In this document: positions 1 through 64,000 of the stretch, piece by piece | Layout of the letters: each line of letters opens with the position of its first letter | How positions within the stretch are numbered: position 1 is the stretch's first letter | Assembly: GCA_035501175.1 (NCBI GenBank) | Contig: DATJWQ010000046.1 | Location: 9,701-73,700, forward strand | DNA: 64,000 bases | Reading direction: 5' to 3' | DNA from: Verrucomicrobiia bacterium | GTDB lineage: Bacteria; Verrucomicrobiota; Verrucomicrobiia; Palsa-1439 | Translations under genes and position numbers: made by a program | The notes under the pieces: model-generated | What the model was told of the DNA's origin: nothing | Seen by the model: the letters and a program-made list of their open reading frames with translations, nothing else | Database searches by the model: none

Positions 1-744
1 GAAGCCCTCGATACGCCTCAGCGGATCTCGGAGGAATTCGCCCGCACCGTGCTCGGCTCGTTCCTGTTTCGCGGCGATGACGTGTTCAAGTCGGTCGGCG
101 TGCTCAGCGGCGGCGAGAAGAGCCGGCTGGCGCTGGTCAAACTGCTCCTCGATCCGCCCAATCTGCTGTTGATGGATGAGCCGACCACACACCTCGACAT
201 GGCCAGCATCGATGCGTTGATCGCTGCCCTCGAATCATTTGAAGGCACGCTGATTTTCATCAGTCACGATGTCTATTTCATTCGCCAGCTCGCGCGGCAC
301 GTGTTGCATGTGAACAACGGCCAGCTCACGCCGTATCACGGCGATTACCAGTATTACCTCGATAAATCCGCCGCCAACGCCGCCGTCGCGCAGGCAGCCG
401 CTCCCGCCGCGCTCGCGGTTGATTCTCCACGGACGAAGGCCCGCGAACAGAAACGCCTCGAGGCCGAGGCGCGTCAGGCCCGGTCCCGCGAACGCCGTGC
501 TCAGGAACAGATCGTCAACCGTCTGGAAAAGGAGATCGCCCGCCTGGAACAGTTACAGAGAGAACTCGCTGCCGAATTGGAGAAGCCGGAAACGTACGAC
601 AAGCCCGGCCGCGCCGTGGCGATCAATCGTGAATTGAGCCATGTCACCGACGACCTCGCCCGGGCCGTCACCGACTGGGAACTAGCCGCTGCGCGACTCA
701 CCGAGTTGAACCCAGCATCGCCCCCTGGCGTCCCGGCGTCTTGA
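1..744 (+). CDS. ABC-F family ATP-binding cassette protein, C-terminal portion; the 5' end lies upstream of the window
   Basis: Reading frame is open from base 1. The translation shows an ABC signature (LSGGEKSRLAL), Walker B (LLLMDEPTTHLD), H-loop (FISHD) and a C-terminal charged coiled-coil tail, as in EttA/Uup-type ABC-F proteins. Confidence 0.8.
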   Translation, partial: EALDTPQRISEEFARTVLGSFLFRGDDVFKSVGVLSGGEKSRLALVKLLLDPPNLLLMDEPTTHLDMASIDALIAALESFEGTLIFISHDVYFIRQLARHVLHVNNGQLTPYHGDYQYYLDKSAANAAVAQAAAPAALAVDSPRTKAREQKRLEAEARQARSRERRAQEQIVNRLEKEIARLEQLQRELAAELEKPETYDKPGRAVAINRELSHVTDDLARAVTDWELAAARLTELNPASPPGVPAS

Positions 745-765
745 CGTGCTCGATCCGGTCGGTCT

Positions 766-1647
766 CTACTCCCAGAGTTTCTCCGGGTATTCGCTGCGGG
801 CGATGAGGCCGCGGATGCCAGCGGTGACGCGGGGCTTGTCCTGCTGGTAGGTGACACCGAACCACGATGACGGCGTGCGGAGTACCTTCACCCGGGCAAC
901 CCCGGTTTTGACGAGGTCATTGACAGTGGACGGAATAAAACACTCGCTCTTCATTTCCTGGCCGTGCCGCTGCATGAACTCGTCGAACCGTTCCCGAAGT
1001 TGGGCGAACACCCGCGGCGTGAATCCCCAGAAATTCATCGAGACCGGTTCGTCCCCGGTCAGGGGGCGGCCATCGGCCAGGACGCTGCTGCCCTGCCTCT
1101 CGATCTTGAGCAACTCCACGATCGTGCGCAGGTAATCGTCTGAATCGCACTCGCACACGCCGCGTGTGACGGCGCCATGTTCCGATAGCGTATTGCGCAA
1201 CGTATAGCCCACCATCGAGTAGTCCGCGGTCCCCATGCGGAGGAAACCGCCCATGACCTGGAATGATTCACGTCCGTAAAAATCATCGGCGTTGATCACC
1301 CCGAAAGGCTCGTTGATGAGGTCCTCAGCCTGGAGGATGGCATGGGTTGTCCCCCACGGCTTGATTCGCCCCTCCGGCACGGTGAATCCCTGGGGAAGAT
1401 TGGCTAGCTCCTGAAAAGCATAGTCGACGGCGATCCGTTTCTCGAACCGCCGCCCAACCGACTCGCGAAAGGGCGCTTCGATGTCGCGACGGATGATAAA
1501 CACCAGCCGCGCAAATCCCGCCCGCAGCGCGTCGTACACCGAATAATCGATGATCGTCTCGCCGTTGGGCCCAACGGGATCGATCTGCTTCAAGCCGCCG
1601 TAGCGGCTGCCCATACCCGCGGCCATGACCAAAAGTGTCGGTTGCAT
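766..1647 (-). CDS. sugar-phosphate nucleotidyltransferase (NTP_transferase fold)
   Basis: N-terminal motif LLVMAAGMGSRYGGLKQ fits the GxGxRxxxxxK nucleotidyltransferase signature. Start placed at the internal Met; the ORF extends to 1707. Confidence 0.6.
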   Translation of the reverse strand: MQPTLLVMAAGMGSRYGGLKQIDPVGPNGETIIDYSVYDALRAGFARLVFIIRRDIEAPFRESVGRRFEKRIAVDYAFQELANLPQGFTVPEGRIKPWGTTHAILQAEDLINEPFGVINADDFYGRESFQVMGGFLRMGTADYSMVGYTLRNTLSEHGAVTRGVCECDSDDYLRTIVELLKIERQGSSVLADGRPLTGDEPVSMNFWGFTPRVFAQLRERFDEFMQRHGQEMKSECFIPSTVNDLVKTGVARVKVLRTPSSWFGVTYQQDKPRVTAGIRGLIARSEYPEKLWE

Positions 1648-1848
1648 TCTCGCCTCAGAAATCGTTGCGCATCCGTTTTCCTTACTGTGCTGCGGGGAAT
1701 CCGTCAAGGACGACTTCGAGTGGAGGCATTTGCGGCGTCGGGGCTTACGGAGTGTGGAAAATCGTGTCGTTAACGATAACGGCGTTGACTTTGGCGGGGA
1801 ATTCTTTCACCCTTGAACCGGGATTTGACAGCGAGGGATTGAGACCTC

Positions 1849-3276
1849 ATGAGATTTTGGAACCGACTTGGTGTCTGCGGCTGGAGCTTGGCAATCGTTT
1901 GCACGCTCACTTTTACCGGCTGCGGCACGCCTCCTCCGTCTAATGGCCGCGTCGAGATCTCCTACTGGGAGAAGTGGATCGGATTTGAAGACGACGCCAT
2001 GCAGGCCGTCATCGACGATTTCAATCGTTCGCAAAACCACATCTTCGTCCGCAAACTCGCCGGCATTGGCGAAGTCGAACGCAAACTGATGCTCGCGACC
2101 GCCGGCGGCGACCCGCCCGATGTCGCCGGAGTCTGGCCGACCACGGTAACGGCGTTCTCAGAGAAGGGCGCGCTGACCCCGCTCGACAAGTTCATCAACG
2201 AGGCGGGCATCAAGCGTGAGGACTATATCCCCGTCTTTTGGGACATGTGTTCGTATCACGGATTCATGTGGGCCCTGCCCAGCACGCCAACCTCGCTCGC
2301 GTTGCATTGGAACAAGAAACTGTTTCGCGAGGCGGGGCTTGACCCCGACCGGCCACCGCACAGTCTCGACGAGTTGGAAGCGATGTCCGAGCGGCTGACG
2401 ATTGTGGAGATCAAACGCGGCGACAAAATCGTGCGCGTGCATTATCCCGATCTGACCCCCGCCGAAAAGCAGGCCAAGAATTTCAAGCTGGTGCAGGTCG
2501 GGCACGACCCACAGCAGCCGGGCTGGTGGATGCCGATGTGGGTTTATTGGTTTGGCGGCAACCTGTGGGACGGCGAGCGGCACATCACCGCCAACACGCC
2601 CGAGATGATCGAAACCTTCCGCTGGCTCCGTTCTCAGTCGGAGAAGTACGGTGTCGATAATCGACGGGCCTTCGGCGCCTCGTTCGGGAATTTCCAGTCG
2701 CCGCAAAACCCGTTTTTCTCCGACCAGATCGCGATGACGTTGCAGGGCGTGTGGATGTACAACTTCATCAGCAAGTACGCGCCGCAGATGGACTGGGGGG
2801 CCGCGCCGTTCCCGGCGAAAGACCCCGCGCGATTCCCGCTGGTCACGATTGTGGACGAGGACGTGCTGGTGATCCCGATGGGCGCGAAGCATCCGCGGGA
2901 GGCGTTCGAGTTCATTCGGTATGTGAATCAACAAGGGCCGATGGAGAAACTTTGCCTGGGCCAGCGCAAGTTCAGTCCGCTGGCAAAGGTCAGCGATGGT
3001 TTTTACAAGCAACACCCGAATCCGTACATCAAGGAGTTCGTGGAGTTGGCCAAAAGTCCGGGCGCGCGGTATGAGCCGCGGTTCGCGATCTGGGGCGCGT
3101 ACAACGACGAGATGAATGCGGCGATCGACCGGATCATGGCGTTGGAAGCGACGCCAGAAGAAGTGGTCGGGCCGGTGCAGGCGCGCGTGCAGTGGAAGCT
3201 GGATCGGATGCTGACGCGCTGGGACCTGGTCAAGGACTGGCGGATGAAAGAGTGGAGCGACTATGACCCGCGGTGA
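1849..3276 (+). CDS. carbohydrate ABC transporter substrate-binding lipoprotein (solute-binding family 1)
   Basis: Lipoprotein signal with lipobox LTFTGC. Length (475 aa) and composition are typical of sugar-binding proteins, and it is followed by two MalFG-type permease genes. Confidence 0.85.
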   Translation: MRFWNRLGVCGWSLAIVCTLTFTGCGTPPPSNGRVEISYWEKWIGFEDDAMQAVIDDFNRSQNHIFVRKLAGIGEVERKLMLATAGGDPPDVAGVWPTTVTAFSEKGALTPLDKFINEAGIKREDYIPVFWDMCSYHGFMWALPSTPTSLALHWNKKLFREAGLDPDRPPHSLDELEAMSERLTIVEIKRGDKIVRVHYPDLTPAEKQAKNFKLVQVGHDPQQPGWWMPMWVYWFGGNLWDGERHITANTPEMIETFRWLRSQSEKYGVDNRRAFGASFGNFQSPQNPFFSDQIAMTLQGVWMYNFISKYAPQMDWGAAPFPAKDPARFPLVTIVDEDVLVIPMGAKHPREAFEFIRYVNQQGPMEKLCLGQRKFSPLAKVSDGFYKQHPNPYIKEFVELAKSPGARYEPRFAIWGAYNDEMNAAIDRIMALEATPEEVVGPVQARVQWKLDRMLTRWDLVKDWRMKEWSDYDPR

Positions 3277-4147
3277 GAAACGCAATCTGGGGATCGGATT
3301 GGCGTTCATCAGCCCGTGGATCATCGGGTTTCTCGCGTTCACCGTTTTTCCGGTGTGCGCGTCGATCTTCTATTCGTTCTGCGATTACGACGTGCTGTCG
3401 AAGCCGGTCTGGGTCGGCACGTTGAATTATCGGGACATGGTCACGGACACCGTGTTCTGGCAGTCGCTGTACAACACGCTGTATTACGCGTTCCTCTCGT
3501 TGCCGTTCTGCCTGATCATCGCGTTGTTGATCGCCGTGATGCTCAACCAGGAAGTGAAAGGACGATCAATTTTTCGGACGGTTTACTTCCTGCCCTCGCT
3601 CGTGCCCGTGGTGGCGAGCTCGATGGTCTGGCTCTGGATTCTCAACGGCAACTTCGGCCTGCTCAATCATGCGCTCGAACTGATTCACATCAAAGGTCCG
3701 CAATGGCTCGCCGACGAGAAATGGACCAAGCCCTCGCTGATCCTCATGGCGATGTGGGGGTGCGGCAACACGATGGTGATCTATCTGGCCGCGTTGCAGG
3801 ACGTGCCCCGCTCGTTGTATGAGTCGGCCGAGATCGACGGCGCCAATCCGTGGGTGAAATTCCGCCACATCACCGTGCCGATGATTTCGCCCGTGATCTA
3901 TTTCAATCTCATCATGGGCATCATCGGCTCGCTGCAGGTGTTCGCCCAGGCGTACATCATGCTCGGCGGCGGCGGGCCGAATCGGTCGGCGCTGTTTTAC
4001 ACGGTCTACCTGTACCAGAACGCCTTCGATTATCAGCAGATGGGCTACGCGTGCGCCATGGCGTGGGTCCTGTTCGTGATTATCCTGGGGCTGACCTGGC
4101 TGGCGACGCGGACGACGCGCCGGCACATTTATTACGAGGGAGAATAA
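3263..4147 (+). CDS. carbohydrate ABC transporter permease (MalF/UgpA-like)
   Basis: Six-TM protein with a conserved EAA-type loop (SAEIDGANPWVKFRHITVPM). Overlaps the end of the binding-protein gene. Confidence 0.85.
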   Translation: MTRGEKRNLGIGLAFISPWIIGFLAFTVFPVCASIFYSFCDYDVLSKPVWVGTLNYRDMVTDTVFWQSLYNTLYYAFLSLPFCLIIALLIAVMLNQEVKGRSIFRTVYFLPSLVPVVASSMVWLWILNGNFGLLNHALELIHIKGPQWLADEKWTKPSLILMAMWGCGNTMVIYLAALQDVPRSLYESAEIDGANPWVKFRHITVPMISPVIYFNLIMGIIGSLQVFAQAYIMLGGGGPNRSALFYTVYLYQNAFDYQQMGYACAMAWVLFVIILGLTWLATRTTRRHIYYEGE

Positions 4148-4151
4148 CCCA

Positions 4152-5069
4152 ATGCGATTTGTCCAACGCCTGATGCTGTACCTCCTGCTCGTGCTTGGGG
4201 CGGTCACCTGCCTGGTGCCGTTGCTGTGGATGATTTCCACGGGATTGAAACCGATCGAGCAAACCATGTCCCTCCCGCCAACGTGGATCCCGTACCGGCT
4301 CTACGTCGAGAAGAACGGCACGCTCACGGAAATCCCTCAGGCCGATATCGATAAGTATCCGGCCGACAAGATCGTGAAGAAATTCGCGCCGCGCTGGGAG
4401 AATTTTGCCGGTGCCATCCGCGCGATGCGCATCTTCTGGACGTGTCTGCGCAATACGCTCGTGTTGTGCGTGCTCACCGTCATCGGCACCGTCGCGTCGA
4501 GTTCGCTCGCGGCGTATGGATTTGCGCGAGTGGACTGGCGTGGACGGGACAAGGTGTTCATGGTCTGCCTGGCGACGATGATGATCCCGTTTCCCGTGGT
4601 GATGGTGCCGGTGTACTGTCTGTTCCGCTGGCTGGGCTGGATCGGCACGCTCAAGCCCTTGTGGGTCGGCTCGTTTTTTGCCGGGGCGTTCAACGTGTTT
4701 CTGCTGCGGCAGTTTTTCCTGACCATTCCGAAAGACCTGGCCGAGGCGGCGCGCATTGATGGCTGCAGCGAGTTCCGCATTTTCTGGCAGATCATCCTGC
4801 CGTTGTGCCGGCCCGCGCTGATGGTCGTCGCGCTGTTTCAGTTCATGTACACGTGGAATGATTTTCTCGGGCCGTTGATCTATCTCACCAAGCAGGAAGA
4901 CTACACACTCGCGCTGGGCCTGCAATTTTTCCAGAGCGAGCACGGCGGGACGGAGTGGCATTATCTGATGGCCGCCAGCACGCTCGTCGCCCTGCCGATC
5001 ATCATCCTGTTCTTCTTCACCCAAAAGACCTTCATCGAGGGCATCTCGATGACGGGAATCAAGGGGTGA
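4152..5069 (+). CDS. carbohydrate ABC transporter permease (MalG/UgpE-like)
   Basis: EAA loop AARIDGCSEFRIFWQIILP; multi-TM; immediately downstream of the first permease gene. Confidence 0.85.
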   Translation: MRFVQRLMLYLLLVLGAVTCLVPLLWMISTGLKPIEQTMSLPPTWIPYRLYVEKNGTLTEIPQADIDKYPADKIVKKFAPRWENFAGAIRAMRIFWTCLRNTLVLCVLTVIGTVASSSLAAYGFARVDWRGRDKVFMVCLATMMIPFPVVMVPVYCLFRWLGWIGTLKPLWVGSFFAGAFNVFLLRQFFLTIPKDLAEAARIDGCSEFRIFWQIILPLCRPALMVVALFQFMYTWNDFLGPLIYLTKQEDYTLALGLQFFQSEHGGTEWHYLMAASTLVALPIIILFFFTQKTFIEGISMTGIKG

Positions 5070-5543
5070 AGGGTTGTCTCGATCAGCCGCAATGATGTAG
5101 CTCTCCGCCCATAGGGTCCTCGTTACAGAATTGTCCACGGTTGAGGGCCGAAGCCCCGTCATTCCTTGCAAAAACGTCAACGCGATCTTTTGCATCCGTG
5201 AGACTTACCGTAACGACGTCGCCGTCGGGACTGTCAAACGGCGTAATGGCGTTTTGAACGGGTTCCCGGCACGGGGGATGCAGGGCGAGAACGGGATGTT
5301 TCGTCAACAAAGTATTATGAAGCGGATTTTGGACGGCTCGGAACCGAAGAACGCCTGCACGGTGGCGCGCGCGACAGCCGCGCACGCGGCATATACGTCG
5401 CCCATCGCAACTCTGGCGACAGAACCTGCAATCCGACCGCAGTTCGCGCCCCCCGTGTCCCTTCACCCCGGGCCGTCCACGGAGTTTTCGGTCGCGGTGG
5501 GGGAGAGATCTGCCGCGTAACAATCGAGTCAAGGAATGAATTT

Positions 5544-6293
5544 ATGAGCGTGGCAGACGAGCCGGCGACCAGAAATGATGCGCTGCGGGCCGAGGTAAGG
5601 AAAAGTTCACTGGAAGAAGTTCGTCCCGCGATGGCGCCGGTCCGGCTGGCGTTACAGGCGGTTGCGAAGCATCCGAATGACCCGGCGAAGTTGAGCCAGT
5701 TGTTCGAGCGGGTGCAAGACTTGCGTGGCAACCCGATTCTGACGAGGCTCCCCACCATCGCTCGCATGGTGAATGCGTTCGAGGGATTGTTGCGTCAGTT
5801 GGTGGACAAGCCCGACTGCCTCAACCAATCCGTCCAGCGCACGATGGCACAGACCGTGGACCTGTTGTGCCGGTTGTTTGACGGCGATGGCCGCGAAGTC
5901 GATCTTCTCACCGTGCGCGTGCTGGCGGTTGATGACCAGCAGATTGCGCTGCGATCCGTGATGAACGCGCTGGAGAAGGCCAGCCTGAAATCGCAGGCGT
6001 TGTCCGACCCGAGCGCGGCGCTCAGCGTGGCGCAGGAGTGGGAGTTTGATTTGATCGTGCTCGACCTGGAGATGCCCGTGATGACGGGTCTGGAGCTGTG
6101 CGCCAGGCTGCGCGTCTTGCCCAACTACAAGACGACGCCGATTGTGTTCGTCACCAGCGCGACGGATTTCCAGCATCGGGCCGAAATCTGCCGCAGCGGG
6201 GGCAATGATGTCATTGCCAAGCCGTTTCTGGCGACGGAGCTCGCGCTCAAGGCTCTCACCCTGATTGTGAAGTCGCGGACGATCGCTGACTGA
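5544..6293 (+). CDS. response regulator: C-terminal receiver domain preceded by an Hpt-like alpha-helical N-terminal domain
   Basis: Receiver hallmarks VLAVDDQQIAL ... DLIVLDLEMPVMTGLEL ... TTPIVFVTS ... AKPF. The N-terminal 120 aa are helical with a candidate phospho-His region (AVAKHPNDPAKL). Confidence 0.7.
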   Translation: MSVADEPATRNDALRAEVRKSSLEEVRPAMAPVRLALQAVAKHPNDPAKLSQLFERVQDLRGNPILTRLPTIARMVNAFEGLLRQLVDKPDCLNQSVQRTMAQTVDLLCRLFDGDGREVDLLTVRVLAVDDQQIALRSVMNALEKASLKSQALSDPSAALSVAQEWEFDLIVLDLEMPVMTGLELCARLRVLPNYKTTPIVFVTSATDFQHRAEICRSGGNDVIAKPFLATELALKALTLIVKSRTIAD

Positions 6294-6397
6294 GCAAGGC
6301 GCCAGTCTTTACGACCGCAGTTCGAGCGCTTGTTTCTCTCTACGCGTGTTGACGTCTCGCGGAGGCGATGGGTAGACTTGCCCGGCAAGCTCTCTGA

Positions 6398-7525
6398 ATG
6401 ACCGACAGCGCCATCATTCGACCGACACGTACGCCATGGGGATTTCTGGCGTTCAACTTCGTTCTCTCGCGGCTGTTTCTCCTCACGGTGGCCAGGTTGG
6501 GTCTGCTGCTGTTCCAGAAAGGGGCGTTCTATACCCCACCAGGTTCGATTCTCGACTGGCTCAAGCAATGGGACTCTGGATGGTACCTGGGCATTGCGCA
6601 GAATGGATACAGGTACGTGCCTGGCCGGCAGTGCAATGTGGTGTTCTTCCCGCTGTACCCCATTCTAATGAGATGGCTTGCGTTCGGAGGTATGATCGAC
6701 TACCGCCTGATCGGTTATTTCATCTCCAACAGCAGCTTGTTTTTCGCGGCGGTGGTACTGTGGAAGCTGGCGGTGATCGAGATGCCGGATGAATCGTCCG
6801 CCCGGCGTGTCGTGCAGCTTGTGCTCTTCAATCCGGCGACCGTGTTCTACTCCTCAATTTACTCGGAATCCTTGTACCTGCTCTGTTTGGTGAGCACGCT
6901 GTACCTGGCCCGGGTGGAACGCTGGCTGTTGGCTGCGGTGTGCGCGTACGCTACGGGATTATCGCGGGTCGTGGGGCTGCTGCTCGTAATTCCACTGATC
7001 TGTGAGTACGTTCTTCAAAACCGTCGTGACTGGACCTGGCGCAACCTCAAAGCCTGGCGCGCGCTGGCCTGCATTGCGGCACCGGGGTTGGGATTCTTGA
7101 CCTATGTCGGATACCTTGATCGGACGTTTGGCGAGCCGCTGGCATTTATCAAGGCCGAGGTGGCTTGGGGAAGGAAACTCGTGTGGCCGTGGGTGCCGTT
7201 TCGCCACCTTGGCTGGTACGATCCGCCGTACGCGATTCTGTTTGTGTGCACCGCCATAATTGCGCTGGCCCTGCTTTTCGTTGCCGCGCGATGGCGGATG
7301 CGTCCCACATATCTTCTGGTTCTCGTGATCTTCCCCGCGATTTGCGTCTCCAGCAGCCGGCTGGAATCTCTCCCGCGCTACTTCTCCGTGCTGTTCCCGT
7401 TCTATTTCGTGCTCGCCCTGATAACTCGGAAATGGCCGCACTTGGCCGGGCCCCTATTCGTGCTGTTTGGAGGACTTCAGGTAATGGCGACCATCCTGTT
7501 TGTGAACGGGTACTGGTTCACGTGA
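6398..7525 (+). CDS. GT-C fold membrane mannosyltransferase-like protein (PIG-V / GT76-like)
   Basis: Motif WDSGWYLGIAQNGY followed by FFPLYP matches the PIG-V/Gpi18 mannosyltransferase signature (WDaehFl.IAehGY ... FFPLYP). About 10 predicted TM helices. Confidence 0.65.
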   Translation: MTDSAIIRPTRTPWGFLAFNFVLSRLFLLTVARLGLLLFQKGAFYTPPGSILDWLKQWDSGWYLGIAQNGYRYVPGRQCNVVFFPLYPILMRWLAFGGMIDYRLIGYFISNSSLFFAAVVLWKLAVIEMPDESSARRVVQLVLFNPATVFYSSIYSESLYLLCLVSTLYLARVERWLLAAVCAYATGLSRVVGLLLVIPLICEYVLQNRRDWTWRNLKAWRALACIAAPGLGFLTYVGYLDRTFGEPLAFIKAEVAWGRKLVWPWVPFRHLGWYDPPYAILFVCTAIIALALLFVAARWRMRPTYLLVLVIFPAICVSSSRLESLPRYFSVLFPFYFVLALITRKWPHLAGPLFVLFGGLQVMATILFVNGYWFT

Positions 7526-8546
7526 CCGCAGGGCGAGAGCGAATGTCATCCCCGGCTGCCAACGCCCGTTGCACGGCTGACGCTACCTCGCTCACCGTGA
7601 TCGCCGAGAAAGATCGTCGCCAGTAGCTCTTGCGCGACTCCCAGTGTTTGCGGCGGATGGGCTTTGTTACGATGATCGCCCGGTCGGTCAGGGGACGCCA
7701 GCGCGTCGGGCCGTAGAGCGGCGTGGTGCGTCCGAAGATTACCACGACGGGACAGCCGACTGCCGCTGCCAAGTGGCTCGGACCGGTGTCCCGAGTGACC
7801 AGCACACGCGCGTGCTTCAATAGCCAAGCCAATTCCGCCAGGTCCGTTCGGCCGGTCAGATTGAGGTGGTGCGCCGGGGCATTGGCGGGGGAATCGGCTG
7901 CGTCCGCGCCCACGAACACGAGCTTCAGATGCAGTTCCTGGTCGATCCAATCGGCCAGATGCAGGAAGTTCTCGGCGGGCCAGCGGGCGATCAGGGAATG
8001 GGCCGATGGATTCACCACAGCAAACGGGGTTGAAGGGAGTGGCCACGGCAGTTTCGCGCCAAGCGAGGCGAGCGCCGATTCTGGAAGATGGACGCTGGGA
8101 ATGAAACGGTCTGGAGATGGCACCCCGATAAGAGCCAACAGATCGAAGTTGTACGCCGCTTCATGTTTCATGCCCCTGGCACGTCGATCGGGCAGTCCGT
8201 GCGTGAGATATCGGGTCAGGAAACGCTCATGGTAGCCGATACGAACGGGTATGTTCGCCTGGTACGCGCCACAGTAGCATTCCGCATCAGGGTGAAGATG
8301 AATGACAGCATCGAATGCCAACTTCGCAAGGCACGTTGGATCGGAGAGGAAGCCGTCGAGATCCGGATGGCCATCGAACAGCGGGCGCATCCGTTCCGCC
8401 GCGAAGAAATAGAGCGTAGCGCGCGGAAAGCGCTGGCGAATCGGGGCGATACAGGAGGTCGAAATGATCACGTCGCCGACGCGATCGGGACGGGCGACAA
8501 GCAATCGCGGGGCATCAGGCAGCGTTAATCTCGTGGAGCAGGGCAT
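7518..8546 (-). CDS. glycosyltransferase family 9 (ADP-heptose:LPS heptosyltransferase-like)
   Basis: N-terminal LLVARPDRVGDVIISTS and C-terminal VTRDTGPSHLAAAVGCPVVVIFG motifs are typical of GT9 WaaC/WaaF-type enzymes. Confidence 0.8.
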   Translation of the reverse strand: MPCSTRLTLPDAPRLLVARPDRVGDVIISTSCIAPIRQRFPRATLYFFAAERMRPLFDGHPDLDGFLSDPTCLAKLAFDAVIHLHPDAECYCGAYQANIPVRIGYHERFLTRYLTHGLPDRRARGMKHEAAYNFDLLALIGVPSPDRFIPSVHLPESALASLGAKLPWPLPSTPFAVVNPSAHSLIARWPAENFLHLADWIDQELHLKLVFVGADAADSPANAPAHHLNLTGRTDLAELAWLLKHARVLVTRDTGPSHLAAAVGCPVVVIFGRTTPLYGPTRWRPLTDRAIIVTKPIRRKHWESRKSYWRRSFSAITVSEVASAVQRALAAGDDIRSRPAVT

Positions 8547-9696
8547 TCGTGTAATCGTCCCAGGAACGGAAGCGTCGCTGCCGGGCTTCGGCGAAAAGCC
8601 GGTCGTAAAGGGCGCGGTCGGTGAGCAACTGCCGCATCCCGTCGGCGACCGCGTTGGTGTCAGCGCAGGTGACCGTCAGGCAACCGCCTCCTGCCGAGAC
8701 TTCGCCGAGCGCGCCGTTGGCGCCGCAGACGCAGGGGCGTCCATGCCACAAGCTTTCGAGAATGGGCAATCCGAATCCTTCGCGCACGGACGGATACACC
8801 GTGAATGAGCAGTCATGGTAGGCCTGATGAAGAGCCTGGTCGCTGATGTGGCGCAGCCATTTCAGCGGGCGTCCCTGGTCCACCAAACGGTTGGCCTCCG
8901 TGAGAACCGTCGCGCCCCAGTCCGCCGTCATCCGTCCGACGAGAACCAATTCGAAGTCGAGGCCGCCGGCCCAAAGGGTCTCGGCCGCTTCCAGCAATTT
9001 CAAATGATTCTTGCGCCGCTCCAGCGTGGCGACGCAGAGGATTCGTCGCGTGTCGAAACGGGGCAGGGCGTCCGGTCGGTCTTTTCCGAAATCGGTGGGC
9101 CAACCCAGCACGGCAGTCGGCATGCGCGAGACTCCCAGGGATGTCCAATAATGCTGCAGATCATTCTCCACCTCGCAGGAGACGCAAACGACCTTGTCGA
9201 ACGCTCCGAGAGCCCGAACATACTCGGCGAAATTGGGCTGATGATCCTGCGCGGTCAGATCGGGCAGACGCAGGGCGATGGCGTCGTGAAACACGGCGTA
9301 ACATCGCCCCGGGAAACGTCTTGCGGGAGCCGTAAACTGATGGATACGTTTGTCCCGAAAGATCTCCGGTACGAACAACACGTCGTCGGTTGTCGCGGCG
9401 ATTTCCAGAGCGAATTGTCGTTTTCGATTACGAAAGTGGCGGATGGTTTTCGACCACGGGAATCGAATGACGACCTGTTCCGGTTTGGCGCTCGGGGCGC
9501 GGTGGCGGGCAAAGGGTTTCACGAGAAAGCGATGTTCGCGCGAGGACAGACGGCAGTAGGAATTCAGTTTGTCATTCCAGAGAATCGGCACCACGGCTGT
9601 GCGGCGACTGAGCGCGGCAAAGAGACCGCGCACCATTCGTTGCACGCCGGTGTTCAATGGCGACTTACAGGAACTGGAGACATCCAGGTAGAGCAC
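8515..9696 (-). CDS. glycosyltransferase family 4
   Basis: GT4 C-terminal motif REGFGLPILESLWHGRPCVCG and an E(x7)E-like region. Overlaps the GT9 gene on the same strand. Confidence 0.75.
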   Translation of the reverse strand: MLYLDVSSSCKSPLNTGVQRMVRGLFAALSRRTAVVPILWNDKLNSYCRLSSREHRFLVKPFARHRAPSAKPEQVVIRFPWSKTIRHFRNRKRQFALEIAATTDDVLFVPEIFRDKRIHQFTAPARRFPGRCYAVFHDAIALRLPDLTAQDHQPNFAEYVRALGAFDKVVCVSCEVENDLQHYWTSLGVSRMPTAVLGWPTDFGKDRPDALPRFDTRRILCVATLERRKNHLKLLEAAETLWAGGLDFELVLVGRMTADWGATVLTEANRLVDQGRPLKWLRHISDQALHQAYHDCSFTVYPSVREGFGLPILESLWHGRPCVCGANGALGEVSAGGGCLTVTCADTNAVADGMRQLLTDRALYDRLFAEARQRRFRSWDDYTNALLHEINAA

Positions 9697-9871
9697 GATT
9701 GATTATAGTGGTGGGCGCAATCGCGTGGCAAGAGGGCCCTTGTTGCCCGGACGGGAGCCGCGCGGACGTTGAATTATCTTGTTCGACGGCAGAGCGTTTG
9801 GCAGTATCCCCGGGCGAAGCACGGAGGTTATCTGATTCATTGGCGCAGCCGGAGACTGTGATACACAGGAC
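9697..9871. promoter_or_regulatory. divergent intergenic region between the GT4/GT9 operon (minus) and the Wzt-led biosynthesis operon (plus); probable divergent promoters
   Basis: 175-bp non-coding gap between divergent gene starts at 9696 (minus) and 9872 (plus). No sigma-factor box could be identified by eye. Confidence 0.3.
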
Positions 9872-11362
9872 GTGAGTTCAGACATCGTTATCGACGTAGA
9901 GAACGTATCGAAGGCCTACGCGATCTGGACCTCGCCCGCGGCTCGGTTGCACGGGCCGCTGTTGGGTCGCGTCGGACAATTGCCGTTTCTCCCCGCGGGC
10001 ACCCGCAACCTCTGCAAGCGGCTTTCACGCGAATCGTTCCGAAATTTCTACGCGCTGAAGAACATCTCATTCCAGGTCCGCCGTGGGGAAAGCTTCGGCA
10101 TCATCGGTCGCAACGGCTCGGGCAAGAGCACGCTGCTGCAGATCATCGCCGGGACGCTGATGCCGACGGAAGGCGAAACCCGCCTGGGCGGCAAGGTGGC
10201 GGCGCTGCTGGAATTGGGCAGCGGATTCAACCCGGAATTCACCGGCCGCGAGAACGTGTACATGAACGCCACGGTGCTGGGATTGAGCAGGCACCAAATC
10301 GATCTGAAATTCGACGAAATCGCCGATTTTGCCGACATTGGCGAATTCATTGATCAGCCGGTCAAGACGTACAGCAGCGGCATGCTGATGCGGCTCGCAT
10401 TCGCCGTGACGACGCGGGTGGACGCGGAAGTTGTCGTGATCGACGAGGCTCTGGCCGTGGGGGACATGTTTTTTCGGCAAAAATGCTACCAACATTTGGA
10501 ATCGTTGCGAGCCAAAGGCGTGTCCATTGTGCTGGTCTCGCATGGCATGGCAGATGTGGAGCAGTTCTGCCAGCGGGCCGTGTTGCTGCATCACGGCGAA
10601 CTGGTGTTCCAAGGGAGCGGTTCGGAAGCAGTCAAACGATATTATCTCGTCGAACAGGAAGAATACGCCCAGTCAATTGCGGCCAGTACCCCTCTTCCCC
10701 GGAGCCCGACCGCCCGGACGGTGGCCAGCGACGACGAGATTGAGTGGCCCACACCTGAGGCATTCCTCAATCTGTCGCGCGTGTCACAGGTGTCTAATGG
10801 CTGTGCGCGCTGTACCGGCGTCGCCATCTGTGATGCCGAGGGCCGCCCGTGTGCGGCCTTCCAGCAGGGAGAAACCGCGACGTTCTATTGCGAATTTGAA
10901 TTGGAGCGGGATATCGACGCGCCTTTGGCCGGCGTTGAGATCATTAACGACAAGGGGATCATTGTGCACGGGCGGACAACTCTCGAATACGGCGTGCCTG
11001 TTCCCTGCGGGGTGTCCCGGGGCAGTCGTCTGCGGTTGAAACAGGATATCACTCTCGAACTGGCCCTGGGCGAGTATACCTTCACGGTAGGACTGGGGAT
11101 GCTGGCACAACGAGATTACGAGATGGCCGATCGCTTCCCGCATGTCGAATTGCACAGCAAGATCGTGCGGCTTTGTGTTGTTCCAAAGGTTGGACAATTC
11201 TGCATTATCTTTCGTCGCGCCGGGAAGCCCGTGCAGTTGTTGCATCATGGCCTTGCGAATCTCCCCGGTTCGGCCCATCTGGTGGCCCGCGAAGGATCAC
11301 GCGCGTCAGCTCCGATTGAAACAGCAGTGGTGTTGGAGACGCATGATCGGGCGCATGTGTGA
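9872..11362 (+). CDS. wzt: polysaccharide export ABC transporter ATP-binding protein (Wzt/TagH/KpsT family) with a roughly 230-aa C-terminal extension, possibly a glycan-terminus-binding domain
   Basis: GTG start with AGGA ribosome-binding site. Walker A GRNGSGKST, signature YSSGMLMRLAFA, Walker B VVVIDEAL. The extra C-terminal domain is the arrangement seen in Wzt proteins that recognise capped O-antigen termini. Confidence 0.85.
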   Translation: MSSDIVIDVENVSKAYAIWTSPAARLHGPLLGRVGQLPFLPAGTRNLCKRLSRESFRNFYALKNISFQVRRGESFGIIGRNGSGKSTLLQIIAGTLMPTEGETRLGGKVAALLELGSGFNPEFTGRENVYMNATVLGLSRHQIDLKFDEIADFADIGEFIDQPVKTYSSGMLMRLAFAVTTRVDAEVVVIDEALAVGDMFFRQKCYQHLESLRAKGVSIVLVSHGMADVEQFCQRAVLLHHGELVFQGSGSEAVKRYYLVEQEEYAQSIAASTPLPRSPTARTVASDDEIEWPTPEAFLNLSRVSQVSNGCARCTGVAICDAEGRPCAAFQQGETATFYCEFELERDIDAPLAGVEIINDKGIIVHGRTTLEYGVPVPCGVSRGSRLRLKQDITLELALGEYTFTVGLGMLAQRDYEMADRFPHVELHSKIVRLCVVPKVGQFCIIFRRAGKPVQLLHHGLANLPGSAHLVAREGSRASAPIETAVVLETHDRAHV

Positions 11363-11398
11363 TGGTGAGACGGCCCGCGAAAGGTGCGACACTACCCG

Positions 11399-14300
11399 AT
11401 GAAAACCGGTCACCACAAACAAACGGATGTCGGCGGGGGTTCGCAGGGAGGTTCCCCCGTTCGCCGCGTGTGTTGGTGCGGCAACCTCCATTTTCAGGAA
11501 TTTGGAGGTGAGTATGGCTTGTGCCCGCAGTGTCAGACCTTGGTTTCGCTGGCCGGCACCGCGCCAGAAACCCGGATCACCAACGAGCAGGATTTCTACG
11601 GTGAGCAGTATTGGTATAAGCATCAGGTGGCGGAGTTGGGGTTCCCGAATATCCAAACGCGGGCGCGTATGGATATGCCCGAGCGATGCCTGTACTGGAT
11701 CCGGGCATTGCTCAGGTACAAATTGCCACCCGGGAAGGCGCTGGAGATGGGCTGTGCTCACGGCGGGTTTGTGAGCCTGCTCCGCTGGGCAGGGTTTGAT
11801 GCCGCCGGCTTGGAGATCAGCCCGTCCATTGCGGATCTGGCACGCTCCATTTTTGATGTGCCCGTGCTGGTCGGCCCCGTGGAGGATCAGTCGCTCGGCC
11901 AGAATAGCCTGGACGTGGTTGTCCTGATGGATGTGTTGGAGCATTTGCCGGAGCCCTTGGCGACGATCCGCCAATGCGTCAAGCTCCTCAGACCGGACGG
12001 GGTATTGCTCATCCAGACGCCGGAGTATCCCGCGGGGAAGCAGTATCAGCAGTTGGTTTCGGAGAAAAGCCGCTTTCTGGAGCAACTGAAGCCTCGCGAG
12101 CATCTCTTCCTGTTCAGTCAGGATTCGATCAAGCAATTCCTGATGCAGGCCGGATTGCGGAATCTGTCCTTCGAGCCGGCGATCTTCGGGCACTACGACA
12201 TGTTTTTTGTCGCGAGCCGCGCGCCGTTGCCAGTGCGAACCCCGGACGACATCGCACAGCAATTGTGTTCACAGGCTCCCGGGCGGCTGGTCTTGGCGCT
12301 CCTGGATTTGGACGAGCGGTTCCGGAACATGACTGCACGTTACGTCGAATCCGAAGCCGATCGTGGCGCCAGGCTGAACAGCATGCATGCCCTGGAGGCT
12401 CTCCTGAGGGAGTCCGAGACCGACCGCGCGGCGAGGCTGAAGGTGATTGAAGGACAGGGCGGCGAAATCGCCGTGTTGAACGCCGAGTTGAGGAGCCAGC
12501 AACAGGCTCGGACCGAAGCCGTCCATCGCCTGGGCGCGTTGGAATCGGAACTGTCACAGGCGGCGGCGCGATGTGCCGAGTTGAACGCCGAATTGAGGAG
12601 CCAGCAACAGGCTCGGACGGAAGTCTTGAATCGCCTGGGCACGTTGGAATCGGAACTGTCGCAGGCGATGGCCCGATGCGTCGCACTGGAGGGTGAGCGG
12701 GCTGCCACAGCGAGAGTGATTGAGGGACAACGTGGCGAAATCACCGGATTGAATGCCGAATTGCAGCGCCGGCAGAATCGCATGGATGCATTGGAAGCGG
12801 AATTGTCCCAAACTCACCGGACTCTGGGCGAACTTCAGCAGCGCCACGACGAACTGGATACTTCCTGCCAGCGGTTGCAAAACGAGTCACGATATCGCCA
12901 GGGACAATGGCAAACCTTGCTGCCTGCGTTGGAGAGCTTCCGAAACAGCGAAGCGCTCCATCTCCTTCGCTGGTGGAGGCCCCTACGTGAGCTGAATCAA
13001 GCTGCGCAGGCCGTTGTTCCCGAGCCCGCGCGCATCGAACCCCGTCCCCGTCGCCCGCAAACGCTCAGCCGCGTTTGGGTCGACCTGGCGCCCCTGCAGC
13101 CGGGGGGCGAAAACGGCGGCGCCAAATGGCTTGCGCTCGAATTGGTCAGGGAACTGGCGAGGCTCACCCCGGATTGTCAGTGGATCTTGCTTGCGTCCGA
13201 CAAGGCTCTTCCGGAACTGGCCGGCTATGCGAGGGAGAATATAAGCTGCTCCCGCGCTGACGCACGGCCCCGGAGACGGGGCCGCAACGGCTCACCCAAA
13301 CAAGCCTGGCGCATGCTGGGGTCAAACCGGTCATCATTGCCCCGACCGGATCTGGTGTTCTGTCCGTTTACGACCGCACGTCTGTATACCGACGATGTGC
13401 CGCTGGTCGCCGTCGTGCATGATCTTCAATACCTGGTTTATCCGCAGTTCTTCAGCGAACACGAGAGATCCCACCGGGCGAGGGAATTCAGTGATGTGTG
13501 CCGTTTTGCCTCGCGGATCATTTGCGTTTCCGACGCCGTGCGGGAAGCTGTCGTGCGGGAGGGAATGATCCAACCACACCGGGTGAAGAGCGTTCACACG
13601 CGGCTCTTTCACCGTCTACCGTCGCCAGCGGCGACAGCCGTGGCGCGGACCTTGCATCGGCTCCACGTGGAACCGGGCCGGTATCTGCTCTATCCGGCGA
13701 ATTTCTGGGCTCACAAGAACCACGAGATGCTCCTGACGGCGTTTGGCATGTACCGGGCCCGGGCGCCGGGTTCCGAAGTAAAGTTGGCTTTCACTGGGGC
13801 TCCCGGTGATCGAAGCGAGGAATTGCGGAAGATCGCTCGCCGCATGGGTCTGCAATCTGTCGTGGAGTTTTTGGGATTCCTGCCGGGGGATGACTTCGCG
13901 GCGGTGCTCAGCGGTTGTCGAGCCGTGATCTTTCCGTCGCTGTTCGAGGGGTTTGGATTGCCGGTACTGGAGGCCATGGCGTTTGACAAGCCCGTCTTGT
14001 GCAGCAATGGAACCGCCTTATCCGAAGTCTCGGGTGAGGCAGCGTTGTTTTTCGATCCTCGAAAACCGAAGACCATTGTCGCCGCGCTGGAGAGGCTTGA
14101 GAATGACTCGTCCCTGGCGCCGAAGTTGGTCGCTCTCGGTCGCCGCCGGTTGGCGGAGCTGGGGGGCGCCGAGGTGATGGCCCGCGACTACCTGCGGATT
14201 TTCCAGGAAGCGTTGAAGGAAGATGACAATTGGGTCCCTGCGGCGCGCGGCATTTACGGGGACGGGTGGACCCAGGATCGTATAACCATCGTTTACGACA

Positions 14301-14617
14301 GCAGCAACGTCTCCCGCTACCTGGAGCTGGAGCTTCGTGCGCCGCCATGGTTGCCCTCGCCGGCGGTGTCCGTAACGATCACCGGCGGAAAAGACCGTCG
14401 TGACCACCAGACCCGGCAGATCCGACGCGGGCACTCGGTGGTGTTGCGTCGCGCCCTCCCCGAGGCGGGAGGAAGAGTCGAAATTCGGATCGATCCGTGT
14501 TTTCAACCCAGCGCTGTCAATCTGGGACCTGACACGCGCCTGCTGGGATGCTTTTGCGACCAGTGTCGGATCGTATCGGTTGACGGTAGCTCCGCGCTGT
14601 ATCAGAAGGACAGATGA
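11399..14617 (+). CDS. multidomain protein: N-terminal Zn-ribbon plus class I SAM methyltransferase, central coiled coil with tandem repeats, C-terminal GT4 glycosyltransferase (putative chain-terminator/ruler-polymerase fusion)
   Basis: CxxC...CxxC then methyltransferase motifs (LEMGCAHGGF; VVVLMDVLEHLPEP). Residues around 300-520 are a heptad-rich coiled coil with 35-aa repeats. C-terminal GT4 motif FPSLFEGFGLPVLEAMAFDKPVLCS. Stop overlaps the next gene start (ATGA). Confidence 0.8.
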   Translation: MKTGHHKQTDVGGGSQGGSPVRRVCWCGNLHFQEFGGEYGLCPQCQTLVSLAGTAPETRITNEQDFYGEQYWYKHQVAELGFPNIQTRARMDMPERCLYWIRALLRYKLPPGKALEMGCAHGGFVSLLRWAGFDAAGLEISPSIADLARSIFDVPVLVGPVEDQSLGQNSLDVVVLMDVLEHLPEPLATIRQCVKLLRPDGVLLIQTPEYPAGKQYQQLVSEKSRFLEQLKPREHLFLFSQDSIKQFLMQAGLRNLSFEPAIFGHYDMFFVASRAPLPVRTPDDIAQQLCSQAPGRLVLALLDLDERFRNMTARYVESEADRGARLNSMHALEALLRESETDRAARLKVIEGQGGEIAVLNAELRSQQQARTEAVHRLGALESELSQAAARCAELNAELRSQQQARTEVLNRLGTLESELSQAMARCVALEGERAATARVIEGQRGEITGLNAELQRRQNRMDALEAELSQTHRTLGELQQRHDELDTSCQRLQNESRYRQGQWQTLLPALESFRNSEALHLLRWWRPLRELNQAAQAVVPEPARIEPRPRRPQTLSRVWVDLAPLQPGGENGGAKWLALELVRELARLTPDCQWILLASDKALPELAGYARENISCSRADARPRRRGRNGSPKQAWRMLGSNRSSLPRPDLVFCPFTTARLYTDDVPLVAVVHDLQYLVYPQFFSEHERSHRAREFSDVCRFASRIICVSDAVREAVVREGMIQPHRVKSVHTRLFHRLPSPAATAVARTLHRLHVEPGRYLLYPANFWAHKNHEMLLTAFGMYRARAPGSEVKLAFTGAPGDRSEELRKIARRMGLQSVVEFLGFLPGDDFAAVLSGCRAVIFPSLFEGFGLPVLEAMAFDKPVLCSNGTALSEVSGEAALFFDPRKPKTIVAALERLENDSSLAPKLVALGRRRLAELGGAEVMARDYLRIFQEALKEDDNWVPAARGIYGDGWTQDRITIVYDSSNVSRYLELELRAPPWLPSPAVSVTITGGKDRRDHQTRQIRRGHSVVLRRALPEAGGRVEIRIDPCFQPSAVNLGPDTRLLGCFCDQCRIVSVDGSSALYQKDR
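12475..12685 (+). repeat. two tandem copies of a 105-bp (35-aa, five-heptad) repeat inside the coiled-coil segment, flanked by degenerate copies
   Basis: 12475-12579 and 12580-12684 are about 90% identical (gttgaacgccgaRttgaggagccagcaacaggctcggac...). More diverged copies lie around 12430 and 12740. Confidence 0.8.
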
Positions 14618-15507
14618 AGGTCCCCATTAGCATCATTACGCCCTCCTACAACCAGGGCCGGTACATTGAACGGACGATCCGCAGCGTGCTGGATCAGGGG
14701 ATCGCGGGCATGGAGTATCTCGTAATCGACGGGGGAAGCAACGACGAGACCGTTCCGATCCTGCGCGATTTTGGGGACAGAGTGTCCTGGGTCTCGGAAA
14801 GCGATGCGGGCCATTCCGATGCGATCAACAAGGGGATCCGTCGATCAACGGGGGCGATTATTGGCTGGCTGAACTCGGATGACGTGTATTACCCGGGAGC
14901 GCTCCAGAACGTGTTGGAGTATTTCGAAGAACACCCGGATGTCGAGGTGGTTTATGGCGATGCCAACCACATTGATGAGCACGATCAATTCATCGAGAAG
15001 TACCCGACGGAGACGTGGGATTGGAACCGGCTGATCGAGACGTGTTTCATCAGCCAGCCGGCAACGTTTCTGCGGCGGTCGGTGGTGGATCGCTGTGGCT
15101 TGCTCGACGTGACACTACGCCAGAGCATGGACTACGAATACTGGATCCGCCTGGGCAAGGCCGGCGTGCGGTTTGCCTATTTGCCGAGGCTGCTCGCCGC
15201 GACACGGCTGCATGATGAGTCGTTTACCGTTGGCTCGCGGGTGGCGTGCCATCGCGCGGTCAATGTGCTGATGCGCCGGCATTTCGGCCGGGTGCCGGAC
15301 CGATGGATTTTCAACTACGCGCATGCCGTCGTCGAAACCAAAGGAATTCAGCGGGATCATGCGTTGTCCTTTGCCATCGCCATTTCCGCGGTTTCCTGGT
15401 ACGCGGCGGTGCGCTGGAACCACGGGATCAATGGTGCCATCTGGAAGACCACCGGCTCGTGGTTGTGGGGAAACCTGCGGCGCAGTATGCACGGAAGGCC
15501 GGCATGA
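14614..15507 (+). CDS. glycosyltransferase family 2
   Basis: N-terminal ISIITPSYNQGRYIERTIRSVLDQ and YLVIDGGSNDET are classic GT2 motifs. Start overlaps the upstream stop. Confidence 0.8.
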   Translation: MKVPISIITPSYNQGRYIERTIRSVLDQGIAGMEYLVIDGGSNDETVPILRDFGDRVSWVSESDAGHSDAINKGIRRSTGAIIGWLNSDDVYYPGALQNVLEYFEEHPDVEVVYGDANHIDEHDQFIEKYPTETWDWNRLIETCFISQPATFLRRSVVDRCGLLDVTLRQSMDYEYWIRLGKAGVRFAYLPRLLAATRLHDESFTVGSRVACHRAVNVLMRRHFGRVPDRWIFNYAHAVVETKGIQRDHALSFAIAISAVSWYAAVRWNHGINGAIWKTTGSWLWGNLRRSMHGRPA

Positions 15508-16658
15508 GAATCGGATTCGATGTCAGTCAAACCGGTGCGGGCAGGTCGGGTTGCGGCTATTTTGCTGAGAGCATGATTCGTCATCTGGCAGAAATTGATG
15601 ACGGGAATGAGTATGTGCTCTACCCGACCTTCGGCAGCCATTGGTGGGATCCCGATTGGCAGTCGGGAATCGCCACCGTGGCGGGGCCGAACTTCCAGCG
15701 CTGGGAAGGGCACCAATCGCATCAGGAATCACGACGGTTCTGGGACGAGCCAACGGAGCAATTCGAGGCTCATCTTGGTGATCCGGATATCGTCCACGCC
15801 AATAACTTTTTCTGTCCCAAGGGCCTCCACGCAGCACGTCTGGTGTACACACTGCACGACCTGGCGTTTCTGGAATATCCCGAGTTCGCAACGGAAGCGA
15901 ATCGGCTGGCGTGTTTTGACGGGGTCCTCCGCGCGAGTCTGTTGGCGGATTTGATTGTTGCGGTCTCCGAGCATTCGCGCCACCACTTTTTGGAAACATT
16001 CCCGCATTATCCGCCCGAGAGAGCGATTGTCATGCATGAGGCCAGCCGGTTCGCGTCCCGACCGATTGCTCGCCCGGAGAAGCTGTCAATGCTCGCACCG
16101 GGAGAATTCTGGCTGAGCGTCGGCACGCTTGAGCCGCGCAAAAACCCTGTTCGATTGTTCCGCGCTTATGCCCGGCTCAAATCCAGCGCACCGCTGACAT
16201 GGCCGCTGGTTTGGGCTGGCGGTAACGGCTGGCTGATGGATGACCTCCCGCATCTGCTCAAAGAGGAGGGGCTGGAGCGTGACATCCTGTTGCTGGGGCG
16301 CGTCGATGACGAAAGCCTGCAGTGGCTCTACCAGAATTGCTTCGCCTTCGTCTTTCCTTCCGTCTTCGAAGGCTTCGGCCTGCCCGTCCTCGAAGCACTC
16401 AGCTTGGGCGCGCCGGTCATCGCCGCCAACACAACGTCGATTCCGGAAGTGGTCGGCGCGGCTGGGTTGTTGGTCGATCCGCTTTCCGAGGACGAGATCC
16501 TCGCGGCCATGATGAAACTCGATGGTGATAAGGCTCTGCGACAGGGTCTCAGCTCGGCAGGACCCCGTCAGGCCGAGCGGTTTTCCTGGACCCAATCTGC
16601 GCGGCAGCTCTTGCAGCAATACCAACGCACCTGTGAATCGGCTCCGTTCGCGAATTGA
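15504..16658 (+). CDS. glycosyltransferase family 4
   Basis: ATG at 15504 overlaps the upstream stop (ATGA). GT4 motif FPSVFEGFGLPVLEALSLGAPVIAANTTSIPEV. Confidence 0.8.
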   Translation: MRIGFDVSQTGAGRSGCGYFAESMIRHLAEIDDGNEYVLYPTFGSHWWDPDWQSGIATVAGPNFQRWEGHQSHQESRRFWDEPTEQFEAHLGDPDIVHANNFFCPKGLHAARLVYTLHDLAFLEYPEFATEANRLACFDGVLRASLLADLIVAVSEHSRHHFLETFPHYPPERAIVMHEASRFASRPIARPEKLSMLAPGEFWLSVGTLEPRKNPVRLFRAYARLKSSAPLTWPLVWAGGNGWLMDDLPHLLKEEGLERDILLLGRVDDESLQWLYQNCFAFVFPSVFEGFGLPVLEALSLGAPVIAANTTSIPEVVGAAGLLVDPLSEDEILAAMMKLDGDKALRQGLSSAGPRQAERFSWTQSARQLLQQYQRTCESAPFAN

Positions 16659-16788
16659 ACTTCCGAACCACAAATATGGGCGAGGCGACGATTCACTCAA
16701 GACTGCGAATGCAACAACGTCTAACCGCAAGAGATGCTGGCGATGCCCTTGGGTTGGATGCCACTTGTTCCAAAGAAGTTGGCCGATT

Positions 16789-19155
16789 ATGAGTCGATAT
16801 TTGGAGTTAGGAGCGGAAGAAGGCAGGTCCTCTTGGTGGGCTGAATTCCTGACGTTCTCGCCCGTCTGGTTGGCTCTTGTGATTATGCTCCCGCGACTTC
16901 TCCAGCCGCACTTCGGTTTACTCGACGACGGGGTCACCCTCAGTGCCAGTCAAGGTGTCGGGGGTTGGACGCTGCCATTTCACATGTCCGGTGATACGGG
17001 CAGGTTCTGTCCTGTTTACTGGGCTTACTACCGCGCCATCTACAAGATCGTGGGTGCCAGACCGCTGCTTTTTTTTGGCGCCCAGTGCGTTCTCTTGGCC
17101 GCTACGGTCGCCGGGCTGATCCACTTTGGCCGACTGGTTGGCGCCAGCCGGTTCCAAGCCGGCACTGCGGGACTCTTCTTTGTGGTCTCCGGTCCTGTCA
17201 TCGAGAACTTCTATACCATCTCGAAGGCGGAGCCCATCCAGGTTTTGCTCCTCCTTTGTTCGCTTATTTTGGCGGAGTACTGTGCTCGGCAGGGCGCGCT
17301 TAAACGACAAATTGGATTTGTATTGGTAATTGCGGGCATGCTGCTGATGGCGAATGGGGCCAAGGAAACCAGTTTGGTGATGATCCCGATCAGCATGGCC
17401 CTGCTTGCAGTGACTCTGGTCCGAAAGCGCTGGCGGAGAGAAGGTCCCCCCGTTCGAGACAGCATCCTCTTCGTGTTTGCGACTCTTGTCGCCGGGATGG
17501 CATTCCTGCTTCTGCGCAAGCATTTTTCGACCTCTTCAATTGCCTCGGGCAGCTACACAAAAGCGTACTCTCTGGTCAATGTCCACGACTCGGCTTGGCG
17601 GCTACTGGCATGGTTGATTAGAGATTTCCCCCAACTGTTGCCATTGGGGGTTGTTGCGGGCCTGTCGTACAAACAGCGTAACCTATCCCAAAGCCGGCTA
17701 TTGTGGCTCTCGGTGATATGGATGCTGTTCTGGATGGGGATTTTTGCCCCTTGGCATTCTTGCTTGGAGTATTACCTGTTGCCCTTTGCGATGGGTTCCG
17801 CGCTCTTTTTCGGGCTGACCGTTGCCGAAGGCATCGACATGCTGTCTCAACCCGGCAAGGGGATTCCAAGGGTTGTCGCCGCCATATGCATGGTGGTCGC
17901 TGTCTGGCTGACCCAATTTACCGTCATAAATAATATTACCAATGCCAGGGTCCAGCTGAACGTTGACCGGGTGAATTCGAAGCTTGTGAGGTTTCTGGCT
18001 GGGTTGCCGGTGGACAGCCGTGTTCTTATCAATCTCTTGGAACCAAATGAATACACCTACGAGGTGGGAGTACACCTGCGGGATTTGAATCGCCGACCCG
18101 ATCTGCACGTTGATTACTTCCGGTTTCAGACCGCGACTCCGACTGAGCCAACAACGACCTATTATGTCGCGTCACCCCTGATGACCAATCAATTGCTCCC
18201 GTCGGTTCGCGTGGCCGTCGACGAATCAACAGCCAATGTGATGACCGAGTGCTTGGCTGGTTTTCTCGGCGAAACGGATCCGCTGGTTTATCATTCGCAA
18301 GCCGCCTTTCCATTATTGGATATTGGTTTCCAACGGATTCTATGTGGACTCGGTGTCGACGGCTTGGATTGCGGGGTGCCGAGAGCGTTTGTCGAAGGTC
18401 GGACTTTCCTTTACGGCTGGCAGGTGCATCGTGTGGTTCGGGAAATCTTGCATCAGGCGCGTCCCGGCAGATATTATGCAGGTGGAAGGTGGGAGCTAAG
18501 CGGCCCTGCCGCGGTGGTACAGAGGATTCAGTTTGGCAAGGACGCTGACCTGCCCGTTGTGGGAGACTGGAACGGGGATGGTTCAACCGGTATCGGCGTG
18601 TTCCGACCGTCTGACCTGACGTGGCGACTGGATTCTAACATGAACGGCACAACGGGGCTGGTGTTTCGGTTTGAGGGGATGAAAGCTGGCGACATTCCGA
18701 TTGTCGGAGATTGGGATGGCAACGGTACCGCCACCCCGGGGTATTTTCGTCCCGCAGACGCCAGCTGGCACCTGCGAAACAGTAATTCAACGGGCGCTGA
18801 AGACTGGCCGATTCTGCACTTCGGGATGCCAACGGATCTCCCCGTTGTTGGTGATTGGAATGGTGAGGGTCGCGATACCATTGGGATTTATCGACCGGAG
18901 AATGGCGAAGTGGACCTGAAGAATGACCTCAGTCCGGCACCGGCTCAAATCGTGTTCAGTGCACCGCGGAACGCGAAGCCAGTCGTGGGAAAGTGGTCTG
19001 GAGGCAGGGTCTGCACATTCGCTTTTGTTGTCGGGACCAATTGGAAATTGCGGCCGGTGAATTGTCAGGCCCCGGTTCTCAATCCGCCAGCCGATTTCGA
19101 GTTTGGCTCCACGGAAGGCCGTCCTGTGGCTGGGAACTGGAGGCCGGGACCGTGA
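16789..19155 (+). CDS. GT-C fold polytopic membrane glycosyltransferase-like protein with a C-terminal domain of FG-GAP-like repeats
   Basis: About 12 TM helices, with an acidic DD motif in the first extracytoplasmic loop (FGLLDDGV). The C-terminal 250 aa contain four VGDWNGDG...G.FRP repeats. Sits directly upstream of a GtrB-like gene. Confidence 0.6.
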   Translation: MSRYLELGAEEGRSSWWAEFLTFSPVWLALVIMLPRLLQPHFGLLDDGVTLSASQGVGGWTLPFHMSGDTGRFCPVYWAYYRAIYKIVGARPLLFFGAQCVLLAATVAGLIHFGRLVGASRFQAGTAGLFFVVSGPVIENFYTISKAEPIQVLLLLCSLILAEYCARQGALKRQIGFVLVIAGMLLMANGAKETSLVMIPISMALLAVTLVRKRWRREGPPVRDSILFVFATLVAGMAFLLLRKHFSTSSIASGSYTKAYSLVNVHDSAWRLLAWLIRDFPQLLPLGVVAGLSYKQRNLSQSRLLWLSVIWMLFWMGIFAPWHSCLEYYLLPFAMGSALFFGLTVAEGIDMLSQPGKGIPRVVAAICMVVAVWLTQFTVINNITNARVQLNVDRVNSKLVRFLAGLPVDSRVLINLLEPNEYTYEVGVHLRDLNRRPDLHVDYFRFQTATPTEPTTTYYVASPLMTNQLLPSVRVAVDESTANVMTECLAGFLGETDPLVYHSQAAFPLLDIGFQRILCGLGVDGLDCGVPRAFVEGRTFLYGWQVHRVVREILHQARPGRYYAGGRWELSGPAAVVQRIQFGKDADLPVVGDWNGDGSTGIGVFRPSDLTWRLDSNMNGTTGLVFRFEGMKAGDIPIVGDWDGNGTATPGYFRPADASWHLRNSNSTGAEDWPILHFGMPTDLPVVGDWNGEGRDTIGIYRPENGEVDLKNDLSPAPAQIVFSAPRNAKPVVGKWSGGRVCTFAFVVGTNWKLRPVNCQAPVLNPPADFEFGSTEGRPVAGNWRPGP

Positions 19156-19175
19156 GCGATGCCCGCGACAACAAA

Positions 19176-20192
19176 ATGCTTTCGATGGATATTATTGTGC
19201 CGCTGTTTAATGAGGAACTGGTCCTCACGGAATTCCACGGGCAATTGGTCCAGGCGGTTTCCAAACTACCGTGCGAGATCCGGATTCTATATGTCGATGA
19301 CGGCTCATCCGATGACACACCGGCTCTGTTGCAGAACCTGGCAAACAAGGATTCGCGCGTGGCGTTCATCAGGTTCAGCCGCAATTTTGGCCATCAGTCC
19401 GCGCTTACGGCCGGCTTGGATCACGCTGACGCCGATATTGTCATCATGATGGATGGCGACGGGCAGCATCCGCCGCAACTGATCCCGGAGATGGTCGACC
19501 AGTTCCGCGCTGGTTACGATGTGGTTCTGACTCAACGGAGCGACGAAGCCGGATTGTCATTCCTGAAGCGGAAGAATTCGCAGCTGTTTTACGGGCTCAT
19601 CAACCGCATTGGAAATACAAGGATCATTCCCGGCGCTGCCGACTTCCGCTTGCTGTCGCATCGCGCGGTAGACGCTCTCCGTCAGATGCCTGAGTATCAT
19701 CGATTCCTGCGCGGCATGGTGTCCTGGGTCGGGTTCCGAACAGCGATTCTGCCGTATACGGCTCCAGCCCGCCTCCATGGGAGCTCCAAGTATTCCCCTG
19801 GCAAGATGATGAGGCTGGCCATGGATGCCATCTTCTCGTTCTCGCTGGTGCCCCTTCAAATCGGCCTGGTTCTCGGTCTCTTGTTCTTCGTCCTGGCCGC
19901 ACTTGAAGTCATCTACGTCCTGAGCTTTTGGGTGCGGGGCAAACAAGCGTTGCTGGTGCCCGGCTGGAGCTCTTTGATGTTTGTTATACTTATCACCGGG
20001 GGGTTTCTCATGACGCTGGTCGGTCTGATCGGCAATTATGTGGGATATATTTTCCAGGAAGTGAAACATCGTCCTGTCTACGTGATTCAAACGGCGCACA
20101 TGGAGTCCCGGAGCGCACGGCCACTCCGTTCATTAGGCGAACTTCCTCGTTCACCAAAGACGTTGGAGACCCGGCCGGGCCCGCGACAATGA
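19176..20192 (+). CDS. polyprenyl-phosphate sugar synthase (GT2; GtrB/ArnC/dolichol-phosphate-mannose synthase-like) with C-terminal TM helices
   Basis: DIIVPLFNEE, YVDDGSSDDT and MDGDGQHPP motifs, plus two C-terminal TM helices, as in GtrB/ArnC. Confidence 0.8.
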   Translation: MLSMDIIVPLFNEELVLTEFHGQLVQAVSKLPCEIRILYVDDGSSDDTPALLQNLANKDSRVAFIRFSRNFGHQSALTAGLDHADADIVIMMDGDGQHPPQLIPEMVDQFRAGYDVVLTQRSDEAGLSFLKRKNSQLFYGLINRIGNTRIIPGAADFRLLSHRAVDALRQMPEYHRFLRGMVSWVGFRTAILPYTAPARLHGSSKYSPGKMMRLAMDAIFSFSLVPLQIGLVLGLLFFVLAALEVIYVLSFWVRGKQALLVPGWSSLMFVILITGGFLMTLVGLIGNYVGYIFQEVKHRPVYVIQTAHMESRSARPLRSLGELPRSPKTLETRPGPRQ

Positions 20193-21043
20193 CCACAAGC
20201 TGCCCCTGCTGTGAAGCTCGCGATTGGATCCGTCGCTGGCCCGGATTTGTTATCTGCGCCCAATGTGGCGTCATGATGTTTGAACAGCAGGTCGATCTCG
20301 CAACGTTGCGGCCGCACTACGGAACCGACTACTTCCAGGGCCACGAGTATCTGGATTATCAGGGGGACCGCGCGATCCACGAAAAGACCTTGCTGCGGCA
20401 CCTGCGCCTCGTGAAACGGTTCGTCCCCAGAGGCGAAGGGCTTTTGGAAATGGGCGCCGCTTACGGCTTCTTCTTGGAGCTGGCGCAGTCATATTATCCT
20501 GATTCCGTCGGGGTGGAGTTGTCAGCCGACGCGGCGAAGTCGGCCGTCGCGCGAGGGCTGGACGTGAGAACCGGCGATTTGCTGGAATTGGATTTTGATC
20601 GCTCTTTTGCAGCAGTCTGCTTGTGGGATACCATTGAGCATCTGCCCCATCCCTATGAGACTGTTCATCGAGCGGTAGGTCTGCTGAAGCCCGGGGGCTA
20701 TATGTTTCTGACAACCGGCGATTTTGGTGCGTGGCTACCTCGACTGCAAGGGCTTCGATGGAGACAGATTCATCCTCCCACACATTTGTTCTACTTTACT
20801 CGCCGATCCTTGGACCGTTTATGCCTGCGTTGCGGTCTTGTTGTGCTGGAGTTCGGCACCGTGAGTGTTTTCCGCAGGCTGCGATCCTCGTTGAGATCTC
20901 TCGACCAGTTTCATGCAAACACCTTGCCCGGCCGACTTGCCAAAGCTGCTCTACGGATCCTCCCCGGCCGACTGCTGGATTGTGGCTTCCCGCTGAATCT
21001 GGGAGACACGATGTTCTTGGTGGCCCAAAAGCCCGTTCTTTAG
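20189..21043 (+). CDS. class I SAM-dependent methyltransferase with an N-terminal Zn-ribbon
   Basis: ATG overlaps the upstream stop (ATGA). CPCCEA...CAQCG zinc ribbon; LEMGAAYGFF and LWDTIEHLPHP methyltransferase motifs. Confidence 0.7.
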   Translation: MTTSCPCCEARDWIRRWPGFVICAQCGVMMFEQQVDLATLRPHYGTDYFQGHEYLDYQGDRAIHEKTLLRHLRLVKRFVPRGEGLLEMGAAYGFFLELAQSYYPDSVGVELSADAAKSAVARGLDVRTGDLLELDFDRSFAAVCLWDTIEHLPHPYETVHRAVGLLKPGGYMFLTTGDFGAWLPRLQGLRWRQIHPPTHLFYFTRRSLDRLCLRCGLVVLEFGTVSVFRRLRSSLRSLDQFHANTLPGRLAKAALRILPGRLLDCGFPLNLGDTMFLVAQKPVL

Positions 21044-21116
21044 GTTGGCGGCACTTGGCGACAGGACGCTTTTGCTTGCCACGTCCGATTGATTCCAAGA
21101 ACATGAGCCAGACTGC

Positions 21117-22127
21117 ATGATACCCGAACCCAAGTGTTCCAATGAGGAGTTTGTCGAGTTTTGCTACCAGAGGGTGCTCCGTCGGGCCAGCGACCCGCAG
21201 GGACGTGAGGAAAAGATCGCGGCTCTGAATCGCGGACTGTCCCGACTCGATCTGCTGCTGCAGTTCTTGGACTGTCCCGAGTTTCTCTCCCGGGCATCCG
21301 AGTGGGTTCCGCCCGGCCACTTCTATTCGCCCATTCCCAACCTGCAGGACATTGCCGACCGGCTCAAGGATCTTCGGCTCGACGCTCAGGCATGCCCGAA
21401 TCTCGACATGCGGGACAACGAGCAAGTCCGCCTGCTCAATGCCCTTGCCGCCTATTACCCGGACCAGCCGTTTTCTGCAAAGCCATCAGCTCCGCTCCGG
21501 TATTATTTCGACAATGATTCCTTCCCATACGGCGACGCACTGGTTCTGTATGCGATGCTGCGGCACTTCAAACCCTCGCAAATCATTGAAATCGGCTCGG
21601 GGTATTCATCGGCAGTGATGCTGGACACCAACGACTTGTTTTTGGAGGGGAGCATCCGGCTCACGTTCATCGAACCCTACCCGCAACGGTTGTACGGCCT
21701 GTTGAGTGAAGACGACAAAGGGCACCACCGCGTTGTGGAACAGCCGGTTCAGAAAATGCCGGTGGCGGTGTTCCGTGAACTCAAGGCCGGAGATATCCTG
21801 TTTGTGGACTCCACCCATGTTGCCAAGTGCAACAGTGATGTGTTGTATGTTTTCTTCGAGATTATCCCCTCCCTGGCGGACGGTGTACTGATTCATTTTC
21901 ACGACATCTTCTGGCCGTTCGAATACCCCGCCAAATGGCTGCAGGAAGGCCGGGCGTGGAACGAGGCGTACTTCCTTCGAACGTTTCTGGAATACAATCA
22001 CAGATTCCAGGTTGTCTATGGCAGCAGCTACATGGCGCACTTTCATTCGGATCTTCTCCAGGAGAAAATGCCCCTGGTCATGCGCAACACTGGTGGGAGT
22101 TTCTGGTTGAAGAAGTTGCCCGCTTGA
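21117..22127 (+). CDS. DUF4214-like N-terminal domain fused to a TylF/CmcI-type class I methyltransferase (likely sugar O-methyltransferase)
   Basis: N-terminus EFVEFCYQRVLRRASDPQGREEKIAALNRG resembles DUF4214. IIEIGSGYSS and DILFVDSTHV resemble the Methyltransf_24 (macrocin O-methyltransferase) family. Confidence 0.6.
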   Translation: MIPEPKCSNEEFVEFCYQRVLRRASDPQGREEKIAALNRGLSRLDLLLQFLDCPEFLSRASEWVPPGHFYSPIPNLQDIADRLKDLRLDAQACPNLDMRDNEQVRLLNALAAYYPDQPFSAKPSAPLRYYFDNDSFPYGDALVLYAMLRHFKPSQIIEIGSGYSSAVMLDTNDLFLEGSIRLTFIEPYPQRLYGLLSEDDKGHHRVVEQPVQKMPVAVFRELKAGDILFVDSTHVAKCNSDVLYVFFEIIPSLADGVLIHFHDIFWPFEYPAKWLQEGRAWNEAYFLRTFLEYNHRFQVVYGSSYMAHFHSDLLQEKMPLVMRNTGGSFWLKKLPA

Positions 22128-22220
22128 CCGCCGTCGGCAAGCCGCTTTCGGCTTGCTTTCACCTTGTACCTCGGTAAACCATTCCGGTCACAGCGGTTTG
22201 GAGGAGGAACAAGGTCGGCC

Positions 22221-22787
22221 ATGCAAATGCGCAAGCAATCAACGGGGATTCGCGACTGCGAAGTGCTGATGCCCGAGGTGTTCGAAGATGCGCGAGGATT
22301 TTTCCTCGAGGTGTTTCGCGCGGATCAGTTCCGGGAATTCGGGCTGCCCGAACGATTTCAGCAATGGAATCATTCCCGCTCGTGCCAGAACGTCGTGCGC
22401 GGCCTGCATTTCCAGACCGATCCACCGATGGCCAAGATGATGCGTGTGACGCTTGGCGAGGCGTTTGTGGTCGCGGTGGATATCCGCAAGAACTCGCCAA
22501 CGCTGGGGCAGCATTTTGCGACCATTGCCTCGGCGGATAACAAGAAGATGGTTTACGCACCCCCGGGATTCGCCCGCGGGTTTGCCGTTCTCTCCGACTA
22601 TGCAGAGGTCCAATACCTGTGCACGAGCATTTACAACGTCAAGACGGAGTCGGGCATCCGCTGGAATGATCCGGCGCTGGCCATCCCGTGGCCCGTAACG
22701 AACCCGATCTTGTCGGGGAAGGATGAGAAGGCGCAGACGTTGGCGGAATGGTTGAAGCGCCCCGAATCGAATGCGTTCGTCTATTGA
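22221..22787 (+). CDS. dTDP-4-dehydrorhamnose 3,5-epimerase family protein (RmlC-like cupin)
   Basis: ATG preceded by GAGGAGGA ribosome-binding site. Motifs FFLEVFR, RGLHFQ and YAPPGFARGFAVLSD match the RmlC fold. Confidence 0.7.
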   Translation: MQMRKQSTGIRDCEVLMPEVFEDARGFFLEVFRADQFREFGLPERFQQWNHSRSCQNVVRGLHFQTDPPMAKMMRVTLGEAFVVAVDIRKNSPTLGQHFATIASADNKKMVYAPPGFARGFAVLSDYAEVQYLCTSIYNVKTESGIRWNDPALAIPWPVTNPILSGKDEKAQTLAEWLKRPESNAFVY

Positions 22788-22882
22788 GGAGATCAAGTGC
22801 GCTTGTGAATGTGTCCGAGCAAACACCGGTGTGGACAGTGAATCGCGCAACGGGCCAGCCAGTCTCTCTGGTCCGTCTGCTG

Positions 22883-23686
22883 ATGCCGTGGCAAATGGTC
22901 CATGATCTGCGCCGGCACAGCTCGTTGATCTGGCAATTCACCAAGCGCGACGTGCTGATGCGTTACCGCGGATCGTATCTGGGCATCTTGTGGTCGCTGT
23001 TGCGTCCGCTCTGTATGCTGGCGGTGTTCTTCGTCGTGTTCGGCTACATCTTTCAGTCGCGGTGGGGCCACGACCAGAACGAGACCCGCATCGACTACGC
23101 GCTGGGATTGTTCTGCGGTCTGATCGCCTTTGATTTCATGGCCGAATGCCTCGCCCGGGCGCCGACTCTCGTCCTGTCGAACCCGAACTACGTGACCCGG
23201 GTGGTGTTCCCGGTCGAGATTCTGCCCGTGTCCGCCGTCGGCGGGGCGCTGTTGCACATGGTGCTCAGTTCGATCCCGTTGTGTTTGGGATACCTCTTCG
23301 TGCACGGCTCGCTGCACCTGACGGCGCTGTATCTGCCGCTGATTTTCATTCCGTTGGCGCTTTTGGGGCTGGGACTGACATGGCTGTTTGCCAGCCTCGG
23401 GGTGTTCATTCGTGACATCAATTCATTCGTGCCCGTGCTGATCACGATTCTGATGTACGCCAGTGCGATCTTCTATCCGATCAGCCGGGTGCCCGCGGCA
23501 ATGCTGCCCGCGGTGATCCACAATCCGCTGGCCGTATTGGTGGAGAACACGCGCAACGTGTTTATGTGGGGGATGCCATTGAACTGGGGGCAGTACCTGT
23601 CCGCGACGCTGCTCTGCCTTGTCATCATGTTGTTCGGCTACGGGTTCTTTATGAAGACCAAGAACGCGTTCGCGGACGTGGTTTAG
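22883..23686 (+). CDS. wzm: ABC-2 type polysaccharide export permease (Wzm/KpsM/TagG family)
   Basis: N-terminal LIWQFTKRDVLMRYRGSYLGILWSLLRPL motif followed by six TM helices. The start could be an upstream GTG at 22805. Confidence 0.8.
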   Translation: MPWQMVHDLRRHSSLIWQFTKRDVLMRYRGSYLGILWSLLRPLCMLAVFFVVFGYIFQSRWGHDQNETRIDYALGLFCGLIAFDFMAECLARAPTLVLSNPNYVTRVVFPVEILPVSAVGGALLHMVLSSIPLCLGYLFVHGSLHLTALYLPLIFIPLALLGLGLTWLFASLGVFIRDINSFVPVLITILMYASAIFYPISRVPAAMLPAVIHNPLAVLVENTRNVFMWGMPLNWGQYLSATLLCLVIMLFGYGFFMKTKNAFADVV

Positions 23687-24423
23687 CGGGCCGGGCCGCT
23701 GCGCACGATCACGCCGTCTTTCATTTCGTGGATGAAATCGCTGGAGCGCGCAACCAGCGGGTTGTGCGTGGCCAGCAGGAGCGCTTTCTGTTCGCGTTTT
23801 ACCAGCTCGGTCAGCAACCGGAACACGCGCTCCGAGTTTTCCGTGTCGAGATTACCGGTCGGCTCGTCTGCGAGGAGGATTCTGGGGTCGTTGGCCAGCG
23901 ACCGGGCGATGGCCACGCGCTGTTGTTCGCCACCGGACAAGTGGTTGGCCAGACGATCAAGTTTGTTGCCGAGTCCCACCGCGTCGAGGAGCATCCCCGC
24001 CCGCTCTCGCATTTCTTTCCCGCTTAATCGACCGAGACGGCGCATGGGGATCATCACGTTTTCTGCCGCGGTGAACTCGTTCATGAGGAAATGGAACTGG
24101 AAGACGAACCCGATCAATTCGTTTCGCTTGGCCGAGAGTTCGTGGTCGGGCAGGTCCGAAACATCCTCGCCGCCGATGGCAATTGTGCCTTCATCGGGCG
24201 TGTCCAGCAGGCCGAGCACGTACAGCAAGGTGCTTTTCCCGCAGCCGGACGGGCCGACAATAGAATGAACCGATCCGACACCGACCTCCAGCGTGATTCC
24301 GCGCAACACGTGGACGCGCGACTCGAATTCGCCCAGGTAACGGTGCAATCCGCGGCACGCCAGCGGCGCAGGGGGAGCCGCAACGGAGGTTGGATCAACG
24401 GTGGATGGGCTCCTGTCGGTCAT
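23683..24423 (-). CDS. ABC transporter ATP-binding protein (LolD/MacB/FtsE-like)
   Basis: Walker A GPSGCGKST, signature LSGGEQQRVAIARSL, Walker B ILLADEPTGNLD. Start placed at the internal Met; the ORF extends to 24507. Confidence 0.85.
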   Translation of the reverse strand: MTDRSPSTVDPTSVAAPPAPLACRGLHRYLGEFESRVHVLRGITLEVGVGSVHSIVGPSGCGKSTLLYVLGLLDTPDEGTIAIGGEDVSDLPDHELSAKRNELIGFVFQFHFLMNEFTAAENVMIPMRRLGRLSGKEMRERAGMLLDAVGLGNKLDRLANHLSGGEQQRVAIARSLANDPRILLADEPTGNLDTENSERVFRLLTELVKREQKALLLATHNPLVARSSDFIHEMKDGVIVRSGPAR

Positions 24424-24433
24424 GGCAGTTGTC

Positions 24434-25681
24434 TCATTGGCCCGAACCTCGCAGAATAGTGACGGGCGCGAGCGTCGCCGCGCGCCGCGCGGGGAAATAG
24501 CTGGCAATGAACACGCCTACGAACGCGATGGCGATGGCAGCGACGTAGTGGTGCCAACTCCAGTACACGAGGAAATGGTCGGTCGCAAAGAAGCCGCGGA
24601 CGCGGACGGGAATGCGCGAGACACCCCAGGTCAGGAGAGCGCCGAGAATGCAGCCGGCCGTCGACCCGATCACGGCGATCAGCAGGCCCTGCCACAGGAA
24701 TATCGCGCTGATATCCGACCGCTGGTAGCCCATCGACCGCAAGATCGCGATCTCGCGCACTTTTTCCAGCACCATGAGCGTGAGGATGTTGAAGATGCCG
24801 AACCCGGCCAGAACGATGATCGTCGACACCGTGATGGCTGCCGAATACCGGATCGCCTTGAAGATTTCCAGATTGCCGCGCTCCCGCTCCTGCCAACTGC
24901 GCGAGCGGTGCTGCAGCAATTCCTCGAGATGCGCGGCCAGTTGCGGCGCGCGATCGACGTCGCGGAGCTTGACGATGATGTAGGACACTTCCGACGGCCT
25001 GTTCAGCAGGCTCTGAGCAACGCGCAAATGGACGTACCCCCGCCTCTCATCGATCATGTTGTCGCCGGTGCGGAAGATGCCGCTGACATCGAAATTGCGC
25101 GTCTCACCATTGGCGCCCAGGATCGAGACCGTGTCGCCGACCTGGAGGTTGAGTTTTTGCGCCAGCAACACGCCGACAAGCAGCCCCGAAGCCTTCTGGC
25201 GAAAGGCGTTGAGATCGCCATCGATCAAATAGCTGCGCAGATTGGTCGCCCGAAGTTGCGCGTCCAAATCGATCCCCTGCAACCGAAACACCTCGCTGCG
25301 AAAATCGATTTGCAGGCTCGCGCTGTCTTCCAATACAGGCGCGCAGGCGATCACGTTGGAGAATTCCTGAATCGCGCGCATGACCTGATCGGCGTCGGTG
25401 ATTCCGGGGTAGTATTTCCTCGGTCGCTCGTTCTTCAGGCTGACAAGGGCATTTCCCTCATCCTGCAACGCGCCCGAGTAGCGGTCCTGGAAGCGGTCCT
25501 GCACGACGATGGCTCCCGATGTTCCCAGCACGGTTTGGATGTAGAACCGCTCGAATCCCTGGGTCTGCGCCTGGGTGCAAATGAAAAACGCCACGCCGAG
25601 GACGATGCCACCGAGGCTGAGGATGATCGCCTTCTTGCGATGGCCGATGAAGCGGAGGGCGATATACAGCGGCGAAGGCAT
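24434..25681 (-). CDS. ABC transporter permease, FtsX/MacB-like (four TM helices plus a large periplasmic domain)
   Basis: MacB_PCD-like periplasmic domain between TM1 and TM2; C-terminal FtsX-type helices. The ORF extends to 25783. Confidence 0.8.
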   Translation of the reverse strand: MPSPLYIALRFIGHRKKAIILSLGGIVLGVAFFICTQAQTQGFERFYIQTVLGTSGAIVVQDRFQDRYSGALQDEGNALVSLKNERPRKYYPGITDADQVMRAIQEFSNVIACAPVLEDSASLQIDFRSEVFRLQGIDLDAQLRATNLRSYLIDGDLNAFRQKASGLLVGVLLAQKLNLQVGDTVSILGANGETRNFDVSGIFRTGDNMIDERRGYVHLRVAQSLLNRPSEVSYIIVKLRDVDRAPQLAAHLEELLQHRSRSWQERERGNLEIFKAIRYSAAITVSTIIVLAGFGIFNILTLMVLEKVREIAILRSMGYQRSDISAIFLWQGLLIAVIGSTAGCILGALLTWGVSRIPVRVRGFFATDHFLVYWSWHHYVAAIAIAFVGVFIASYFPARRAATLAPVTILRGSGQ

Positions 25682-25688
25682 GGCCACG

Positions 25689-26810
25689 CTACATGTTTCG
25701 GGGGGGGATGGCCCGAACCCGCTGGCCCGGACGGAACAGGTCCTGATCGGCGATGATGACCTGTTCTCCGTCGCGGAGGCCATCGAGAACTTCGGAGAGA
25801 TCCAAATTGTGGAAGCCGATCTTCACATCGCGGGGACTGACGATGTCGTCTTTGACCACGAGCACGCGTCCGCCGAGGACGGCGCTCGAGGGGATGATGA
25901 GGGTGTTCTCGCGCTGGCCCGCGATGACGTTCATCTCTCCCGTCATGCCCGCCATGAGATTGGCGGGGGCTTTATCCAGCGTCAGAGTCACGGTATAGCG
26001 CTCGTTGTTGGCCGTGGGCAGAATCTGCGAGACGGTGGCCATCAAATTCGTATCGGGGTAGGAGTACAGTCTGACGGCGGCCTTCATTTTCGGCGCGATC
26101 AGGCCGACATCCTCCTCATTGATCTGGCCTTCGAGATAGTTTGATTTCGTCGAGACGATGAACGGAATTGAGCCTTCGCCAATAAACTCGCCATCGGCGC
26201 AGCCGAGGGATTCCAAATAGCCGGTCAGCGGCGAGGTGATGAGACATCGCGCCTTGCGATCCTGCAAGACGCCCGCCTGCTCCCGCAAGACGGACACCGC
26301 CCGATCGAGTTCGACCTGCTCGGTGCGCACGCGATCGCGGAGGGTTTGAACGGTGCTGCGCTCGCGGTCGACATCGGTGGCGGGAACGTTTTGCGATTGC
26401 GCGAGTTTCTCGAGCCGGGCGAGTTGCGCTTCGTTATTGCCAAGCTCCGGCTGGCTGGGAGGACCGAGCTGCTGCTTTTCCTCGGCGGCTTTGAGTTCGG
26501 TCTCGGCGTTGGCGAGTTCGCGTTCGAGGTCTTCATCCACGATGGTGCCCAGCAGTTCGCCCTGCCTGACCTCCAGCCCGACCACGGCGTTTTTCGCGAT
26601 CCGGTCAGCCAGATGCATGACACCGCTGGTGCGCGCGCGAAGATTCAGGGTCACGGACGCCACGACTTTGACGGTGCCGTAGACGGCCGAAACCGCCCTG
26701 CCTCGCCGGGCGACGTAGACCTCCGCCACGGGCCGCGATGACCACACGCCATAGAAAACCGCGACGACCGCGCAGGCGACCACCGTTGTCAGAATCACGG
26801 GCTTTTTCAT
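25689..26810 (-). CDS. HlyD/MacA-family periplasmic adaptor (membrane fusion protein)
   Basis: N-terminal TM anchor, long coiled-coil hairpin and beta-barrel/lipoyl-type segments typical of membrane fusion proteins. Adjacent to the ABC pump genes. Confidence 0.8.
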   Translation of the reverse strand: MKKPVILTTVVACAVVAVFYGVWSSRPVAEVYVARRGRAVSAVYGTVKVVASVTLNLRARTSGVMHLADRIAKNAVVGLEVRQGELLGTIVDEDLERELANAETELKAAEEKQQLGPPSQPELGNNEAQLARLEKLAQSQNVPATDVDRERSTVQTLRDRVRTEQVELDRAVSVLREQAGVLQDRKARCLITSPLTGYLESLGCADGEFIGEGSIPFIVSTKSNYLEGQINEEDVGLIAPKMKAAVRLYSYPDTNLMATVSQILPTANNERYTVTLTLDKAPANLMAGMTGEMNVIAGQRENTLIIPSSAVLGGRVLVVKDDIVSPRDVKIGFHNLDLSEVLDGLRDGEQVIIADQDLFRPGQRVRAIPPRNM

Positions 26811-26863
26811 GTGGAAGACAACGTCGCGATACTAATCGTGGGCCCGTGCCAACACAAGCGCCG

Positions 26864-28291
26864 TCATGGAGCGTTTTCGGAATGAAACTGCAGGTAGCGA
26901 CCCATGACCCGGTCCAGATTCGCCCGGGCGACCTCATGTACATACGTGGCGTCCGCGACGCCGGCGCGGACCGAGAGCAAATCCGTCTGCGCCTTGAGGA
27001 AATCCAGTTGCGTGGCCTGGCCGAGCCGAATCTGTGCTTCAATCAGTTTCAGGTTTTCTTCGGCTGCCGTGGCGGACTTGGCGAGCGCATCGTGCCGAGC
27101 TTCGGCCGTCTGGAGCGCATTCTTGACGGCGACAAGTTCACGCGGGATGTCCTGTTGAAGCTTGCGACGGTCGATCACGTACTCCTGGCGGATGGCTTCA
27201 AGCTGATGGCTGGCGCCCGTGATCTGGCCGTTATCGATGACCTGCCAGCTCAAGGCGACGCCGACGCGCCCCTCGGACGATTCGGTTTGCTGCCCGACAA
27301 CGATCTGGGTTTGACGGGTGAGCAGATAGTTCTCCGGGATGAACAACGCCGAGCCGATGAGGGAGATGACCGGGAAATAGCCCGCCTCGGTGCTCTGTTT
27401 GTCCGCGGCGGTGGCATCCACCAGCGCGTCCAGCAGTTTCAAATCGGCCCGGTGCGCCAATGCGTAGGCGGATTCCCGGGAGAGGTCCACGGTCACCGGC
27501 GCGTATTCCATGTCACCGACCGGCTTCGGGAACCACAATTGTCCCGGGTTCCCGGTGTCGTCTTTCAGGTTGAGACCGCACAGGTCGTCGATACGCGTCA
27601 GCGTGGTGACATATTCACCGCGCAGGTTCGACAGCGTCAGCGCCAGATTGAGCTTCTGGACGTTGGCCGAGGCCACCGCCTGCTTTGTGCCAGTGCCGGC
27701 ATCCAGCCGCTGCTGTTCGCTGGTGACATTGGCGTCGAGTTGCCGGGCGATCTCTTCGTGAATCCGAATCAGATCGCGCAAATAAAGCGCGCGAAGGAAC
27801 GCGACGCGGGCATCGTAGAGGCGGTCGGTGACCTCGCGGTTGAGGTTTTGCTGGGCAATGACAATCTCGAGTCTCCCGCGGCGGAGGGAGGACGGAATCC
27901 CGAGGTCGATCAGCGGCTGGGAGAATTGGGCGGACACCGCGCTGAATAGCGTGGGATTGAATTCGCGGGATCGATTGGTCGATATGACGCCGGTGTCGGG
28001 GTCCTTTCTGGTGTCTGGCCCGTTGTACAGGTTGCCTCCGCGCAGGCCGGCGGTCAGGGACCCATTGAGCTGCGGGAGCGCGCGGGAGCGGTCGACGATT
28101 TGTGTCCCGGCGGCGCGGTCCACTTCTTTTTGCAACTGTTGGATTTCGGGAGATCGTCGAAAGGCCTGGGCGAGGCAATCGTCCAGTGTCAGGTCATGGG
28201 TCGGCGTTTGCTGTTCGAGTTGCCCGACAACCGATGAGGTCGTACCGGCGACCAGAAGGATGCTCCCGACGACACAGCACCACCGTCTCAT
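26864..28291 (-). CDS. TolC-family outer membrane efflux protein
   Basis: Signal peptide; two repeated halves with the alpha-helical/beta-barrel pattern of the outer-membrane factor family (N-terminal TLDDCLAQAFRRSPEIQ). Confidence 0.8.
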   Translation of the reverse strand: MRRWCCVVGSILLVAGTTSSVVGQLEQQTPTHDLTLDDCLAQAFRRSPEIQQLQKEVDRAAGTQIVDRSRALPQLNGSLTAGLRGGNLYNGPDTRKDPDTGVISTNRSREFNPTLFSAVSAQFSQPLIDLGIPSSLRRGRLEIVIAQQNLNREVTDRLYDARVAFLRALYLRDLIRIHEEIARQLDANVTSEQQRLDAGTGTKQAVASANVQKLNLALTLSNLRGEYVTTLTRIDDLCGLNLKDDTGNPGQLWFPKPVGDMEYAPVTVDLSRESAYALAHRADLKLLDALVDATAADKQSTEAGYFPVISLIGSALFIPENYLLTRQTQIVVGQQTESSEGRVGVALSWQVIDNGQITGASHQLEAIRQEYVIDRRKLQQDIPRELVAVKNALQTAEARHDALAKSATAAEENLKLIEAQIRLGQATQLDFLKAQTDLLSVRAGVADATYVHEVARANLDRVMGRYLQFHSENAP

Positions 28292-29742
28292 CGGGCACCT
28301 CCCGCCGACGCTCGTGTTTCCGTGACCTGAAACCGGCTGCCCATGGCCCGCTCCAGCCGCGCCAACGCGGCATTGTAGTCGAACCGGGCCGACAGCTCGG
28401 CTGTTTGGGCTCGCGTCAAATCCAGCCGGCTCTGTAGCAATTCCAATTGACTGGTCAATCCGAGCCCGAAATTGGTGGTGGCCAGGTCGAGTGATTCGGC
28501 GGCGAGTTGGACGTTGGCCGTCTGGGTTTGGATATTCTCCTCGGCTCGTTGCAGGTCGCGAAAGGCGCGGACCACATCGGTTTGGATGGTGCGACGCGTC
28601 GCATCAAGCTGAACATCTGCGGCCTCCATGCGCGCGCGTGTCTCGCGCATCCGTCCGCGTGTCGCCAGGCCATCGAAGATGTGCCAATCGACCTGCACAC
28701 CGGCCACGTAGCCGTCGTAATAATCACGCGGCAGAGTGGTATCAGGCTCGCTGACAACATCGTAACCGGTGAACAGATTTACGTGCGGCAGCACTTCACT
28801 GTGATCGACGGTGAGTTGTCTCTGTTGGACCTTGACATCGTTCTCGCGAGCGGTGAGTTCGGGCCGTTGGATCAGCGCGCGCGACAGGCAGTCATTGAGG
28901 TCGAGGGTCGATTTCTCATAGCCGAGCGCGCCGTCGAGATCGAATGGAACCTGGTCCTGATCGATGGAGTAGGGGATCGAGAGCAGTTCGCTGAGGCGGA
29001 GGTAGGAGTCGCGCAGACGATTGCGCGAGTCGACCAGAGCGGACTGCTCGAGCGCGAGGTTGACCTCGGCCCGGAGCACGTTGAGTTTTTGGCCGGTGCC
29101 GACGTCGAGTTTCGCCCGTTCATTCCGCGCCTGTTCGGCGAGAAAATTCACAGCCTGGTCGTGGACGGCGACATCGGCCTCGTTTCGCAAGATATCGTAG
29201 AATGCAACGCGGACGTCCTGGATTACCTGGTCGACCACCGCCTCGAAATCGAAGGTGCGCGATTGTTTCTGGAGCCGGGCGATGGCCATGCGCGCGCCCA
29301 CTGCGCCTCCTGAATAGATGGTCTCGGTCAGACGGATGTTGACGTTCCAGATATACGTTCGATTGCTGGTCGTGCCCCCCAACGTGGCGTAGTCGGTCTC
29401 GAGCTTCTCGTAGCTGGCATAACTCGTGAGACTCGGCAGAAACCCCGCGCGGGCCTCGACGATCGCTCCCGCCGCCTCTTCGAGGTGCTGTTTGGAAAGC
29501 AGAATGTCGGGATTTTGCGCGAGGGCGCGGTCGATGCATTGCTGAAGCGTGTACCGCGGGAATTGCGGCGGCGTATTGGAGGCGATGTTGCCATCTGCCC
29601 GCGCCCATCGCACGCACCCCAACACCATCAACCAACAGTAGGTTATTCGTCGCAGCAACAAGGCGGCAGAAGTTTTAATGACAAACCGCGTCTTTGCCAA
29701 CGACTTTCGCTGAGGGGGCGTTCTCTTGCAGCGGATAGTCAA
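28288..29742 (-). CDS. TolC-family outer membrane efflux protein (second tandem paralog)
   Basis: OMF-like sequence (YTLQQCIDRALAQNPDIL...). The annotated start is a TTG; the true start may be an internal TTG or GTG near 29700. Overlaps the first TolC gene by 4 bp. Confidence 0.7.
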   Translation of the reverse strand: MTIRCKRTPPQRKSLAKTRFVIKTSAALLLRRITYCWLMVLGCVRWARADGNIASNTPPQFPRYTLQQCIDRALAQNPDILLSKQHLEEAAGAIVEARAGFLPSLTSYASYEKLETDYATLGGTTSNRTYIWNVNIRLTETIYSGGAVGARMAIARLQKQSRTFDFEAVVDQVIQDVRVAFYDILRNEADVAVHDQAVNFLAEQARNERAKLDVGTGQKLNVLRAEVNLALEQSALVDSRNRLRDSYLRLSELLSIPYSIDQDQVPFDLDGALGYEKSTLDLNDCLSRALIQRPELTARENDVKVQQRQLTVDHSEVLPHVNLFTGYDVVSEPDTTLPRDYYDGYVAGVQVDWHIFDGLATRGRMRETRARMEAADVQLDATRRTIQTDVVRAFRDLQRAEENIQTQTANVQLAAESLDLATTNFGLGLTSQLELLQSRLDLTRAQTAELSARFDYNAALARLERAMGSRFQVTETRASAGGAR

Positions 29743-30376
29743 TTTGGGATGCGACAGCGCGGCGGATCGCCGAGGTCAGTTCCTCGACACTGGAAAAGCT
29801 GCGGGGGTCGAGTGGCGGATGAAAATGGACCTCCACGCGGCCCGAGAGTCTATCTGGTCTTGGGATGTTTTTGAACAATGGCTGAACGCCGCGGAGGCTG
29901 CACGGTACGATCAACGCGCCGGTCTCCATTGCCGCCCAGGCTGCACCGGGCTGGAAGGGCCCGAGCGCATCGAGACGTTTGCCTTCACAGGCGATGATCA
30001 CACTACGGCCCTCGCGCAGATGAATCATGATTTGCCAGAGAGCCTGCGAGCGGGCCGCGCGCTGGCTGGTCCGTCCGATGGTCACCACACGCCAGGCACG
30101 GAGCCACGAGCCGATGAGTGGATACTCCATCGTTCCCTGCCACGTGACGGGCACGGGGATTTCACCAAGTACGCGTCGGCCTACGGCGAGCATGAAGAAA
30201 AGATCGTAGTGTGATCCGTGATTGTAACAGAACACAAGCGGACGGCCGTGGGGGAGCGATTCGATTCCGCGCAGCCGCAGCCTGAACAGGCCGCGCAAGA
30301 CCAGCTCGTATCCGCTCTCAAACAGTCGGGAGCGAATCAGGCCGTACCACCACGGCTCTTTTGGAGCAACGCCCAT
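29675..30376 (-). CDS. 1-acyl-sn-glycerol-3-phosphate acyltransferase family protein (PlsC-like)
   Basis: HX4D acyltransferase motif YNHGSHYDLF, then the IIACEGKR and PGAAWAAMETGALIVPC blocks. Start chosen at the internal Met; the long upstream extension of the ORF looks non-coding. Confidence 0.7.
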   Translation of the reverse strand: MGVAPKEPWWYGLIRSRLFESGYELVLRGLFRLRLRGIESLPHGRPLVFCYNHGSHYDLFFMLAVGRRVLGEIPVPVTWQGTMEYPLIGSWLRAWRVVTIGRTSQRAARSQALWQIMIHLREGRSVIIACEGKRLDALGPFQPGAAWAAMETGALIVPCSLRGVQPLFKNIPRPDRLSGRVEVHFHPPLDPRSFSSVEELTSAIRRAVASQIDYPLQENAPSAKVVGKDAVCH

Positions 30377-30408
30377 GAGACGTTTGTGGGGCAGCGACGG
30401 ACGGGTTG

Positions 30409-30756
30409 TCACGCACGAAATATGAAGTACACCGCGCCGACGAGGCACAGCCCGGCCCAGACGAAATCGAGTTTGATCGGCTGGCGCATGTAGAGGATGG
30501 CAAACGGGACAAACACGGACAGCGTGACCACCTCCTGAATGATTTTCAACTGTGACAGAGTCAGGGCGGTGTAACCGATGCGGTTTGCCGGTACCTGAAA
30601 CATGTACTCGAAGAAGGCGATTCCCCAACTCAACGCGGCGGCGATGTACCATTTCTTGTCGTGCCAGTTGCGCAGATGCGCGTACCAGGCGAACGTCATG
30701 AACGTGTTCGAGCAGATCAACAGGAGGACAGTTTTCGATACGATGGCACTTTTCAT
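30409..30756 (-). CDS. small DMT-superfamily membrane protein (DUF486-like)
   Basis: About 115 aa with four predicted TM helices; WYAHLRNW resembles DUF486/EamA-like small transporters. Confidence 0.45.
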   Translation of the reverse strand: MKSAIVSKTVLLLICSNTFMTFAWYAHLRNWHDKKWYIAAALSWGIAFFEYMFQVPANRIGYTALTLSQLKIIQEVVTLSVFVPFAILYMRQPIKLDFVWAGLCLVGAVYFIFRA

Positions 30757-30924
30757 CCGACGAACATAACAAACAAACGGGGCGTCGGCAAAATGTGGAT
30801 GGGGCGCGGGCGGCTTGACTGGGGAATCCGGTTCCACTAGCCTCGCCGAGGTCAAATCAACAGAAGTCTATCAACCTTGTTTTCAAGAAATTCCAAGCCC
30901 ATCATCGACCGCTGCGAATCCGAC

Positions 30925-32082
30925 ATGAATACGCGGCTGCGGCTGAAGTATGCGCCGTATTATCGGGTGGTGGATTCGGCGGACGGGGTCAGCATCGTGG
31001 TCGAGGGCCGGCCGATGGTGATGATGTCGACGAACGAGTATCTGGGATTCGCGCGGCATCCGAAGGTGATCGCGGCCGCGAAGCGGGCGCTGGACGAATG
31101 GGGTGCGAGCGCCTGTGGGTCGCGACTGGCCAACGGCAGCCGGGCGTACCATGTCGAGTTGGAGGAGGCGCTGGCGGATTTCCTCGGCAAGGAAGCGTGC
31201 CACGTTACCTCGGCGGGTTATCTGGCGTGCGTGTGCAGTCTGAGTTCGCTCGTTCAGCGGGGCGACGCGCTTCTCGTCGATCCGAGCATCCATTCTTCGC
31301 TGTGGGATGGCGCGTTGCTCAGCGGCGCGAAGATCGAGCGATTCGCGCATGAAGACATGGATTCGCTGGCGAAGGCGCTTGAACATCTCGACCCAAAACA
31401 GGCGAAAGCGATCGCGGTGGATGGCGTGTATTCGATGGAAGGGCACGTCGCGTCGTTGCCGCGATTGTGTGAGTTGGCGGAGCAATATCACGCAGCGCTG
31501 GTGGTGGATGACGCGCACGGGTTTGGGATTCTTGGCCGCGACGGACGCGGCGTGTGTGATCATCTGGGGGTGACGGACCGCGTGGACCTGATCGCCGGAA
31601 GTTTTTCCAAATCGCTCGCGAGCACGGGTGGATTTGTTGCGGGGAGCAAAGCGCTGATCGAATATCTGCGCAGCAGCTCGCGCCAGATCATCTTCAGCGC
31701 AGCGATCAGTCCGTCGGCGTCGGCCAGCGCACTCGCCGCACTGCGCGTGATGAAGGAGGAACCGGAACATCGGGAGCGGCTGTGGGAGAACTACCGGTAT
31801 TTGCGCGGGATTCTGGAGGCGCTGGGGCTCGATTACTGGCAAAGCCCGACGCCGGCGTTGCCCATTGTCGTGGGGGAGAAGGAGAAGTGCTACTGGATGT
31901 GGAAGACGCTCTGGGACCAGGGATTCTTCACGGTCATGTCCATCGCTCCCGGCGTGCCGCCCGGTAAAGATCTGATCCGTTGTGCCGTCACATCGCTCCA
32001 CACAAGGGAACAACTGGATCGTTTTGGCGAGGCCCTAAAACTGGCGATGAAGAAAGCGGATCTAAGGCCGAAGGGTGCCTAG
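30925..32082 (+). CDS. PLP-dependent alpha-oxoamine synthase family enzyme (serine palmitoyltransferase / 8-amino-7-oxononanoate synthase / KBL-like)
   Basis: Aminotransferase class I/II fold with the PLP-lysine block SFSKSLASTGGF, then DDAHGFGILG and the YLGFARHP N-terminal region, as in the BioF/SPT family. Confidence 0.8.
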   Translation: MNTRLRLKYAPYYRVVDSADGVSIVVEGRPMVMMSTNEYLGFARHPKVIAAAKRALDEWGASACGSRLANGSRAYHVELEEALADFLGKEACHVTSAGYLACVCSLSSLVQRGDALLVDPSIHSSLWDGALLSGAKIERFAHEDMDSLAKALEHLDPKQAKAIAVDGVYSMEGHVASLPRLCELAEQYHAALVVDDAHGFGILGRDGRGVCDHLGVTDRVDLIAGSFSKSLASTGGFVAGSKALIEYLRSSSRQIIFSAAISPSASASALAALRVMKEEPEHRERLWENYRYLRGILEALGLDYWQSPTPALPIVVGEKEKCYWMWKTLWDQGFFTVMSIAPGVPPGKDLIRCAVTSLHTREQLDRFGEALKLAMKKADLRPKGA

Positions 32083-32535
32083 ACTGGAAAGATCCGACTC
32101 GTGGAAGGGCTCGAATTCCCGGCTTGGTTGCCGGCAGTGCGTTTTGCGCACTGCCGGCCGCCGGCTCGCCATTCACCTGCGACCACTCGAAACGGATAGC
32201 GCGCTTGCTCCGTCGGCGACGGGCACGCTGGAAATAGGAGTTGGGGCAACGGTAACGGGGTGAAGTGTGCCACTGCCCCACGATACTGGATAATCATACG
32301 CCCAGCGGCTCGTGCGTCGGGATGGCCGATGGGTCCACCGCCCGTGTCGGCGTCGAGTTGTGCCGAGTGCATTTGCCGAACGGGATCGGGGGACAACAAG
32401 AGAGGCGGACGCCCGGCATGGAGGGAGGGTAGACCGGGCGTCACTGAGGGAAAGACGCAGAAATCGACGGCCGAGTTCTATCGGCGTAGCGTTTGTCATC
32501 ACGCCGACTACTTAAGCACGCTGGGTTCCGTCGAG

Positions 32536-33429
32536 CTACGCCCGGTTTGGCGAATCCTTTGCCTGGATTGACCGGGTCTGGCGGGCCCGAAATTCGGATG
32601 GCGAGCAACCGACGTGTCGGCGGAAGGCGCGATTGAAATAGGGGATGGAATCGAACCCGGCTTCGTAGGCTGCTTCGCTAATGCGACGGGTGGGGTCCAA
32701 CAGCAAGCGTTTTGCCGTTTCGACGCGCACCTGTGTCCGGTACGCCGTAAAGGTCAATCCCGTCTGCTTGCGAAACAGTTTGCAGAAGTAACACGGGCTG
32801 ATGTGCAGGCGCTCGGCCAGCTCTCGGACGGTCAGCGCCTGGTCGGAGGGAGAGGCCATTTGGGCCTCGATTTTTTGCAGGAGTGGTGACTGTTGACCGG
32901 CCTCCTGGAGCAACAATCGTTGGCCGCACTCGGCCAGGTACTGCGCGAACATCTCGAGCAACGTCGCCACCGCGTGCAGTCTCTCGCGCGTGATCGTCGG
33001 GCTGCTGTCCCAACTCGTTTTCGCGGCCTTCGCCTGCGAGCCGAGTCCGCTGGCCTTTAGTTGGTTCATCAACTGGCGGCGCCCGGAGCTTTTCGCTGGA
33101 GCGATGCGAAACGGCCCGGCCAACAGGCTGCCGACGTGCCGACCGTTGATCGTCACCGGCATCAGCACTTTCGTCAGCCCGATCGGGCACTTGAATTGAT
33201 TGGCCACGCCCGAACAGGAAGCGGTGTGCTCGGCGGACAGAAGGGAGCGCTGACAGAACCGGCTTCCATTCGGACCCACGCATCCGTCCACGCAAAATGC
33301 AGGTGGCACGTGCGACTTCGAGTCCTGGGTTGCGGGCAGCAACGTCACGGGCAGCCCGGTCGCGTAGCCGAATGCGAGCTGTTGTCGGCGCACGGCGTCG
33401 GACTCAGTGAGTTTCTGCCAGATATCCAT
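32536..33429 (-). CDS. AraC-family transcriptional regulator with an N-terminal PocR-like sensory domain
   Basis: C-terminal double helix-turn-helix (LTVRELAERLHISPCYFCKLFRK...YFNRAFRRHVGCSPSEFR). N-terminal Cys-rich PocR-like region. Confidence 0.7.
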   Translation of the reverse strand: MDIWQKLTESDAVRRQQLAFGYATGLPVTLLPATQDSKSHVPPAFCVDGCVGPNGSRFCQRSLLSAEHTASCSGVANQFKCPIGLTKVLMPVTINGRHVGSLLAGPFRIAPAKSSGRRQLMNQLKASGLGSQAKAAKTSWDSSPTITRERLHAVATLLEMFAQYLAECGQRLLLQEAGQQSPLLQKIEAQMASPSDQALTVRELAERLHISPCYFCKLFRKQTGLTFTAYRTQVRVETAKRLLLDPTRRISEAAYEAGFDSIPYFNRAFRRHVGCSPSEFRARQTRSIQAKDSPNRA

Positions 33430-33659
33430 TGATGATTCTGCTGCCTGTAGCCCGGTTGTAGTCGACACGTATTCCCTAGGGCAAAAACGCCCCGAGGATT
33501 CAGCAGTGGGGGTGCCACATCGTATATAACCTTCGCAACGGGTTGCGCTTCAAGAGGAAGCAGAGCACGCTGTGGCGGTGCTGCGGGATTCTGCTTCTGA
33601 CGTTTTGGCGGAATGGCAAACCTCATCTCGACAAGTTGTCGGCGAGGGTGCAGCGCTGT

Positions 33660-34157
33660 CTACCGGGTAGCGGGGGCACTAACGGACGGTTTTGGTCGCG
33701 AAACGGCGCCAAACAGACCGAGCTTTCGCGGTTCGAGATCGCGCTGATCGATGAGGACCAGCTCGCGGGTTCGAAGGTCGAAGCGCCACTCCTGGTGAAC
33801 ACTTTTCACAAAGCCACCTGTACGAAAGGCAGGCAGGTGGCGCACGATGGAGAATTCGACGCCGACGGGCGTCTTCTTCCAATTCGTGCCGCGCTCCTCG
33901 ATTTTTGCCTGCGCGAGTTTCTGCGGCATACCGCCCGCGGGAAAGAGGCCTTCGACGTGGCGGCTGAACAGGTTTTTGAATTGAGGGGTTGGTTCAGTTG
34001 CGGTGATCCATCGGGAGTAGGCGTTGAGGAAGACTTGTTCCAGCGCCGGGAAGTAGTGTTCGCCGCAATAGAACTTTCCCTGCACTTCCCAATCGAGACC
34101 GGCCCACCGCGCGCACTCGGGCCATTCACAATGCCTGTCACTCACGATCACCTCCAT
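33660..34157 (-). CDS. hypothetical protein
   Basis: ORF with a plausible Met start (MEVIVSDRHCEWPECARWAGLDWE...). No recognisable motif; a competing plus-strand ORF 33543-34181 looks less protein-like. Confidence 0.35.
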   Translation of the reverse strand: MEVIVSDRHCEWPECARWAGLDWEVQGKFYCGEHYFPALEQVFLNAYSRWITATEPTPQFKNLFSRHVEGLFPAGGMPQKLAQAKIEERGTNWKKTPVGVEFSIVRHLPAFRTGGFVKSVHQEWRFDLRTRELVLIDQRDLEPRKLGLFGAVSRPKPSVSAPATR

Positions 34158-34285
34158 GATTTGACGCGGTTGGGAGAATAAACCCCGAGATCGCGCGGTG
34201 CAACGGGAATGTGCCCGGACCCGACCGCGACTCGCGCGCGCAGGAAACACTGGCGGGGCGTTGCGGCCTCCGCTAGACTTGTGGT

Positions 34286-36496
34286 TTGTTGAAACCGCGT
34301 CACTTCATCCCCCTGCTGCTGATTGCCGTTGGAATCTGCGCGTACCACGATAGTTTTCGCGTGCCGTTTCTCTTTGATGATCAGTTGTCAATTGAAGAGA
34401 ACCAGAGCATTCGGCATTTATGGGCGATTGGGAAGGTGCTGTCGCCATCACCCACCTCGTTGGTTGGAGGACGCCCGGTCGTCAATCTTTCGCTGGCGGT
34501 GAACTATGCGCTGGGGAGGGGCGACGTGCGCGGGTATCACGTCTTCAATCTGGCGGTGCATCTCCTAGCAGGCCTGACGCTGTATGGGATCGTGCGTCGG
34601 ACGCTGTTGCAGCCGGGATTGCGAGAACGATTTGGCCCGGTGGCGGAGCGCCTCGCATTGGCAGTGGCGCTGTTCTGGGTGGTCCATCCGTTGCAGACCG
34701 AAGCGGTGACGTACATCTCCCAGCGATGTGAATCGTTAATGGGTTTGTTTTACCTCCTGACGTTGTACGCGTTCATTCGGGGCGTGGAGTCCGCGAGGTC
34801 CGCCGGGTGGTTCGGCCTGTCGGTGGCCGCGTGTTTCCTCGGCATGGCGAGCAAGGAAGTGATGGTGACGGCTCCCGTGATGACGCTGTTGTATGATCGG
34901 ACGTTTGTCAGTTGCAGTTTCCGGGAGGCGTGGGCTCGACGTCGTCGGCTGTACCTGGCGCTGGCTGGCAGTTGGCTGTTCCTGAGCTGGTTGATGGTAG
35001 GGTTGAGCAACCGGAAGGTCGGTTACGGTCTGGGGTGCACATGGTGGGAGTATGCGCTGACGGAATGTCGGGTGGTGGTGCAGTATCTCGGGTTGGCCAT
35101 CTGGCCGCATCCATTGGTTTTTGATTACGGACTTTATATACCAAACGAGCGCCTGGTCGCCGCGCTTCCGTATGCACTGGTTCTGGCGATTCTGGTTGTG
35201 GGCGTTTTGTTAGCGCTGCGGGCGCGGCCAGCGGTCGGGTTTATTGGTGCATGTTTCTTCGTAGTGCTGGCACCGACCTCGAGCGTCGTGCCGATTGTAG
35301 GGTCGCCGATGGCGGAGCATCGGATGTATCTACCCCTGGTATCCGTGGTGGCGCTTGAGGTGGTGGGCGCCTATGCGCTTGGGAAACGAGTACTCAGCAA
35401 GGCGCAGGGTATCGCCCTCGCGTCCGTCGCGGGCGGGGCCGTCACGGTGGCACTGACGTTGGTGACGATCCAACGGAATCAGGATTACCGGTCAGCGCTG
35501 GCGATCTGGCAGGATACGGTGGAGAAGCGGCCCGACAATCCTCGGGCGCAAAGCAATCTTGGAGTCTTGCTGGCCGACGCGGGCGACACGCGGGCAGCCA
35601 TCCGCCACTGCAAGCGGGCGGTGGAGATTTATCCCGATTACGCCGTTGCCCACAACAACCTCGGAGTCGTGCTCGCTCGCGAAGGCAGGACAGAGGAAGC
35701 CATCCGCCACTACGAGCGGGCGGTGGAGATCGATCCCCATTACGCTGACGCGCACAACAATTTCGGCAACGCCCTGGCCCGCGAAGGCAAACTGCGGGAG
35801 GCGATCGAGCACCTGGAGGAAGCGTTGCGGCTACAGCCCGATGACGCGAGCACGCATGACAATTTTGGCGATGCTTTACTCCGGGCAGGCAGAGTGTCCG
35901 AAGCCGTCGCGCAATTCGAACGGGCGTTGCAGCTCAAGCCCGATTTTGCCGAGGCGCACTACAATCTGGGAATCGCGCTGCAGAAGGCGGGGGATGTGCC
36001 CGGGGCGATTGGGCATTACGAACAGGCGTTGCGGATCAAACCCGACTACGCCGAGGCGCATGACAACATCGGGCTGCTTCTTGCCCGGGTGGGGCGAATG
36101 GACGAAGCGGTCCAACATTTGGAGCGGGCGTTGCAACTCAAGCCAGACGACGCTGCCCTGCGCAGTAATTTGGGGAACATCCTCGCGCGCGCGGGGCGGA
36201 TGCCGCAGGCGATCGAGCAGTACAAGGAAGCGTTGCGGATCAAGCCGAACGATGCCGGCGTGCACAACAATCTCGGGAATGCGCTGCTCCAGACGGGCAA
36301 CGCATCGGGTGCGGTGGCGGAATTCGAGCAGGCGCTCCACCTCAAGCCTGATTTTGCCGAGGCGCATTACAACCTGGGCGTGGCGTTGGAGAAGCTCGGG
36401 CGCGCGTCGGAGGCCAAACAGCACTACCAGGAGGCGCTGCGCATGAAACCCGATTTCGCTCCGGCTCGGGAGGCTCTGGCGCGAGCCCGGCAATGA
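34286..36496 (+). CDS. TMTC-like protein: N-terminal polytopic membrane domain (PMT_2/GT-C-like) plus C-terminal array of about ten TPR repeats
   Basis: Apparent TTG start. N-terminus LLLIAVGICAYHDSFRVPFLFDDQLSIEEN and about ten TM helices, then tandem 34-aa TPR units (AHNNLGVVLAREGRTEEAIRHYERAVEIDP...). Confidence 0.75.
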   Translation: MLKPRHFIPLLLIAVGICAYHDSFRVPFLFDDQLSIEENQSIRHLWAIGKVLSPSPTSLVGGRPVVNLSLAVNYALGRGDVRGYHVFNLAVHLLAGLTLYGIVRRTLLQPGLRERFGPVAERLALAVALFWVVHPLQTEAVTYISQRCESLMGLFYLLTLYAFIRGVESARSAGWFGLSVAACFLGMASKEVMVTAPVMTLLYDRTFVSCSFREAWARRRRLYLALAGSWLFLSWLMVGLSNRKVGYGLGCTWWEYALTECRVVVQYLGLAIWPHPLVFDYGLYIPNERLVAALPYALVLAILVVGVLLALRARPAVGFIGACFFVVLAPTSSVVPIVGSPMAEHRMYLPLVSVVALEVVGAYALGKRVLSKAQGIALASVAGGAVTVALTLVTIQRNQDYRSALAIWQDTVEKRPDNPRAQSNLGVLLADAGDTRAAIRHCKRAVEIYPDYAVAHNNLGVVLAREGRTEEAIRHYERAVEIDPHYADAHNNFGNALAREGKLREAIEHLEEALRLQPDDASTHDNFGDALLRAGRVSEAVAQFERALQLKPDFAEAHYNLGIALQKAGDVPGAIGHYEQALRIKPDYAEAHDNIGLLLARVGRMDEAVQHLERALQLKPDDAALRSNLGNILARAGRMPQAIEQYKEALRIKPNDAGVHNNLGNALLQTGNASGAVAEFEQALHLKPDFAEAHYNLGVALEKLGRASEAKQHYQEALRMKPDFAPAREALARARQ

Positions 36497-36572
36497 ACCG
36501 CAGGCGGTGTCGGGCTGCGCGTTTGCCAGCTTGGAATTGACCGCGAGAGAGGTTGATAGTAGAGACCTGCCG

Positions 36573-37385
36573 ATGAAACCGAGCAATTGGGGGAAGACTT
36601 GCGCCAGGCTGGCCGCACGCATCCGCGAGCGGCGTCCGCTCATCCATCACATCACGAATTTCGTCGTGATGAACGACACCGCCAATGCCACGCTGGCGCT
36701 CGGCGCGACGCCGGTGATGGCGCACGCGCGCGAGGAGGTCGTCGAGATGGTCGGCATGGCGGGCGCGCTGGTCTTAAATCCCGGCACGCTGACGCCGGAG
36801 TGGGTGGAGTCGATGCTGGCAGCCGGGCGGCGGGCGAACGAGCTGGGTGTGCCGGTGATTTATGATCCGGTCGGGGCGGGGGCGACGACGTTGCGAACCA
36901 AGACGGGCGCGCGGTTTCTGAAATCGCTCCGGCTTGCCGTGGTGCGGGGCAATTCGGGAGAAATCGGCGCGCTGGCCGGTGCGGGCGGCGTGGTACGGGG
37001 CGTGGACTCGGTGAAAGGCGTCAACAACGCGGTCAAGGTTGCCCGGAAGTTCGCGCAACGTCAGCGGACCGTGGTGGCGATCACTGGCAAACGCGACATT
37101 GTTTCCGACGGCCGGCGCGTGCTCGGCGTCGACAACGGCCACGCATTGCTCCAGACGATTACGGGAAGTGGCTGCATGGCGACGACGGCGGTCGCGGCGT
37201 TTTGTGCGGTCGAACCGGATCATCTCGTGGCCACGGCGGCGGCGCTGGCGTGTTATGGACTGGCGGCGGAGCGCGCGGCACGGCGCGCGAAAGCGCCCGG
37301 CTCGTTCCGGGTCGCATTGCTCGACACCCTGTTCGAGTTGACCCCGGCCCAAATCAAAACGGGTGTGAAGATCGTCGAGTTGTAG
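36573..37385 (+). CDS. thiM: hydroxyethylthiazole kinase
   Basis: Close match to ThiM across its length: HHITNFVVMNDTANATLALGATPVMA, VLNPGTL, VIYDPVGAGAT, VVRGNSGEI and TGSGCMATTAVAAFCAV. Confidence 0.8.
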   Translation: MKPSNWGKTCARLAARIRERRPLIHHITNFVVMNDTANATLALGATPVMAHAREEVVEMVGMAGALVLNPGTLTPEWVESMLAAGRRANELGVPVIYDPVGAGATTLRTKTGARFLKSLRLAVVRGNSGEIGALAGAGGVVRGVDSVKGVNNAVKVARKFAQRQRTVVAITGKRDIVSDGRRVLGVDNGHALLQTITGSGCMATTAVAAFCAVEPDHLVATAAALACYGLAAERAARRAKAPGSFRVALLDTLFELTPAQIKTGVKIVEL

Positions 37386-37412
37386 GAGGATTGCGTCGGT
37401 ATCGAAACGGCC

Positions 37413-38354
37413 TTGCCCTTTTGTGTGGCAAGGATGATTCTTCTCCTCGTGGCAATTCCCGAGACAACTTCTGCGGAGGCATTGGAAACCTATCTTGGCG
37501 GAAAATGCCTCGTGGCCGGTCGCGGGAAGGCGTGGCGCGACATCAAGGCTTGGATCGTCTCCCTGCCGCCCAACGTCAATACCTTGCCGCTGCCCTCGGT
37601 CAGTGAGCCGTTCCTCGCATGGACCCTCTCGGGCGAGGTCGAGTTTCAGGAACGGGAGGGCAAGCGGCCGTGGATCACGCATCGGATCAGGAAGGGATCT
37701 TTGTTTCTCACCTCCGGAGGCGCACCCTACGAGTGCCGGTGGAAAGCGGTCACCTCCGAGCCGTTCGAAAGCATGGCGGTATTCATCGAGCTGCCGTTGC
37801 TGGAGCGCGACTTGGAAGAGGTTTTTGGGGCCGATGCGTCTCATGTCCGGCTGCGGGATATCTCCGCGTTCACGGACGCGGTATTGAATTCGTTGATGGA
37901 ACGGGTGCGTGAGGAGCTGACGCGACGGAAGGCAAGTCCACTGCTTTTACAGGGCATTGCCCAGGCGGTCGCCATCCATCTGGCGCGAAACTATGCCGAA
38001 ATGGACAAGGCGTCGTCCAGGGGCAGTCCGTCGCTGCCGGGGTACAAGCTTCGACAGATCACGGACTGGATGGCGGAGCATGTCGCCGAAGAGTTCAACC
38101 TCGATCAACTGGCGGCACAGGTGGGGTTGAGCAAGTTTCACTTCGATCGCCTGTTCAAAAGCGCCATAGGCGTGTCACCGTCGCGGTACTACATTAATTT
38201 GCGGCTGGATGCCGCGCGGCGATTGCTGCGCGAGACCAAGAAGAGCGTCGTGACCGTTGCGCTCGATGTTGGCTACACGAATCCCAGCCATTTCGCACAA
38301 CTGTTCCGCCGGGAAACGGGTCTTTCCCCGAGCGATTACCGCCGGCAGCGATAA
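37413..38354 (+). CDS. AraC-family transcriptional regulator (cupin-like N-terminal domain plus helix-turn-helix)
   Basis: C-terminal AraC helix-turn-helix (LDQLAAQVGLSKFHFDRLFK...GYTNPSHFAQLFRRETGLSPSDYR). Confidence 0.75.
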   Translation: MPFCVARMILLLVAIPETTSAEALETYLGGKCLVAGRGKAWRDIKAWIVSLPPNVNTLPLPSVSEPFLAWTLSGEVEFQEREGKRPWITHRIRKGSLFLTSGGAPYECRWKAVTSEPFESMAVFIELPLLERDLEEVFGADASHVRLRDISAFTDAVLNSLMERVREELTRRKASPLLLQGIAQAVAIHLARNYAEMDKASSRGSPSLPGYKLRQITDWMAEHVAEEFNLDQLAAQVGLSKFHFDRLFKSAIGVSPSRYYINLRLDAARRLLRETKKSVVTVALDVGYTNPSHFAQLFRRETGLSPSDYRRQR

Positions 38355-38364
38355 AGGTAGAATT

Positions 38365-39621
38365 ATGGGTAATTTCTATACGAGTTTCACACTGCGTGGT
38401 TCCGACCATGAATCGGTAGCGGCGGCAATGGCCGGCCGTCCCGCGTTCGTCGCTCCAACTCACGCCGGCTGCGTTGTTGTTTTTGACGAGGAATCCGACA
38501 AGCAAGATCAAGAGATTATTGCCGAACTGGCCTCCAAGTTGTCTGGCCAGTTCCGTTGTCCGCTGTTGGCCGTACTGAACCACGACGACAGCATTCTGTG
38601 GTATCAGCTGTATCAACGCGGTGAATTGATGGATGAGTATAATTCTGCTCCAGATTATTTCGGAACAGGCGACGGAGAAGCTGCCATGGCGGGGCCGGAA
38701 GGCGGCGACGCCGGAAAGCTCTGTGCCGCGTTTGAAGCAGATGCAGTCAAGAAGGTGGAGGGGATTCTAAGAAGACCTTCAGGGGAAGCTGGTGGCTACA
38801 TCTTCGCCATGGAACGACACCTGGATCTTGCGTCTGCGCTTGGTATCCCCGAGTTCGCGGCTGCAGGATTCGAGCAAATCAGGGAAGATGAGTTACCGGT
38901 AGGACTTGCAGCGGAGGATTTGATAAGGACCGAAGATCTAGTTCCCGGCCCACAGATGGAAGACATCTGGCGCAGGCCAGTTCCTGGGTATTACAAAGTT
39001 AGCTTCCGCGCCCATCCACAGTTGACGAAATCCCTCCCGTCGGGATGGATGCCAGGCACTTGGGCGGAGCTTGAATGTCCGGAACAGGATCTCTCCCAAG
39101 CCTTTCGCACCGCGACCGCCGCGTATCGTGAGAAATTCAAGCAGTTGGGATTTGTCGAACTAGGATTTAAGAAACTGAAAGGCGTCCTCAACCCCATCCA
39201 CCGCGATGATGGCGGCGTTAACTATCTGGATGGCAGCCGCTGCCAATTTGGCCAACTGATTTACAACCGGTCCTTTCTCCGGGCACAGAAGACGGAAAAA
39301 GAGCATGTGGTTATTGGGTTCACAGCCGTGTTTCAAGACGAAATCGTAAGTTGCACAAACCGAGTTACGCCTTTGGATGATGCGCTTCCCAATCGCAAGG
39401 TCACCCGGGTTGAATCGAATGACGTGGCGTTTCTGCACCGAAAATTCGTGGAGCAATTGGCGCAACGGGGCAGGTCGCCTCGCCGGTTTGATGATTTGGC
39501 AGCGCTTCAGAAGTGGTTTGACGCGCAAAGGATTGAAGTCTTTGAGGACAAGGTGCGGCGCGGTTTGTGGGTTCGGATGAGTGATTACGAGGTCGAAAAG
39601 GTTCGCCGCAAACTGGAATGA
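38365..39621 (+). CDS. hypothetical protein encoded in a lower-GC (about 50%) segment
   Basis: 418-aa ORF with ATG and AAAGG ribosome-binding site. No recognisable motifs. GC is clearly lower than the flanking genes. Confidence 0.5.
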   Translation: MGNFYTSFTLRGSDHESVAAAMAGRPAFVAPTHAGCVVVFDEESDKQDQEIIAELASKLSGQFRCPLLAVLNHDDSILWYQLYQRGELMDEYNSAPDYFGTGDGEAAMAGPEGGDAGKLCAAFEADAVKKVEGILRRPSGEAGGYIFAMERHLDLASALGIPEFAAAGFEQIREDELPVGLAAEDLIRTEDLVPGPQMEDIWRRPVPGYYKVSFRAHPQLTKSLPSGWMPGTWAELECPEQDLSQAFRTATAAYREKFKQLGFVELGFKKLKGVLNPIHRDDGGVNYLDGSRCQFGQLIYNRSFLRAQKTEKEHVVIGFTAVFQDEIVSCTNRVTPLDDALPNRKVTRVESNDVAFLHRKFVEQLAQRGRSPRRFDDLAALQKWFDAQRIEVFEDKVRRGLWVRMSDYEVEKVRRKLE

Positions 39622-39799
39622 AGTAAGTCTTCTCTGCGTTTCATCGCGATCGAGGTTGTTGGCCGAAATGTGTCGGTCGAATCATCGACCGTTGTTCTCC
39701 ATTAACTCCGTGCTTTTCGCGCAATCCCACAACAGGTGGAGCAAGAAGGCGTGCGACAGGGACGAAGATGTGGGGTAGGTTCGTCGCGGCGTTTAACCC

Positions 39800-41033
<1,234 letters not shown>

Positions 41034-41035
41034 TT

Positions 41036-41782
41036 ATGAGCAATAACATCGCAGGAAAGGTCGTGGTGATTACGGGCGCGAGCAGTGGGCTGGGCGAGGC
41101 GACGGCCCGGCTTCTGTCCGCCGAGGGCGCAATGGTAGTGCTGGGCGCGCGGCGCGTCGATCGCCTCAAGTCGTTGGCCGACGAGCTGACCGTCAAGGGC
41201 GGGAAGGCGGTCGCGGTCGCTACGGACGTCACCGACTGTGACCAGGTGAAGAGGTTGGTGGATGCAGCCGTGCGGAAATTCGGGCGGATTGACGTGATGA
41301 TTAACAACGCCGGGTTGATGCCAAGTTCGCCACTTGAGCGTCTGAAGATTGACGACTGGGACCGGATGATCGACGTCAACATCAAGGGCGTGTTGTATGG
41401 CATTGCCGCGGCGTTGCCGTATATGAAGCAGCAGAAATCCGGGCAGATCATCAATGTTTCCTCCGTGGCCGGCCACAAGGTGCGCGCCGGTGGGGCGGTC
41501 TATGCGGCCACCAAGCATGCGGTGCGGGCACTGTCCGAAGGGCTGCGCCTGGAAGTGAAACCCTACAACATTCGCACGACAATCATTTCACCGGGCGCAG
41601 TAGCCACCGAACTGCCCGACAGCGCGACCGAGCCAGATATCGCGGAAGGCATGCTCAAGTTTTACAAGGAGGTCGCGATTCCGGCGGAGTCATTCGCGCG
41701 CGCGGTTGCGTTTGCGATGAGCCAGCCGGAGGACGTGGACGTGAATGAGATCCTGTTCCGGCCGACGCGCCAGGAGTTGTAA
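41036..41782 (+). CDS. SDR-family short-chain dehydrogenase/reductase
   Basis: TGASSGLG cofactor-binding motif, NNAG, and catalytic S...YxxxK (YAATKHAV). Confidence 0.85.
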
Positions 41783-41833
41783 GTGATGTAGAATGGCGGA
41801 TCATATAATAATGGCGGACTGAAAGGATTACGT

Positions 41834-42229
41834 ATGGACATCAAACGGAGTGGTTCGCAGGCTTCGGGCAAAGGGCCGGCGGATTGGTTTACCGGCACGG
41901 TGCGCGTTGACCCGCTGTTTCAGGCAAGCGCGCCGGCGCGCGCGGCGGGGGCGAGCGTCACGTTCGAGCCCGGTGCGCGGACGGCGTGGCACACGCATCC
42001 GCTCGGGCAGACGCTGATCGTGACGGCGGGGTGCGGACGAGCGCAGCGGTGGGGCGGACCGATTGAGGAGATTCGTCCGGGCGACGTGATCTGGTTTCCA
42101 CCGGGGGAGAAGCATTGGCACGGCGCGGCGCCGACGACGGCCATGACGCACATTGCGATTCAGGAGTACCTCGATGGCAAAGTCGTCGAGTGGATGGAAA
42201 AGGTCAGCGACGAGCAATACCGAGGGTAA
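41834..42229 (+). CDS. cupin-domain protein
   Basis: Cupin motifs G(x5)HTH(x3)Q and later P.GxxHxH-like ([15 protein letters not shown] ... [15 protein letters not shown]). Confidence 0.7.
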
Positions 42230-42307
42230 CTAAGAGTCGATTCTGTAATTCGATGGTGGCTGGGCGACTGGTCACGTGCCGATCTCTTGATCCCCGGCCC
42301 TGCAAAG

Positions 42308-42340
42308 CAATCAAGCCGGTTTCGTGAACCGGCTTGATTG
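42308..42340. terminator. bidirectional intrinsic-terminator-like hairpin between convergent genes
   Basis: caatcaagccggtt-tcgtg-aaccggcttgattg: perfect 14-bp stem with 5-nt loop in the 148-bp gap between the cupin gene and the PEP-CTERM gene. Confidence 0.5.
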
Positions 42341-42377
42341 GCGAACATGGGTTCGAAAACCCGGCCTGGTCAAACGG

Positions 42378-43241
42378 TCAGGTCGTGCGGTTCTTGCGCC
42401 GCCGCAGGGTAAACGGCAGCAGCAGCAAAGCGACCGCGCTCAGCGCCAGGGTCGTGGGTTCGGGTACGGCTTCGAGATCGAATTGCACGTTTCCCTGGGT
42501 GGTGTTGATGTTGACGTTGTCAACCATGCCGGTGAAACCGCCCGCCCACGCTGAGCCTGTTGATAAGACGATGCCCTCGATGTTCTGGCTGGCGTAATTG
42601 ATCGGTGTGGAGCTCCCGCCGGCGGTATAGGAACTCCAGGTAATCGAGCCACTCTGGATGTTGGCCAGCGTCGGTTCGCCATAGAACCCCTCGTTTCCTG
42701 ACAGGGCGGTGTCATCGAGCCGCAACTGATTGGCGCCGGAGGCGGTTGACCAGGTAACCCACTGGTTGGCCGGGTTGGTATAATTGGCCGCGAGATACGG
42801 CTCGAGTATCAGACGATTGCCATACCAGGATGCTTCGCCGCCAGCGTACGGAGCCGTGTAAACGATCAGATACCAGTTGGGGGATGAGGCCGCGTTGGCC
42901 GGGCTGAGGAAGGTGGAAAAGTTGAGCGAGTTGAGGTCGCTGATCGTGAGCTGACCGAGACCGCGGTTGGTATTGTCGATGGAAGAGTTGGCAGTGGAAT
43001 AGAGATAATACTGGGACGCAGCGGTGTCGTTGGCCTGCCATGCTCCCGAGCCGATCGCGGCCTCACTGGTCGTGGTATTGATGGGTGCGCTGCCGTTGCT
43101 GAGGGGGCCGTTCGAGGCATTACTGGGTCCCAAGACCACGTACGAACTTTGGCCGAAGATACTGGGCGACAAACCGGCCGCCAGCAAGATCGCCAATGCC
43201 ACGAATGTTGTGTTCATGTTTCCGTTTTGGGTTGTCCTCAT
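42378..43241 (-). CDS. PEP-CTERM sorting-domain secreted protein
   Basis: C-terminal VPEPTTLALSAVALLLLPFTLRRRKNR (PEP motif, TM helix, basic tail). N-terminal signal peptide. ATG preceded by an AAGGAG ribosome-binding site. Confidence 0.8.
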   Translation of the reverse strand: MRTTQNGNMNTTFVALAILLAAGLSPSIFGQSSYVVLGPSNASNGPLSNGSAPINTTTSEAAIGSGAWQANDTAASQYYLYSTANSSIDNTNRGLGQLTISDLNSLNFSTFLSPANAASSPNWYLIVYTAPYAGGEASWYGNRLILEPYLAANYTNPANQWVTWSTASGANQLRLDDTALSGNEGFYGEPTLANIQSGSITWSSYTAGGSSTPINYASQNIEGIVLSTGSAWAGGFTGMVDNVNINTTQGNVQFDLEAVPEPTTLALSAVALLLLPFTLRRRKNRTT

Positions 43242-43904
43242 GGTAACTCCTTTGTTTTGTCCGAATGTTCTCCGGCGGTCCTGCTTGGAGGAGTCGAGTG
43301 CAGTCCTTCTCCCGGACTGAATCCAGAAAGCCATCGCCAGTGATCACGCTCCTACGCCCATGGCTGTCAGATTACAAGCGAAATCCCGCGGAAGCATCCC
43401 GGCGAAATGCATTGGCCTTGATCTGCACGGACAATCGGGATCACCTCGATGCCAACTCCGCCTGGCCCTCGGCAGCCCTCGCCCTGTATCACGGCCCGAC
43501 GAGGGCAAGGCGTGAAATCCGGAACGGACACGCTGGCATTGGCTCCTTACTGAAGGATATGGCGGAGGTGGGGGTCTGGCGGACTCGCGGCGAGACTGTG
43601 GCTGTAGCCGGAGAGCGGAGGCATCAGGTCGCGGCGTTGCGGAAGGCGTGGGCGAGGATGCCGGCGTTGGAGGGGTGTGCACACACGTACACGATTACCA
43701 GGAGAGGGGTACTCGGCGTGCTGATGGGGCTGGTCCTGACATGCGCGGCGGACGAGGGATCGAGGTACGAATGCCATCATATTTGTGCTTGTTACTTCCG
43801 TAGCGAAGCCATACTGTGGTCAAGGAAAAGTTTGTAACGAAACCGATGGGATTGCTGGCCCGACGCTGTTGATGGTTGGGCCAAAATTGTGATTGGAGGC
43901 CGAA

Positions 43905-44477
43905 ATGTGTCACACCCGTTTGGGTTGTGTTCTCCTTGTGTCGGCGACACTCGTGTCGCTTGCGGTTGTATTGCCGAGCATTCATGCGGCAGCAGCGCCG
44001 CCAAAAGTCACTGACGTTGCTGGAGGTCAGAGTGGCATTTCTGGGAGTCAAACCAATAGTCCGACGCCGGAGGCTTCTGGCGCAGCCCTAACTACCATCC
44101 CGGCCGAGCAGGCCAAACAGCACGTTGGGGAGACCAACACGGTTTGCGGACTGATTGCCAGCGCGCGCTACATGGACTCGACAAGAGCCAAGCCGACGCT
44201 GCTGAATTTTGTCCACCCCTATCCGGACCATGTGTTTTCCGTCATGATCCCCAACTCGGCCAGGTCCAAGTTCAAGGATCCTCCCGAAACCGCGTTTATC
44301 AACAAGACGGTGTGCGTCACGGGGGCGATCATTGATTATCGAGGAAAGCCGGAAATTGTGGTGGACGACCCTTCGCAACTCGTGGTCAACGAATCGGCGC
44401 AGGTCAGTCCTGATACGACGGCCACCAACACAGTCCAGAAGACCCCGGCGCCGGGCAACGCTCCCGGACACCTGTAG
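43905..44477 (+). CDS. secreted hypothetical protein (domain shared with the 44714-45358 product)
   Basis: Signal peptide (LLVSATLVSLAVVLPSIHAAAA). A roughly 100-aa domain (QHVGETNTVCGLIASARY...KTVCVTGAIIDYRGKPEIVVDDPSQLVV) is paralogous to the neighbouring convergent gene. Confidence 0.5.
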   Translation: MCHTRLGCVLLVSATLVSLAVVLPSIHAAAAPPKVTDVAGGQSGISGSQTNSPTPEASGAALTTIPAEQAKQHVGETNTVCGLIASARYMDSTRAKPTLLNFVHPYPDHVFSVMIPNSARSKFKDPPETAFINKTVCVTGAIIDYRGKPEIVVDDPSQLVVNESAQVSPDTTATNTVQKTPAPGNAPGHL

Positions 44478-44713
44478 GATTGGAAGCCTTCATCCGCGCT
44501 GATTTCGCTGCGGAGTTTCGTTCTGCCCGGTCGCGCATTCTTGCCGGGCAGGGTGGCTTGGAGTTGTTCCCCGGCATGCAAGGCCGGACCAGATGATTGG
44601 GGCAAAGGCCGTATGCCTGCGCGAAGGGTGATACAGCCGACACTTGCGTGGTTCGTCGCTGCCGCGGCAGGGAAAGCAGGCGGAGGTTTACTTGCCGTGC
44701 TGGTGACAGCCGG

Positions 44714-45358
44714 CTAGTTGTTGGACGGAGGAGTTGGCGTATCTTCCACGACGATTTGCGCGGGGTCGCTGACCACGATCTGCGCCCGGCCGCGGCGGTC
44801 CGTCGTGATGAGGCCGGTGACACAAACCGATTTCCCCGCGAACGCGATTTCAGGAGCGACTTTGAAACGGGCCCGGCTCGCCTCGGCGATGACGACGGCG
44901 CAACTCTGGTGGGGGAACGGTCGGTCGAAGTTCAGGTACGTGGGATTTCCCGGTGAGCCGACCGCGTATTTTGCGCTGGCGACGGTTGCGCAGACGGTGT
45001 TGGTCTCCCCGACATGCTGGATCGCTTCGTCTCCGGTAAGCGTTTGGACGACCTTGATGCCGGCTGTGGCGAACAACGAACCGAGACCGCAGGCCGCGAC
45101 GATGGCCAGGAGGTAAAAGCAAACAGGATGACGACCCTTGGGCTCCCGACCTTTCATCGGAGTGTAGACTACCATGAGACCGGACCGGATACAACACATA
45201 GCTTGATCAAATAACCGAGCGGTTTGATGCGTTGGAGCAGACTTTTGCCCGGTAGCCACGACGATGATTCCTGCGGTTGCGGTGACGCGGCTGTTGGCGG
45301 TGAGCTTTGCGGAAGGCGCGGGCGAGGATGGCGGCGGTGGGGGAGATGAGCGTCGCAT
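44714..45358 (-). CDS. secreted hypothetical protein (paralog of the 43905-44477 product)
   Basis: Hydrophobic signal/anchor, then the shared domain (IQHVGETNTVCATVASAKY...KSVCVTGLITTDRRGRAQIVVSDPAQIVV). Confidence 0.5.
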   Translation of the reverse strand: MRRSSPPPPPSSPAPSAKLTANSRVTATAGIIVVATGQKSAPTHQTARLFDQAMCCIRSGLMVVYTPMKGREPKGRHPVCFYLLAIVAACGLGSLFATAGIKVVQTLTGDEAIQHVGETNTVCATVASAKYAVGSPGNPTYLNFDRPFPHQSCAVVIAEASRARFKVAPEIAFAGKSVCVTGLITTDRRGRAQIVVSDPAQIVVEDTPTPPSNN

Positions 45359-45441
45359 AAGCGAACGCGACTTTTGGGTGAGGTGGATTTGCCGTGAATA
45401 CAGGTCTGACGTCGGCTACCGAGGGGGAGGAGAAGTTGGGG

Positions 45442-47040
45442 TCAAGGCGCTCTTTCCGGATGAGGATTGAGCTCGTTTAATGCCATGGCTACTTCGGCGG
45501 AGACTTCCGAATGGGTATCGGCAAGTTTCTGGAGAACGGGGACGATGAGATGGGCCTGAGACTTGAATTCTGCCAGTGAAATGATAGCGGTCTTGCGCAC
45601 CTGCTGGTCTTCGTCATTGATGGCGGCAATCAGGGCGTCAACGCTCGCCTTGTCTTCGGCGTGCACATGACCCAACGCCCAAGCCGCCAGATACCGTGTA
45701 TACGAGTCGCTGGTCTTGAGGAGGCGAATTAGAGCCGGGACAGCGGTTGTGACGGATGCACTACTTTTCATATTGGGGTTGAGGCTTGCCAACCCGATAA
45801 TGGCACCTCGCTGAATGGTCAAATTGGTGTTCGATAAAGCCGCGATGACCGGGGCATATTCACCGACTTGAACCAACTCGCTGGCGGCTCGGCCGGAGTC
45901 CTTTTCGTCATTGAGCTGTTCCGTCAGGCGCGCAATTTCCGGCTGGATGGACTCCGGCGGCCTCTGCAAACACTCGCGCACCAGCCTGGGAAACTCGCCG
46001 TCCTGGGAAGCCGCGTCGACGGTGATGGCAATGTCTGCGCCGGGCAAGAGTTCGTGATACACCTGCTCGATTGTGATTTTCTCTTTTGATCCCAACGGTT
46101 GCCACTCGCCGACGACGCCAGCCGGATAGTCGTGATGTTCCACCGGGTTTAACTCCCAGCGCGGGGTTTCAAAATGCGCCGAGATCCGGAGATAGATCTG
46201 ACCCTTCGAGCCGGGAACGGTGTTCTGCATGAAAGATGAGTCCACCGAGGTCTCCAACAAGTTGTCGGTAGCGGATCGGTTAACGGAAGCGCGAGGGATG
46301 CTGCCGGATGCGATGCCACTGTATCCTTTGACCTCCAGGACAATCTGCTTCTGGATGGCCGACACTCGGTCGGCGATTGCCTGTTTCAAATGCTCGTCAT
46401 ATATACGATAGTTACCTTTGTTCTTGGCCCACCAATCCCACCACCAGCGGACAAACTGCTCGTGTTTTTCCCCGGTCGAATACTGGTAAAAGTTCGCGTA
46501 GTCGCGCCCGGTGATTTGACACAGGATTTGGGCGGCTTGATCCCGGATGGTCGTTTTAGTGCCCGGATAATCGAGCATGATAATCAACGGCTCGATGACG
46601 CTGGGGTCGCTGATCTCGTGCCGATTGGCCAAGTCTCGCAAGAGATACATCCGCCCCTCATTCCACTGGCACAACCGGCGCAAGGCCGCTTCCGTCGGCG
46701 TATCGGCGGACGTTGGCTGGTAGAGCACTCGGTCGACGGTGTCGGCGGAGATGCAGTCGCCATTGGTGGTGCACAACGACAGCTCGCGGGCGGCCGCGAC
46801 GGCGATTCGATTACGGTACGCTGGCGACGGATCCTGAATTGTGTCGACCCAGTTCCCCGTCCATCTGCTTCCTCCCTTTTCGCCAGGAAACGGAGCATGC
46901 AGCAACGATTCCAAGCTTTGCTCGGTATTCGTTGCCGGGGATTTTGTAGCGGCAGCTTCCTCGGCATGGGCGGCAACGGAGTACCGCATCAACGCTCCAC
47001 CCCAAACGAGTGCGAGAGCGAGGAGGAGTTTAGATGTCAT
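45442..47040 (-). CDS. secreted HEAT-repeat (PBS-lyase-like) protein
   Basis: Signal peptide MTSKLLLALALVWGGALMRYSVAAHA. C-terminal HEAT-like repeats (YTRYLAAWALGHV..., QQVRKTAIISLAEF..., SAEVAMALNEL). Lower GC than the core genome. Confidence 0.7.
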   Translation of the reverse strand: MTSKLLLALALVWGGALMRYSVAAHAEEAAATKSPATNTEQSLESLLHAPFPGEKGGSRWTGNWVDTIQDPSPAYRNRIAVAAARELSLCTTNGDCISADTVDRVLYQPTSADTPTEAALRRLCQWNEGRMYLLRDLANRHEISDPSVIEPLIIMLDYPGTKTTIRDQAAQILCQITGRDYANFYQYSTGEKHEQFVRWWWDWWAKNKGNYRIYDEHLKQAIADRVSAIQKQIVLEVKGYSGIASGSIPRASVNRSATDNLLETSVDSSFMQNTVPGSKGQIYLRISAHFETPRWELNPVEHHDYPAGVVGEWQPLGSKEKITIEQVYHELLPGADIAITVDAASQDGEFPRLVRECLQRPPESIQPEIARLTEQLNDEKDSGRAASELVQVGEYAPVIAALSNTNLTIQRGAIIGLASLNPNMKSSASVTTAVPALIRLLKTSDSYTRYLAAWALGHVHAEDKASVDALIAAINDEDQQVRKTAIISLAEFKSQAHLIVPVLQKLADTHSEVSAEVAMALNELNPHPERAP

Positions 47041-47044
47041 TGTA

Positions 47045-47938
47045 TCAATCGATGATTCCCCAAGCCAAATAGGGATTGGAAATGTTGCGGATGGTGTCCG
47101 CGGGGCGTTCTTCGAGCACATTTTGTTTCGGGTCTGAAGGTTTAAAATCGACATCCACCCTGATGTACGGACAGCGGCGATGAACAGACGTTCGATGCTT
47201 TGCGGTCGAAAGGCCACCCTCCGTGGTAAAAACCTTAGAAAGCTCTGCGCGTGTCATTCCGGGCTTAATCTTCTGACACTCGGTGAGAATGTTGGAAATC
47301 TGCTTCGTGAGATATTCGTCAACGCCGTTGCCAGTGGATTTCCGCCCATTCGTTTCGTCGAGTGTCTTCTCTGCCTCCCAACTCACGAGCCTGTCGTGCT
47401 CATCAAACTGTAGTGTGACCTCGTTCAGCCATGACGGTGTTTGGGCGGCCGTCTCGTGCTGCGAGACCTGCACTCTCCCATCGTTGTTCGTCGTGGGCGG
47501 TAGCACGTCGAGGGTGACTTCGTCACTCCAATACGTCTTCCGGCTATCGATCGGCGTGAAGCCCATACGAAACGAGACTGTCTTTTGGGAAATCGGTCCC
47601 GAGACGAGCATCTCCAACTGGTTCGTATATACGCCACCGGGCGGGAATTCGACATTCCTCGCCACGTTTCTCGTACACTCTCCGACAATCCAGGAGACGT
47701 TTGTGTTGCTCGTCTTCCATTCGTCCTGCCAACGGCAACTCATCACGCGCACGGTTTGATTGGTTGCTGTCGGATTCTCAACGCGCAGTGTGACCGGGAA
47801 AACTTCTTTGATGCGAACCACGGTCCTGGAAGGTGTGACAACAACCCGAAGTGAGTCTGCGTCGGCGGCGCCTGCAGACAAAGCCGCCAATGCGCCACTC
47901 CAAACGAGCGCGAGGCAACAGATGATTTTGGGGTTCAC
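47045..47938 (-). CDS. secreted mosaic protein: family signal peptide, unique N-terminal domain, conserved roughly 90-aa C-terminal domain shared with the 50982-51890 product
   Basis: GTG start encoding VNPKIICCLALVWSGALAALSAGAADA. C-terminus ILTECQKIKPGMTRAELSKVFTTEGG...CPYIRVDVDF...NPYLAWGIID. About 85% nucleotide identity to 50982-51260. Confidence 0.6.
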   Translation of the reverse strand: MNPKIICCLALVWSGALAALSAGAADADSLRVVVTPSRTVVRIKEVFPVTLRVENPTATNQTVRVMSCRWQDEWKTSNTNVSWIVGECTRNVARNVEFPPGGVYTNQLEMLVSGPISQKTVSFRMGFTPIDSRKTYWSDEVTLDVLPPTTNNDGRVQVSQHETAAQTPSWLNEVTLQFDEHDRLVSWEAEKTLDETNGRKSTGNGVDEYLTKQISNILTECQKIKPGMTRAELSKVFTTEGGLSTAKHRTSVHRRCPYIRVDVDFKPSDPKQNVLEERPADTIRNISNPYLAWGIID

Positions 47939-47945
47939 AGCCGTC

Positions 47946-48494
47946 CTATTTCTTTCGCGACTCAAATGTTTTTTGCGACTCGCGTCCTTCCTGTGATTCG
48001 AGTTCCCTGATATACACCCCGTCTTCGATGTAGACAAACCGCAGCGTCTCGGTATCAAGAACAAAATCCGTCCACGCCATGCGTCCCCACGGCACTGCGA
48101 TGAATAACATCTTTTCGTTGAGCCAAGCGTGGCGAATCTCGTAACTCGCCTGATCAAGCAGCTCCACGCGGACACACCGATTCGTGTCGGCGGAATCAAA
48201 GATATAAAGCCGCGTATCCCAGGGCCCGGCGCGCCTGGTATCCGGCTTTTCTTCGACCAGCCACCGTGAATTAAATTCTGTGTTATCTTTCGGCAGGGAA
48301 GCCAATTCAGCCAGTTGTTCGCCCGTCAAGGGAATGCGCTTGATTTTGATTTTCTGCAAACTGGCCCCAGAAGGTGTGGAATACAACACGGCATCCTGTC
48401 GCGGTGATGGAACCGTCGTGCATCCGAGCAGACCGCCGCTCCAAACGAGCGCGAGGGCGAGGACTTTGAGAGTGTGGCGCGCAGTGCTTCGCAT
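47946..48494 (-). CDS. lipoprotein, hypothetical
   Basis: Signal with lipobox (LKVLALALVWSGGLLGCT). Lower GC (about 50%). Confidence 0.55.
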   Translation of the reverse strand: MRSTARHTLKVLALALVWSGGLLGCTTVPSPRQDAVLYSTPSGASLQKIKIKRIPLTGEQLAELASLPKDNTEFNSRWLVEEKPDTRRAGPWDTRLYIFDSADTNRCVRVELLDQASYEIRHAWLNEKMLFIAVPWGRMAWTDFVLDTETLRFVYIEDGVYIRELESQEGRESQKTFESRKK

Positions 48495-48500
48495 TGTGAG

Positions 48501-49265
48501 TTATGGCGTCTTTAGCGGCACGGCAAATGGCTTCCCCGTATTCAGATCCATCTCCTGCCCATCAACAACAGACCTGCTTACCTTCTTGGCGGTGAGATCC
48601 ATCCATATACTTCCCAGCTTCTGCGTCTTTGGATGCCGTATATCAAGCCGCAAGATGCCATCGGTTAGGTCTATCGCTTCGACCAGAGGCATTACCAATC
48701 CTCCGCCCGGAGCCGGGGCGTCCGAGAAATAAAATTGCGGAAGGGACTGCATTAATTGTATTCGATTAGCTGTTATGCGCTGATTGAACTCGTGACTCAG
48801 CTTCTCGGTGTTGATCTCTTTCTCAAACTGAGCAATGGCGGTGGTGCTGGAATTGGTGTCAGGCAACCCGAAGTAACTGCTCGACCAAACCAGAACGCCA
48901 GGGCCGACAGTGAACCCCTTCATTCCAGAGCGATCGGAAACGTAAAAGGAATGTTCTCCGTCAATGAACCACCATTTCTTGGTATGGGGATCGTCAACTT
49001 CCAGGATCGAAAACCTCTCCGGTATAAGACTTCCGGGGTCGGGCTTGGGTACGACTTGATAGACAGCCCGCCTTACCGTAGTTGTCTCAGTTTTGCATTT
49101 GGTTGCAGGCGGCCCGGAAGAACCGGGCACGATCAACTTGATAGTGCTATCGGCCCACGGCTCGATAAATTCAGTTTTCATGGGCGTTGCGTTGGAAACG
49201 CTATCTCCCATCGAATACACCAAGGTTGCCACCAAGAGAAAGAAGATCACAGCAGTGTATTTCAT
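48501..49265 (-). CDS. secreted hypothetical protein
   Basis: Signal peptide MKYTAVIFFLLVATLVYS. GC about 48%, the lowest in the window. Confidence 0.55.
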   Translation of the reverse strand: MKYTAVIFFLLVATLVYSMGDSVSNATPMKTEFIEPWADSTIKLIVPGSSGPPATKCKTETTTVRRAVYQVVPKPDPGSLIPERFSILEVDDPHTKKWWFIDGEHSFYVSDRSGMKGFTVGPGVLVWSSSYFGLPDTNSSTTAIAQFEKEINTEKLSHEFNQRITANRIQLMQSLPQFYFSDAPAPGGGLVMPLVEAIDLTDGILRLDIRHPKTQKLGSIWMDLTAKKVSRSVVDGQEMDLNTGKPFAVPLKTP

Positions 49266-49378
49266 TGTTTCAATTCGGTTCTGCCTTCATTGGACACCTG
49301 GTTTGGGCGTTCGTTCGCTTACGCGCGCCAAAGAAGCGGATTGCTTTGCCGTTCGCTCCGCTGCGTCATCAGACGGCG

Positions 49379-49993
49379 TCATGGCTTCTTGACCGCAATT
49401 TTGACCTTGGGCAGTTGAAGCGTTCCCTGCCAGACGTAGTAGTTGAGGGAACTGGGGTGGTTGGTCGGGGGGCGGAACGTGGCCGACAAGTAGTAGTCGT
49501 TGGTAGCGCCAGGCCGAATGTCCCACAAGTCATCGGGGCCTACCAGTATGCTTACCCCGTCGGGCTTCGTCGAGTCAGAGCACAAACCGGGATCGGCTTG
49601 CAACCGCAGGGTGGAATTGCACGGCAACGTCACCCAGTACGGATTCGTCGGCACGTAGGCGTCAATTGGAGGGGATTTGTACGGGATGGCTTTGTTGAGA
49701 CCATCGTGCATTTCAAAGTGCAGGCCGGCGGACATACGGAAACAAATCTCGATCGGGTTGCGCCAGACATCGGTGCAGATGTGTTGCAACTCCAGATAGA
49801 CTCGGGCGTGTCCCCACATTTTGGTTCTGCTGTAATACTCCGCATCGTAAATGAGCAGGCGTCCGCGAAGCGTGTACCCGGCGGGATCACTGACGGGTTC
49901 CGACCAATCGCCGACGGCAATGAGGTTTGTGTCGGTCTGGGCGAAGGCGCAGGGAGGGCCGGCGAGCAACAGGAATAAGACGACGGACTTCAT
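49379..49993 (-). CDS. secreted hypothetical protein homologous to the N-terminal domain of the 50982-51890 product
   Basis: Signal MKSVVLFLLLAGPPCAFAQ. Shared blocks NLIAVGDWSEPVSD, GYTLRGRLL, VYLELQ, TLPCNSTLRLQ and WQGTLQLPKVKI. Confidence 0.6.
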   Translation of the reverse strand: MKSVVLFLLLAGPPCAFAQTDTNLIAVGDWSEPVSDPAGYTLRGRLLIYDAEYYSRTKMWGHARVYLELQHICTDVWRNPIEICFRMSAGLHFEMHDGLNKAIPYKSPPIDAYVPTNPYWVTLPCNSTLRLQADPGLCSDSTKPDGVSILVGPDDLWDIRPGATNDYYLSATFRPPTNHPSSLNYYVWQGTLQLPKVKIAVKKP

Positions 49994-50216
49994 AATGTGC
50001 GAACGCCATTAGACCTCTGATGAAACACCAAGAAAAGCACAAAGGCCAGCCTCCACGTTGAGTAATTTGCGAGCCTCGCGGCTTGAGGTGCGGAGAACTG
50101 CCGCGCTTGGCAACCGCGGCTACAGTTCCCGCTTGATGATGCGGCTATCTCCCGCCCGCAGCCCGCTCTTGCCCTCTGAAACCCGCCCCTGCCACTCAAG
50201 TCCACCCCTGTACCGT

Positions 50217-50801
50217 CTAGTCTGATATAATGAAGTCTGCAAAATTGGACTGCAAAGTGCCAACCCAAGTGTTCCACCCCACCCAAACAAACCCGCTGTT
50301 ATTGTGGTGTTGGTGGGTTTCCGAGAGTTGAGCAGCGATACGGTAGGCCCCTTTCTCTAGTTTCATCGTCCATTCCTTTGTTTGCGGACACCAATACTGG
50401 CTAAGCCTGACCCTCAAAACATGAACTGCACCCGCTTGAAGTCCAACTGCATAGTCATCAATCCGCCCTGAGACACTAGCCGGGCCGGTTGGCTCAAGTT
50501 CTCTGCGATGTCCTTGAGCATCCAGGAGAACAAGATGAATGGCTGTAGGAAAGAGACTACGTCCGTTTCCGAGGGTCATACCGAGATTCAAGAATACGTC
50601 GTTCGTGCCGACATTCCGCACCGCAATGTCAAACTCAGGGTCTTGCCCTGTTTTAAGTTGGGTATACACGGGAGAAATTGCGATTTGTAATCCATTGCTG
50701 GCGGTTCCCCAAAACTCAGGTGCGTCGTTGACCAATGAGGTTGCATAGGAGCATGGAACGGAAACGATCAGCAGCACGGCAAGGCTCAGAGTCTTAATCA
50801 T
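50217..50801 (-). CDS. secreted hypothetical protein
   Basis: GGAGG ribosome-binding site; signal peptide MIKTLSLAVLLIVSVPCSYA. Confidence 0.55.
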   Translation of the reverse strand: MIKTLSLAVLLIVSVPCSYATSLVNDAPEFWGTASNGLQIAISPVYTQLKTGQDPEFDIAVRNVGTNDVFLNLGMTLGNGRSLFPTAIHLVLLDAQGHRRELEPTGPASVSGRIDDYAVGLQAGAVHVLRVRLSQYWCPQTKEWTMKLEKGAYRIAAQLSETHQHHNNSGFVWVGWNTWVGTLQSNFADFIISD

Positions 50802-50828
50802 TGTTGCCTCCTTCTGTCCGTCGATTCA

Positions 50829-50978
50829 TCAATCCGTTCTTGCCGTCACGGACAAATAACTCTGTGCTGCGTTCGTCGAGACCGGTGCATTGGTTTCGTC
50901 AGCGCGGGCAACACGGGCACAGCCAGACAAGCCGACGCCCCAAACCAGCGTGAGGGTGAGGAGGAGTTTAAATGTCAT
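50829..50978 (-). pseudogene. 49-codon ORF encoding only a family-type lipoprotein signal peptide (MTFKLLLTLTLVWGVGLSGCA...); probable gene remnant or micro-lipoprotein
   Basis: Begins with the same conserved cassette (atgacatttaaactcctcctc...) found at the starts of the 45442-47040 and 56657-57964 genes, then stops after 49 codons. Confidence 0.35.
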
Positions 50979-50981
50979 TGT

Positions 50982-51890
50982 TCAATCGATGATGCTCCAA
51001 GCCAAATACGGATTGGAAATCTTGGTGATGGTGTCTGTGGGGCGCTCTTCTAGGACATTCTGTTTCGGGTCTGAAGGTGTAAAATCGACATCCACCTTGA
51101 TGTACGGACAGCGGCGATGAACAAACGTTCGATGAGCCGCGGTTGACATGCCGCCTTCGGTTGTGAAGACCTTCATCAGGTCGGCGCGGGTCATGCCGGG
51201 CTTGATCGTCTGGCATTCCGTGATAACGTCCAGAATCTGGTCCATCAGGCCCTTGTCGATTTCAGATTTCCGGGTCGTGGCAGGCGGGACCTTGACTCTC
51301 GGCAGCACCAACGTCCCGTGCCAGACGTGTCCGCGTGCAAGTTCCTTTCGCATCGCCTCGATGTCGGTAGAGTTGGACTTGGGCACGGTGAACGTCCCGG
51401 AGAGGAAGCGGTCGCCAGGAGCGCTGGGTGGAAGGAACCAGAACGCTGCAGGGAGCTGAATCGCCCAACCGGGGCCTTTGGGGATTCCCCAGCCATTGAC
51501 GGAAACGCGGAAGCGCAGCGTGGAATCGCAAGGAAGAGTCAGTGTGGTGATCGCGTCAGGCAGTGGACCGATAATGTCCGCCTCTGTGGGCGTTGGTGGC
51601 GGTGTCTTCCCCGCAGCATCGACAACCTCGCAATCCAGCGCCCGCTCGCTGTAGTCCACAAGTACCGAGGCGAGGATGCGGGATAGGTTCTGCAACTCGA
51701 GGTACACGACAGCCGTACGGGTGCCATTGTATGGCGCGTCTTCGGCAAGGATGAGTCTTCCGCGAAGCGTGTAGCCATTATCGCTCACGGGCGCCGACCA
51801 CTCGCCGACGGCGACGAGGTTGGTATGGGTTTGTCCGAGGGCACCTGAAGAGCTGGCGAGCAGCAGGAACAAGACGATGGACTTCATCAT
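50982..51890 (-). CDS. secreted mosaic protein: N-terminal domain shared with the 49379-49993 product plus conserved C-terminal domain shared with the 47045-47938 product
   Basis: Signal MMKSIVLFLLLASSSGALGQ. C-terminus ITECQTIKPGMTRADLMKVFTTEGG...CPYIKVDVDF...NPYLAWSIID. Confidence 0.65.
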   Translation of the reverse strand: MMKSIVLFLLLASSSGALGQTHTNLVAVGEWSAPVSDNGYTLRGRLILAEDAPYNGTRTAVVYLELQNLSRILASVLVDYSERALDCEVVDAAGKTPPPTPTEADIIGPLPDAITTLTLPCDSTLRFRVSVNGWGIPKGPGWAIQLPAAFWFLPPSAPGDRFLSGTFTVPKSNSTDIEAMRKELARGHVWHGTLVLPRVKVPPATTRKSEIDKGLMDQILDVITECQTIKPGMTRADLMKVFTTEGGMSTAAHRTFVHRRCPYIKVDVDFTPSDPKQNVLEERPTDTITKISNPYLAWSIID

Positions 51891-52158
51891 GGGCGATTAC
51901 CCTTCATACCAGTCGAGCGTGCGAATGCCATTAGACCGCTGATGAGACGGCGAGGAAAGCACAAACGGCGGCCATTGTTGCCGGGCGCGCGCGGAAGGCG
52001 CGGGCGAGGAGAGGGGCGGTCGGCATGAAGTACGGAGCTGGGTCCTCTTACTGACTGACGATAAGAGCGCAGCCGGAGATTGTTCACCGAGTCGTGAACG
52101 CGGCTTTATTGTCTGAGTGCCGTTTCGTCCTCTCGGCTGCGCTCCCGATCCTGAATCG

Positions 52159-54030
52159 TCAGGGCGTGACCTGCATCCGATAGAATCGTTGGGGTCCCAA
52201 GGCCCCGCCGGAGTTGGTCAGGATGATCAACCCACCGGGGCTATTGCTCAGGACGACGCCCGAGACGTTTGCCCAACTGCCCGTCGTCATTGAACTCCGG
52301 GTTTGCAATTGGTAATCGTCCCCCGCAACGGCCTGGGCGGAGACGGCGACGCCATTCGGGATCGCCGCAATCCCGCAGATCTGATTTGTCGTCCCGCGGG
52401 TCGGCGCGAAGTTGGCTGTCAGGATCTCGCTGTTCGTCGCGGTGAACGTATAACACGGCAAAGTGCTGACCACGTTGCTATTCGGATCAGTCCAGCTCAC
52501 GAAGTTGTAACAATCGTCCGGGATCGCGAAGATCTGTACGGGGAAGCAGCAACGGATGGTGCCGCCGCCAGTGGTCCAGCCGCCATTCGGTTGCGCGGAA
52601 GCGGTACCGGTCGTATACGTACACGCAATCAGGCAGGTGAGCGTTGCTCCATAGCTGCCCGTCCCTGAATAGTTGCCGGAATGCACCAAGAGCGTGTAGA
52701 CACCGGAGACACTGAATGTGACGTTACTGGCTGTACCCGGACCGATGCTGAACAATTTGTTGCCGGTTGGGTCGTACAGGTCGAACTCCGAACCGCTGAA
52801 GCCGCTGGTGCTGATTATCACCACGTCGTTGCTGCAGCCGTCGATTTGATAGGCATCCATCTCCGCTCTGTTCGTGGTGGCGCCACTGACAGTTTGTCCG
52901 CAAACGATCGGTTGACCATCGCACCCGCCGCCAATGATCGACTGAATGCTCAACTGATAGTTGCCGGTGCCATTGTAGGAGGCAGCATGCACGAGGATTG
53001 TGTACGTACCGCTGTTGGTCAGGGTCATGTTGATGGCGGTGCCGGCGTTGCAGTTGGGTGAAGCTACGGTGGCGAGGTATTGCCCGCTAGGACTATAGAT
53101 GTCCGCGTTCATCGATTGGTAAGGTGAAAGGCAATCGAGCGGCCCGTACAAGGCGAACGACAGGTCCTGCCCGGCTGCGCCAACGTAGCTGTAGGCGTTG
53201 ATCTCACTGTTAAAAACCGTGTTGCTCGCAATTGGCTGGCCACAGGTAATGGGTGTGCCGTTACACCCACCCTCGATAGCTGATTGGATACTCAACTGAT
53301 AGTTGCCGGTGCCATTGTAGGAGGCAGCATGCACGAGGATTGTGTACGTACCGCTGTTGGTCAGGGTCATGTTGATGGCGGTGCCGGCGTGGCAGTTGGG
53401 TGAAGCTACGGTGGCGAGGTATTGCCCGCTAGGACTATAGATGTCCGCGTTCATCGATTGGTAAGGTGAAAGGCAATCGAGCGGCCCGTACAAGGCAAAC
53501 GACAGGTCCTGCCCGGCTGCGCCAACGTAGCTGTAGGCGTTGATCTCACTGTTAAAAACCGTGTTGCTCGCGATTGACTGGCCGCAAACAATGGGTGTGC
53601 CATTACACCCGCCGTCGATGGCTGACTGGATACTCAACTGATAATTGCCGGTGCCATTGTAGGATGTGCAATGCACAAGAATTATGTAGCTGCCGGTATT
53701 CGTTAGGGTCATGGTGAGAGCAGCACCGGTGTTGCAGTTACCCGATGTAAGGGCGGCCAGATGCTGTCCGCTAGGGCTATAGATGTCCGCGGTCATTGAT
53801 TGGTAAGGTGAAAGGCAATCGAGTGGTCCGTACAATGCGAACACCAATTCCTGCCCCGCGGTGCCGGCGTAGGTGTACTGGTCGACTTCGCTGTTGGCAA
53901 CGGTGTTGCTTGCGATTGGTTGTCCGCAGGTGATGGGGGTTTGGGCGCGGACGGCCCTCGCCCAGAAGGCCAGCCCGAACACCAGCAGGACGTAGAAATT
54001 GAACGCGCGGTTTGTCGAAGATGTTTTCAT
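52159..54030 (-). CDS. secreted protein with four tandem PPC-like (pre-peptidase C-terminal-like) domains and a C-terminal tail
   Basis: GGGAGA ribosome-binding site. Signal MKTSSTNRAFNFYVLLVFGLAFWARAVRA. About 110-aa units, three nearly identical (ITCGQPIASNTVFNSEINAYSYVGAAGQDLSFALYGPLDC...DIYSPSG...GTYTILVHAASYNGTGNYQLSIQS). Confidence 0.65.
   Translation of the reverse strand: MKTSSTNRAFNFYVLLVFGLAFWARAVRAQTPITCGQPIASNTVANSEVDQYTYAGTAGQELVFALYGPLDCLSPYQSMTADIYSPSGQHLAALTSGNCNTGAALTMTLTNTGSYIILVHCTSYNGTGNYQLSIQSAIDGGCNGTPIVCGQSIASNTVFNSEINAYSYVGAAGQDLSFALYGPLDCLSPYQSMNADIYSPSGQYLATVASPNCHAGTAINMTLTNSGTYTILVHAASYNGTGNYQLSIQSAIEGGCNGTPITCGQPIASNTVFNSEINAYSYVGAAGQDLSFALYGPLDCLSPYQSMNADIYSPSGQYLATVASPNCNAGTAINMTLTNSGTYTILVHAASYNGTGNYQLSIQSIIGGGCDGQPIVCGQTVSGATTNRAEMDAYQIDGCSNDVVIISTSGFSGSEFDLYDPTGNKLFSIGPGTASNVTFSVSGVYTLLVHSGNYSGTGSYGATLTCLIACTYTTGTASAQPNGGWTTGGGTIRCCFPVQIFAIPDDCYNFVSWTDPNSNVVSTLPCYTFTATNSEILTANFAPTRGTTNQICGIAAIPNGVAVSAQAVAGDDYQLQTRSSMTTGSWANVSGVVLSNSPGGLIILTNSGGALGPQRFYRMQVTP
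52870..53530. repeat. near-identical roughly 330-bp tandem repeats (two full copies) inside the PPC-domain gene; a third more diverged copy follows to about 53850
   Basis: 52890-53220 and 53221-53550 differ by only a few bases (for example gtgccggcgttgcag versus gtgccggcgtggcag). Confidence 0.8.
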
Positions 54031-54588
54031 GATCCGTTTCTCCCTACGATGATTTTGTCGGTTCACACTTGTCGTACGTTGTCGCTGCGCCGGGCGAATT
54101 CTGTTCGCACGGGAAATTCAGATCTCCTTTTCCGGAACGCAGAATGACGGACAGGCAGGGTGAAACAGTGGGATGAAGACACAGGAATTCCTCGCCCTCA
54201 TGGTTTCTCGCCTTCCTTATCCTCGCCTCGGTGCAGACGCTCCCAGGCCGGTGCTTTCCTGACTCGGCCTGGCGACACAACTCGCCATTGGTTATGTATT
54301 GCTCCTAGCCTGGCGCAGACAGGGCACCGGGTCGGGCCGTAGAAAACAGGCCCTCAAACGGGGTGACGTGGCTTATACGCGTATGGAGGTCATAATTGCA
54401 AGACATTTTGGATGACGGTTTCGTGATAACTGGCTGGGCGTGCCGAAGAAGAGAAGGACATGAAGACGCCACGGCGGAGACGCTTCGGTCGGAGGAAGTG
54501 CGCGGTCGGGAGACCGGTGCACAACGAGCGGCACGGCTCGGAGAGCCGCGCCAGAGGCGGGCAAGCCGTGGCTACACCGGCGACGCGC

Positions 54589-56082
54589 TTATCGTCGGCA
54601 GGTTTCGCGGAAGGCGCGGGCGAGGATGGCGGCGTTGGTGGCGATGAGGAAGTTGTGTTCGGTCCAGGCGCGGCCCGAGTTGCTGAGGCGTTGACGGAGA
54701 GCCGGATCGGCGGCGAGGCGTTGGACGGCGGTGGTGAGGTGGGCGGGGTTGGATGGGTCGGCGATGATACCCGTGACGTCGTGGGTGACGGCTTCCATCG
54801 GGCCGGCGGTGGGGCTGGAGATCACGGGCAGGCAACGGGCGAAGGCTTCCGGGATGACGTTCGGGATGCCGTCGCGGTCGCCTTCGGGATCGACGATGCC
54901 GGTGTGCCAGAAGATGTCGGCCCAGAGATATTGATCGTTGACCTGATCGGGCGGGAGCGGGCCGGTGAGCGTGACGAAGTCGTGAAGGCCGGTGCGGTCG
55001 ATTTGCTGTTGAAGTTCGCGGCGGAGCGGGCCGTCGCCGACGATTGTTGCTACAAACGGCACGCCACGGGATTTCAAGAGCGAGCAGGCGGCGAGTTGGT
55101 GGACGTGACCCTTCTTCGGGACGAGACGGCCGACGGAGAGGAGTCGGATCGGGCGTGAGGTCGAGGTGGTGGCGTCGCGTTTCGGGAGAGGCGGAAGTTT
55201 TTCCAGGCCGCGGCGGGCAAGGACGATTTTCACGGGCGCGCCGTGGGCGCGGTCGCGGAGGTATTGCGCGGCGGCGTTGGTGGTGGTGTGGACGAAGGCA
55301 GCGGCGCGCAATTTGGGTTCCAAGAACGCGTCGCCGCCATGACGATAGATGTCGTAGGCGTGACCGCCGAAGCTGAACGGGACGTTGCAGAGTCGGGCGA
55401 GGATGGCGGCGGCGGTGGCGGGCGCGGTGGCCCAGACGCCGTGGATGATGTCGGGTTTGTGTTGGCGGAAGCGGCGGGCGCGGCAGATGGCGAAGACCAC
55501 GGCCCAGATGGTTGACCAGAAATTCTCGGGGTTGGTGGGTCGGTAGCGGCGGAAGAGATGCCAGCCGTCGCGGAGGAGGGCGGGGTCGCGGAGGAGTTCG
55601 CGGGGCAGGGCGATGAGGACGGCGATGGATTCCCACCAGCGGAACGTGTCGACGGGGATGTCGGCGATTAGTGATGAAGAACCCGCCTTCGCCACACGAC
55701 TGGCTACGGCGGGCAAGCCCTCACCCTGACCCGCCTTCGCCACACGACTGGCTACGGCGGGCAAGCCCTCTCCCTTATCCGGCAAGGGCGAGGGGACTCT
55801 CGTCTGTGGCGTCGTTTGGTGAGTGGGAGATTTGCGCTTTGAATTTTGACCAGGGAGAAGCTGTGCCAGGTCGGCGGGGCGCGGGGGGAAGAGCGAGTGG
55901 ATTTCGATGCGGATGCCGTGGTCGCGGAGGCCGGCGAGTTCGCGGCGGAAGAAAGTCTGGGAGAGCACGGGGTAGCGCTCGAAGATGTAGGCGACGGTGA
56001 GGCCACCGACATCCAATGTCGGGGTGAATACGGGGGGGTTAGTTTTCAATCGTGGAGCGTATTCAGCGGGTGCGTCAGTCAT
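54589..56082 (-). CDS. glycosyltransferase family 4 with a low-complexity N-terminal insert containing a 15-aa duplication
   Basis: GT4 C-terminal motif (EAFARCLPVISSPTAGPMEAV). The insert GEGLPAVASRVAKAG occurs twice, encoded by a 45-bp tandem duplication around 55690-55790. Confidence 0.7.
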   Translation of the reverse strand: MTDAPAEYAPRLKTNPPVFTPTLDVGGLTVAYIFERYPVLSQTFFRRELAGLRDHGIRIEIHSLFPPRPADLAQLLPGQNSKRKSPTHQTTPQTRVPSPLPDKGEGLPAVASRVAKAGQGEGLPAVASRVAKAGSSSLIADIPVDTFRWWESIAVLIALPRELLRDPALLRDGWHLFRRYRPTNPENFWSTIWAVVFAICRARRFRQHKPDIIHGVWATAPATAAAILARLCNVPFSFGGHAYDIYRHGGDAFLEPKLRAAAFVHTTTNAAAQYLRDRAHGAPVKIVLARRGLEKLPPLPKRDATTSTSRPIRLLSVGRLVPKKGHVHQLAACSLLKSRGVPFVATIVGDGPLRRELQQQIDRTGLHDFVTLTGPLPPDQVNDQYLWADIFWHTGIVDPEGDRDGIPNVIPEAFARCLPVISSPTAGPMEAVTHDVTGIIADPSNPAHLTTAVQRLAADPALRQRLSNSGRAWTEHNFLIATNAAILARAFRETCRR

Positions 56083-56656
56083 TCCGTGCGGAGGATAGTA
56101 TGTTTGCGGGGGTTATTTCAATGGTGGCGGGAGACGATGGGTGAGAATCGGCAGACTCGTCCTCAGATTGGAGTGATGGAGTGAGGGGGTACTGGAGTTT
56201 TGGACGCGGATCCTCCCTCAATTCGGATGCTTTCGGCTCCACGCAGCCCCGAACTCCGAACGAGTTCGCGAGTCCTGCGGAGGAATTCGGGGTAAAAGTT
56301 CGCAGAGGGCGCAGAGAACACCCGGACTGATCTTTGCCCGATTCGGTAAGGGGCCAAATCAGGCAAACGGCACCCGGGGGCGGTGGCGGAGTGGGGCGCG
56401 GCGGGCAACGCCTTTGCAGAAAGGAGGGACCCCGACCTCGACCGTTCCGCAGCCCCGACGTACACAGGCCATCCGCGTTGTGTCAATACTAAGGACTGAC
56501 CCCTTTATGACCCCTTTACTAAGGACTGACCCCTTTACGGGGACGGTTGCGTAAAACGTTGACCCCCCTTGACCGCCGAATTCAACGGGAATCGTCGTTT
56601 GCTCCTCCGCCCGTTGTAGGGGCGCTTCTGCGAAGCGCGCGCGATTGGGCAAATCT

Positions 56657-57964
56657 TCATTCACTCGTAGCTATTCTCTTGAGTGCAGACCGCGCGGCAC
56701 GTCGCACATTCTCGTCGGGATCGACAAGAAGTTGCTTAAGATCTGGGACGGCTGCAATTGCGACCGCTCCTAAACGTCCCAATGCATCAGCGGCATGCAT
56801 TCGAACGATGTACTCCGGATCGTGCAGCAGGGCGACCAACCCGGGCGCGGCATCCTTTGCTCCCGGGCCGATCTTACCAACAGCAACCGCACCCCAGTCA
56901 CGAACGAGATTGCGATAACTCCGGCTTTGATCCTGGAGCGTTGAGGTTAGCAAAGGCACTGCTGATTCGGCGTGCGGTCCAATTGCACCAAGGCAATATA
57001 TAATCGCAAGGCGTCCCTGTAAGTTCTCTGTTTGATATAGCCGCATCAAGGCGGGAACGGCTTCTGCTGCATTTGCACCTCGGTCCGCTATTGCGCGGAC
57101 TGCGAGCACACGAATCTCCGCGTCTTTGTCCTTCATGAGATCGATGAATATGGAGACGCTCCTTGTGTCGTTGGGAAGTGACACGGATAATGCGTCCGCA
57201 GTCATATACCGCGCACGGTTATCCAGTGCCTCGTCGCGAAGCAAATTCAGTAGCGAGGGGATTGCCTCCTGAGCTGCGCGGCCCATCCGGCCAAGGGCGC
57301 CGAGGGCCGTAACACGCAGCTTGGTGTCCCGGAGGGCTTGCGCTAACTGTGGGGCTGCTTGCACGGCCGACGGCCCCACGGAATCCCAACACTCAATAAT
57401 CTTCAGTCGTGTCTGTTCATCGCTGGTTTGATAGAGTGTCATCAGCACAGGCATTGCTTCCACGGCCTTCTCATGAAACGTGCCCAAGGTAGTGATAGCC
57501 AGATCCCTCAGGTCCGGGTCGTGCTCTTTTAGGAGTTCGACATAGGCCGGAAGCGCGTCCGGATCACGAGGATAGACTCTGTCCAAGGCGTATGCGGCCG
57601 ATAGGCGCACTTCCTTCGGCTGGCTCTTGTCTTGCACCATTTTAATCAACGCGGGCGCGGCCGCCTGCCCGGCCTCAGCGATCTTGCTAATGCCGTAGAG
57701 AGCTTGGTCAACATTGGTGCTTTGGGCAGTAATGATAGTCCCGGGAACAGCTTGGCCTGCTTCATTGGTTGAGAGGCTCGAAAGCGGCGGGCTGGCCGCA
57801 TGCTCGTCTTGAGTCACACCGAAGGAAGATTGGAGCCGAACGGCGAACAGCCATATCACGAGCACCACTAGATTAGGCACTGCATGCCTGTTTTTGTGTG
57901 CCCCAAAGCCAAGCATGCTGACGTTCCAAACGAGCGCAAGGGCGAGGAGGAGTTTGGGGTTCAT
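56657..57964 (-). CDS. secreted HEAT-repeat (PBS-lyase-like) protein
   Basis: Family signal peptide MNPKLLLALALVWNV... Multiple HEAT-like units (EVRLSAAYALDRV, RDLAITTLGTF, RVLAVRAIADRG, VRMHAADALGRLG, VRRAARSALKRI). Confidence 0.7.
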   Translation of the reverse strand: MNPKLLLALALVWNVSMLGFGAHKNRHAVPNLVVLVIWLFAVRLQSSFGVTQDEHAASPPLSSLSTNEAGQAVPGTIITAQSTNVDQALYGISKIAEAGQAAAPALIKMVQDKSQPKEVRLSAAYALDRVYPRDPDALPAYVELLKEHDPDLRDLAITTLGTFHEKAVEAMPVLMTLYQTSDEQTRLKIIECWDSVGPSAVQAAPQLAQALRDTKLRVTALGALGRMGRAAQEAIPSLLNLLRDEALDNRARYMTADALSVSLPNDTRSVSIFIDLMKDKDAEIRVLAVRAIADRGANAAEAVPALMRLYQTENLQGRLAIIYCLGAIGPHAESAVPLLTSTLQDQSRSYRNLVRDWGAVAVGKIGPGAKDAAPGLVALLHDPEYIVRMHAADALGRLGAVAIAAVPDLKQLLVDPDENVRRAARSALKRIATSE

Positions 57965-57997
57965 GGCTTTGTGGGGCATACAGCCGGCCTCTTGAAA

Positions 57998-58342
57998 TTA
58001 CAACAGGTGCGCGACGACGAATAGAAAGAGCAGAAACGTTAGAAGTAACAAGGGCACGGCGGCCACGGCGAACGTTTGAAGCGCGGGTTTCACGTCGCCC
58101 CGAATAGCTTGCAGCACGGCTCCGAGCACCAGGAACGGTGCGCACAACGCGTAGGCCGCTAGCAACACGTCTGTGGTGTGATCAATCCTGGAGGCATTTA
58201 CTCCCGTGAAATGAATGATAATCGGATCGCCGAGGAGAATACGAAAAACCAAGTAGAACGGGAAAACGCTGACGACATACAGTTTGAATGGAATCAGCAC
58301 CCAATTGGTCCATTTGGCTTTCGTGAATGGGGAGCGGCACAT
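57998..58342 (-). CDS. small membrane protein, hypothetical
   Basis: 114 aa with three predicted TM helices; preceded by the conserved leader motif. Confidence 0.45.
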   Translation of the reverse strand: MCRSPFTKAKWTNWVLIPFKLYVVSVFPFYLVFRILLGDPIIIHFTGVNASRIDHTTDVLLAAYALCAPFLVLGAVLQAIRGDVKPALQTFAVAAVPLLLLTFLLFLFVVAHLL

Positions 58343-58512
58343 GGTAGATCATGATTGTTGTAGTGCAGACGCCATTAGACTGCTGAAGGGGCGGCAAGGA
58401 AAGCAGAAAGAGGAGTAGTTGGCAGTTGGGAATCTATTTCGCCAGGCTGATCGCGGTGATACTATATGGATCGTGCGGTTCGGCGCCGACACAAAGCCAT
58501 GAGGAGTTGCTT

Positions 58513-58875
58513 ATGAAACGAGTCCTTGGATTGTTGGTCGTGATGACACTTGCATGTCAAACCCAGATCGCCCAGTCCGCGCTGGAGGGAGATCGTACCA
58601 TCCCACTCCCGAAGTATAGTCCTGCTCAAGCGATTGAAAAGGTGAGCAAGTATTATCGGGACGACAACGGCGATCCCGAGTGCTTCGTGATTTCCGTCCG
58701 TTACGGGCGACCCGACCTGATGGGGCCTTGTCTGGGCAGCAATTCGGTGCGCGGAGATTGGCAGGAGTGGTCATGGTTTGTCACATTCGCGCATCCTAGG
58801 AAACCCTACTCGGAGATCGTGTACCGTTTGCGGGACAACGGAGAGATCTACCCGCTCATTCAAGCGCGCACGTAA
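58513..58875 (+). CDS. small secreted hypothetical protein
   Basis: GAGGAG ribosome-binding site then MKRVLGLLVVMTLACQTQIAQS signal peptide. Confidence 0.45.
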   Translation: MKRVLGLLVVMTLACQTQIAQSALEGDRTIPLPKYSPAQAIEKVSKYYRDDNGDPECFVISVRYGRPDLMGPCLGSNSVRGDWQEWSWFVTFAHPRKPYSEIVYRLRDNGEIYPLIQART

Positions 58876-59033
58876 TAGCGGTTTGAAGTGGCTGAATTGT
58901 TGGGGGCGTGGTCGACAGGCTGGGGCGGAGCGGCCAGCGCATTTACAAATAGGAGAGAACGAAGATCGACCATTGCACGGGAACGACGTAGGCAAAGCGA
59001 GCGGCGTTGCGGCGATACTGAGGGCTGACCCGT

Positions 59034-59318
59034 TTATGGTGTGAAGCCCCAAATCATGAACCCCGCCGAGAATACCACTACCAATCCGAGTCCACCGGCG
59101 ACGTAATCGCGGCGCATTAGACTGACAACAGAAAGCGGCAGAACTGCGAGGAAGCAGGCCAACCCACCGTACAGGAGCCACGGCCCTATGTTGGGAAAAT
59201 GGTGCCCGACAAGCCGGTCGTAACCAAGAATTAGAAGTAAAAAGGGCGTCCAGAACATTCCTGCGCCGCAAATCGTAAGGGTCACCAGCAATCTCCGTAG
59301 TGTGCAAGGGGTTTTCAT
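59034..59318 (-). CDS. small membrane protein, hypothetical
   Basis: 94 aa with three hydrophobic helices. Confidence 0.4.
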   Translation of the reverse strand: MKTPCTLRRLLVTLTICGAGMFWTPFLLLILGYDRLVGHHFPNIGPWLLYGGLACFLAVLPLSVVSLMRRDYVAGGLGLVVVFSAGFMIWGFTP

Positions 59319-59778
59319 TCTGGCACCGTCGGGTAATTGCCCCCGGGCTGTTGGTTACTTGCCGTAACGGGCCGGCTTCTCGCGGGCGAGCAACGCGGGA
59401 GCATCGACGGTACCGCTTGCGACGCGCTTCCACCAGGCACCCAAGGCTCCTGAGCTTGCGCGTCGGCGGAAGTAATGTATTTGTTCGGCGACCGACATGC
59501 GCTCGGTATCGGCACGAATTTTCTCCTGGCCTGCCGTTTCAAGGCGACACAATTGATCGGTTGTTTACTTCGAGCCTTTTTCATCGCTGAGCACCTGTTT
59601 TGGCGTCACGATTGTAAGGATACCATAGCCTTGCTGGAGATTCACCTGATTATACGCCTTCATCTTGGCCAGACGGACGATGTGTTGAAAGTTCCAGGAG
59701 ACGATGGCGTCGGCGCGGGCGGGTCGCGAGCGGGGCCGTGGCTACACCGGCGCGGAGCGGCGCGGTTGGGCGATGAGA

Positions 59779-60837
59779 TTAGTGGGCGCGTTGGGAGTAG
59801 AGGTTGATGAGGGCGCGGACGCGGGCGATGACGGTGTCGGTGCCGTCGACGAATTTCGTTTGCACCTGGCGGCGGTAGTGGTCGAGGCGGGATTCGAAGT
59901 TGGTGAAGGTGTCGAGGGAGGGGTGGCGGGTGGTGGAGAAATCGCCGTAGCCGAGGTGGCGGATGTAGGCGGCGTTGATGAACTGCTCGAAGGTGCCGGC
60001 GATGGGGAAACAGAGGACGGGTTTGCCGAGGGCGAGGGCTTCGCAGATGAGGTTGTGGCCGGCGGTGGTGACGGCGAAGGCGGAGGCGGCGAGGTCGGCG
60101 AGGATCTGTTCTTTGTGGAAGGGTTTGAAGGTGAGGTTGCCTTCCGTAGCTGTTTCGTTGCGGACGCCGTAGACGACTGCGGGACGCGGGAGACGGTGGG
60201 CGACATCGAGGAGGGCGGGGAAGGTGGCGGTGGATTGGTAGATGAAGATGTGATCGCCCGTGGTGGGGCGGAGGTCGCGGATGGCGGGGCGGAGGATGGG
60301 AGGGAGCAGTTCGTTTTGGCCGTCGGGTTTGAGTTCGGGATGGAAGAAGGAGGTGACGAGGTTGTGGCGGGTGTGATTGAAGAAGAGGGCGTCTTCGAGT
60401 CGGCCGAGCGCCCAGGAGACGAACTCGGACGGCGGGACGTGGTAGCGGCAGACCTGGAGGACGTGCGAATGGTCGAGCGCGAAGATCGGGAGGCCGGCGC
60501 GGTTGGCGGCATGAGGCAGGAAGAATTCGCGGTCGCAGATGGCGACGTCGGGTTGCCAGCGGTCGATGAGGTCGAGAATCTGGCGGGTGACGCGTGGGAG
60601 GTTGGTGGTGCAACGGGCGAGATGGCGGCACGTGCGCGGGACCGAGACGCGCTGGTTCTGGTGGACGGTGTGAGCCACTGGCACTTCCAGGACGGGGTAC
60701 AAGCCGCGCAAGACTTCGGGAACGCGCTCGCCGCCGACGAAGTGAAATTCGTGCTCGGGGAGCCGGCCCGCGACGGCGAGAGAGCGCGACACGTGGCCGA
60801 ACGTGTTGCCCATTACGCCGTAGAGGACTCGTGCCAT
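59779..60837 (-). CDS. GT-B glycosyltransferase (GT28/GT1 MurG-like family)
   Basis: N-terminal VLYGVMGNTFGHVSRSLAV (glycine-rich GT-B N-terminal domain) and C-terminal TTAGHNLICEALALGKPVLCFP nucleotide-sugar-binding motif. The plus-strand 416-aa ORF over the same span is low-complexity antisense. Confidence 0.65.
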   Translation of the reverse strand: MARVLYGVMGNTFGHVSRSLAVAGRLPEHEFHFVGGERVPEVLRGLYPVLEVPVAHTVHQNQRVSVPRTCRHLARCTTNLPRVTRQILDLIDRWQPDVAICDREFFLPHAANRAGLPIFALDHSHVLQVCRYHVPPSEFVSWALGRLEDALFFNHTRHNLVTSFFHPELKPDGQNELLPPILRPAIRDLRPTTGDHIFIYQSTATFPALLDVAHRLPRPAVVYGVRNETATEGNLTFKPFHKEQILADLAASAFAVTTAGHNLICEALALGKPVLCFPIAGTFEQFINAAYIRHLGYGDFSTTRHPSLDTFTNFESRLDHYRRQVQTKFVDGTDTVIARVRALINLYSQRAH

Positions 60838-61034
60838 GGTTGTGCGGAGATTCTCCTTATGTGCCAATCGATTCCGGCCGGACAGTTGACTTTCGTACAT
60901 CACACCGCCGCGGCAGCGAACCTGCAGCATAGCGAATCCAAGACGGGTGGATAGCATTTTTTGGACGGCGCATAGAGCCCAGGGATGTTTCCTACTTGTC
61001 GCATAGGAAAATTTCCTTATACTCGTTTCCGCCC

Positions 61035-62303
61035 ATGCGAGTTTTGATACTCACATCGAGCACAGGGGGAGGCCACAACATGCGCGCCCGCGCGTTTCAG
61101 GAATGGGCGCAAGCAGACCCGTCGCTCGATCTTTCGGCCCAACTCCATCGTCCGCTGGAGAAGTCTCACGAGATTTATGCGTTTGGCGTGTGGCTGTATA
61201 ATTGGATCCAGCGGACGGCGCCGTTTCTGCATCACATCTATTTTAATTTTCTGGAAGTCGTGCCGATCGTTCGCACGCGAAAGCCGCTGGGAGCGGCGAA
61301 GTATCGTCAGGTGTTGACGGAGATCCGACCCGACGTCCTGATCAGCGTGCATGATTCGCTGAATCACGGTTTTTTTGAGTATGCGCGGGAAGTGCTGGGG
61401 CGCGATCGGGTGAAATGCGTGACGTATTGCGGGGAATTGTCCGGCGGCTACGGCTTCAGCCGGCATTGGGTCAATCCGTCCGCCGATCTGTTTATTGGGG
61501 CGGTCCGTGAGACGTGTGACGCGGCGGTGCGATGGGGGATGCCGCCCGAAAAGACGCGGGTTGGCGGTTTTCTGTTGCGGCGTGTTTTTTATGATTCGCC
61601 AGAGGACGCCGCGGAACGCGCGACGTTCATCCGCGACAAACTGCGTCTTGACCCGGACGATTTCATTCTGCTGTTGAGCGCGTCGAGCCGGGGTGCCCAC
61701 AATCACGTTCGTTTTCTCGACGCCTTGAAGCGGCAGAGGGTCGATGCGCAGGTGGTGCTGTTGTGTGGCAAATCGCAGATTGCCGAGCGCGAGGTGTCGG
61801 CGTGGGCGGCGGCCCATCCATCCGCGCGTGTTCGCCTGCTCCCCCACAATACCAATGTCGGTCAATTGATGCGCTCGGTGTCGGCGATCGTCGCCCGTCC
61901 GGGGACGGGCACAACCAGCGAAGCCATCGTCAGCGGTTGTCCGCTGCTGCTCAACAGCCTGGGCGGGATCATGCCGCAGGAGCGGATCACGGTGAAGTTT
62001 TGCCGGGAGCATGGTGTGGCGCAATTGGTCCGCAGCCCGGAAGAACTGGCGGGCATTGTTACCGAATGGCGGAAACGGCCCGAGCTGACGGAAGCGATCC
62101 GCCGGGCGATGCGGCAAGTCTGTCCGGCATTTCATCCCAGCGACATTGTGAAGACTGTCGCGGCGCTGGATGTCAGAGCCGGTAGTATTTCCGAAGGACG
62201 AATTCCTGTAGTCGAAGCGGCAAGAGCCGGGCGCCCAGCGTCGCCACCCGTGCCTGGAATATCCCTCCCACGACCATCACCGGTGGGGGATTCGTCGTCG
62301 TAA
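61035..62303 (+). CDS. monoglycosyldiacylglycerol synthase-like glycosyltransferase (MGDG synthase / UgtP-like, GT28)
   Basis: N-terminal VLILTSSTGGGHNMRARA is the MGDG_synth domain signature. C-terminal GT28 domain (IVARPGTGTTSEAIVSGCPLLL). The 3' tail overlaps the convergent SDR gene. Confidence 0.7.
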   Translation: MRVLILTSSTGGGHNMRARAFQEWAQADPSLDLSAQLHRPLEKSHEIYAFGVWLYNWIQRTAPFLHHIYFNFLEVVPIVRTRKPLGAAKYRQVLTEIRPDVLISVHDSLNHGFFEYAREVLGRDRVKCVTYCGELSGGYGFSRHWVNPSADLFIGAVRETCDAAVRWGMPPEKTRVGGFLLRRVFYDSPEDAAERATFIRDKLRLDPDDFILLLSASSRGAHNHVRFLDALKRQRVDAQVVLLCGKSQIAEREVSAWAAAHPSARVRLLPHNTNVGQLMRSVSAIVARPGTGTTSEAIVSGCPLLLNSLGGIMPQERITVKFCREHGVAQLVRSPEELAGIVTEWRKRPELTEAIRRAMRQVCPAFHPSDIVKTVAALDVRAGSISEGRIPVVEAARAGRPASPPVPGISLPRPSPVGDSSS

Positions 62304-62994
62304 TTGCCCGCAGGATCACTCGCGCCACGCGATCCGGCCGCGGTGAGGCCGCCATGCATCGCAATTGTGTTTCCCAGACGTTTTTCATGCGTCGTTGCTC
62401 TTCCGCGTTCTTCGCGGTGTCGAGCCGGTTGGTTCGATCGTGAAACGGGGTGTTGATGTCGCCGGGGCGAACTTCAACGACGCGGATCGGTGTGTGGAAA
62501 AGCTCCGCGCGCAAACTCGCGGTCAGAACGCTGAGGGCGGATTTCGCGGCGCTGTACGGGGCCATGAACGGGATGGGAAACTGGGCGGCCAGCGAGGTGA
62601 CGTTGATGATGGTTCCCGCACCGCGCTGACGCATCGACGGAAGCGCCAGTCGGATCAACTCCAGCGGCGCGTCCACCAATATCTGAAACTGTTCGCGAAC
62701 CACTTCCGCGGGCATCGTGTCCAAGCCGCCAAACGCGCCGGCGCCGGCGTTATTGATCAACAGGTCGAAACCACCCGCGTCTTCAGATGCGGCGGCAAAA
62801 CCGTGGCGGACTGAGTCCCTATGCCCCAGATCCATCGTCACCCGATGGAAGCGAGGAAATTCTGGCAGTCGAGTCAGGTCGCGGGATGTCCCCCATACTT
62901 CGAATCCGCGCGAGACAAGAATCCTGGCCGTTTCCAGTCCGATGCCGGAGCTGGCGCCCGTCAGAAGAACTCTGCGAGTATCACGAGACGTCAT
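62173..62994 (-). CDS. SDR-family oxidoreductase (ketoreductase-like)
   Basis: TGASSGIG, NNAG and S...YxxxK (YSAAKSAL). Its start overlaps the KAS gene stop, suggesting translational coupling. Confidence 0.8.
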   Translation of the reverse strand: MTSRDTRRVLLTGASSGIGLETARILVSRGFEVWGTSRDLTRLPEFPRFHRVTMDLGHRDSVRHGFAAASEDAGGFDLLINNAGAGAFGGLDTMPAEVVREQFQILVDAPLELIRLALPSMRQRGAGTIINVTSLAAQFPIPFMAPYSAAKSALSVLTASLRAELFHTPIRVVEVRPGDINTPFHDRTNRLDTAKNAEEQRRMKNVWETQLRCMAASPRPDRVARVILRAITTTNPPPVMVVGGIFQARVATLGARLLPLRLQEFVLRKYYRL

Positions 62995-64000
62995 TGTCCC
63001 ATCGACGGAATGCCAGGCAGACATTGGTGCCGCCGAAGCCGCTCGAGTTGCTCACGGCGACGCGCGGTTTGTCGGAGACCGGTTTGGTGACGATCGGCAC
63101 GATCGCGCACTGTGGATCGAGCTGTGTGATGTGCGCGGAAACCGGAATGAACCCGTCCTGCAACGCGAGCACGCAGAACCCCGCTTCCATCGCGCCCGCC
63201 AGAGAAAGCCCGTGACCGGTCAGACTCTTGGTGCTGCTGACATGCGGCATCCTGCCGTTATTGAACACGGCGCGGATCGCGCGGCACTCGCTGACATCGC
63301 CCACGGTGGTTGAGGTCGCGTGAGCATTGATGTAATCGACATCCTCCTTCGTCAGGTGGGCATCCAGAAGCGCTTCATCCATGGCGCGGCGCAAGCCATC
63401 ACCCTCGGGATCGGGCGCGAGCACGTTGTAACCGTCGGCCGACTGGCCCCATCCAAGGACCTCGGCGGCAATGGACGCGCCGCGGCGTTGGGCATGCTCC
63501 AATTCCTCCAACACCAGAACCGCGGCCCCGCCGGTGCCAACGAACCCATCGCGTTTCACATCGAAGGCGCAGGGCGTTGTTGCCGGGTCAGTTTGCAGGC
63601 TCAGCGCACGGATCCCCGCAAACGGGAGAATATTGAATTTGTTGCAGTCCTCCGCGCCGACTACAAACACAATATCCTGGCGACCGAGACGGATCAGGTC
63701 GGCGGCGGTGCCGAGTGCGTGGGCAGAGGACGAGCACGCGCTGGAAAAACCGAGCGCGCCGCCCTTGAGTTTGAAGCAGGTGACGAGATTGATGTAGAGG
63801 GAGCCGGGGATACTATTAATGATGGCCATGGGCTGGCATCGGGCGACACCGCGCGTGACCATCGTGTGCAGGTTGTCGTAGGCGAGCCACATGGAACCGC
63901 CGGAAGCGCACATAACGCCGGTGCGCGGATTGGATACCTGACCGGGCGTCAGCCGCGCTTCCGCGATCGCCTGCTGCATCGCGCCATACGCGTACAAGGA
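62981..64000 (-). CDS. beta-ketoacyl-ACP synthase (KAS I/II family), C-terminal 339 aa; the N-terminus lies beyond the window end
   Basis: Active-site Cys block GFSSACSSSAHALG, His motifs INAHATSTTVGD and TGHGLSLAGA, and C-terminal NSSGFGGTN. Reading frame is open to base 64000. Confidence 0.85.
   Translation of the reverse strand, partial: SLYAYGAMQQAIAEARLTPGQVSNPRTGVMCASGGSMWLAYDNLHTMVTRGVARCQPMAIINSIPGSLYINLVTCFKLKGGALGFSSACSSSAHALGTAADLIRLGRQDIVFVVGAEDCNKFNILPFAGIRALSLQTDPATTPCAFDVKRDGFVGTGGAAVLVLEELEHAQRRGASIAAEVLGWGQSADGYNVLAPDPEGDGLRRAMDEALLDAHLTKEDVDYINAHATSTTVGDVSECRAIRAVFNNGRMPHVSSTKSLTGHGLSLAGAMEAGFCVLALQDGFIPVSAHITQLDPQCAIVPIVTKPVSDKPRVAVSNSSGFGGTNVCLAFRRWDNDVS

Follow-up and report, generated by a model that had tools for sequence, protein, structure and literature searches.

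In the 64,000-nt stretch of Verrucomicrobiia DNA analysed here (the window), three minus-strand genes appear to be preceded by one and the same short element, which raises the question of what this element does and whether it acts on DNA or on RNA. An earlier note on this DNA had placed the element in front of the genes at 49379-49993, 50982-51890 and 57998-58342, and had suggested a shared promoter, an operator or a structured 5′ UTR. The repeat itself is borne out by pattern counts: three copies of the motif TTTnTGCTTTyCTyG-N14-GTCTAAT-N7-GCAC, all on the minus strand, stand before these genes (Table 1) and are non-random. The 23-nt degenerate pattern CAGNGGTCTAATGGCRTTCGCAC, with up to three mismatches allowed, has exactly three sites in the window versus 0.00 expected in shuffles, and TGCTTT-N19-GTCTAA finds exactly the same three sites as the motif copies versus 0.02 expected. 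A repeat search groups the copies as one family (D7), in which copies 2 and 3 are 82% and 69% identical to copy 1. The motif string quoted in the earlier note was one C short; the correct sequence is GGCCTTTGTG... Other matches to GTCTAATGGC (at 1938 and 10792) and a partial look-alike near 59121 were rejected as copies: they lie within coding sequence and lack block B, the TGCTTT... part of the motif.

Table 1. Motif copies, adjoining elements and the genes behind them (window coordinates; copies in related metagenome contigs are listed by contig).
Feature	Position	Strand	Description
Copy 1 (c1)	49997..50051	-	Block B TTTGTGCTTTTCTTG 50043-50029; GTCTAAT 50014-50008; GCAC 50000-49997; ATG of the 204-aa gene 49993
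Upstream box A of c1	50052..50075	-	GGCTCGCAAATTACTCAACGTGGA; from copy alignments
Copy 2 (c2)	51919..51973	-	Block B 51965-51951; GTCTAAT 51936-51930; GCAC 51922-51919
Leader of c2 to the ATG of the 302-aa gene	51891..51918	-	28 nt, with a GAAGGG Shine-Dalgarno-like site
Copy 3 (c3)	58363..58417	-	Block B 58409-58395; GTCTAAT 58380-58374; GCAC 58366-58363
Copy-1 gene group	45442..49993	-	204-aa secreted all-beta protein, 254 aa, ~147 aa, ~297 aa, HEAT-repeat protein of ~515 aa
Copy-2 gene group	50217..51890	-	302-aa paralogue of the 204-aa protein, small ORF, 194-aa secreted protein
Copy-3 gene group	56657..58342	-	114-aa membrane protein, 440-aa HEAT-repeat protein
Copies in L016, L017 and L022			Before orthologues of the 204-aa protein (84%, 66% and 67% identity, respectively)
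Copies in L023 and L020 (L020b)			Before paralogues of the 204-aa protein, only 45-51% identical
Copy in L019			Before an 82% orthologue of the 114-aa gene
Copy in L020 (L020a)			Before a 174-aa gene heading a 174-81-113-256 aa operon

The genes behind copies 1 and 2 are paralogues, whose first 117 nt of coding sequence share about 79% nucleotide identity (repeat family D6). Thus, only copy 3 represents an independent gene association within the window. Its location is a 170-nt intergenic region from which two genes diverge, the 114-aa gene on the minus strand (ATG at 58342) and a 120-aa gene on the plus strand (ATG at 58513). The co-directional genes behind copy 1 presumably form a single transcription unit, and HEAT-repeat proteins are encoded by the last genes in two of the three groups. 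Searches of the motif-proximal proteins against Pfam and NCBIfam returned no match. The 204-aa and 114-aa proteins are identical to the hypothetical proteins VMP11_09670 and VMP11_09705 ('MAG TPA: Verrucomicrobiae bacterium'), and the window region is also present on soil-metagenome contigs from ENA and JGI. The 204-aa family, one of secreted all-beta proteins of about 200 aa, counts more than 130 homologues in soil and peat metagenomes. The AlphaFold2 model of the 204-aa protein is all-beta with a signal peptide (pLDDT 86), and no fold in the PDB matches it with E < 1e-3. Overall, the proteins of the cluster look secreted or envelope-associated.

Copies in relatives were obtained by fetching the contigs of homologues of the motif-downstream proteins; the 440-aa HEAT-repeat protein, used as a homologue query for whole clusters, gave generic HEAT-repeat matches only. 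Seven further and more diverged copies were found in related metagenome contigs (L016, L017, L019, L020 with two copies, L022 and L023), for a total of ten, and their ungapped consensus is TTT.tGCTTtcct.G..g..cC.tcaG..gTcTAAT. The motif is kept in at least seven organisms or strains and before unrelated genes, while the adjacent intergenic sequence cannot be aligned. Among distant family members (L009, L013 and L015; 55-70% amino-acid identity), no recognisable copy is present. For the genome at hand, an nhmmer profile and a fuzzy two-block scan of the 64-kb window and 7 kb to its right (L021) revealed no further copies. The earlier note had named a lack of additional copies genome-wide as refuting its proposal; none was found elsewhere in about 71 kb of this genome, and the additional copies lie instead at homologous clusters of relatives, a distribution that suggests a signal specific to the cluster and not a broad regulon. 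GTDB species genomes and JGI metagenome contigs were also scanned, using TGCTTT-N15-TCAG-NN-GTCTAATGG; they gave two and three matches, respectively, in unrelated low-GC organisms, at chance level and with no further similarity. That pattern was too strict, given that L016 and L017 have TCGG and not TCAG, and the window's organism is absent from both collections; the two scans therefore say nothing on absence or distribution.

The ten copies share a rigid anatomy. The distance from block B (TGCTTT...) to block C (T-n-TAAT) is identical in all ten. Indels are found outside this span: of 1 nt, immediately 5′ of block B and immediately 3′ of block C, and of 28 nt, in the leader. This rigid spacing of about two helical turns is as in a -35/-10 pair, or as for any protein that contacts both blocks. 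Block B reads TGCTTTyCT in eight copies, AGCTTTCCT in L023 and TGCTTCCCA in L022. Seven copies carry GTCTAAT, the others having TTCTAAT (L017), GTGTAAT (L020b) or GTTTAAT (L022), and GCAC follows 7-8 nt after TCTAAT in 7/10. The spacer (CCATCAG) is more conserved than typical promoter spacers are; recent common ancestry, gene conversion or an overlapping operator could account for this. Upstream of block B, at a distance of about 10 nt, the copies c1, L016, L017, L019 and L020a share a further block, box A, with the consensus GCAAAnCGTTCnACGCGrG. In c3, box A is degenerate, and c2, L020b and L022 lack it; in c2 and L020b, a relic of a glycosyltransferase C-terminus stands in its place. Box A may be the site of an accessory regulator.

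The placement of the motif is equally regular. It is always sense to the downstream gene and about 20-80 nt before the ATG, with TAAT about 20-60 nt before the start codon, and it travels with this gene whatever the upstream neighbour, be it a methyltransferase gene (L022), that of a 247-aa membrane protein (L017), a 94-aa ORF (L016) or the 194-aa gene (window). For the L023 copy, the location is an intergenic region of about 325 nt between divergent genes; in the short divergent regions of this copy and of c3, a promoter must exist. In L020, the motif is found at the head of the operon, about 800 nt upstream of the 113-aa gene, whose product is a 75% orthologue of the 114-aa protein and which, like its counterpart in the window, has retained a proximal leader of its own (CAACAATCGTGATCTACC-ATG). 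Because the proximal leader is retained while the motif sits at the operon head, we conclude that the motif marks the start of a transcription unit and not the start of translation. Moreover, the similarity among copies does not mirror the phylogeny of the genes. Copy 1 shares 68% identity with the copy of its orthologue in L016 versus 84% with the L019 copy, which stands before an unrelated gene of another organism, and identity between copies is only 15-70% in the 20 nt directly 3′ of the motif. As far as the alignments tell, this fits sites held to one recognition consensus, and sequence exchange could contribute.

The earlier description of the element as immediately upstream of the gene starts holds for copy 1, where 3 nt separate GCAC from the ATG, but not for copies 2 and 3, whose cores end 28 and 20 nt before it. 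Compared with copy 2 and the orthologous L016 and L017, copy 1 lacks about 28 nt of 5′ leader, including a Shine-Dalgarno site of the GGAGGG/GAAGGG type, and a leader equivalent to that of c2 is present in L016, L017, L020b, L022 and L023. Direct repeats of GGCrTTyGCAC bound the missing stretch (49994-50008 in the window, against L016:1090-1135 and L017:9127-9168). The tight ATG spacing of copy 1 is, judged by these comparisons, a derived deletion. If transcription starts near GCAC, the mRNA of the 204-aa gene would be nearly leaderless.

Two of the possibilities raised at the outset, a shared promoter or operator, fit the orientation of the motif, its placement 20-80 nt from the starts at group heads, its invariant spacing and its conservation in relatives. 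With moderate confidence, we favour the reading of the motif as a lineage-specific promoter, i.e., a DNA-level signal for transcription initiation, possibly with an adjacent regulator site. This promoter would probably be read by an alternative sigma factor. RNA polymerase carrying such a factor would contact block B (TGCTTTyCT) as a -35-like element, and the same holoenzyme would contact block C, (C)GGTCTAAT, as a -10-like element 16-17 nt downstream of it. Transcription would then start a few bases downstream of block C, near the conserved GCAC, with the gene-specific leader and ribosome-binding site coming after the start. In this way, one promoter module, duplicated or recruited before different genes, would bring them under common control, and would drive three co-directional groups of a rearranging cluster for secreted and membrane proteins. 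Polymerase binding, the position of the start site and co-regulation are what we infer from the observed anatomy of the motif and from the comparative behaviour of its copies. A sigma-70 consensus scan of 44000-60500 offers no alternative promoter near c3. As for the factor itself, a tblastn search with two ECF sigma factors finds no sigma factor in the window, and neither Sigma70_r2/r4 domains nor an obvious DNA-binding regulator are found by Pfam in the window or in the motif-bearing loci. Besides this negative result, the conserved spacer, the missing AAC core of the -35-like block, the lack of A at position 2 of TCTAAT, the absence of the motif from L009, L013 and L015 and a weak coding-like substitution pattern in one frame count against the promoter reading.

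Promoters of ECF sigma factors have a -35 element with an AAC core (GGAAC or TGAAC) located 15-17 nt upstream of the -10 element, the -10 has a (C)GTC core, as in GGTCAAAA or GTCTAA, and transcription starts 5-6 nt past the -10; a cognate sigma gene, usually with an anti-sigma gene, lies nearby and is itself preceded by the motif (autoregulation). The best-known example, the sigma-E promoter of E. coli, comprises GGAACTTTT, a preferred spacer of 16 nt and the -10 sequence (T/C)GGTCAAAA (PMC1312014). The -10-like block of the motif, CGGTCTAAT, resembles CGGTCAAAA and agrees with this -10 sequence at seven of nine positions (PMC1312014). The motif further resembles RpoE-type promoters in the GTC core of its -10-like block (GTCTAAT in seven of the ten copies); in having two strongly conserved blocks whose distance is constant at about 16-17 nt, a 16-nt spacer placing the -35 at TGCTTTyCT; in being far more conserved than a housekeeping promoter; and in preceding genes for envelope or secreted proteins. 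It differs from them in that the -35-like block lacks the AAC core in all ten copies, that the C of GTC is replaced in two copies (GTG in L020b, GTT in L022) and the G by T in L017, and that no sigma or anti-sigma gene next to any copy, nor an autoregulated sigma gene, was found in the motif loci and in about 71 kb of the genome. Since the -35-like block is without the AAC core, the motif is not a canonical ECF promoter, and an ECF-like character of the promoter, to go by its sequence, appears doubtful though possible. Two distant loci of the 204-aa family, L009 and L013, adjoin ECF-type sigma genes, and both are without the motif. A promoter common to the ECF sigma gene of L013 and the family member beside it was considered and rejected, as the two share only the 7-mer CGTCTAA, within chance. 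Box A, read on its other strand (GTGGAAC/GTTGAAC), was likewise considered as a divergent promoter of the ECF type and set aside, c1 having no divergent gene.

Housekeeping sigma-70 promoters follow TTGACA-17-TATAAT, with the hexamers 16-18 nt apart; the second base of the -10 hexamer is A and the sixth is T. The motif is similar in that TCTAAT matches TATAAT at five of six positions and stands at an appropriate distance from the start codon. Nevertheless, position 2 of its -10 is C, G or T and not A, and the only TTG is 12-14 nt away, leaving no TTG-type -35 at 16-18 nt; the motif is thus not a canonical housekeeping promoter. The sigma-70 consensus scan mentioned above (44000-60500) found five sites, none of them at the motif copies. 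Sigma-54 promoters, in turn, are defined by GG and GC doublets 10 nt apart (TGGCAC-N5-TTGC), and in a direct reading of the ten-copy alignment no GG...GC pair so spaced is invariant.

Among published concepts, the closest is that of putative mobile promoters, described under the term 'promoter propagation' by Matus-Garcia, Nijveen and van Passel in 2012 as sequences of at least 80% identity over 50-100 nt that occur before non-homologous genes (PMC3488235). The motif is like them as a homologous stretch of about 50 nt upstream of non-homologous genes (the 204/302-aa family, the 114-aa gene and the 174-aa gene of L020), with copies that recur in related genomes. Their identity lies below or at that threshold and extends over a somewhat shorter length, c1 and c3 being 69-73% identical (69% over 55 nt) and c2 and c3 81% over only 37 nt; unlike putative mobile promoters, the copies are clustered within 8.4 kb and not dispersed, and no mobile element is associated with them. 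A bolder version of the promoter reading, which we hold to be improbable, is that soil Verrucomicrobiae have an uncharacterised alternative sigma factor which recognises the motif, the -35 (TGCTTTyCT) being non-canonical and the -10 RpoE-like, and that the motif is carried on a portable module whose copies also act as breakpoints that shuffle secreted-protein cassettes between strains.

If the motif is a promoter, the uncharacterised secreted, membrane and HEAT-repeat proteins of this uncultured soil Verrucomicrobiae lineage would be a co-regulated unit, and there would be a concrete sequence with which to search complete genomes for the sigma factor or regulator behind it. The motif would also be a natural example of one promoter module reused before unrelated genes in a rapidly rearranging cluster. 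It is, at the same time, an ordinary kind of regulatory signal, and current concepts of bacterial gene regulation are not challenged by it.

Among the alternatives, the motif could be the operator or activator site of a cluster-specific transcription factor and not a core promoter, the protein binding block B and/or the CATCAG-GTCTAAT block, perhaps also box A, and switching the three groups together. The conserved stretch of about 37 nt together with box A is indeed longer and more continuous than two hexamers, and the copies are confined to one cluster and its homologues instead of being spread over 71 kb; in addition, a response-regulator gene and a PAS sensor adjoin the L023 copy. However, the motif shows neither the dyad nor the direct-repeat symmetry that most bacterial regulators recognise, no regulator gene is conserved beside the copies, and the 170-nt region of c3 would still need a core promoter, for which no other candidate was seen. 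We consider an operator in place of a promoter to be unlikely.

The same sense-only position upstream of start codons would suit an unstructured element of the 5′ UTR, such as a pyrimidine-rich standby site for ribosomal protein S1 or a target of a small RNA or RNA-binding protein. Block B would be U-rich in the transcript (CUUUUGUGCUUUCCUUGC), and the L022 motif begins 8 nt past the stop codon of the upstream gene, such that read-through transcripts could include it. Nevertheless, in L020 the motif is far removed from the 113-aa gene, whose proximal leader is kept; the distance from GCAC to the ATG ranges from 3 to about 37 nt, with the Shine-Dalgarno sites downstream of the motif; and the strict 20-nt block spacing has no obvious meaning in an unstructured RNA. 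A structured leader fares no better. RNAalifold applied to eight diverged copies gives zero consensus pairs and no covariation, MFE z-scores on both strands lie between -1.5 and +1.2 in 15 of 16 folds (the exception being L020a antisense, -3.5), and an Rfam E-value scan of 44000-60500 yields nothing relevant, with only two weak, irrelevant matches elsewhere. With no consensus pairs, z-scores near zero and no relevant Rfam match, the structured 5′ UTR proposed in the earlier note, and likewise a small RNA, is unsupported. We give an RNA-level role of the motif only a small chance.

A different kind of explanation starts from a coding-like frame. The frame that ends at the invariant TAA of GTCTAAT reads (F/L)(C/S)AFLA(V/A)PSAV* in all ten copies (in c1, 50009-50050), and its pN/pS is 0.51, compared with 0.85 and 1.92 in the other two frames. 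Differences in this frame number 33, 74 and 112 at codon positions 1, 2 and 3, respectively. An upstream ORF or leader peptide was therefore a candidate, and was rejected: the stop is invariant, but c3 and L017 have no in-frame ATG, GTG or TTG at all, and in L019 and L020b the sole in-frame start is a GTG among the final few codons. Given these missing starts, the greater variability at second than at first codon positions, and the 1-nt indels between box A and block B that break the frame, the motif is not a translated upstream ORF. The weak coding-like bias may have arisen by chance, given a frame of 11 codons, or be left over from a former coding sequence.

The latter option can be extended to the motif as a whole, which would then be a non-functional relic, either of a C-terminal coding end (...CAFLAVPSAV*) or of a short upstream ORF, kept alike by recent duplication or gene conversion. 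Besides the peptide itself, this would agree with a region full of coding relics, for instance the glycosyltransferase tail (..LLARAFR) just 5′ of c2 and L020b. It would also agree with the fact that paralogues with only 41-45% protein identity are still about 80% identical at the nucleotide level across the motif plus the initial 110-155 nt of coding sequence, a pattern of nucleotide over protein similarity that is consistent with gene conversion. Yet the lack of start codons, the indels that disrupt longer frames and the variable second codon positions all speak against it, as does the persistence of the motif before unrelated genes in several organisms amid unalignable intergenic sequence. 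We see little prospect for a mere relic.

The cluster in which this putative promoter is embedded is pieced together from paralogous modules, namely repeated N-termini resembling signal peptides (D4/D8), a C-terminal domain (D2) common to the 302-aa and ~297-aa proteins, and glycosyltransferase-tail relics (D5/D12). L016 lacks the entire block of about 9 kb between c3 and c1, and downstream of the glycosyltransferase gene, the window and L020 are homologous up to a point just before the element; the motif copies thus coincide with module boundaries. Such coincidence is expected if promoter-plus-gene units duplicate, or if dispersed repeats serve as substrates of recombination. That the motif is instead a dedicated recombination site bounding exchangeable, integron-like cassettes, or a hotspot of homologous recombination, is highly improbable: the L016 indel is bounded by motif copies and the L020 homology does break just before the element, but there is no inverted repeat in or around the motif, the motif is 5′ of genes whereas attC sites are 3′, an integrase or recombinase is absent from the Pfam calls of neighbouring genes, and recombination among dispersed 50-nt repeats of any kind would produce such an indel pattern, with no dedicated function involved.

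Several observations on the cluster are recorded here in their own right. Relics of the glycosyltransferase C-terminus (..ILARAFRE) are found at 45280-45350, 51991-52023 and 54578-54648 and at L020:5438-5490; they stand just 5′ of copy 2 and at the start of the ORF 44714-45358, and the relic in L020 is fused to the N-terminus of a HEAT protein (MNPKLLLARAFREARQH*). They look like traces that deletions and rearrangements have left in the cluster. A signal-peptide-like start, M(N/T)xKLLLALALVW..., recurs in otherwise unrelated genes (46980-47039, 47899-47937, 48419-48470, 50918-50977 and 57904-57963) with 62-79% conservation at the nucleotide level. The common N-termini may represent a shared sorting signal or 5′ modules exchanged between genes.

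Repeats within genes are present as well. The gene of a 635-aa secreted protein contains three tandem 342-nt repeats (52907-53890; 76-93% identical), and the length of its product among strain variants is 509, 623 or 635 aa. In the gene of the 497-aa glycosyltransferase, a 48-nt tandem duplication at 55681-55776 (96% identical) encodes GEGLPAVASRVAKAG twice; an ENA strain variant of this protein has 481 aa, which would fit a single 48-nt copy. The 570-nt intergenic region between the genes of the 440-aa HEAT-repeat protein and the 497-aa glycosyltransferase carries three closely spaced TAAAGGGGTCA units (minus-strand reading) at 56487-56537, two of which are exact 21-mers, TAAAGGGGTCAGTCCTTAGTA, 30 nt apart, and a related copy, TAAACGGGTCAGCCCTCAGTA, is located at 59016-59036. 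The TAAAGGGGTCA units could be a second, unrelated cis-element. Finally, just outside the cluster, the protein encoded at 42378-43334 ends in a PEP-CTERM-like sorting tail (VPEPTTLALSAVALLLLPFTLRRRK).

Follow-up and report, generated by a model that had tools for sequence, protein, structure and literature searches.

PPC domains are typically found C-terminal to a secreted peptidase. Binding roles have been described for them (PMC6168687; PMC3327674). The collagen-binding domains of clostridial and Bacillus collagenases (ColG s3a-s3b and ColH s3; 5iku, 1nqd, 3jqw, 5sv5) have a beta-sandwich fold and, in ColG, are arranged in tandem; the ColG/ColH type is characterised by a collagen-binding surface and by N-terminal linker residues that bind Ca2+. 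The streptococcal alpha C/Rib and staphylococcal SasG/Aap proteins are tandem-repeat surface proteins that undergo concerted evolution and copy-number change. At the C-terminus of exported proteins, the T9SS sorting domains of Bacteroidota are beta-sandwiches of about 70-80 aa with a conserved last strand, whereas PEP-CTERM/exosortase signals carry a PEP motif, a transmembrane helix and a basic cluster. Here, a window of 64 kb from a Verrucomicrobiia bacterium was analyzed, and one of its genes is compared with these systems. The ORF extends on the minus strand over positions 52159-54030 and begins with ATG; translation is unlikely to initiate at an in-frame GTG at 54066, since MKTSSTNRAF opens all orthologues. 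In the encoded protein, a signal peptide precedes three PPC-fold units of type A and one of type B, after which come an InlB B-repeat and, at the C-terminus, an FN3-like tail. The signal peptide (53941..54030, minus strand; aa 1-30, MKTSSTNRAFNFYVLLVFGLAFWARAVRAQ followed by TPI) is of the Sec type, lacks a lipobox and is nearly invariant in 10 orthologues; together with 22 Cys residues, likewise read directly from the sequence, it backs the proposal of the first-pass annotation that the protein is secreted. No peptidase family was found among the Pfam and NCBIfam scan matches of the whole protein. The match to Y_Y_Y (PF07495; 32.3 bits for the whole protein) was dismissed, being the sum of partial matches to GTYTILVH...GNYQLS at profile positions 28-56 of 65, and Por_Secre_tail, Kre9_KNH, Gp5_C and other weak Pfam matches were noise within the PPC units. 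Elsewhere in the window, no other tail or PPC genes were present. Taking the roles proposed below into account, we regard it as probable, and as the best overall explanation, that the gene product is a Sec-exported, non-enzymatic, disulfide-stabilised modular protein of a soil Verrucomicrobiae bacterium.

Tandem repetition within the gene was detected by TRF (score 1410, 2.9 copies, 86% matches), although with a period of 342 bp, corresponding to 114 aa, and not of the 330 bp and about 110 aa annotated before. The type-A units U1 (53599-53940, aa 31-144), U2 (53257-53598, aa 145-258) and U3 (52915-53256, aa 259-372) are followed on the same minus strand by the diverged type-B unit U4 (52621-52914, aa 373-470), which comprises 98 aa and was aligned to U3 by BLASTP with 32% aa identity over 107 aa (E 3e-12). 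U1 shows 76% nt identity to both U2 and U3, and U4 is a real, distant copy. The statement that two copies differ by only a few bases is valid for a core of 281 nt but not for the units overall: over their 342 nt, U2 and U3 show 23 differences (93.3% identity), and their near-identity is confined to unit nt 27-308, with 2 differences, one at a U2-specific C at unit nt 207, and identical runs of 74, 105 and 100 nt, whereas 6 differences fall in the first 27 nt and 15 in the last 34 nt. The last 34 nt of U2 resemble U1 (5 differences).

At the level of fold and superfamily, the designation of the units as PPC-like was borne out by profile matches and by an AF2 model. A single window unit (14.2 bits) and the whole protein (15.6 bits) remained below the PF04151 gathering cut-off of 25.9 bits; among homologous family units, 33 of 85 matched PF04151 at E<=0.01, the best at 5.8e-10. 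The unit profile searched against the PDB recovered the collagenase collagen-binding/PPC domains 5iku (1.2e-8) and 5sv5 (about 4e-5). The AF2 model of U3 displays eight strands with a pLDDT of 95.0, and its top match in the PDB by Foldseek was again 5sv5, the PPC domain of B. anthracis collagenase (E 4.7e-6, TM 0.66/0.71), ahead of Tk-SP, ColG, ColH and KP-43. As modelled, the repeat units have the PPC fold. With the collagenase domains they have in common, besides the beta-sandwich, the motifs D/E-x-D-x-Y-x-F, D-l-Y, G-t-Y-x-i-x-V and G-x-Y-x-L, the tandem arrangement seen in ColG s3a-s3b and the occurrence in a secreted protein; U2 and U3 read SEINAY where the family consensus is E-x-D-x-Y. 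Unlike in clostridial and Bacillus collagenases, however, there is no peptidase domain, and the array is N-terminal, directly after the signal peptide, instead of C-terminal; it is made up of 3+1 units with conserved Cys pairs that score below the Pfam threshold.

By analogy to the PPC/collagen-binding domains of collagenases, the array would serve as a multivalent ligand-binding module, in which the variable loop surface on display would be the same for each type-A unit of a given protein. In homologues, tandem arrays are fused to BACON, Ig, RHS or Calx-beta modules, which suggests a targeting or binding role. The PPC fold serves non-binding roles too, which counts against a binding reading. 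Similarity in fold and profile extends to the C-terminal beta-jelly-roll of subtilases (KP-43, 1wmd; Tk-SP, 3afg) and to PliG inhibitors (4dy3, 4dzg), which are single domains attached to or acting on enzymes, whereas in the window protein the fold forms a stand-alone repeat array. That the units are inhibitors or chaperone-like modules of the kind of PliG-type lysozyme inhibitors or protease pro-domains, rather than ligand-binding adhesin modules, would agree with the presence of PliG lysozyme inhibitors among the unit matches (profile match to 4dy3 at 8e-5, fold match to 4dzg) and with the frequent removal of protease PPC domains after secretion. As these matches are weaker than those to collagen-binding domains and the window protein has no peptidase domain, such a function appears very improbable.

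The relation among units within and between proteins was informative with respect to their origin. Type-A units are 75-97% identical within a protein as compared to 55-73% to the best unit of any other protein, whereas U4-type units track orthology instead: U4 is 73-85% identical by position between orthologues, while its identity to the type-A units within the same protein is only 33-49%. Over 43 columns variable between orthologues, units 1 and 2 of the same protein show 74% identity, but across proteins the value drops to 20%. These identities show concerted evolution of the type-A units: within a gene, gene conversion or unequal crossing-over has repeatedly homogenised a core of about 280 bp among them, the near-identical pair U2/U3 being the latest homogenised tract. 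The recent duplication invoked in the first-pass annotation is to be read as a homogenised tract of 281 bp and not as a clean 342-bp duplication. Homologues from unrelated samples (P0006, P0012, P0013, P0016, P0019) commonly have near-identical internal units as well. Two loops of the unit diverge fast between species; Cys residues are present in both loops in 72 units, in neither in 77 and discordantly in 18, and this co-occurrence in the aligned units suggests that the two loops are linked by a disulfide. As in alpha C/Rib and SasG/Aap, in-frame repeats of several hundred bp are near-identical within one gene, the internal units are the most alike and unit number is variable. The window protein differs from these in fold and phylum, in that homogenisation is limited to the core and in that U4 is a stable orthologue.

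Length variation, as had been proposed, is seen across the family, with 2-8 units among homologues, and possibly within the population in the form of a three-unit allele; phase variation is not supported, since the period of 342 is 3 x 114 and no frameshift-prone repeat is present. TRF found no short repeat inside the gene. The variable copy number, the two hypervariable loops, homogenised within a protein and only 20% identical between orthologues, and repeat-number differences between assemblies that also affect the neighboring glycosyltransferase gene would all fit a contingency locus, in which gain or loss of units or change of loops would serve antigenic or length variation of a surface protein that phage, predators or a host attack. 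Nevertheless, this is unlikely given that the unit length is in frame, that no invertible promoter, frameshift-prone tract or silent cassettes occur in the 64-kb window and that a single contig pair is the sole basis for variation within a population. This pair involves a contig (L001; ENA ERZ27256576) coding for a form of 509 aa that lacks exactly 342 bp in otherwise identical DNA, with identical flanks of 2 x 10 kb, and whose deletion junction falls inside the 100-bp identical run. The three-unit form may be either real copy-number variation or an assembly collapse. An ENA MEGAHIT contig (ERZ27256499) and a JGI contig (3300032954), the latter matching the window exactly, both carry the four-unit gene with identical sequence. 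Conversely, the near-identical units could be an assembly expansion artefact, or the true gene could have three units as in L001, and the fact that all three assemblies derive from short reads, together with the three-unit form in otherwise identical DNA, speaks in favor of this. We consider it highly unlikely all the same: no identical run shared by U2 and U3 reaches k=141, the longest being 105 nt, so that a short-read assembly is able to resolve the array; the two units differ at 23 positions; the identical four-unit form was obtained in two assemblies; near-identical internal units recur in homologues of unrelated samples; and assemblers collapse repeats far more commonly than they expand them.

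Downstream of the array, the motif string quoted in the first-pass annotation and the C-terminal ...PQRFYRMQVTP are both found in the protein; the last 150 aa, however, do not constitute one signal but two domains. The first (aa 470-544; 52399..52623, minus strand) is an InlB B-repeat-like domain (PF18998, Flg_new_2; E 8.8e-9, 35.7 bits versus a cut-off of 23.6, profile positions 5-71 of 73). It resembles the Listeria InlB B-repeat above the Pfam threshold and is common in tail-bearing relatives too, while organism and protein context differ from those in Listeria. The second is the FN3-like tail of 79 aa (aa 545-623; 52162..52398, minus strand; stop codon 52159-52161), for which no Pfam or NCBIfam match was obtained and whose fold appears to be that of a generic FN3 domain. 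Homologue searches with the 80-aa tail alone gave no matches, and those with the tail profile A3 only short fragments. In 145 of 157 relatives (92%), no further domain follows the tail; among these terminal tails, exactly 5 residues follow the (F)YR in 120 of 145 and Pro is the final residue in 124 of 145, the usual end being FYR-x4-P. The passengers comprise GH16, GloVer 'choice-of-anchor' repeats, BACON, Ig, cadherin-like and PPC domains as well as PL7 alginate lyase, a GH15-like domain and an NHL propeller. All named tail-bearing examples are from Verrucomicrobiota, N-terminal signal peptides were present in 4 of 4 complete tail proteins inspected, and the presence of six tail genes on one 21-kb contig speaks for a sorting-domain concept. 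Hence, an unannotated domain occupies the extreme C-terminus of many exported proteins of Verrucomicrobiota with unrelated passengers. A DGR variable region with hairpin was considered and rejected, since divergence among the tails is normal and no template repeat came to light.

The suggestion of a sorting signal of unknown type has gained circumstantial support for this last domain and was not refuted. A sorting role is plausible: a strictly C-terminal position on many unrelated exported passengers is what is generally expected of sorting domains, and the tail is terminal in 145 of 157 relatives. It has in common with T9SS C-terminal domains the size, the beta-sandwich fold, the extreme C-terminal position with a conserved last strand and the occurrence on Sec-exported proteins with many kinds of passengers, although no above-cut-off match to the T9SS type A sorting domain (TIGR04183/PF18962) was found at the C-terminus. 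In contrast to PEP-CTERM signals (TIGR02595), the C-terminus ...GGALGPQRFYRMQVTP has neither PEP motif nor transmembrane helix nor basic cluster, and no NCBIfam match was returned; points of likeness to PEP-CTERM are that the tail of GloVer 'choice-of-anchor' proteins stands where other members carry recognised anchors, in keeping with the meaning of the family name, and that a PEP-CTERM gene precedes one copy of the 3' element described below. By analogy to these two systems, the tail would act after Sec export as a recognition or anchoring domain. On the other hand, tandem tails, in 2-10 copies, occur in 33 of 157 relatives, a feature that known sorting domains do not show and that agrees with a plain structural FN3 module. 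Moreover, no candidate sorting machinery was found, and the neighbors of the gene are not conserved.

A second conserved feature lies 12 nt after the stop codon, where a structured 3' element of 85 nt (52062..52146, minus strand) was recognised from fold and covariance evidence. Its 12-13-bp, GC-rich outer stem (GGGAGCGCAGCCG / CGGCUGCGCUC) encloses two hairpins, and the MFE is -51.6 kcal/mol (z -4.08). The element is present in all 9 orthologous loci, and a covariance model recovered 53 copies in metagenomes, a count that covers metagenome loci. Of the 53 copies, 47-48 follow a tail-ending ORF and one follows a PEP-CTERM ORF without tail (TIGR02595, 24.3 bits versus a cut-off of 16). A single 21-kb contig has six copies with the same strand orientation. 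Among the tail genes of the sampled loci, 7 of 37 lack the element. In the alignment, 95.6% of cells are paired as compared to 30-52% in slid controls, and 8 pairs show compensatory changes, a number reached in 0 of 500 shuffles, with frequent G.U pairs on the sense strand. Covariation support is modest because most of the element is conserved in sequence, and the invariance of the outer stem is partly an ascertainment effect, the stem having been set by the scan pattern. Conservation of the element exceeds that of the coding sequence, and this also holds between tail subfamilies that share about 30-40% identity. Almost all genes that end in the tail have one conserved structured element 3' of them, on the sense strand. 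Rfam (release 15) contains no match at E<=0.1 to this element or to the 5' leader (window positions 47000-58000, both strands). An intrinsic terminator would have a U run, but the outer stem is followed by CUCUUAUCGUC or a CUCCCC-type sequence, and a terminator scan predicted no minus-strand site at the element. The element may be a cis-acting RNA that is inherited together with the tail and has a function in transcript end, stability or the binding of a factor. A SECIS element or readthrough stimulator was rejected (stop codons vary between TGA, TAA and TAG, gaps of 3 to 70 nt occur and the pattern of conservation is unlike that of codons), as was a pseudoknot that would pair CUCGG in the hairpin-2 loop with CCGAG at the stem junction, for which no co-variation support was found by eye. 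Viral origin was likewise rejected, as the 7 viral-contig matches were mostly of 100 nt and on both strands; by eye, 2 viral-contig matches coincide with marine metagenome matches that the covariance model did not recover.

Alternatively, the tail could be only a structural FN3-like spacer or cap and the element only a terminator or stabilising hairpin copied along with the tail-coding segment during expansion of the family, without any dedicated sorting pathway. The generic FN3-like fold, the tandem tail arrays in 33 of 157 proteins, the lack of machinery linked to the gene and the position of the element where a terminator would be are in line with this, and the association of tail and element could reflect common descent of a tail-plus-UTR module. 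This explanation is somewhat unlikely; it does not readily account for the terminal position in 92% of relatives with a fixed Pro end and very different passengers, for an element that lacks a U-tract, keeps a multi-branch shape and is more conserved than the coding sequence even between tail subfamilies with about 30-40% identity, or for the one copy after a PEP-CTERM gene without tail.

Conservation at the locus includes a 5' non-coding region of about 300-370 nt (54032..54405, minus strand), in which promoter-like TTGCAA-N17-GTATAA is followed by a long leader and the RBS AGGGAGAAACGGATC. An nhmmer profile built from 8 orthologue upstream regions found it in all PPC-family loci (E 1e-82 to 1e-120), and RNAalifold predicted 48 pairs in it, 4 with compensatory changes. 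The region is kept although the neighboring genes all differ, and a conserved operon was discarded since the neighbors differ in all 9 orthologous loci. Conserved 5' and 3' flanks in combination with neighbors that differ in every genome are also what could be expected if the 3' element was a DNA-level recombination site, attC-like or MITE-like, and the tail genes mobile cassettes; the element is an imperfect palindrome, six same-strand copies are located on one contig, and a 20-nt inverted repeat (52057-52076 / 54577-54596) brackets the locus in the window. This repeat is weak, its arms are 2.5 kb apart, it was the only one found and it is probably due to chance because a comparable region of another locus (L004) has 7 such short pairs. 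Furthermore, general cassettes are not expected to associate with one protein domain, R''/R' attC boxes are lacking and no integrase or transposase is linked. The attC sites of integrons fold on the bottom strand, whereas the G.T-compatible changes observed here are on the coding (top) strand. A recombination site is therefore extremely improbable.

Considering tail and element together, we put forward, as a tentative and rather doubtful proposal, that the FYR-x4-P tail is the cargo tag of an undescribed outer-membrane translocation or surface-anchoring pathway of Verrucomicrobiota, taking the place that T9SS C-terminal domains or PEP-CTERM have in other bacteria, and that the 3' RNA, present behind these cargo genes and at least one PEP-CTERM gene, is a dedicated cis-acting element and couples to this pathway the expression, stability or localisation of cargo mRNAs, both being inherited as one module. 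Literature searches on the tail motif, on Verrucomicrobia sorting domains and on RNA motifs retrieved nothing relevant, and the tail plus RNA element may be new. The PPC array by itself is ordinary, but it provides a clean example of concerted evolution with hypervariable, putatively disulfide-linked loops in an abundant and under-studied soil phylum. Beyond the array, numerous and varied exported proteins share one unannotated C-terminal domain, and the 3' ends of their genes share one structured RNA absent from Rfam. Both are amenable to computational searches and to tests in cultured Verrucomicrobia, and they offer a handle on how Verrucomicrobiota export and display polysaccharide lyases, glycosidases and binding proteins. 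If tail and element are functionally linked, they would represent a rare pairing of a protein sorting tag with an mRNA element.

The PPC-array gene is a minus-strand ORF at 52159-54030, the coordinates given in the first-pass annotation. The protein it encodes is exported and contains a genuine tandem array of PPC-fold units, repeated in frame. Starting from the in-frame GTG at 54066 would lengthen it by 12 residues; since the orthologues all start with MKTSSTNRAF at an ATG, with AGGGAGA 9 nt upstream, the protein has 623 aa. Both TRF and a repeat finder placed the repeat period at 342 bp (2.9 copies at 86% matches and a score of 1410), which replaces the 330 bp reported earlier. With unit borders set at the recurring P-I-x-C-G-Q motif, three 114-aa units, U1 (53599-53940), U2 (53257-53598) and U3 (52915-53256), are followed by one diverged unit of 98 aa, U4 (52621-52914), all on the minus strand. 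U1 shares 76% nt identity with U2 and U3, and U4 shares 32% aa identity with U3 (E 3e-12). The near-identity claimed for the other two copies holds in substance for their core and not for the whole unit: U2 and U3 agree at 319/342 nt (93.3%), and the 23 differences are unevenly spread, namely six in the first 27 nt, two in the central 281 nt, which contain identical runs of 74, 105 and 100 nt, and the remaining 15 in the final 34 nt, where U2 is close to the U1 tail (five differences). The recent duplication proposed originally would, if clean, predict 342 consecutive matches; instead, a homogenised core tract was found. The signal peptide (53941-54030; MKTSSTNRAFN.CFLLAFGLAFWP.AVRAQ) is unusually conserved, whereas the mature parts of the orthologues are merely 50-70% identical. 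The protein contains 22 Cys and only two Lys in 623 residues, one of the latter in the signal peptide.

The JGI contig Ga0335083_10000327 is identical to the window, and a MEGAHIT contig from ENA (L002) carries the identical four-unit gene, a form that can be assembled because no identical run reaches the assembler k of 141. A second ENA contig (L001) misses exactly 342 bp, with 10 kb identical on each side and the junction inside the 100-bp run common to U2 and U3, and its product (P0001) has 509 aa. This three-unit form is either a true recombinant allele or an assembly collapse. The glycosyltransferase gene adjoining on the minus strand (54589-56082) contains a 48-bp tandem repeat (55681-55776; two copies, 96% identical) that encodes GEGLPAVASRVAKAG twice, while L001 and L002 have a single copy, giving 481 aa as compared to 497 aa, in otherwise identical DNA. 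As this array fits inside single reads, the populations sampled do vary in their repeats.

The earlier assignment of the repeats as PPC-like proved right at the level of fold and superfamily. When the repeat unit was checked against Pfam, a single unit of the window stayed below the PPC threshold (14.2 bits, cut-off 25.9) and a partial match to Y_Y_Y was discounted; across the family, PF04151 matched 33/85 non-redundant units (best 5.8e-10). The array is common to 72 proteins, many with precomputed PF04151 hits. The unit profile retrieved collagenase collagen-binding/PPC domains of known structure (5iku, 1.2e-8; 5sv5, 4.2e-5) and further matched the C-terminal domains of the subtilases KP-43 and Tk-SP, as well as PliG. 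Moreover, AlphaFold2 with the unit alignment modelled U3 as an eight-stranded sandwich (pLDDT 95), whose best solved match came from B. anthracis collagenase, namely its pre-peptidase C-terminal domain (E 4.7e-6, TM 0.66/0.71). In characterised proteases, PPC and collagen-binding domains bind substrate (PMC6168687, PMC3327674); unlike these, the PPC-array protein is without a catalytic domain in Pfam and NCBIfam scans. Elsewhere, N-terminal arrays of such units (P0046, P0049, P0061 and others) are fused to RHS/YD repeats, Calx-beta, BACON, Ig or P-domain modules, a diversity of partners which suggests, at the sequence level, that the array may be a reusable targeting or binding module.

The type-A units (U1-U3 in the window) evolve in concert: they reach 75-97% identity with a further unit of their own protein and 55-73% with the best unit of any other protein, whereas the last, type-B unit (U4) shows the opposite, being 73-85% identical from protein to protein and sharing 33-49% with the type-A units of its own protein. 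In homologues of unrelated sample origin (P0006, P0012, P0013, P0016 and P0019), near-identical internal pairs are seen again. When units 1 and 2 were compared in eight orthologues of the same architecture, 43 columns varied between species, mostly at unit positions 31-50 and 62-77, and in these columns units 1 and 2 were 74% identical within a protein as compared to 20% across proteins; unlike them, the first ~25 residues of each unit are conserved by position. The extent of the U2/U3 DNA tract agrees with these homogenised and position-conserved regions. We read these patterns as repeated homogenisation of the core between type-A units by gene conversion or unequal exchange. Variable-loop Cys co-occur (both in 72 units, neither in 77, discordant in 18), and head and tail Cys are both present in 143/167 units. 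Tied by a disulfide, both variable loops would make up a single surface that stays alike among all the type-A units of any one protein, and from this shared surface multivalent ligand binding by the array appears plausible. Regarding the variability predicted earlier, length variation is borne out across the family, in which unit HMM searches found 2-8 tandem units per homologue. Phase variation is not: the period is in frame, TRF found no simple repeat in the gene, and an inverted-repeat search around it found no convincing invertible segment. A 20-nt inverted repeat (52057-52076/54577-54596, 17/20 complementary) flanks leader, gene and 3' element, with one arm within the outer stem of the element and the other over the glycosyltransferase stop codon; it is probably due to chance, since locus L004 has seven comparable pairs.

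The gene belongs to no operon, because its neighbours differ at all nine orthologous loci (9/9), although its non-coding flanks are conserved. The 5' leader (54032-54405, minus strand, ~300-370 nt), with a promoter-like TTGCAA-N17-GTATAA, was found by nhmmer at all PPC-family loci (E 1e-82 to 1e-120); it has a predicted structure with weak covariation and no Rfam hit. An extra ~75-nt segment precedes the RBS in 4/8 loci of the leader profile (the window, L005, L006 and L010 only), and in L004 (leader 4319-4671) ~1.3 kb with minus-strand ORFs is inserted between leader and RBS. Immediately 3' of the gene lie minus-strand genes for two paralogous small secreted proteins of 204 and 302 aa (49379-49993 and 50982-51890; 38% identical, no Pfam match), each preceded by a ~55-nt conserved sequence (50000-50051 and 51922-51973; 81% identical), with two more signal-peptide ORFs of 194 and 254 aa between and beyond them.

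The C-terminal 150 aa, proposed as a possible sorting signal, resolve into two domains, only the last of which resembles one. Pfam identified aa 470-544 as an InlB B-repeat (PF18998, 35.7 bits, cut-off 23.6), while the FN3-like tail (aa 545-623) had no Pfam or NCBIfam match, either alone or as 66 aligned relatives. An exhaustive phmmer search retrieved relatives in 192 representative clusters at E<=1e-3. Among the matches listed (the best 150 of the 192 clusters plus orthologues, 157 together), the tail ends within six residues of the C-terminus in 145/157; in 120/145 of these terminal tails (F)YR is followed by exactly five residues, 124/145 have a Pro at the end and 60 have ITP, and 33/157 carry 2-10 tandem copies. 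Its N-terminal passengers include GH16, BACON, Ig, cadherin-like/Big_9, GH15-like and NHL-propeller proteins, a PL7 alginate lyase that also carries Ig and PKD domains and, very frequently, GloVer 'choice-of-anchor' repeats (TIGR03803). A signal peptide was present in 4/4 complete tail proteins inspected, and every named carrier belongs to Verrucomicrobiota, so far the sole home of this unannotated terminal domain. Its pattern is like that of a sorting or anchoring domain, which stays a likeness because the fold is generic, tandem copies occur and no candidate machinery was found; a role in post-Sec recognition or anchoring would fit.

The 3' element (52062-52146, minus strand, 85 nt) begins 12 nt past the stop codon and folds into a 12-13-bp GC-rich stem around two hairpins (MFE -51.6 kcal/mol, z -4.08). 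It is better conserved than the coding sequence at 9/9 loci and has no Rfam 15 match at E<=0.1. A metagenome scan by the outer stem alone gave at least 120 stretches, among which a covariance model built on eight orthologues recognised at least 53 true copies. Of these, 47-48/53 lie 3-70 nt (mostly 5-16 nt) past an ORF ending in [FY]YR-x3-5-P, i.e., the tail; one (L027, 1194-1279) lies ~60 nt past an ORF whose end is a genuine PEP-CTERM signal in place of the FYR tail (VPEPTTVTLVGLGLFGALVGLRKRNS; TIGR02595, 24.3 bits vs 16), and 3-4/53 are as yet unassigned. Conversely, 30/37 evaluable tail genes at the sampled element loci have the element. Tail genes can be clustered, as six element copies lie on one strand of a 21-kb contig (Ga0335081_10004963; L129 and L120), each past a different tail gene, including genes for GH15-like and GloVer-like proteins. 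One copy (L043, 1053-1141) is preceded solely by a 57-aa ORF with the tail end ...ARYYRVRLVP, which may be the remnant of a tail gene that retained its 3' element.

Pair counts over 50 copies gave 95.6% of cells paired as compared to 30-52% in slid controls, the invariance of the outer stem being partly an ascertainment effect of its presetting in the scan. Two-sided changes occur in eight pairs (shuffle mean 2.7; 0/500 shuffles reach eight), within a sequence conservation that restricts visible covariation. The structure is read on the mRNA-sense strand, because many U.G/G.U pairs would be mismatches on the other. A canonical intrinsic terminator was rejected, as the stem is not followed by a U-tract. 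The main competing view takes the tail for a purely structural end domain and the 3' element for a co-inherited transcript-end hairpin. We favor a cis function of the element at the RNA level, which its mRNA-sense pairing would be consistent with. Taken together, the PPC-like repeat array itself is ordinary, and the interest lies where the earlier brief comment on the C-terminus led, in a tail without Pfam match and a 3' RNA motif without Rfam match that travel together, the motif being new, conserved, structured and closely tied to tail-ending genes.
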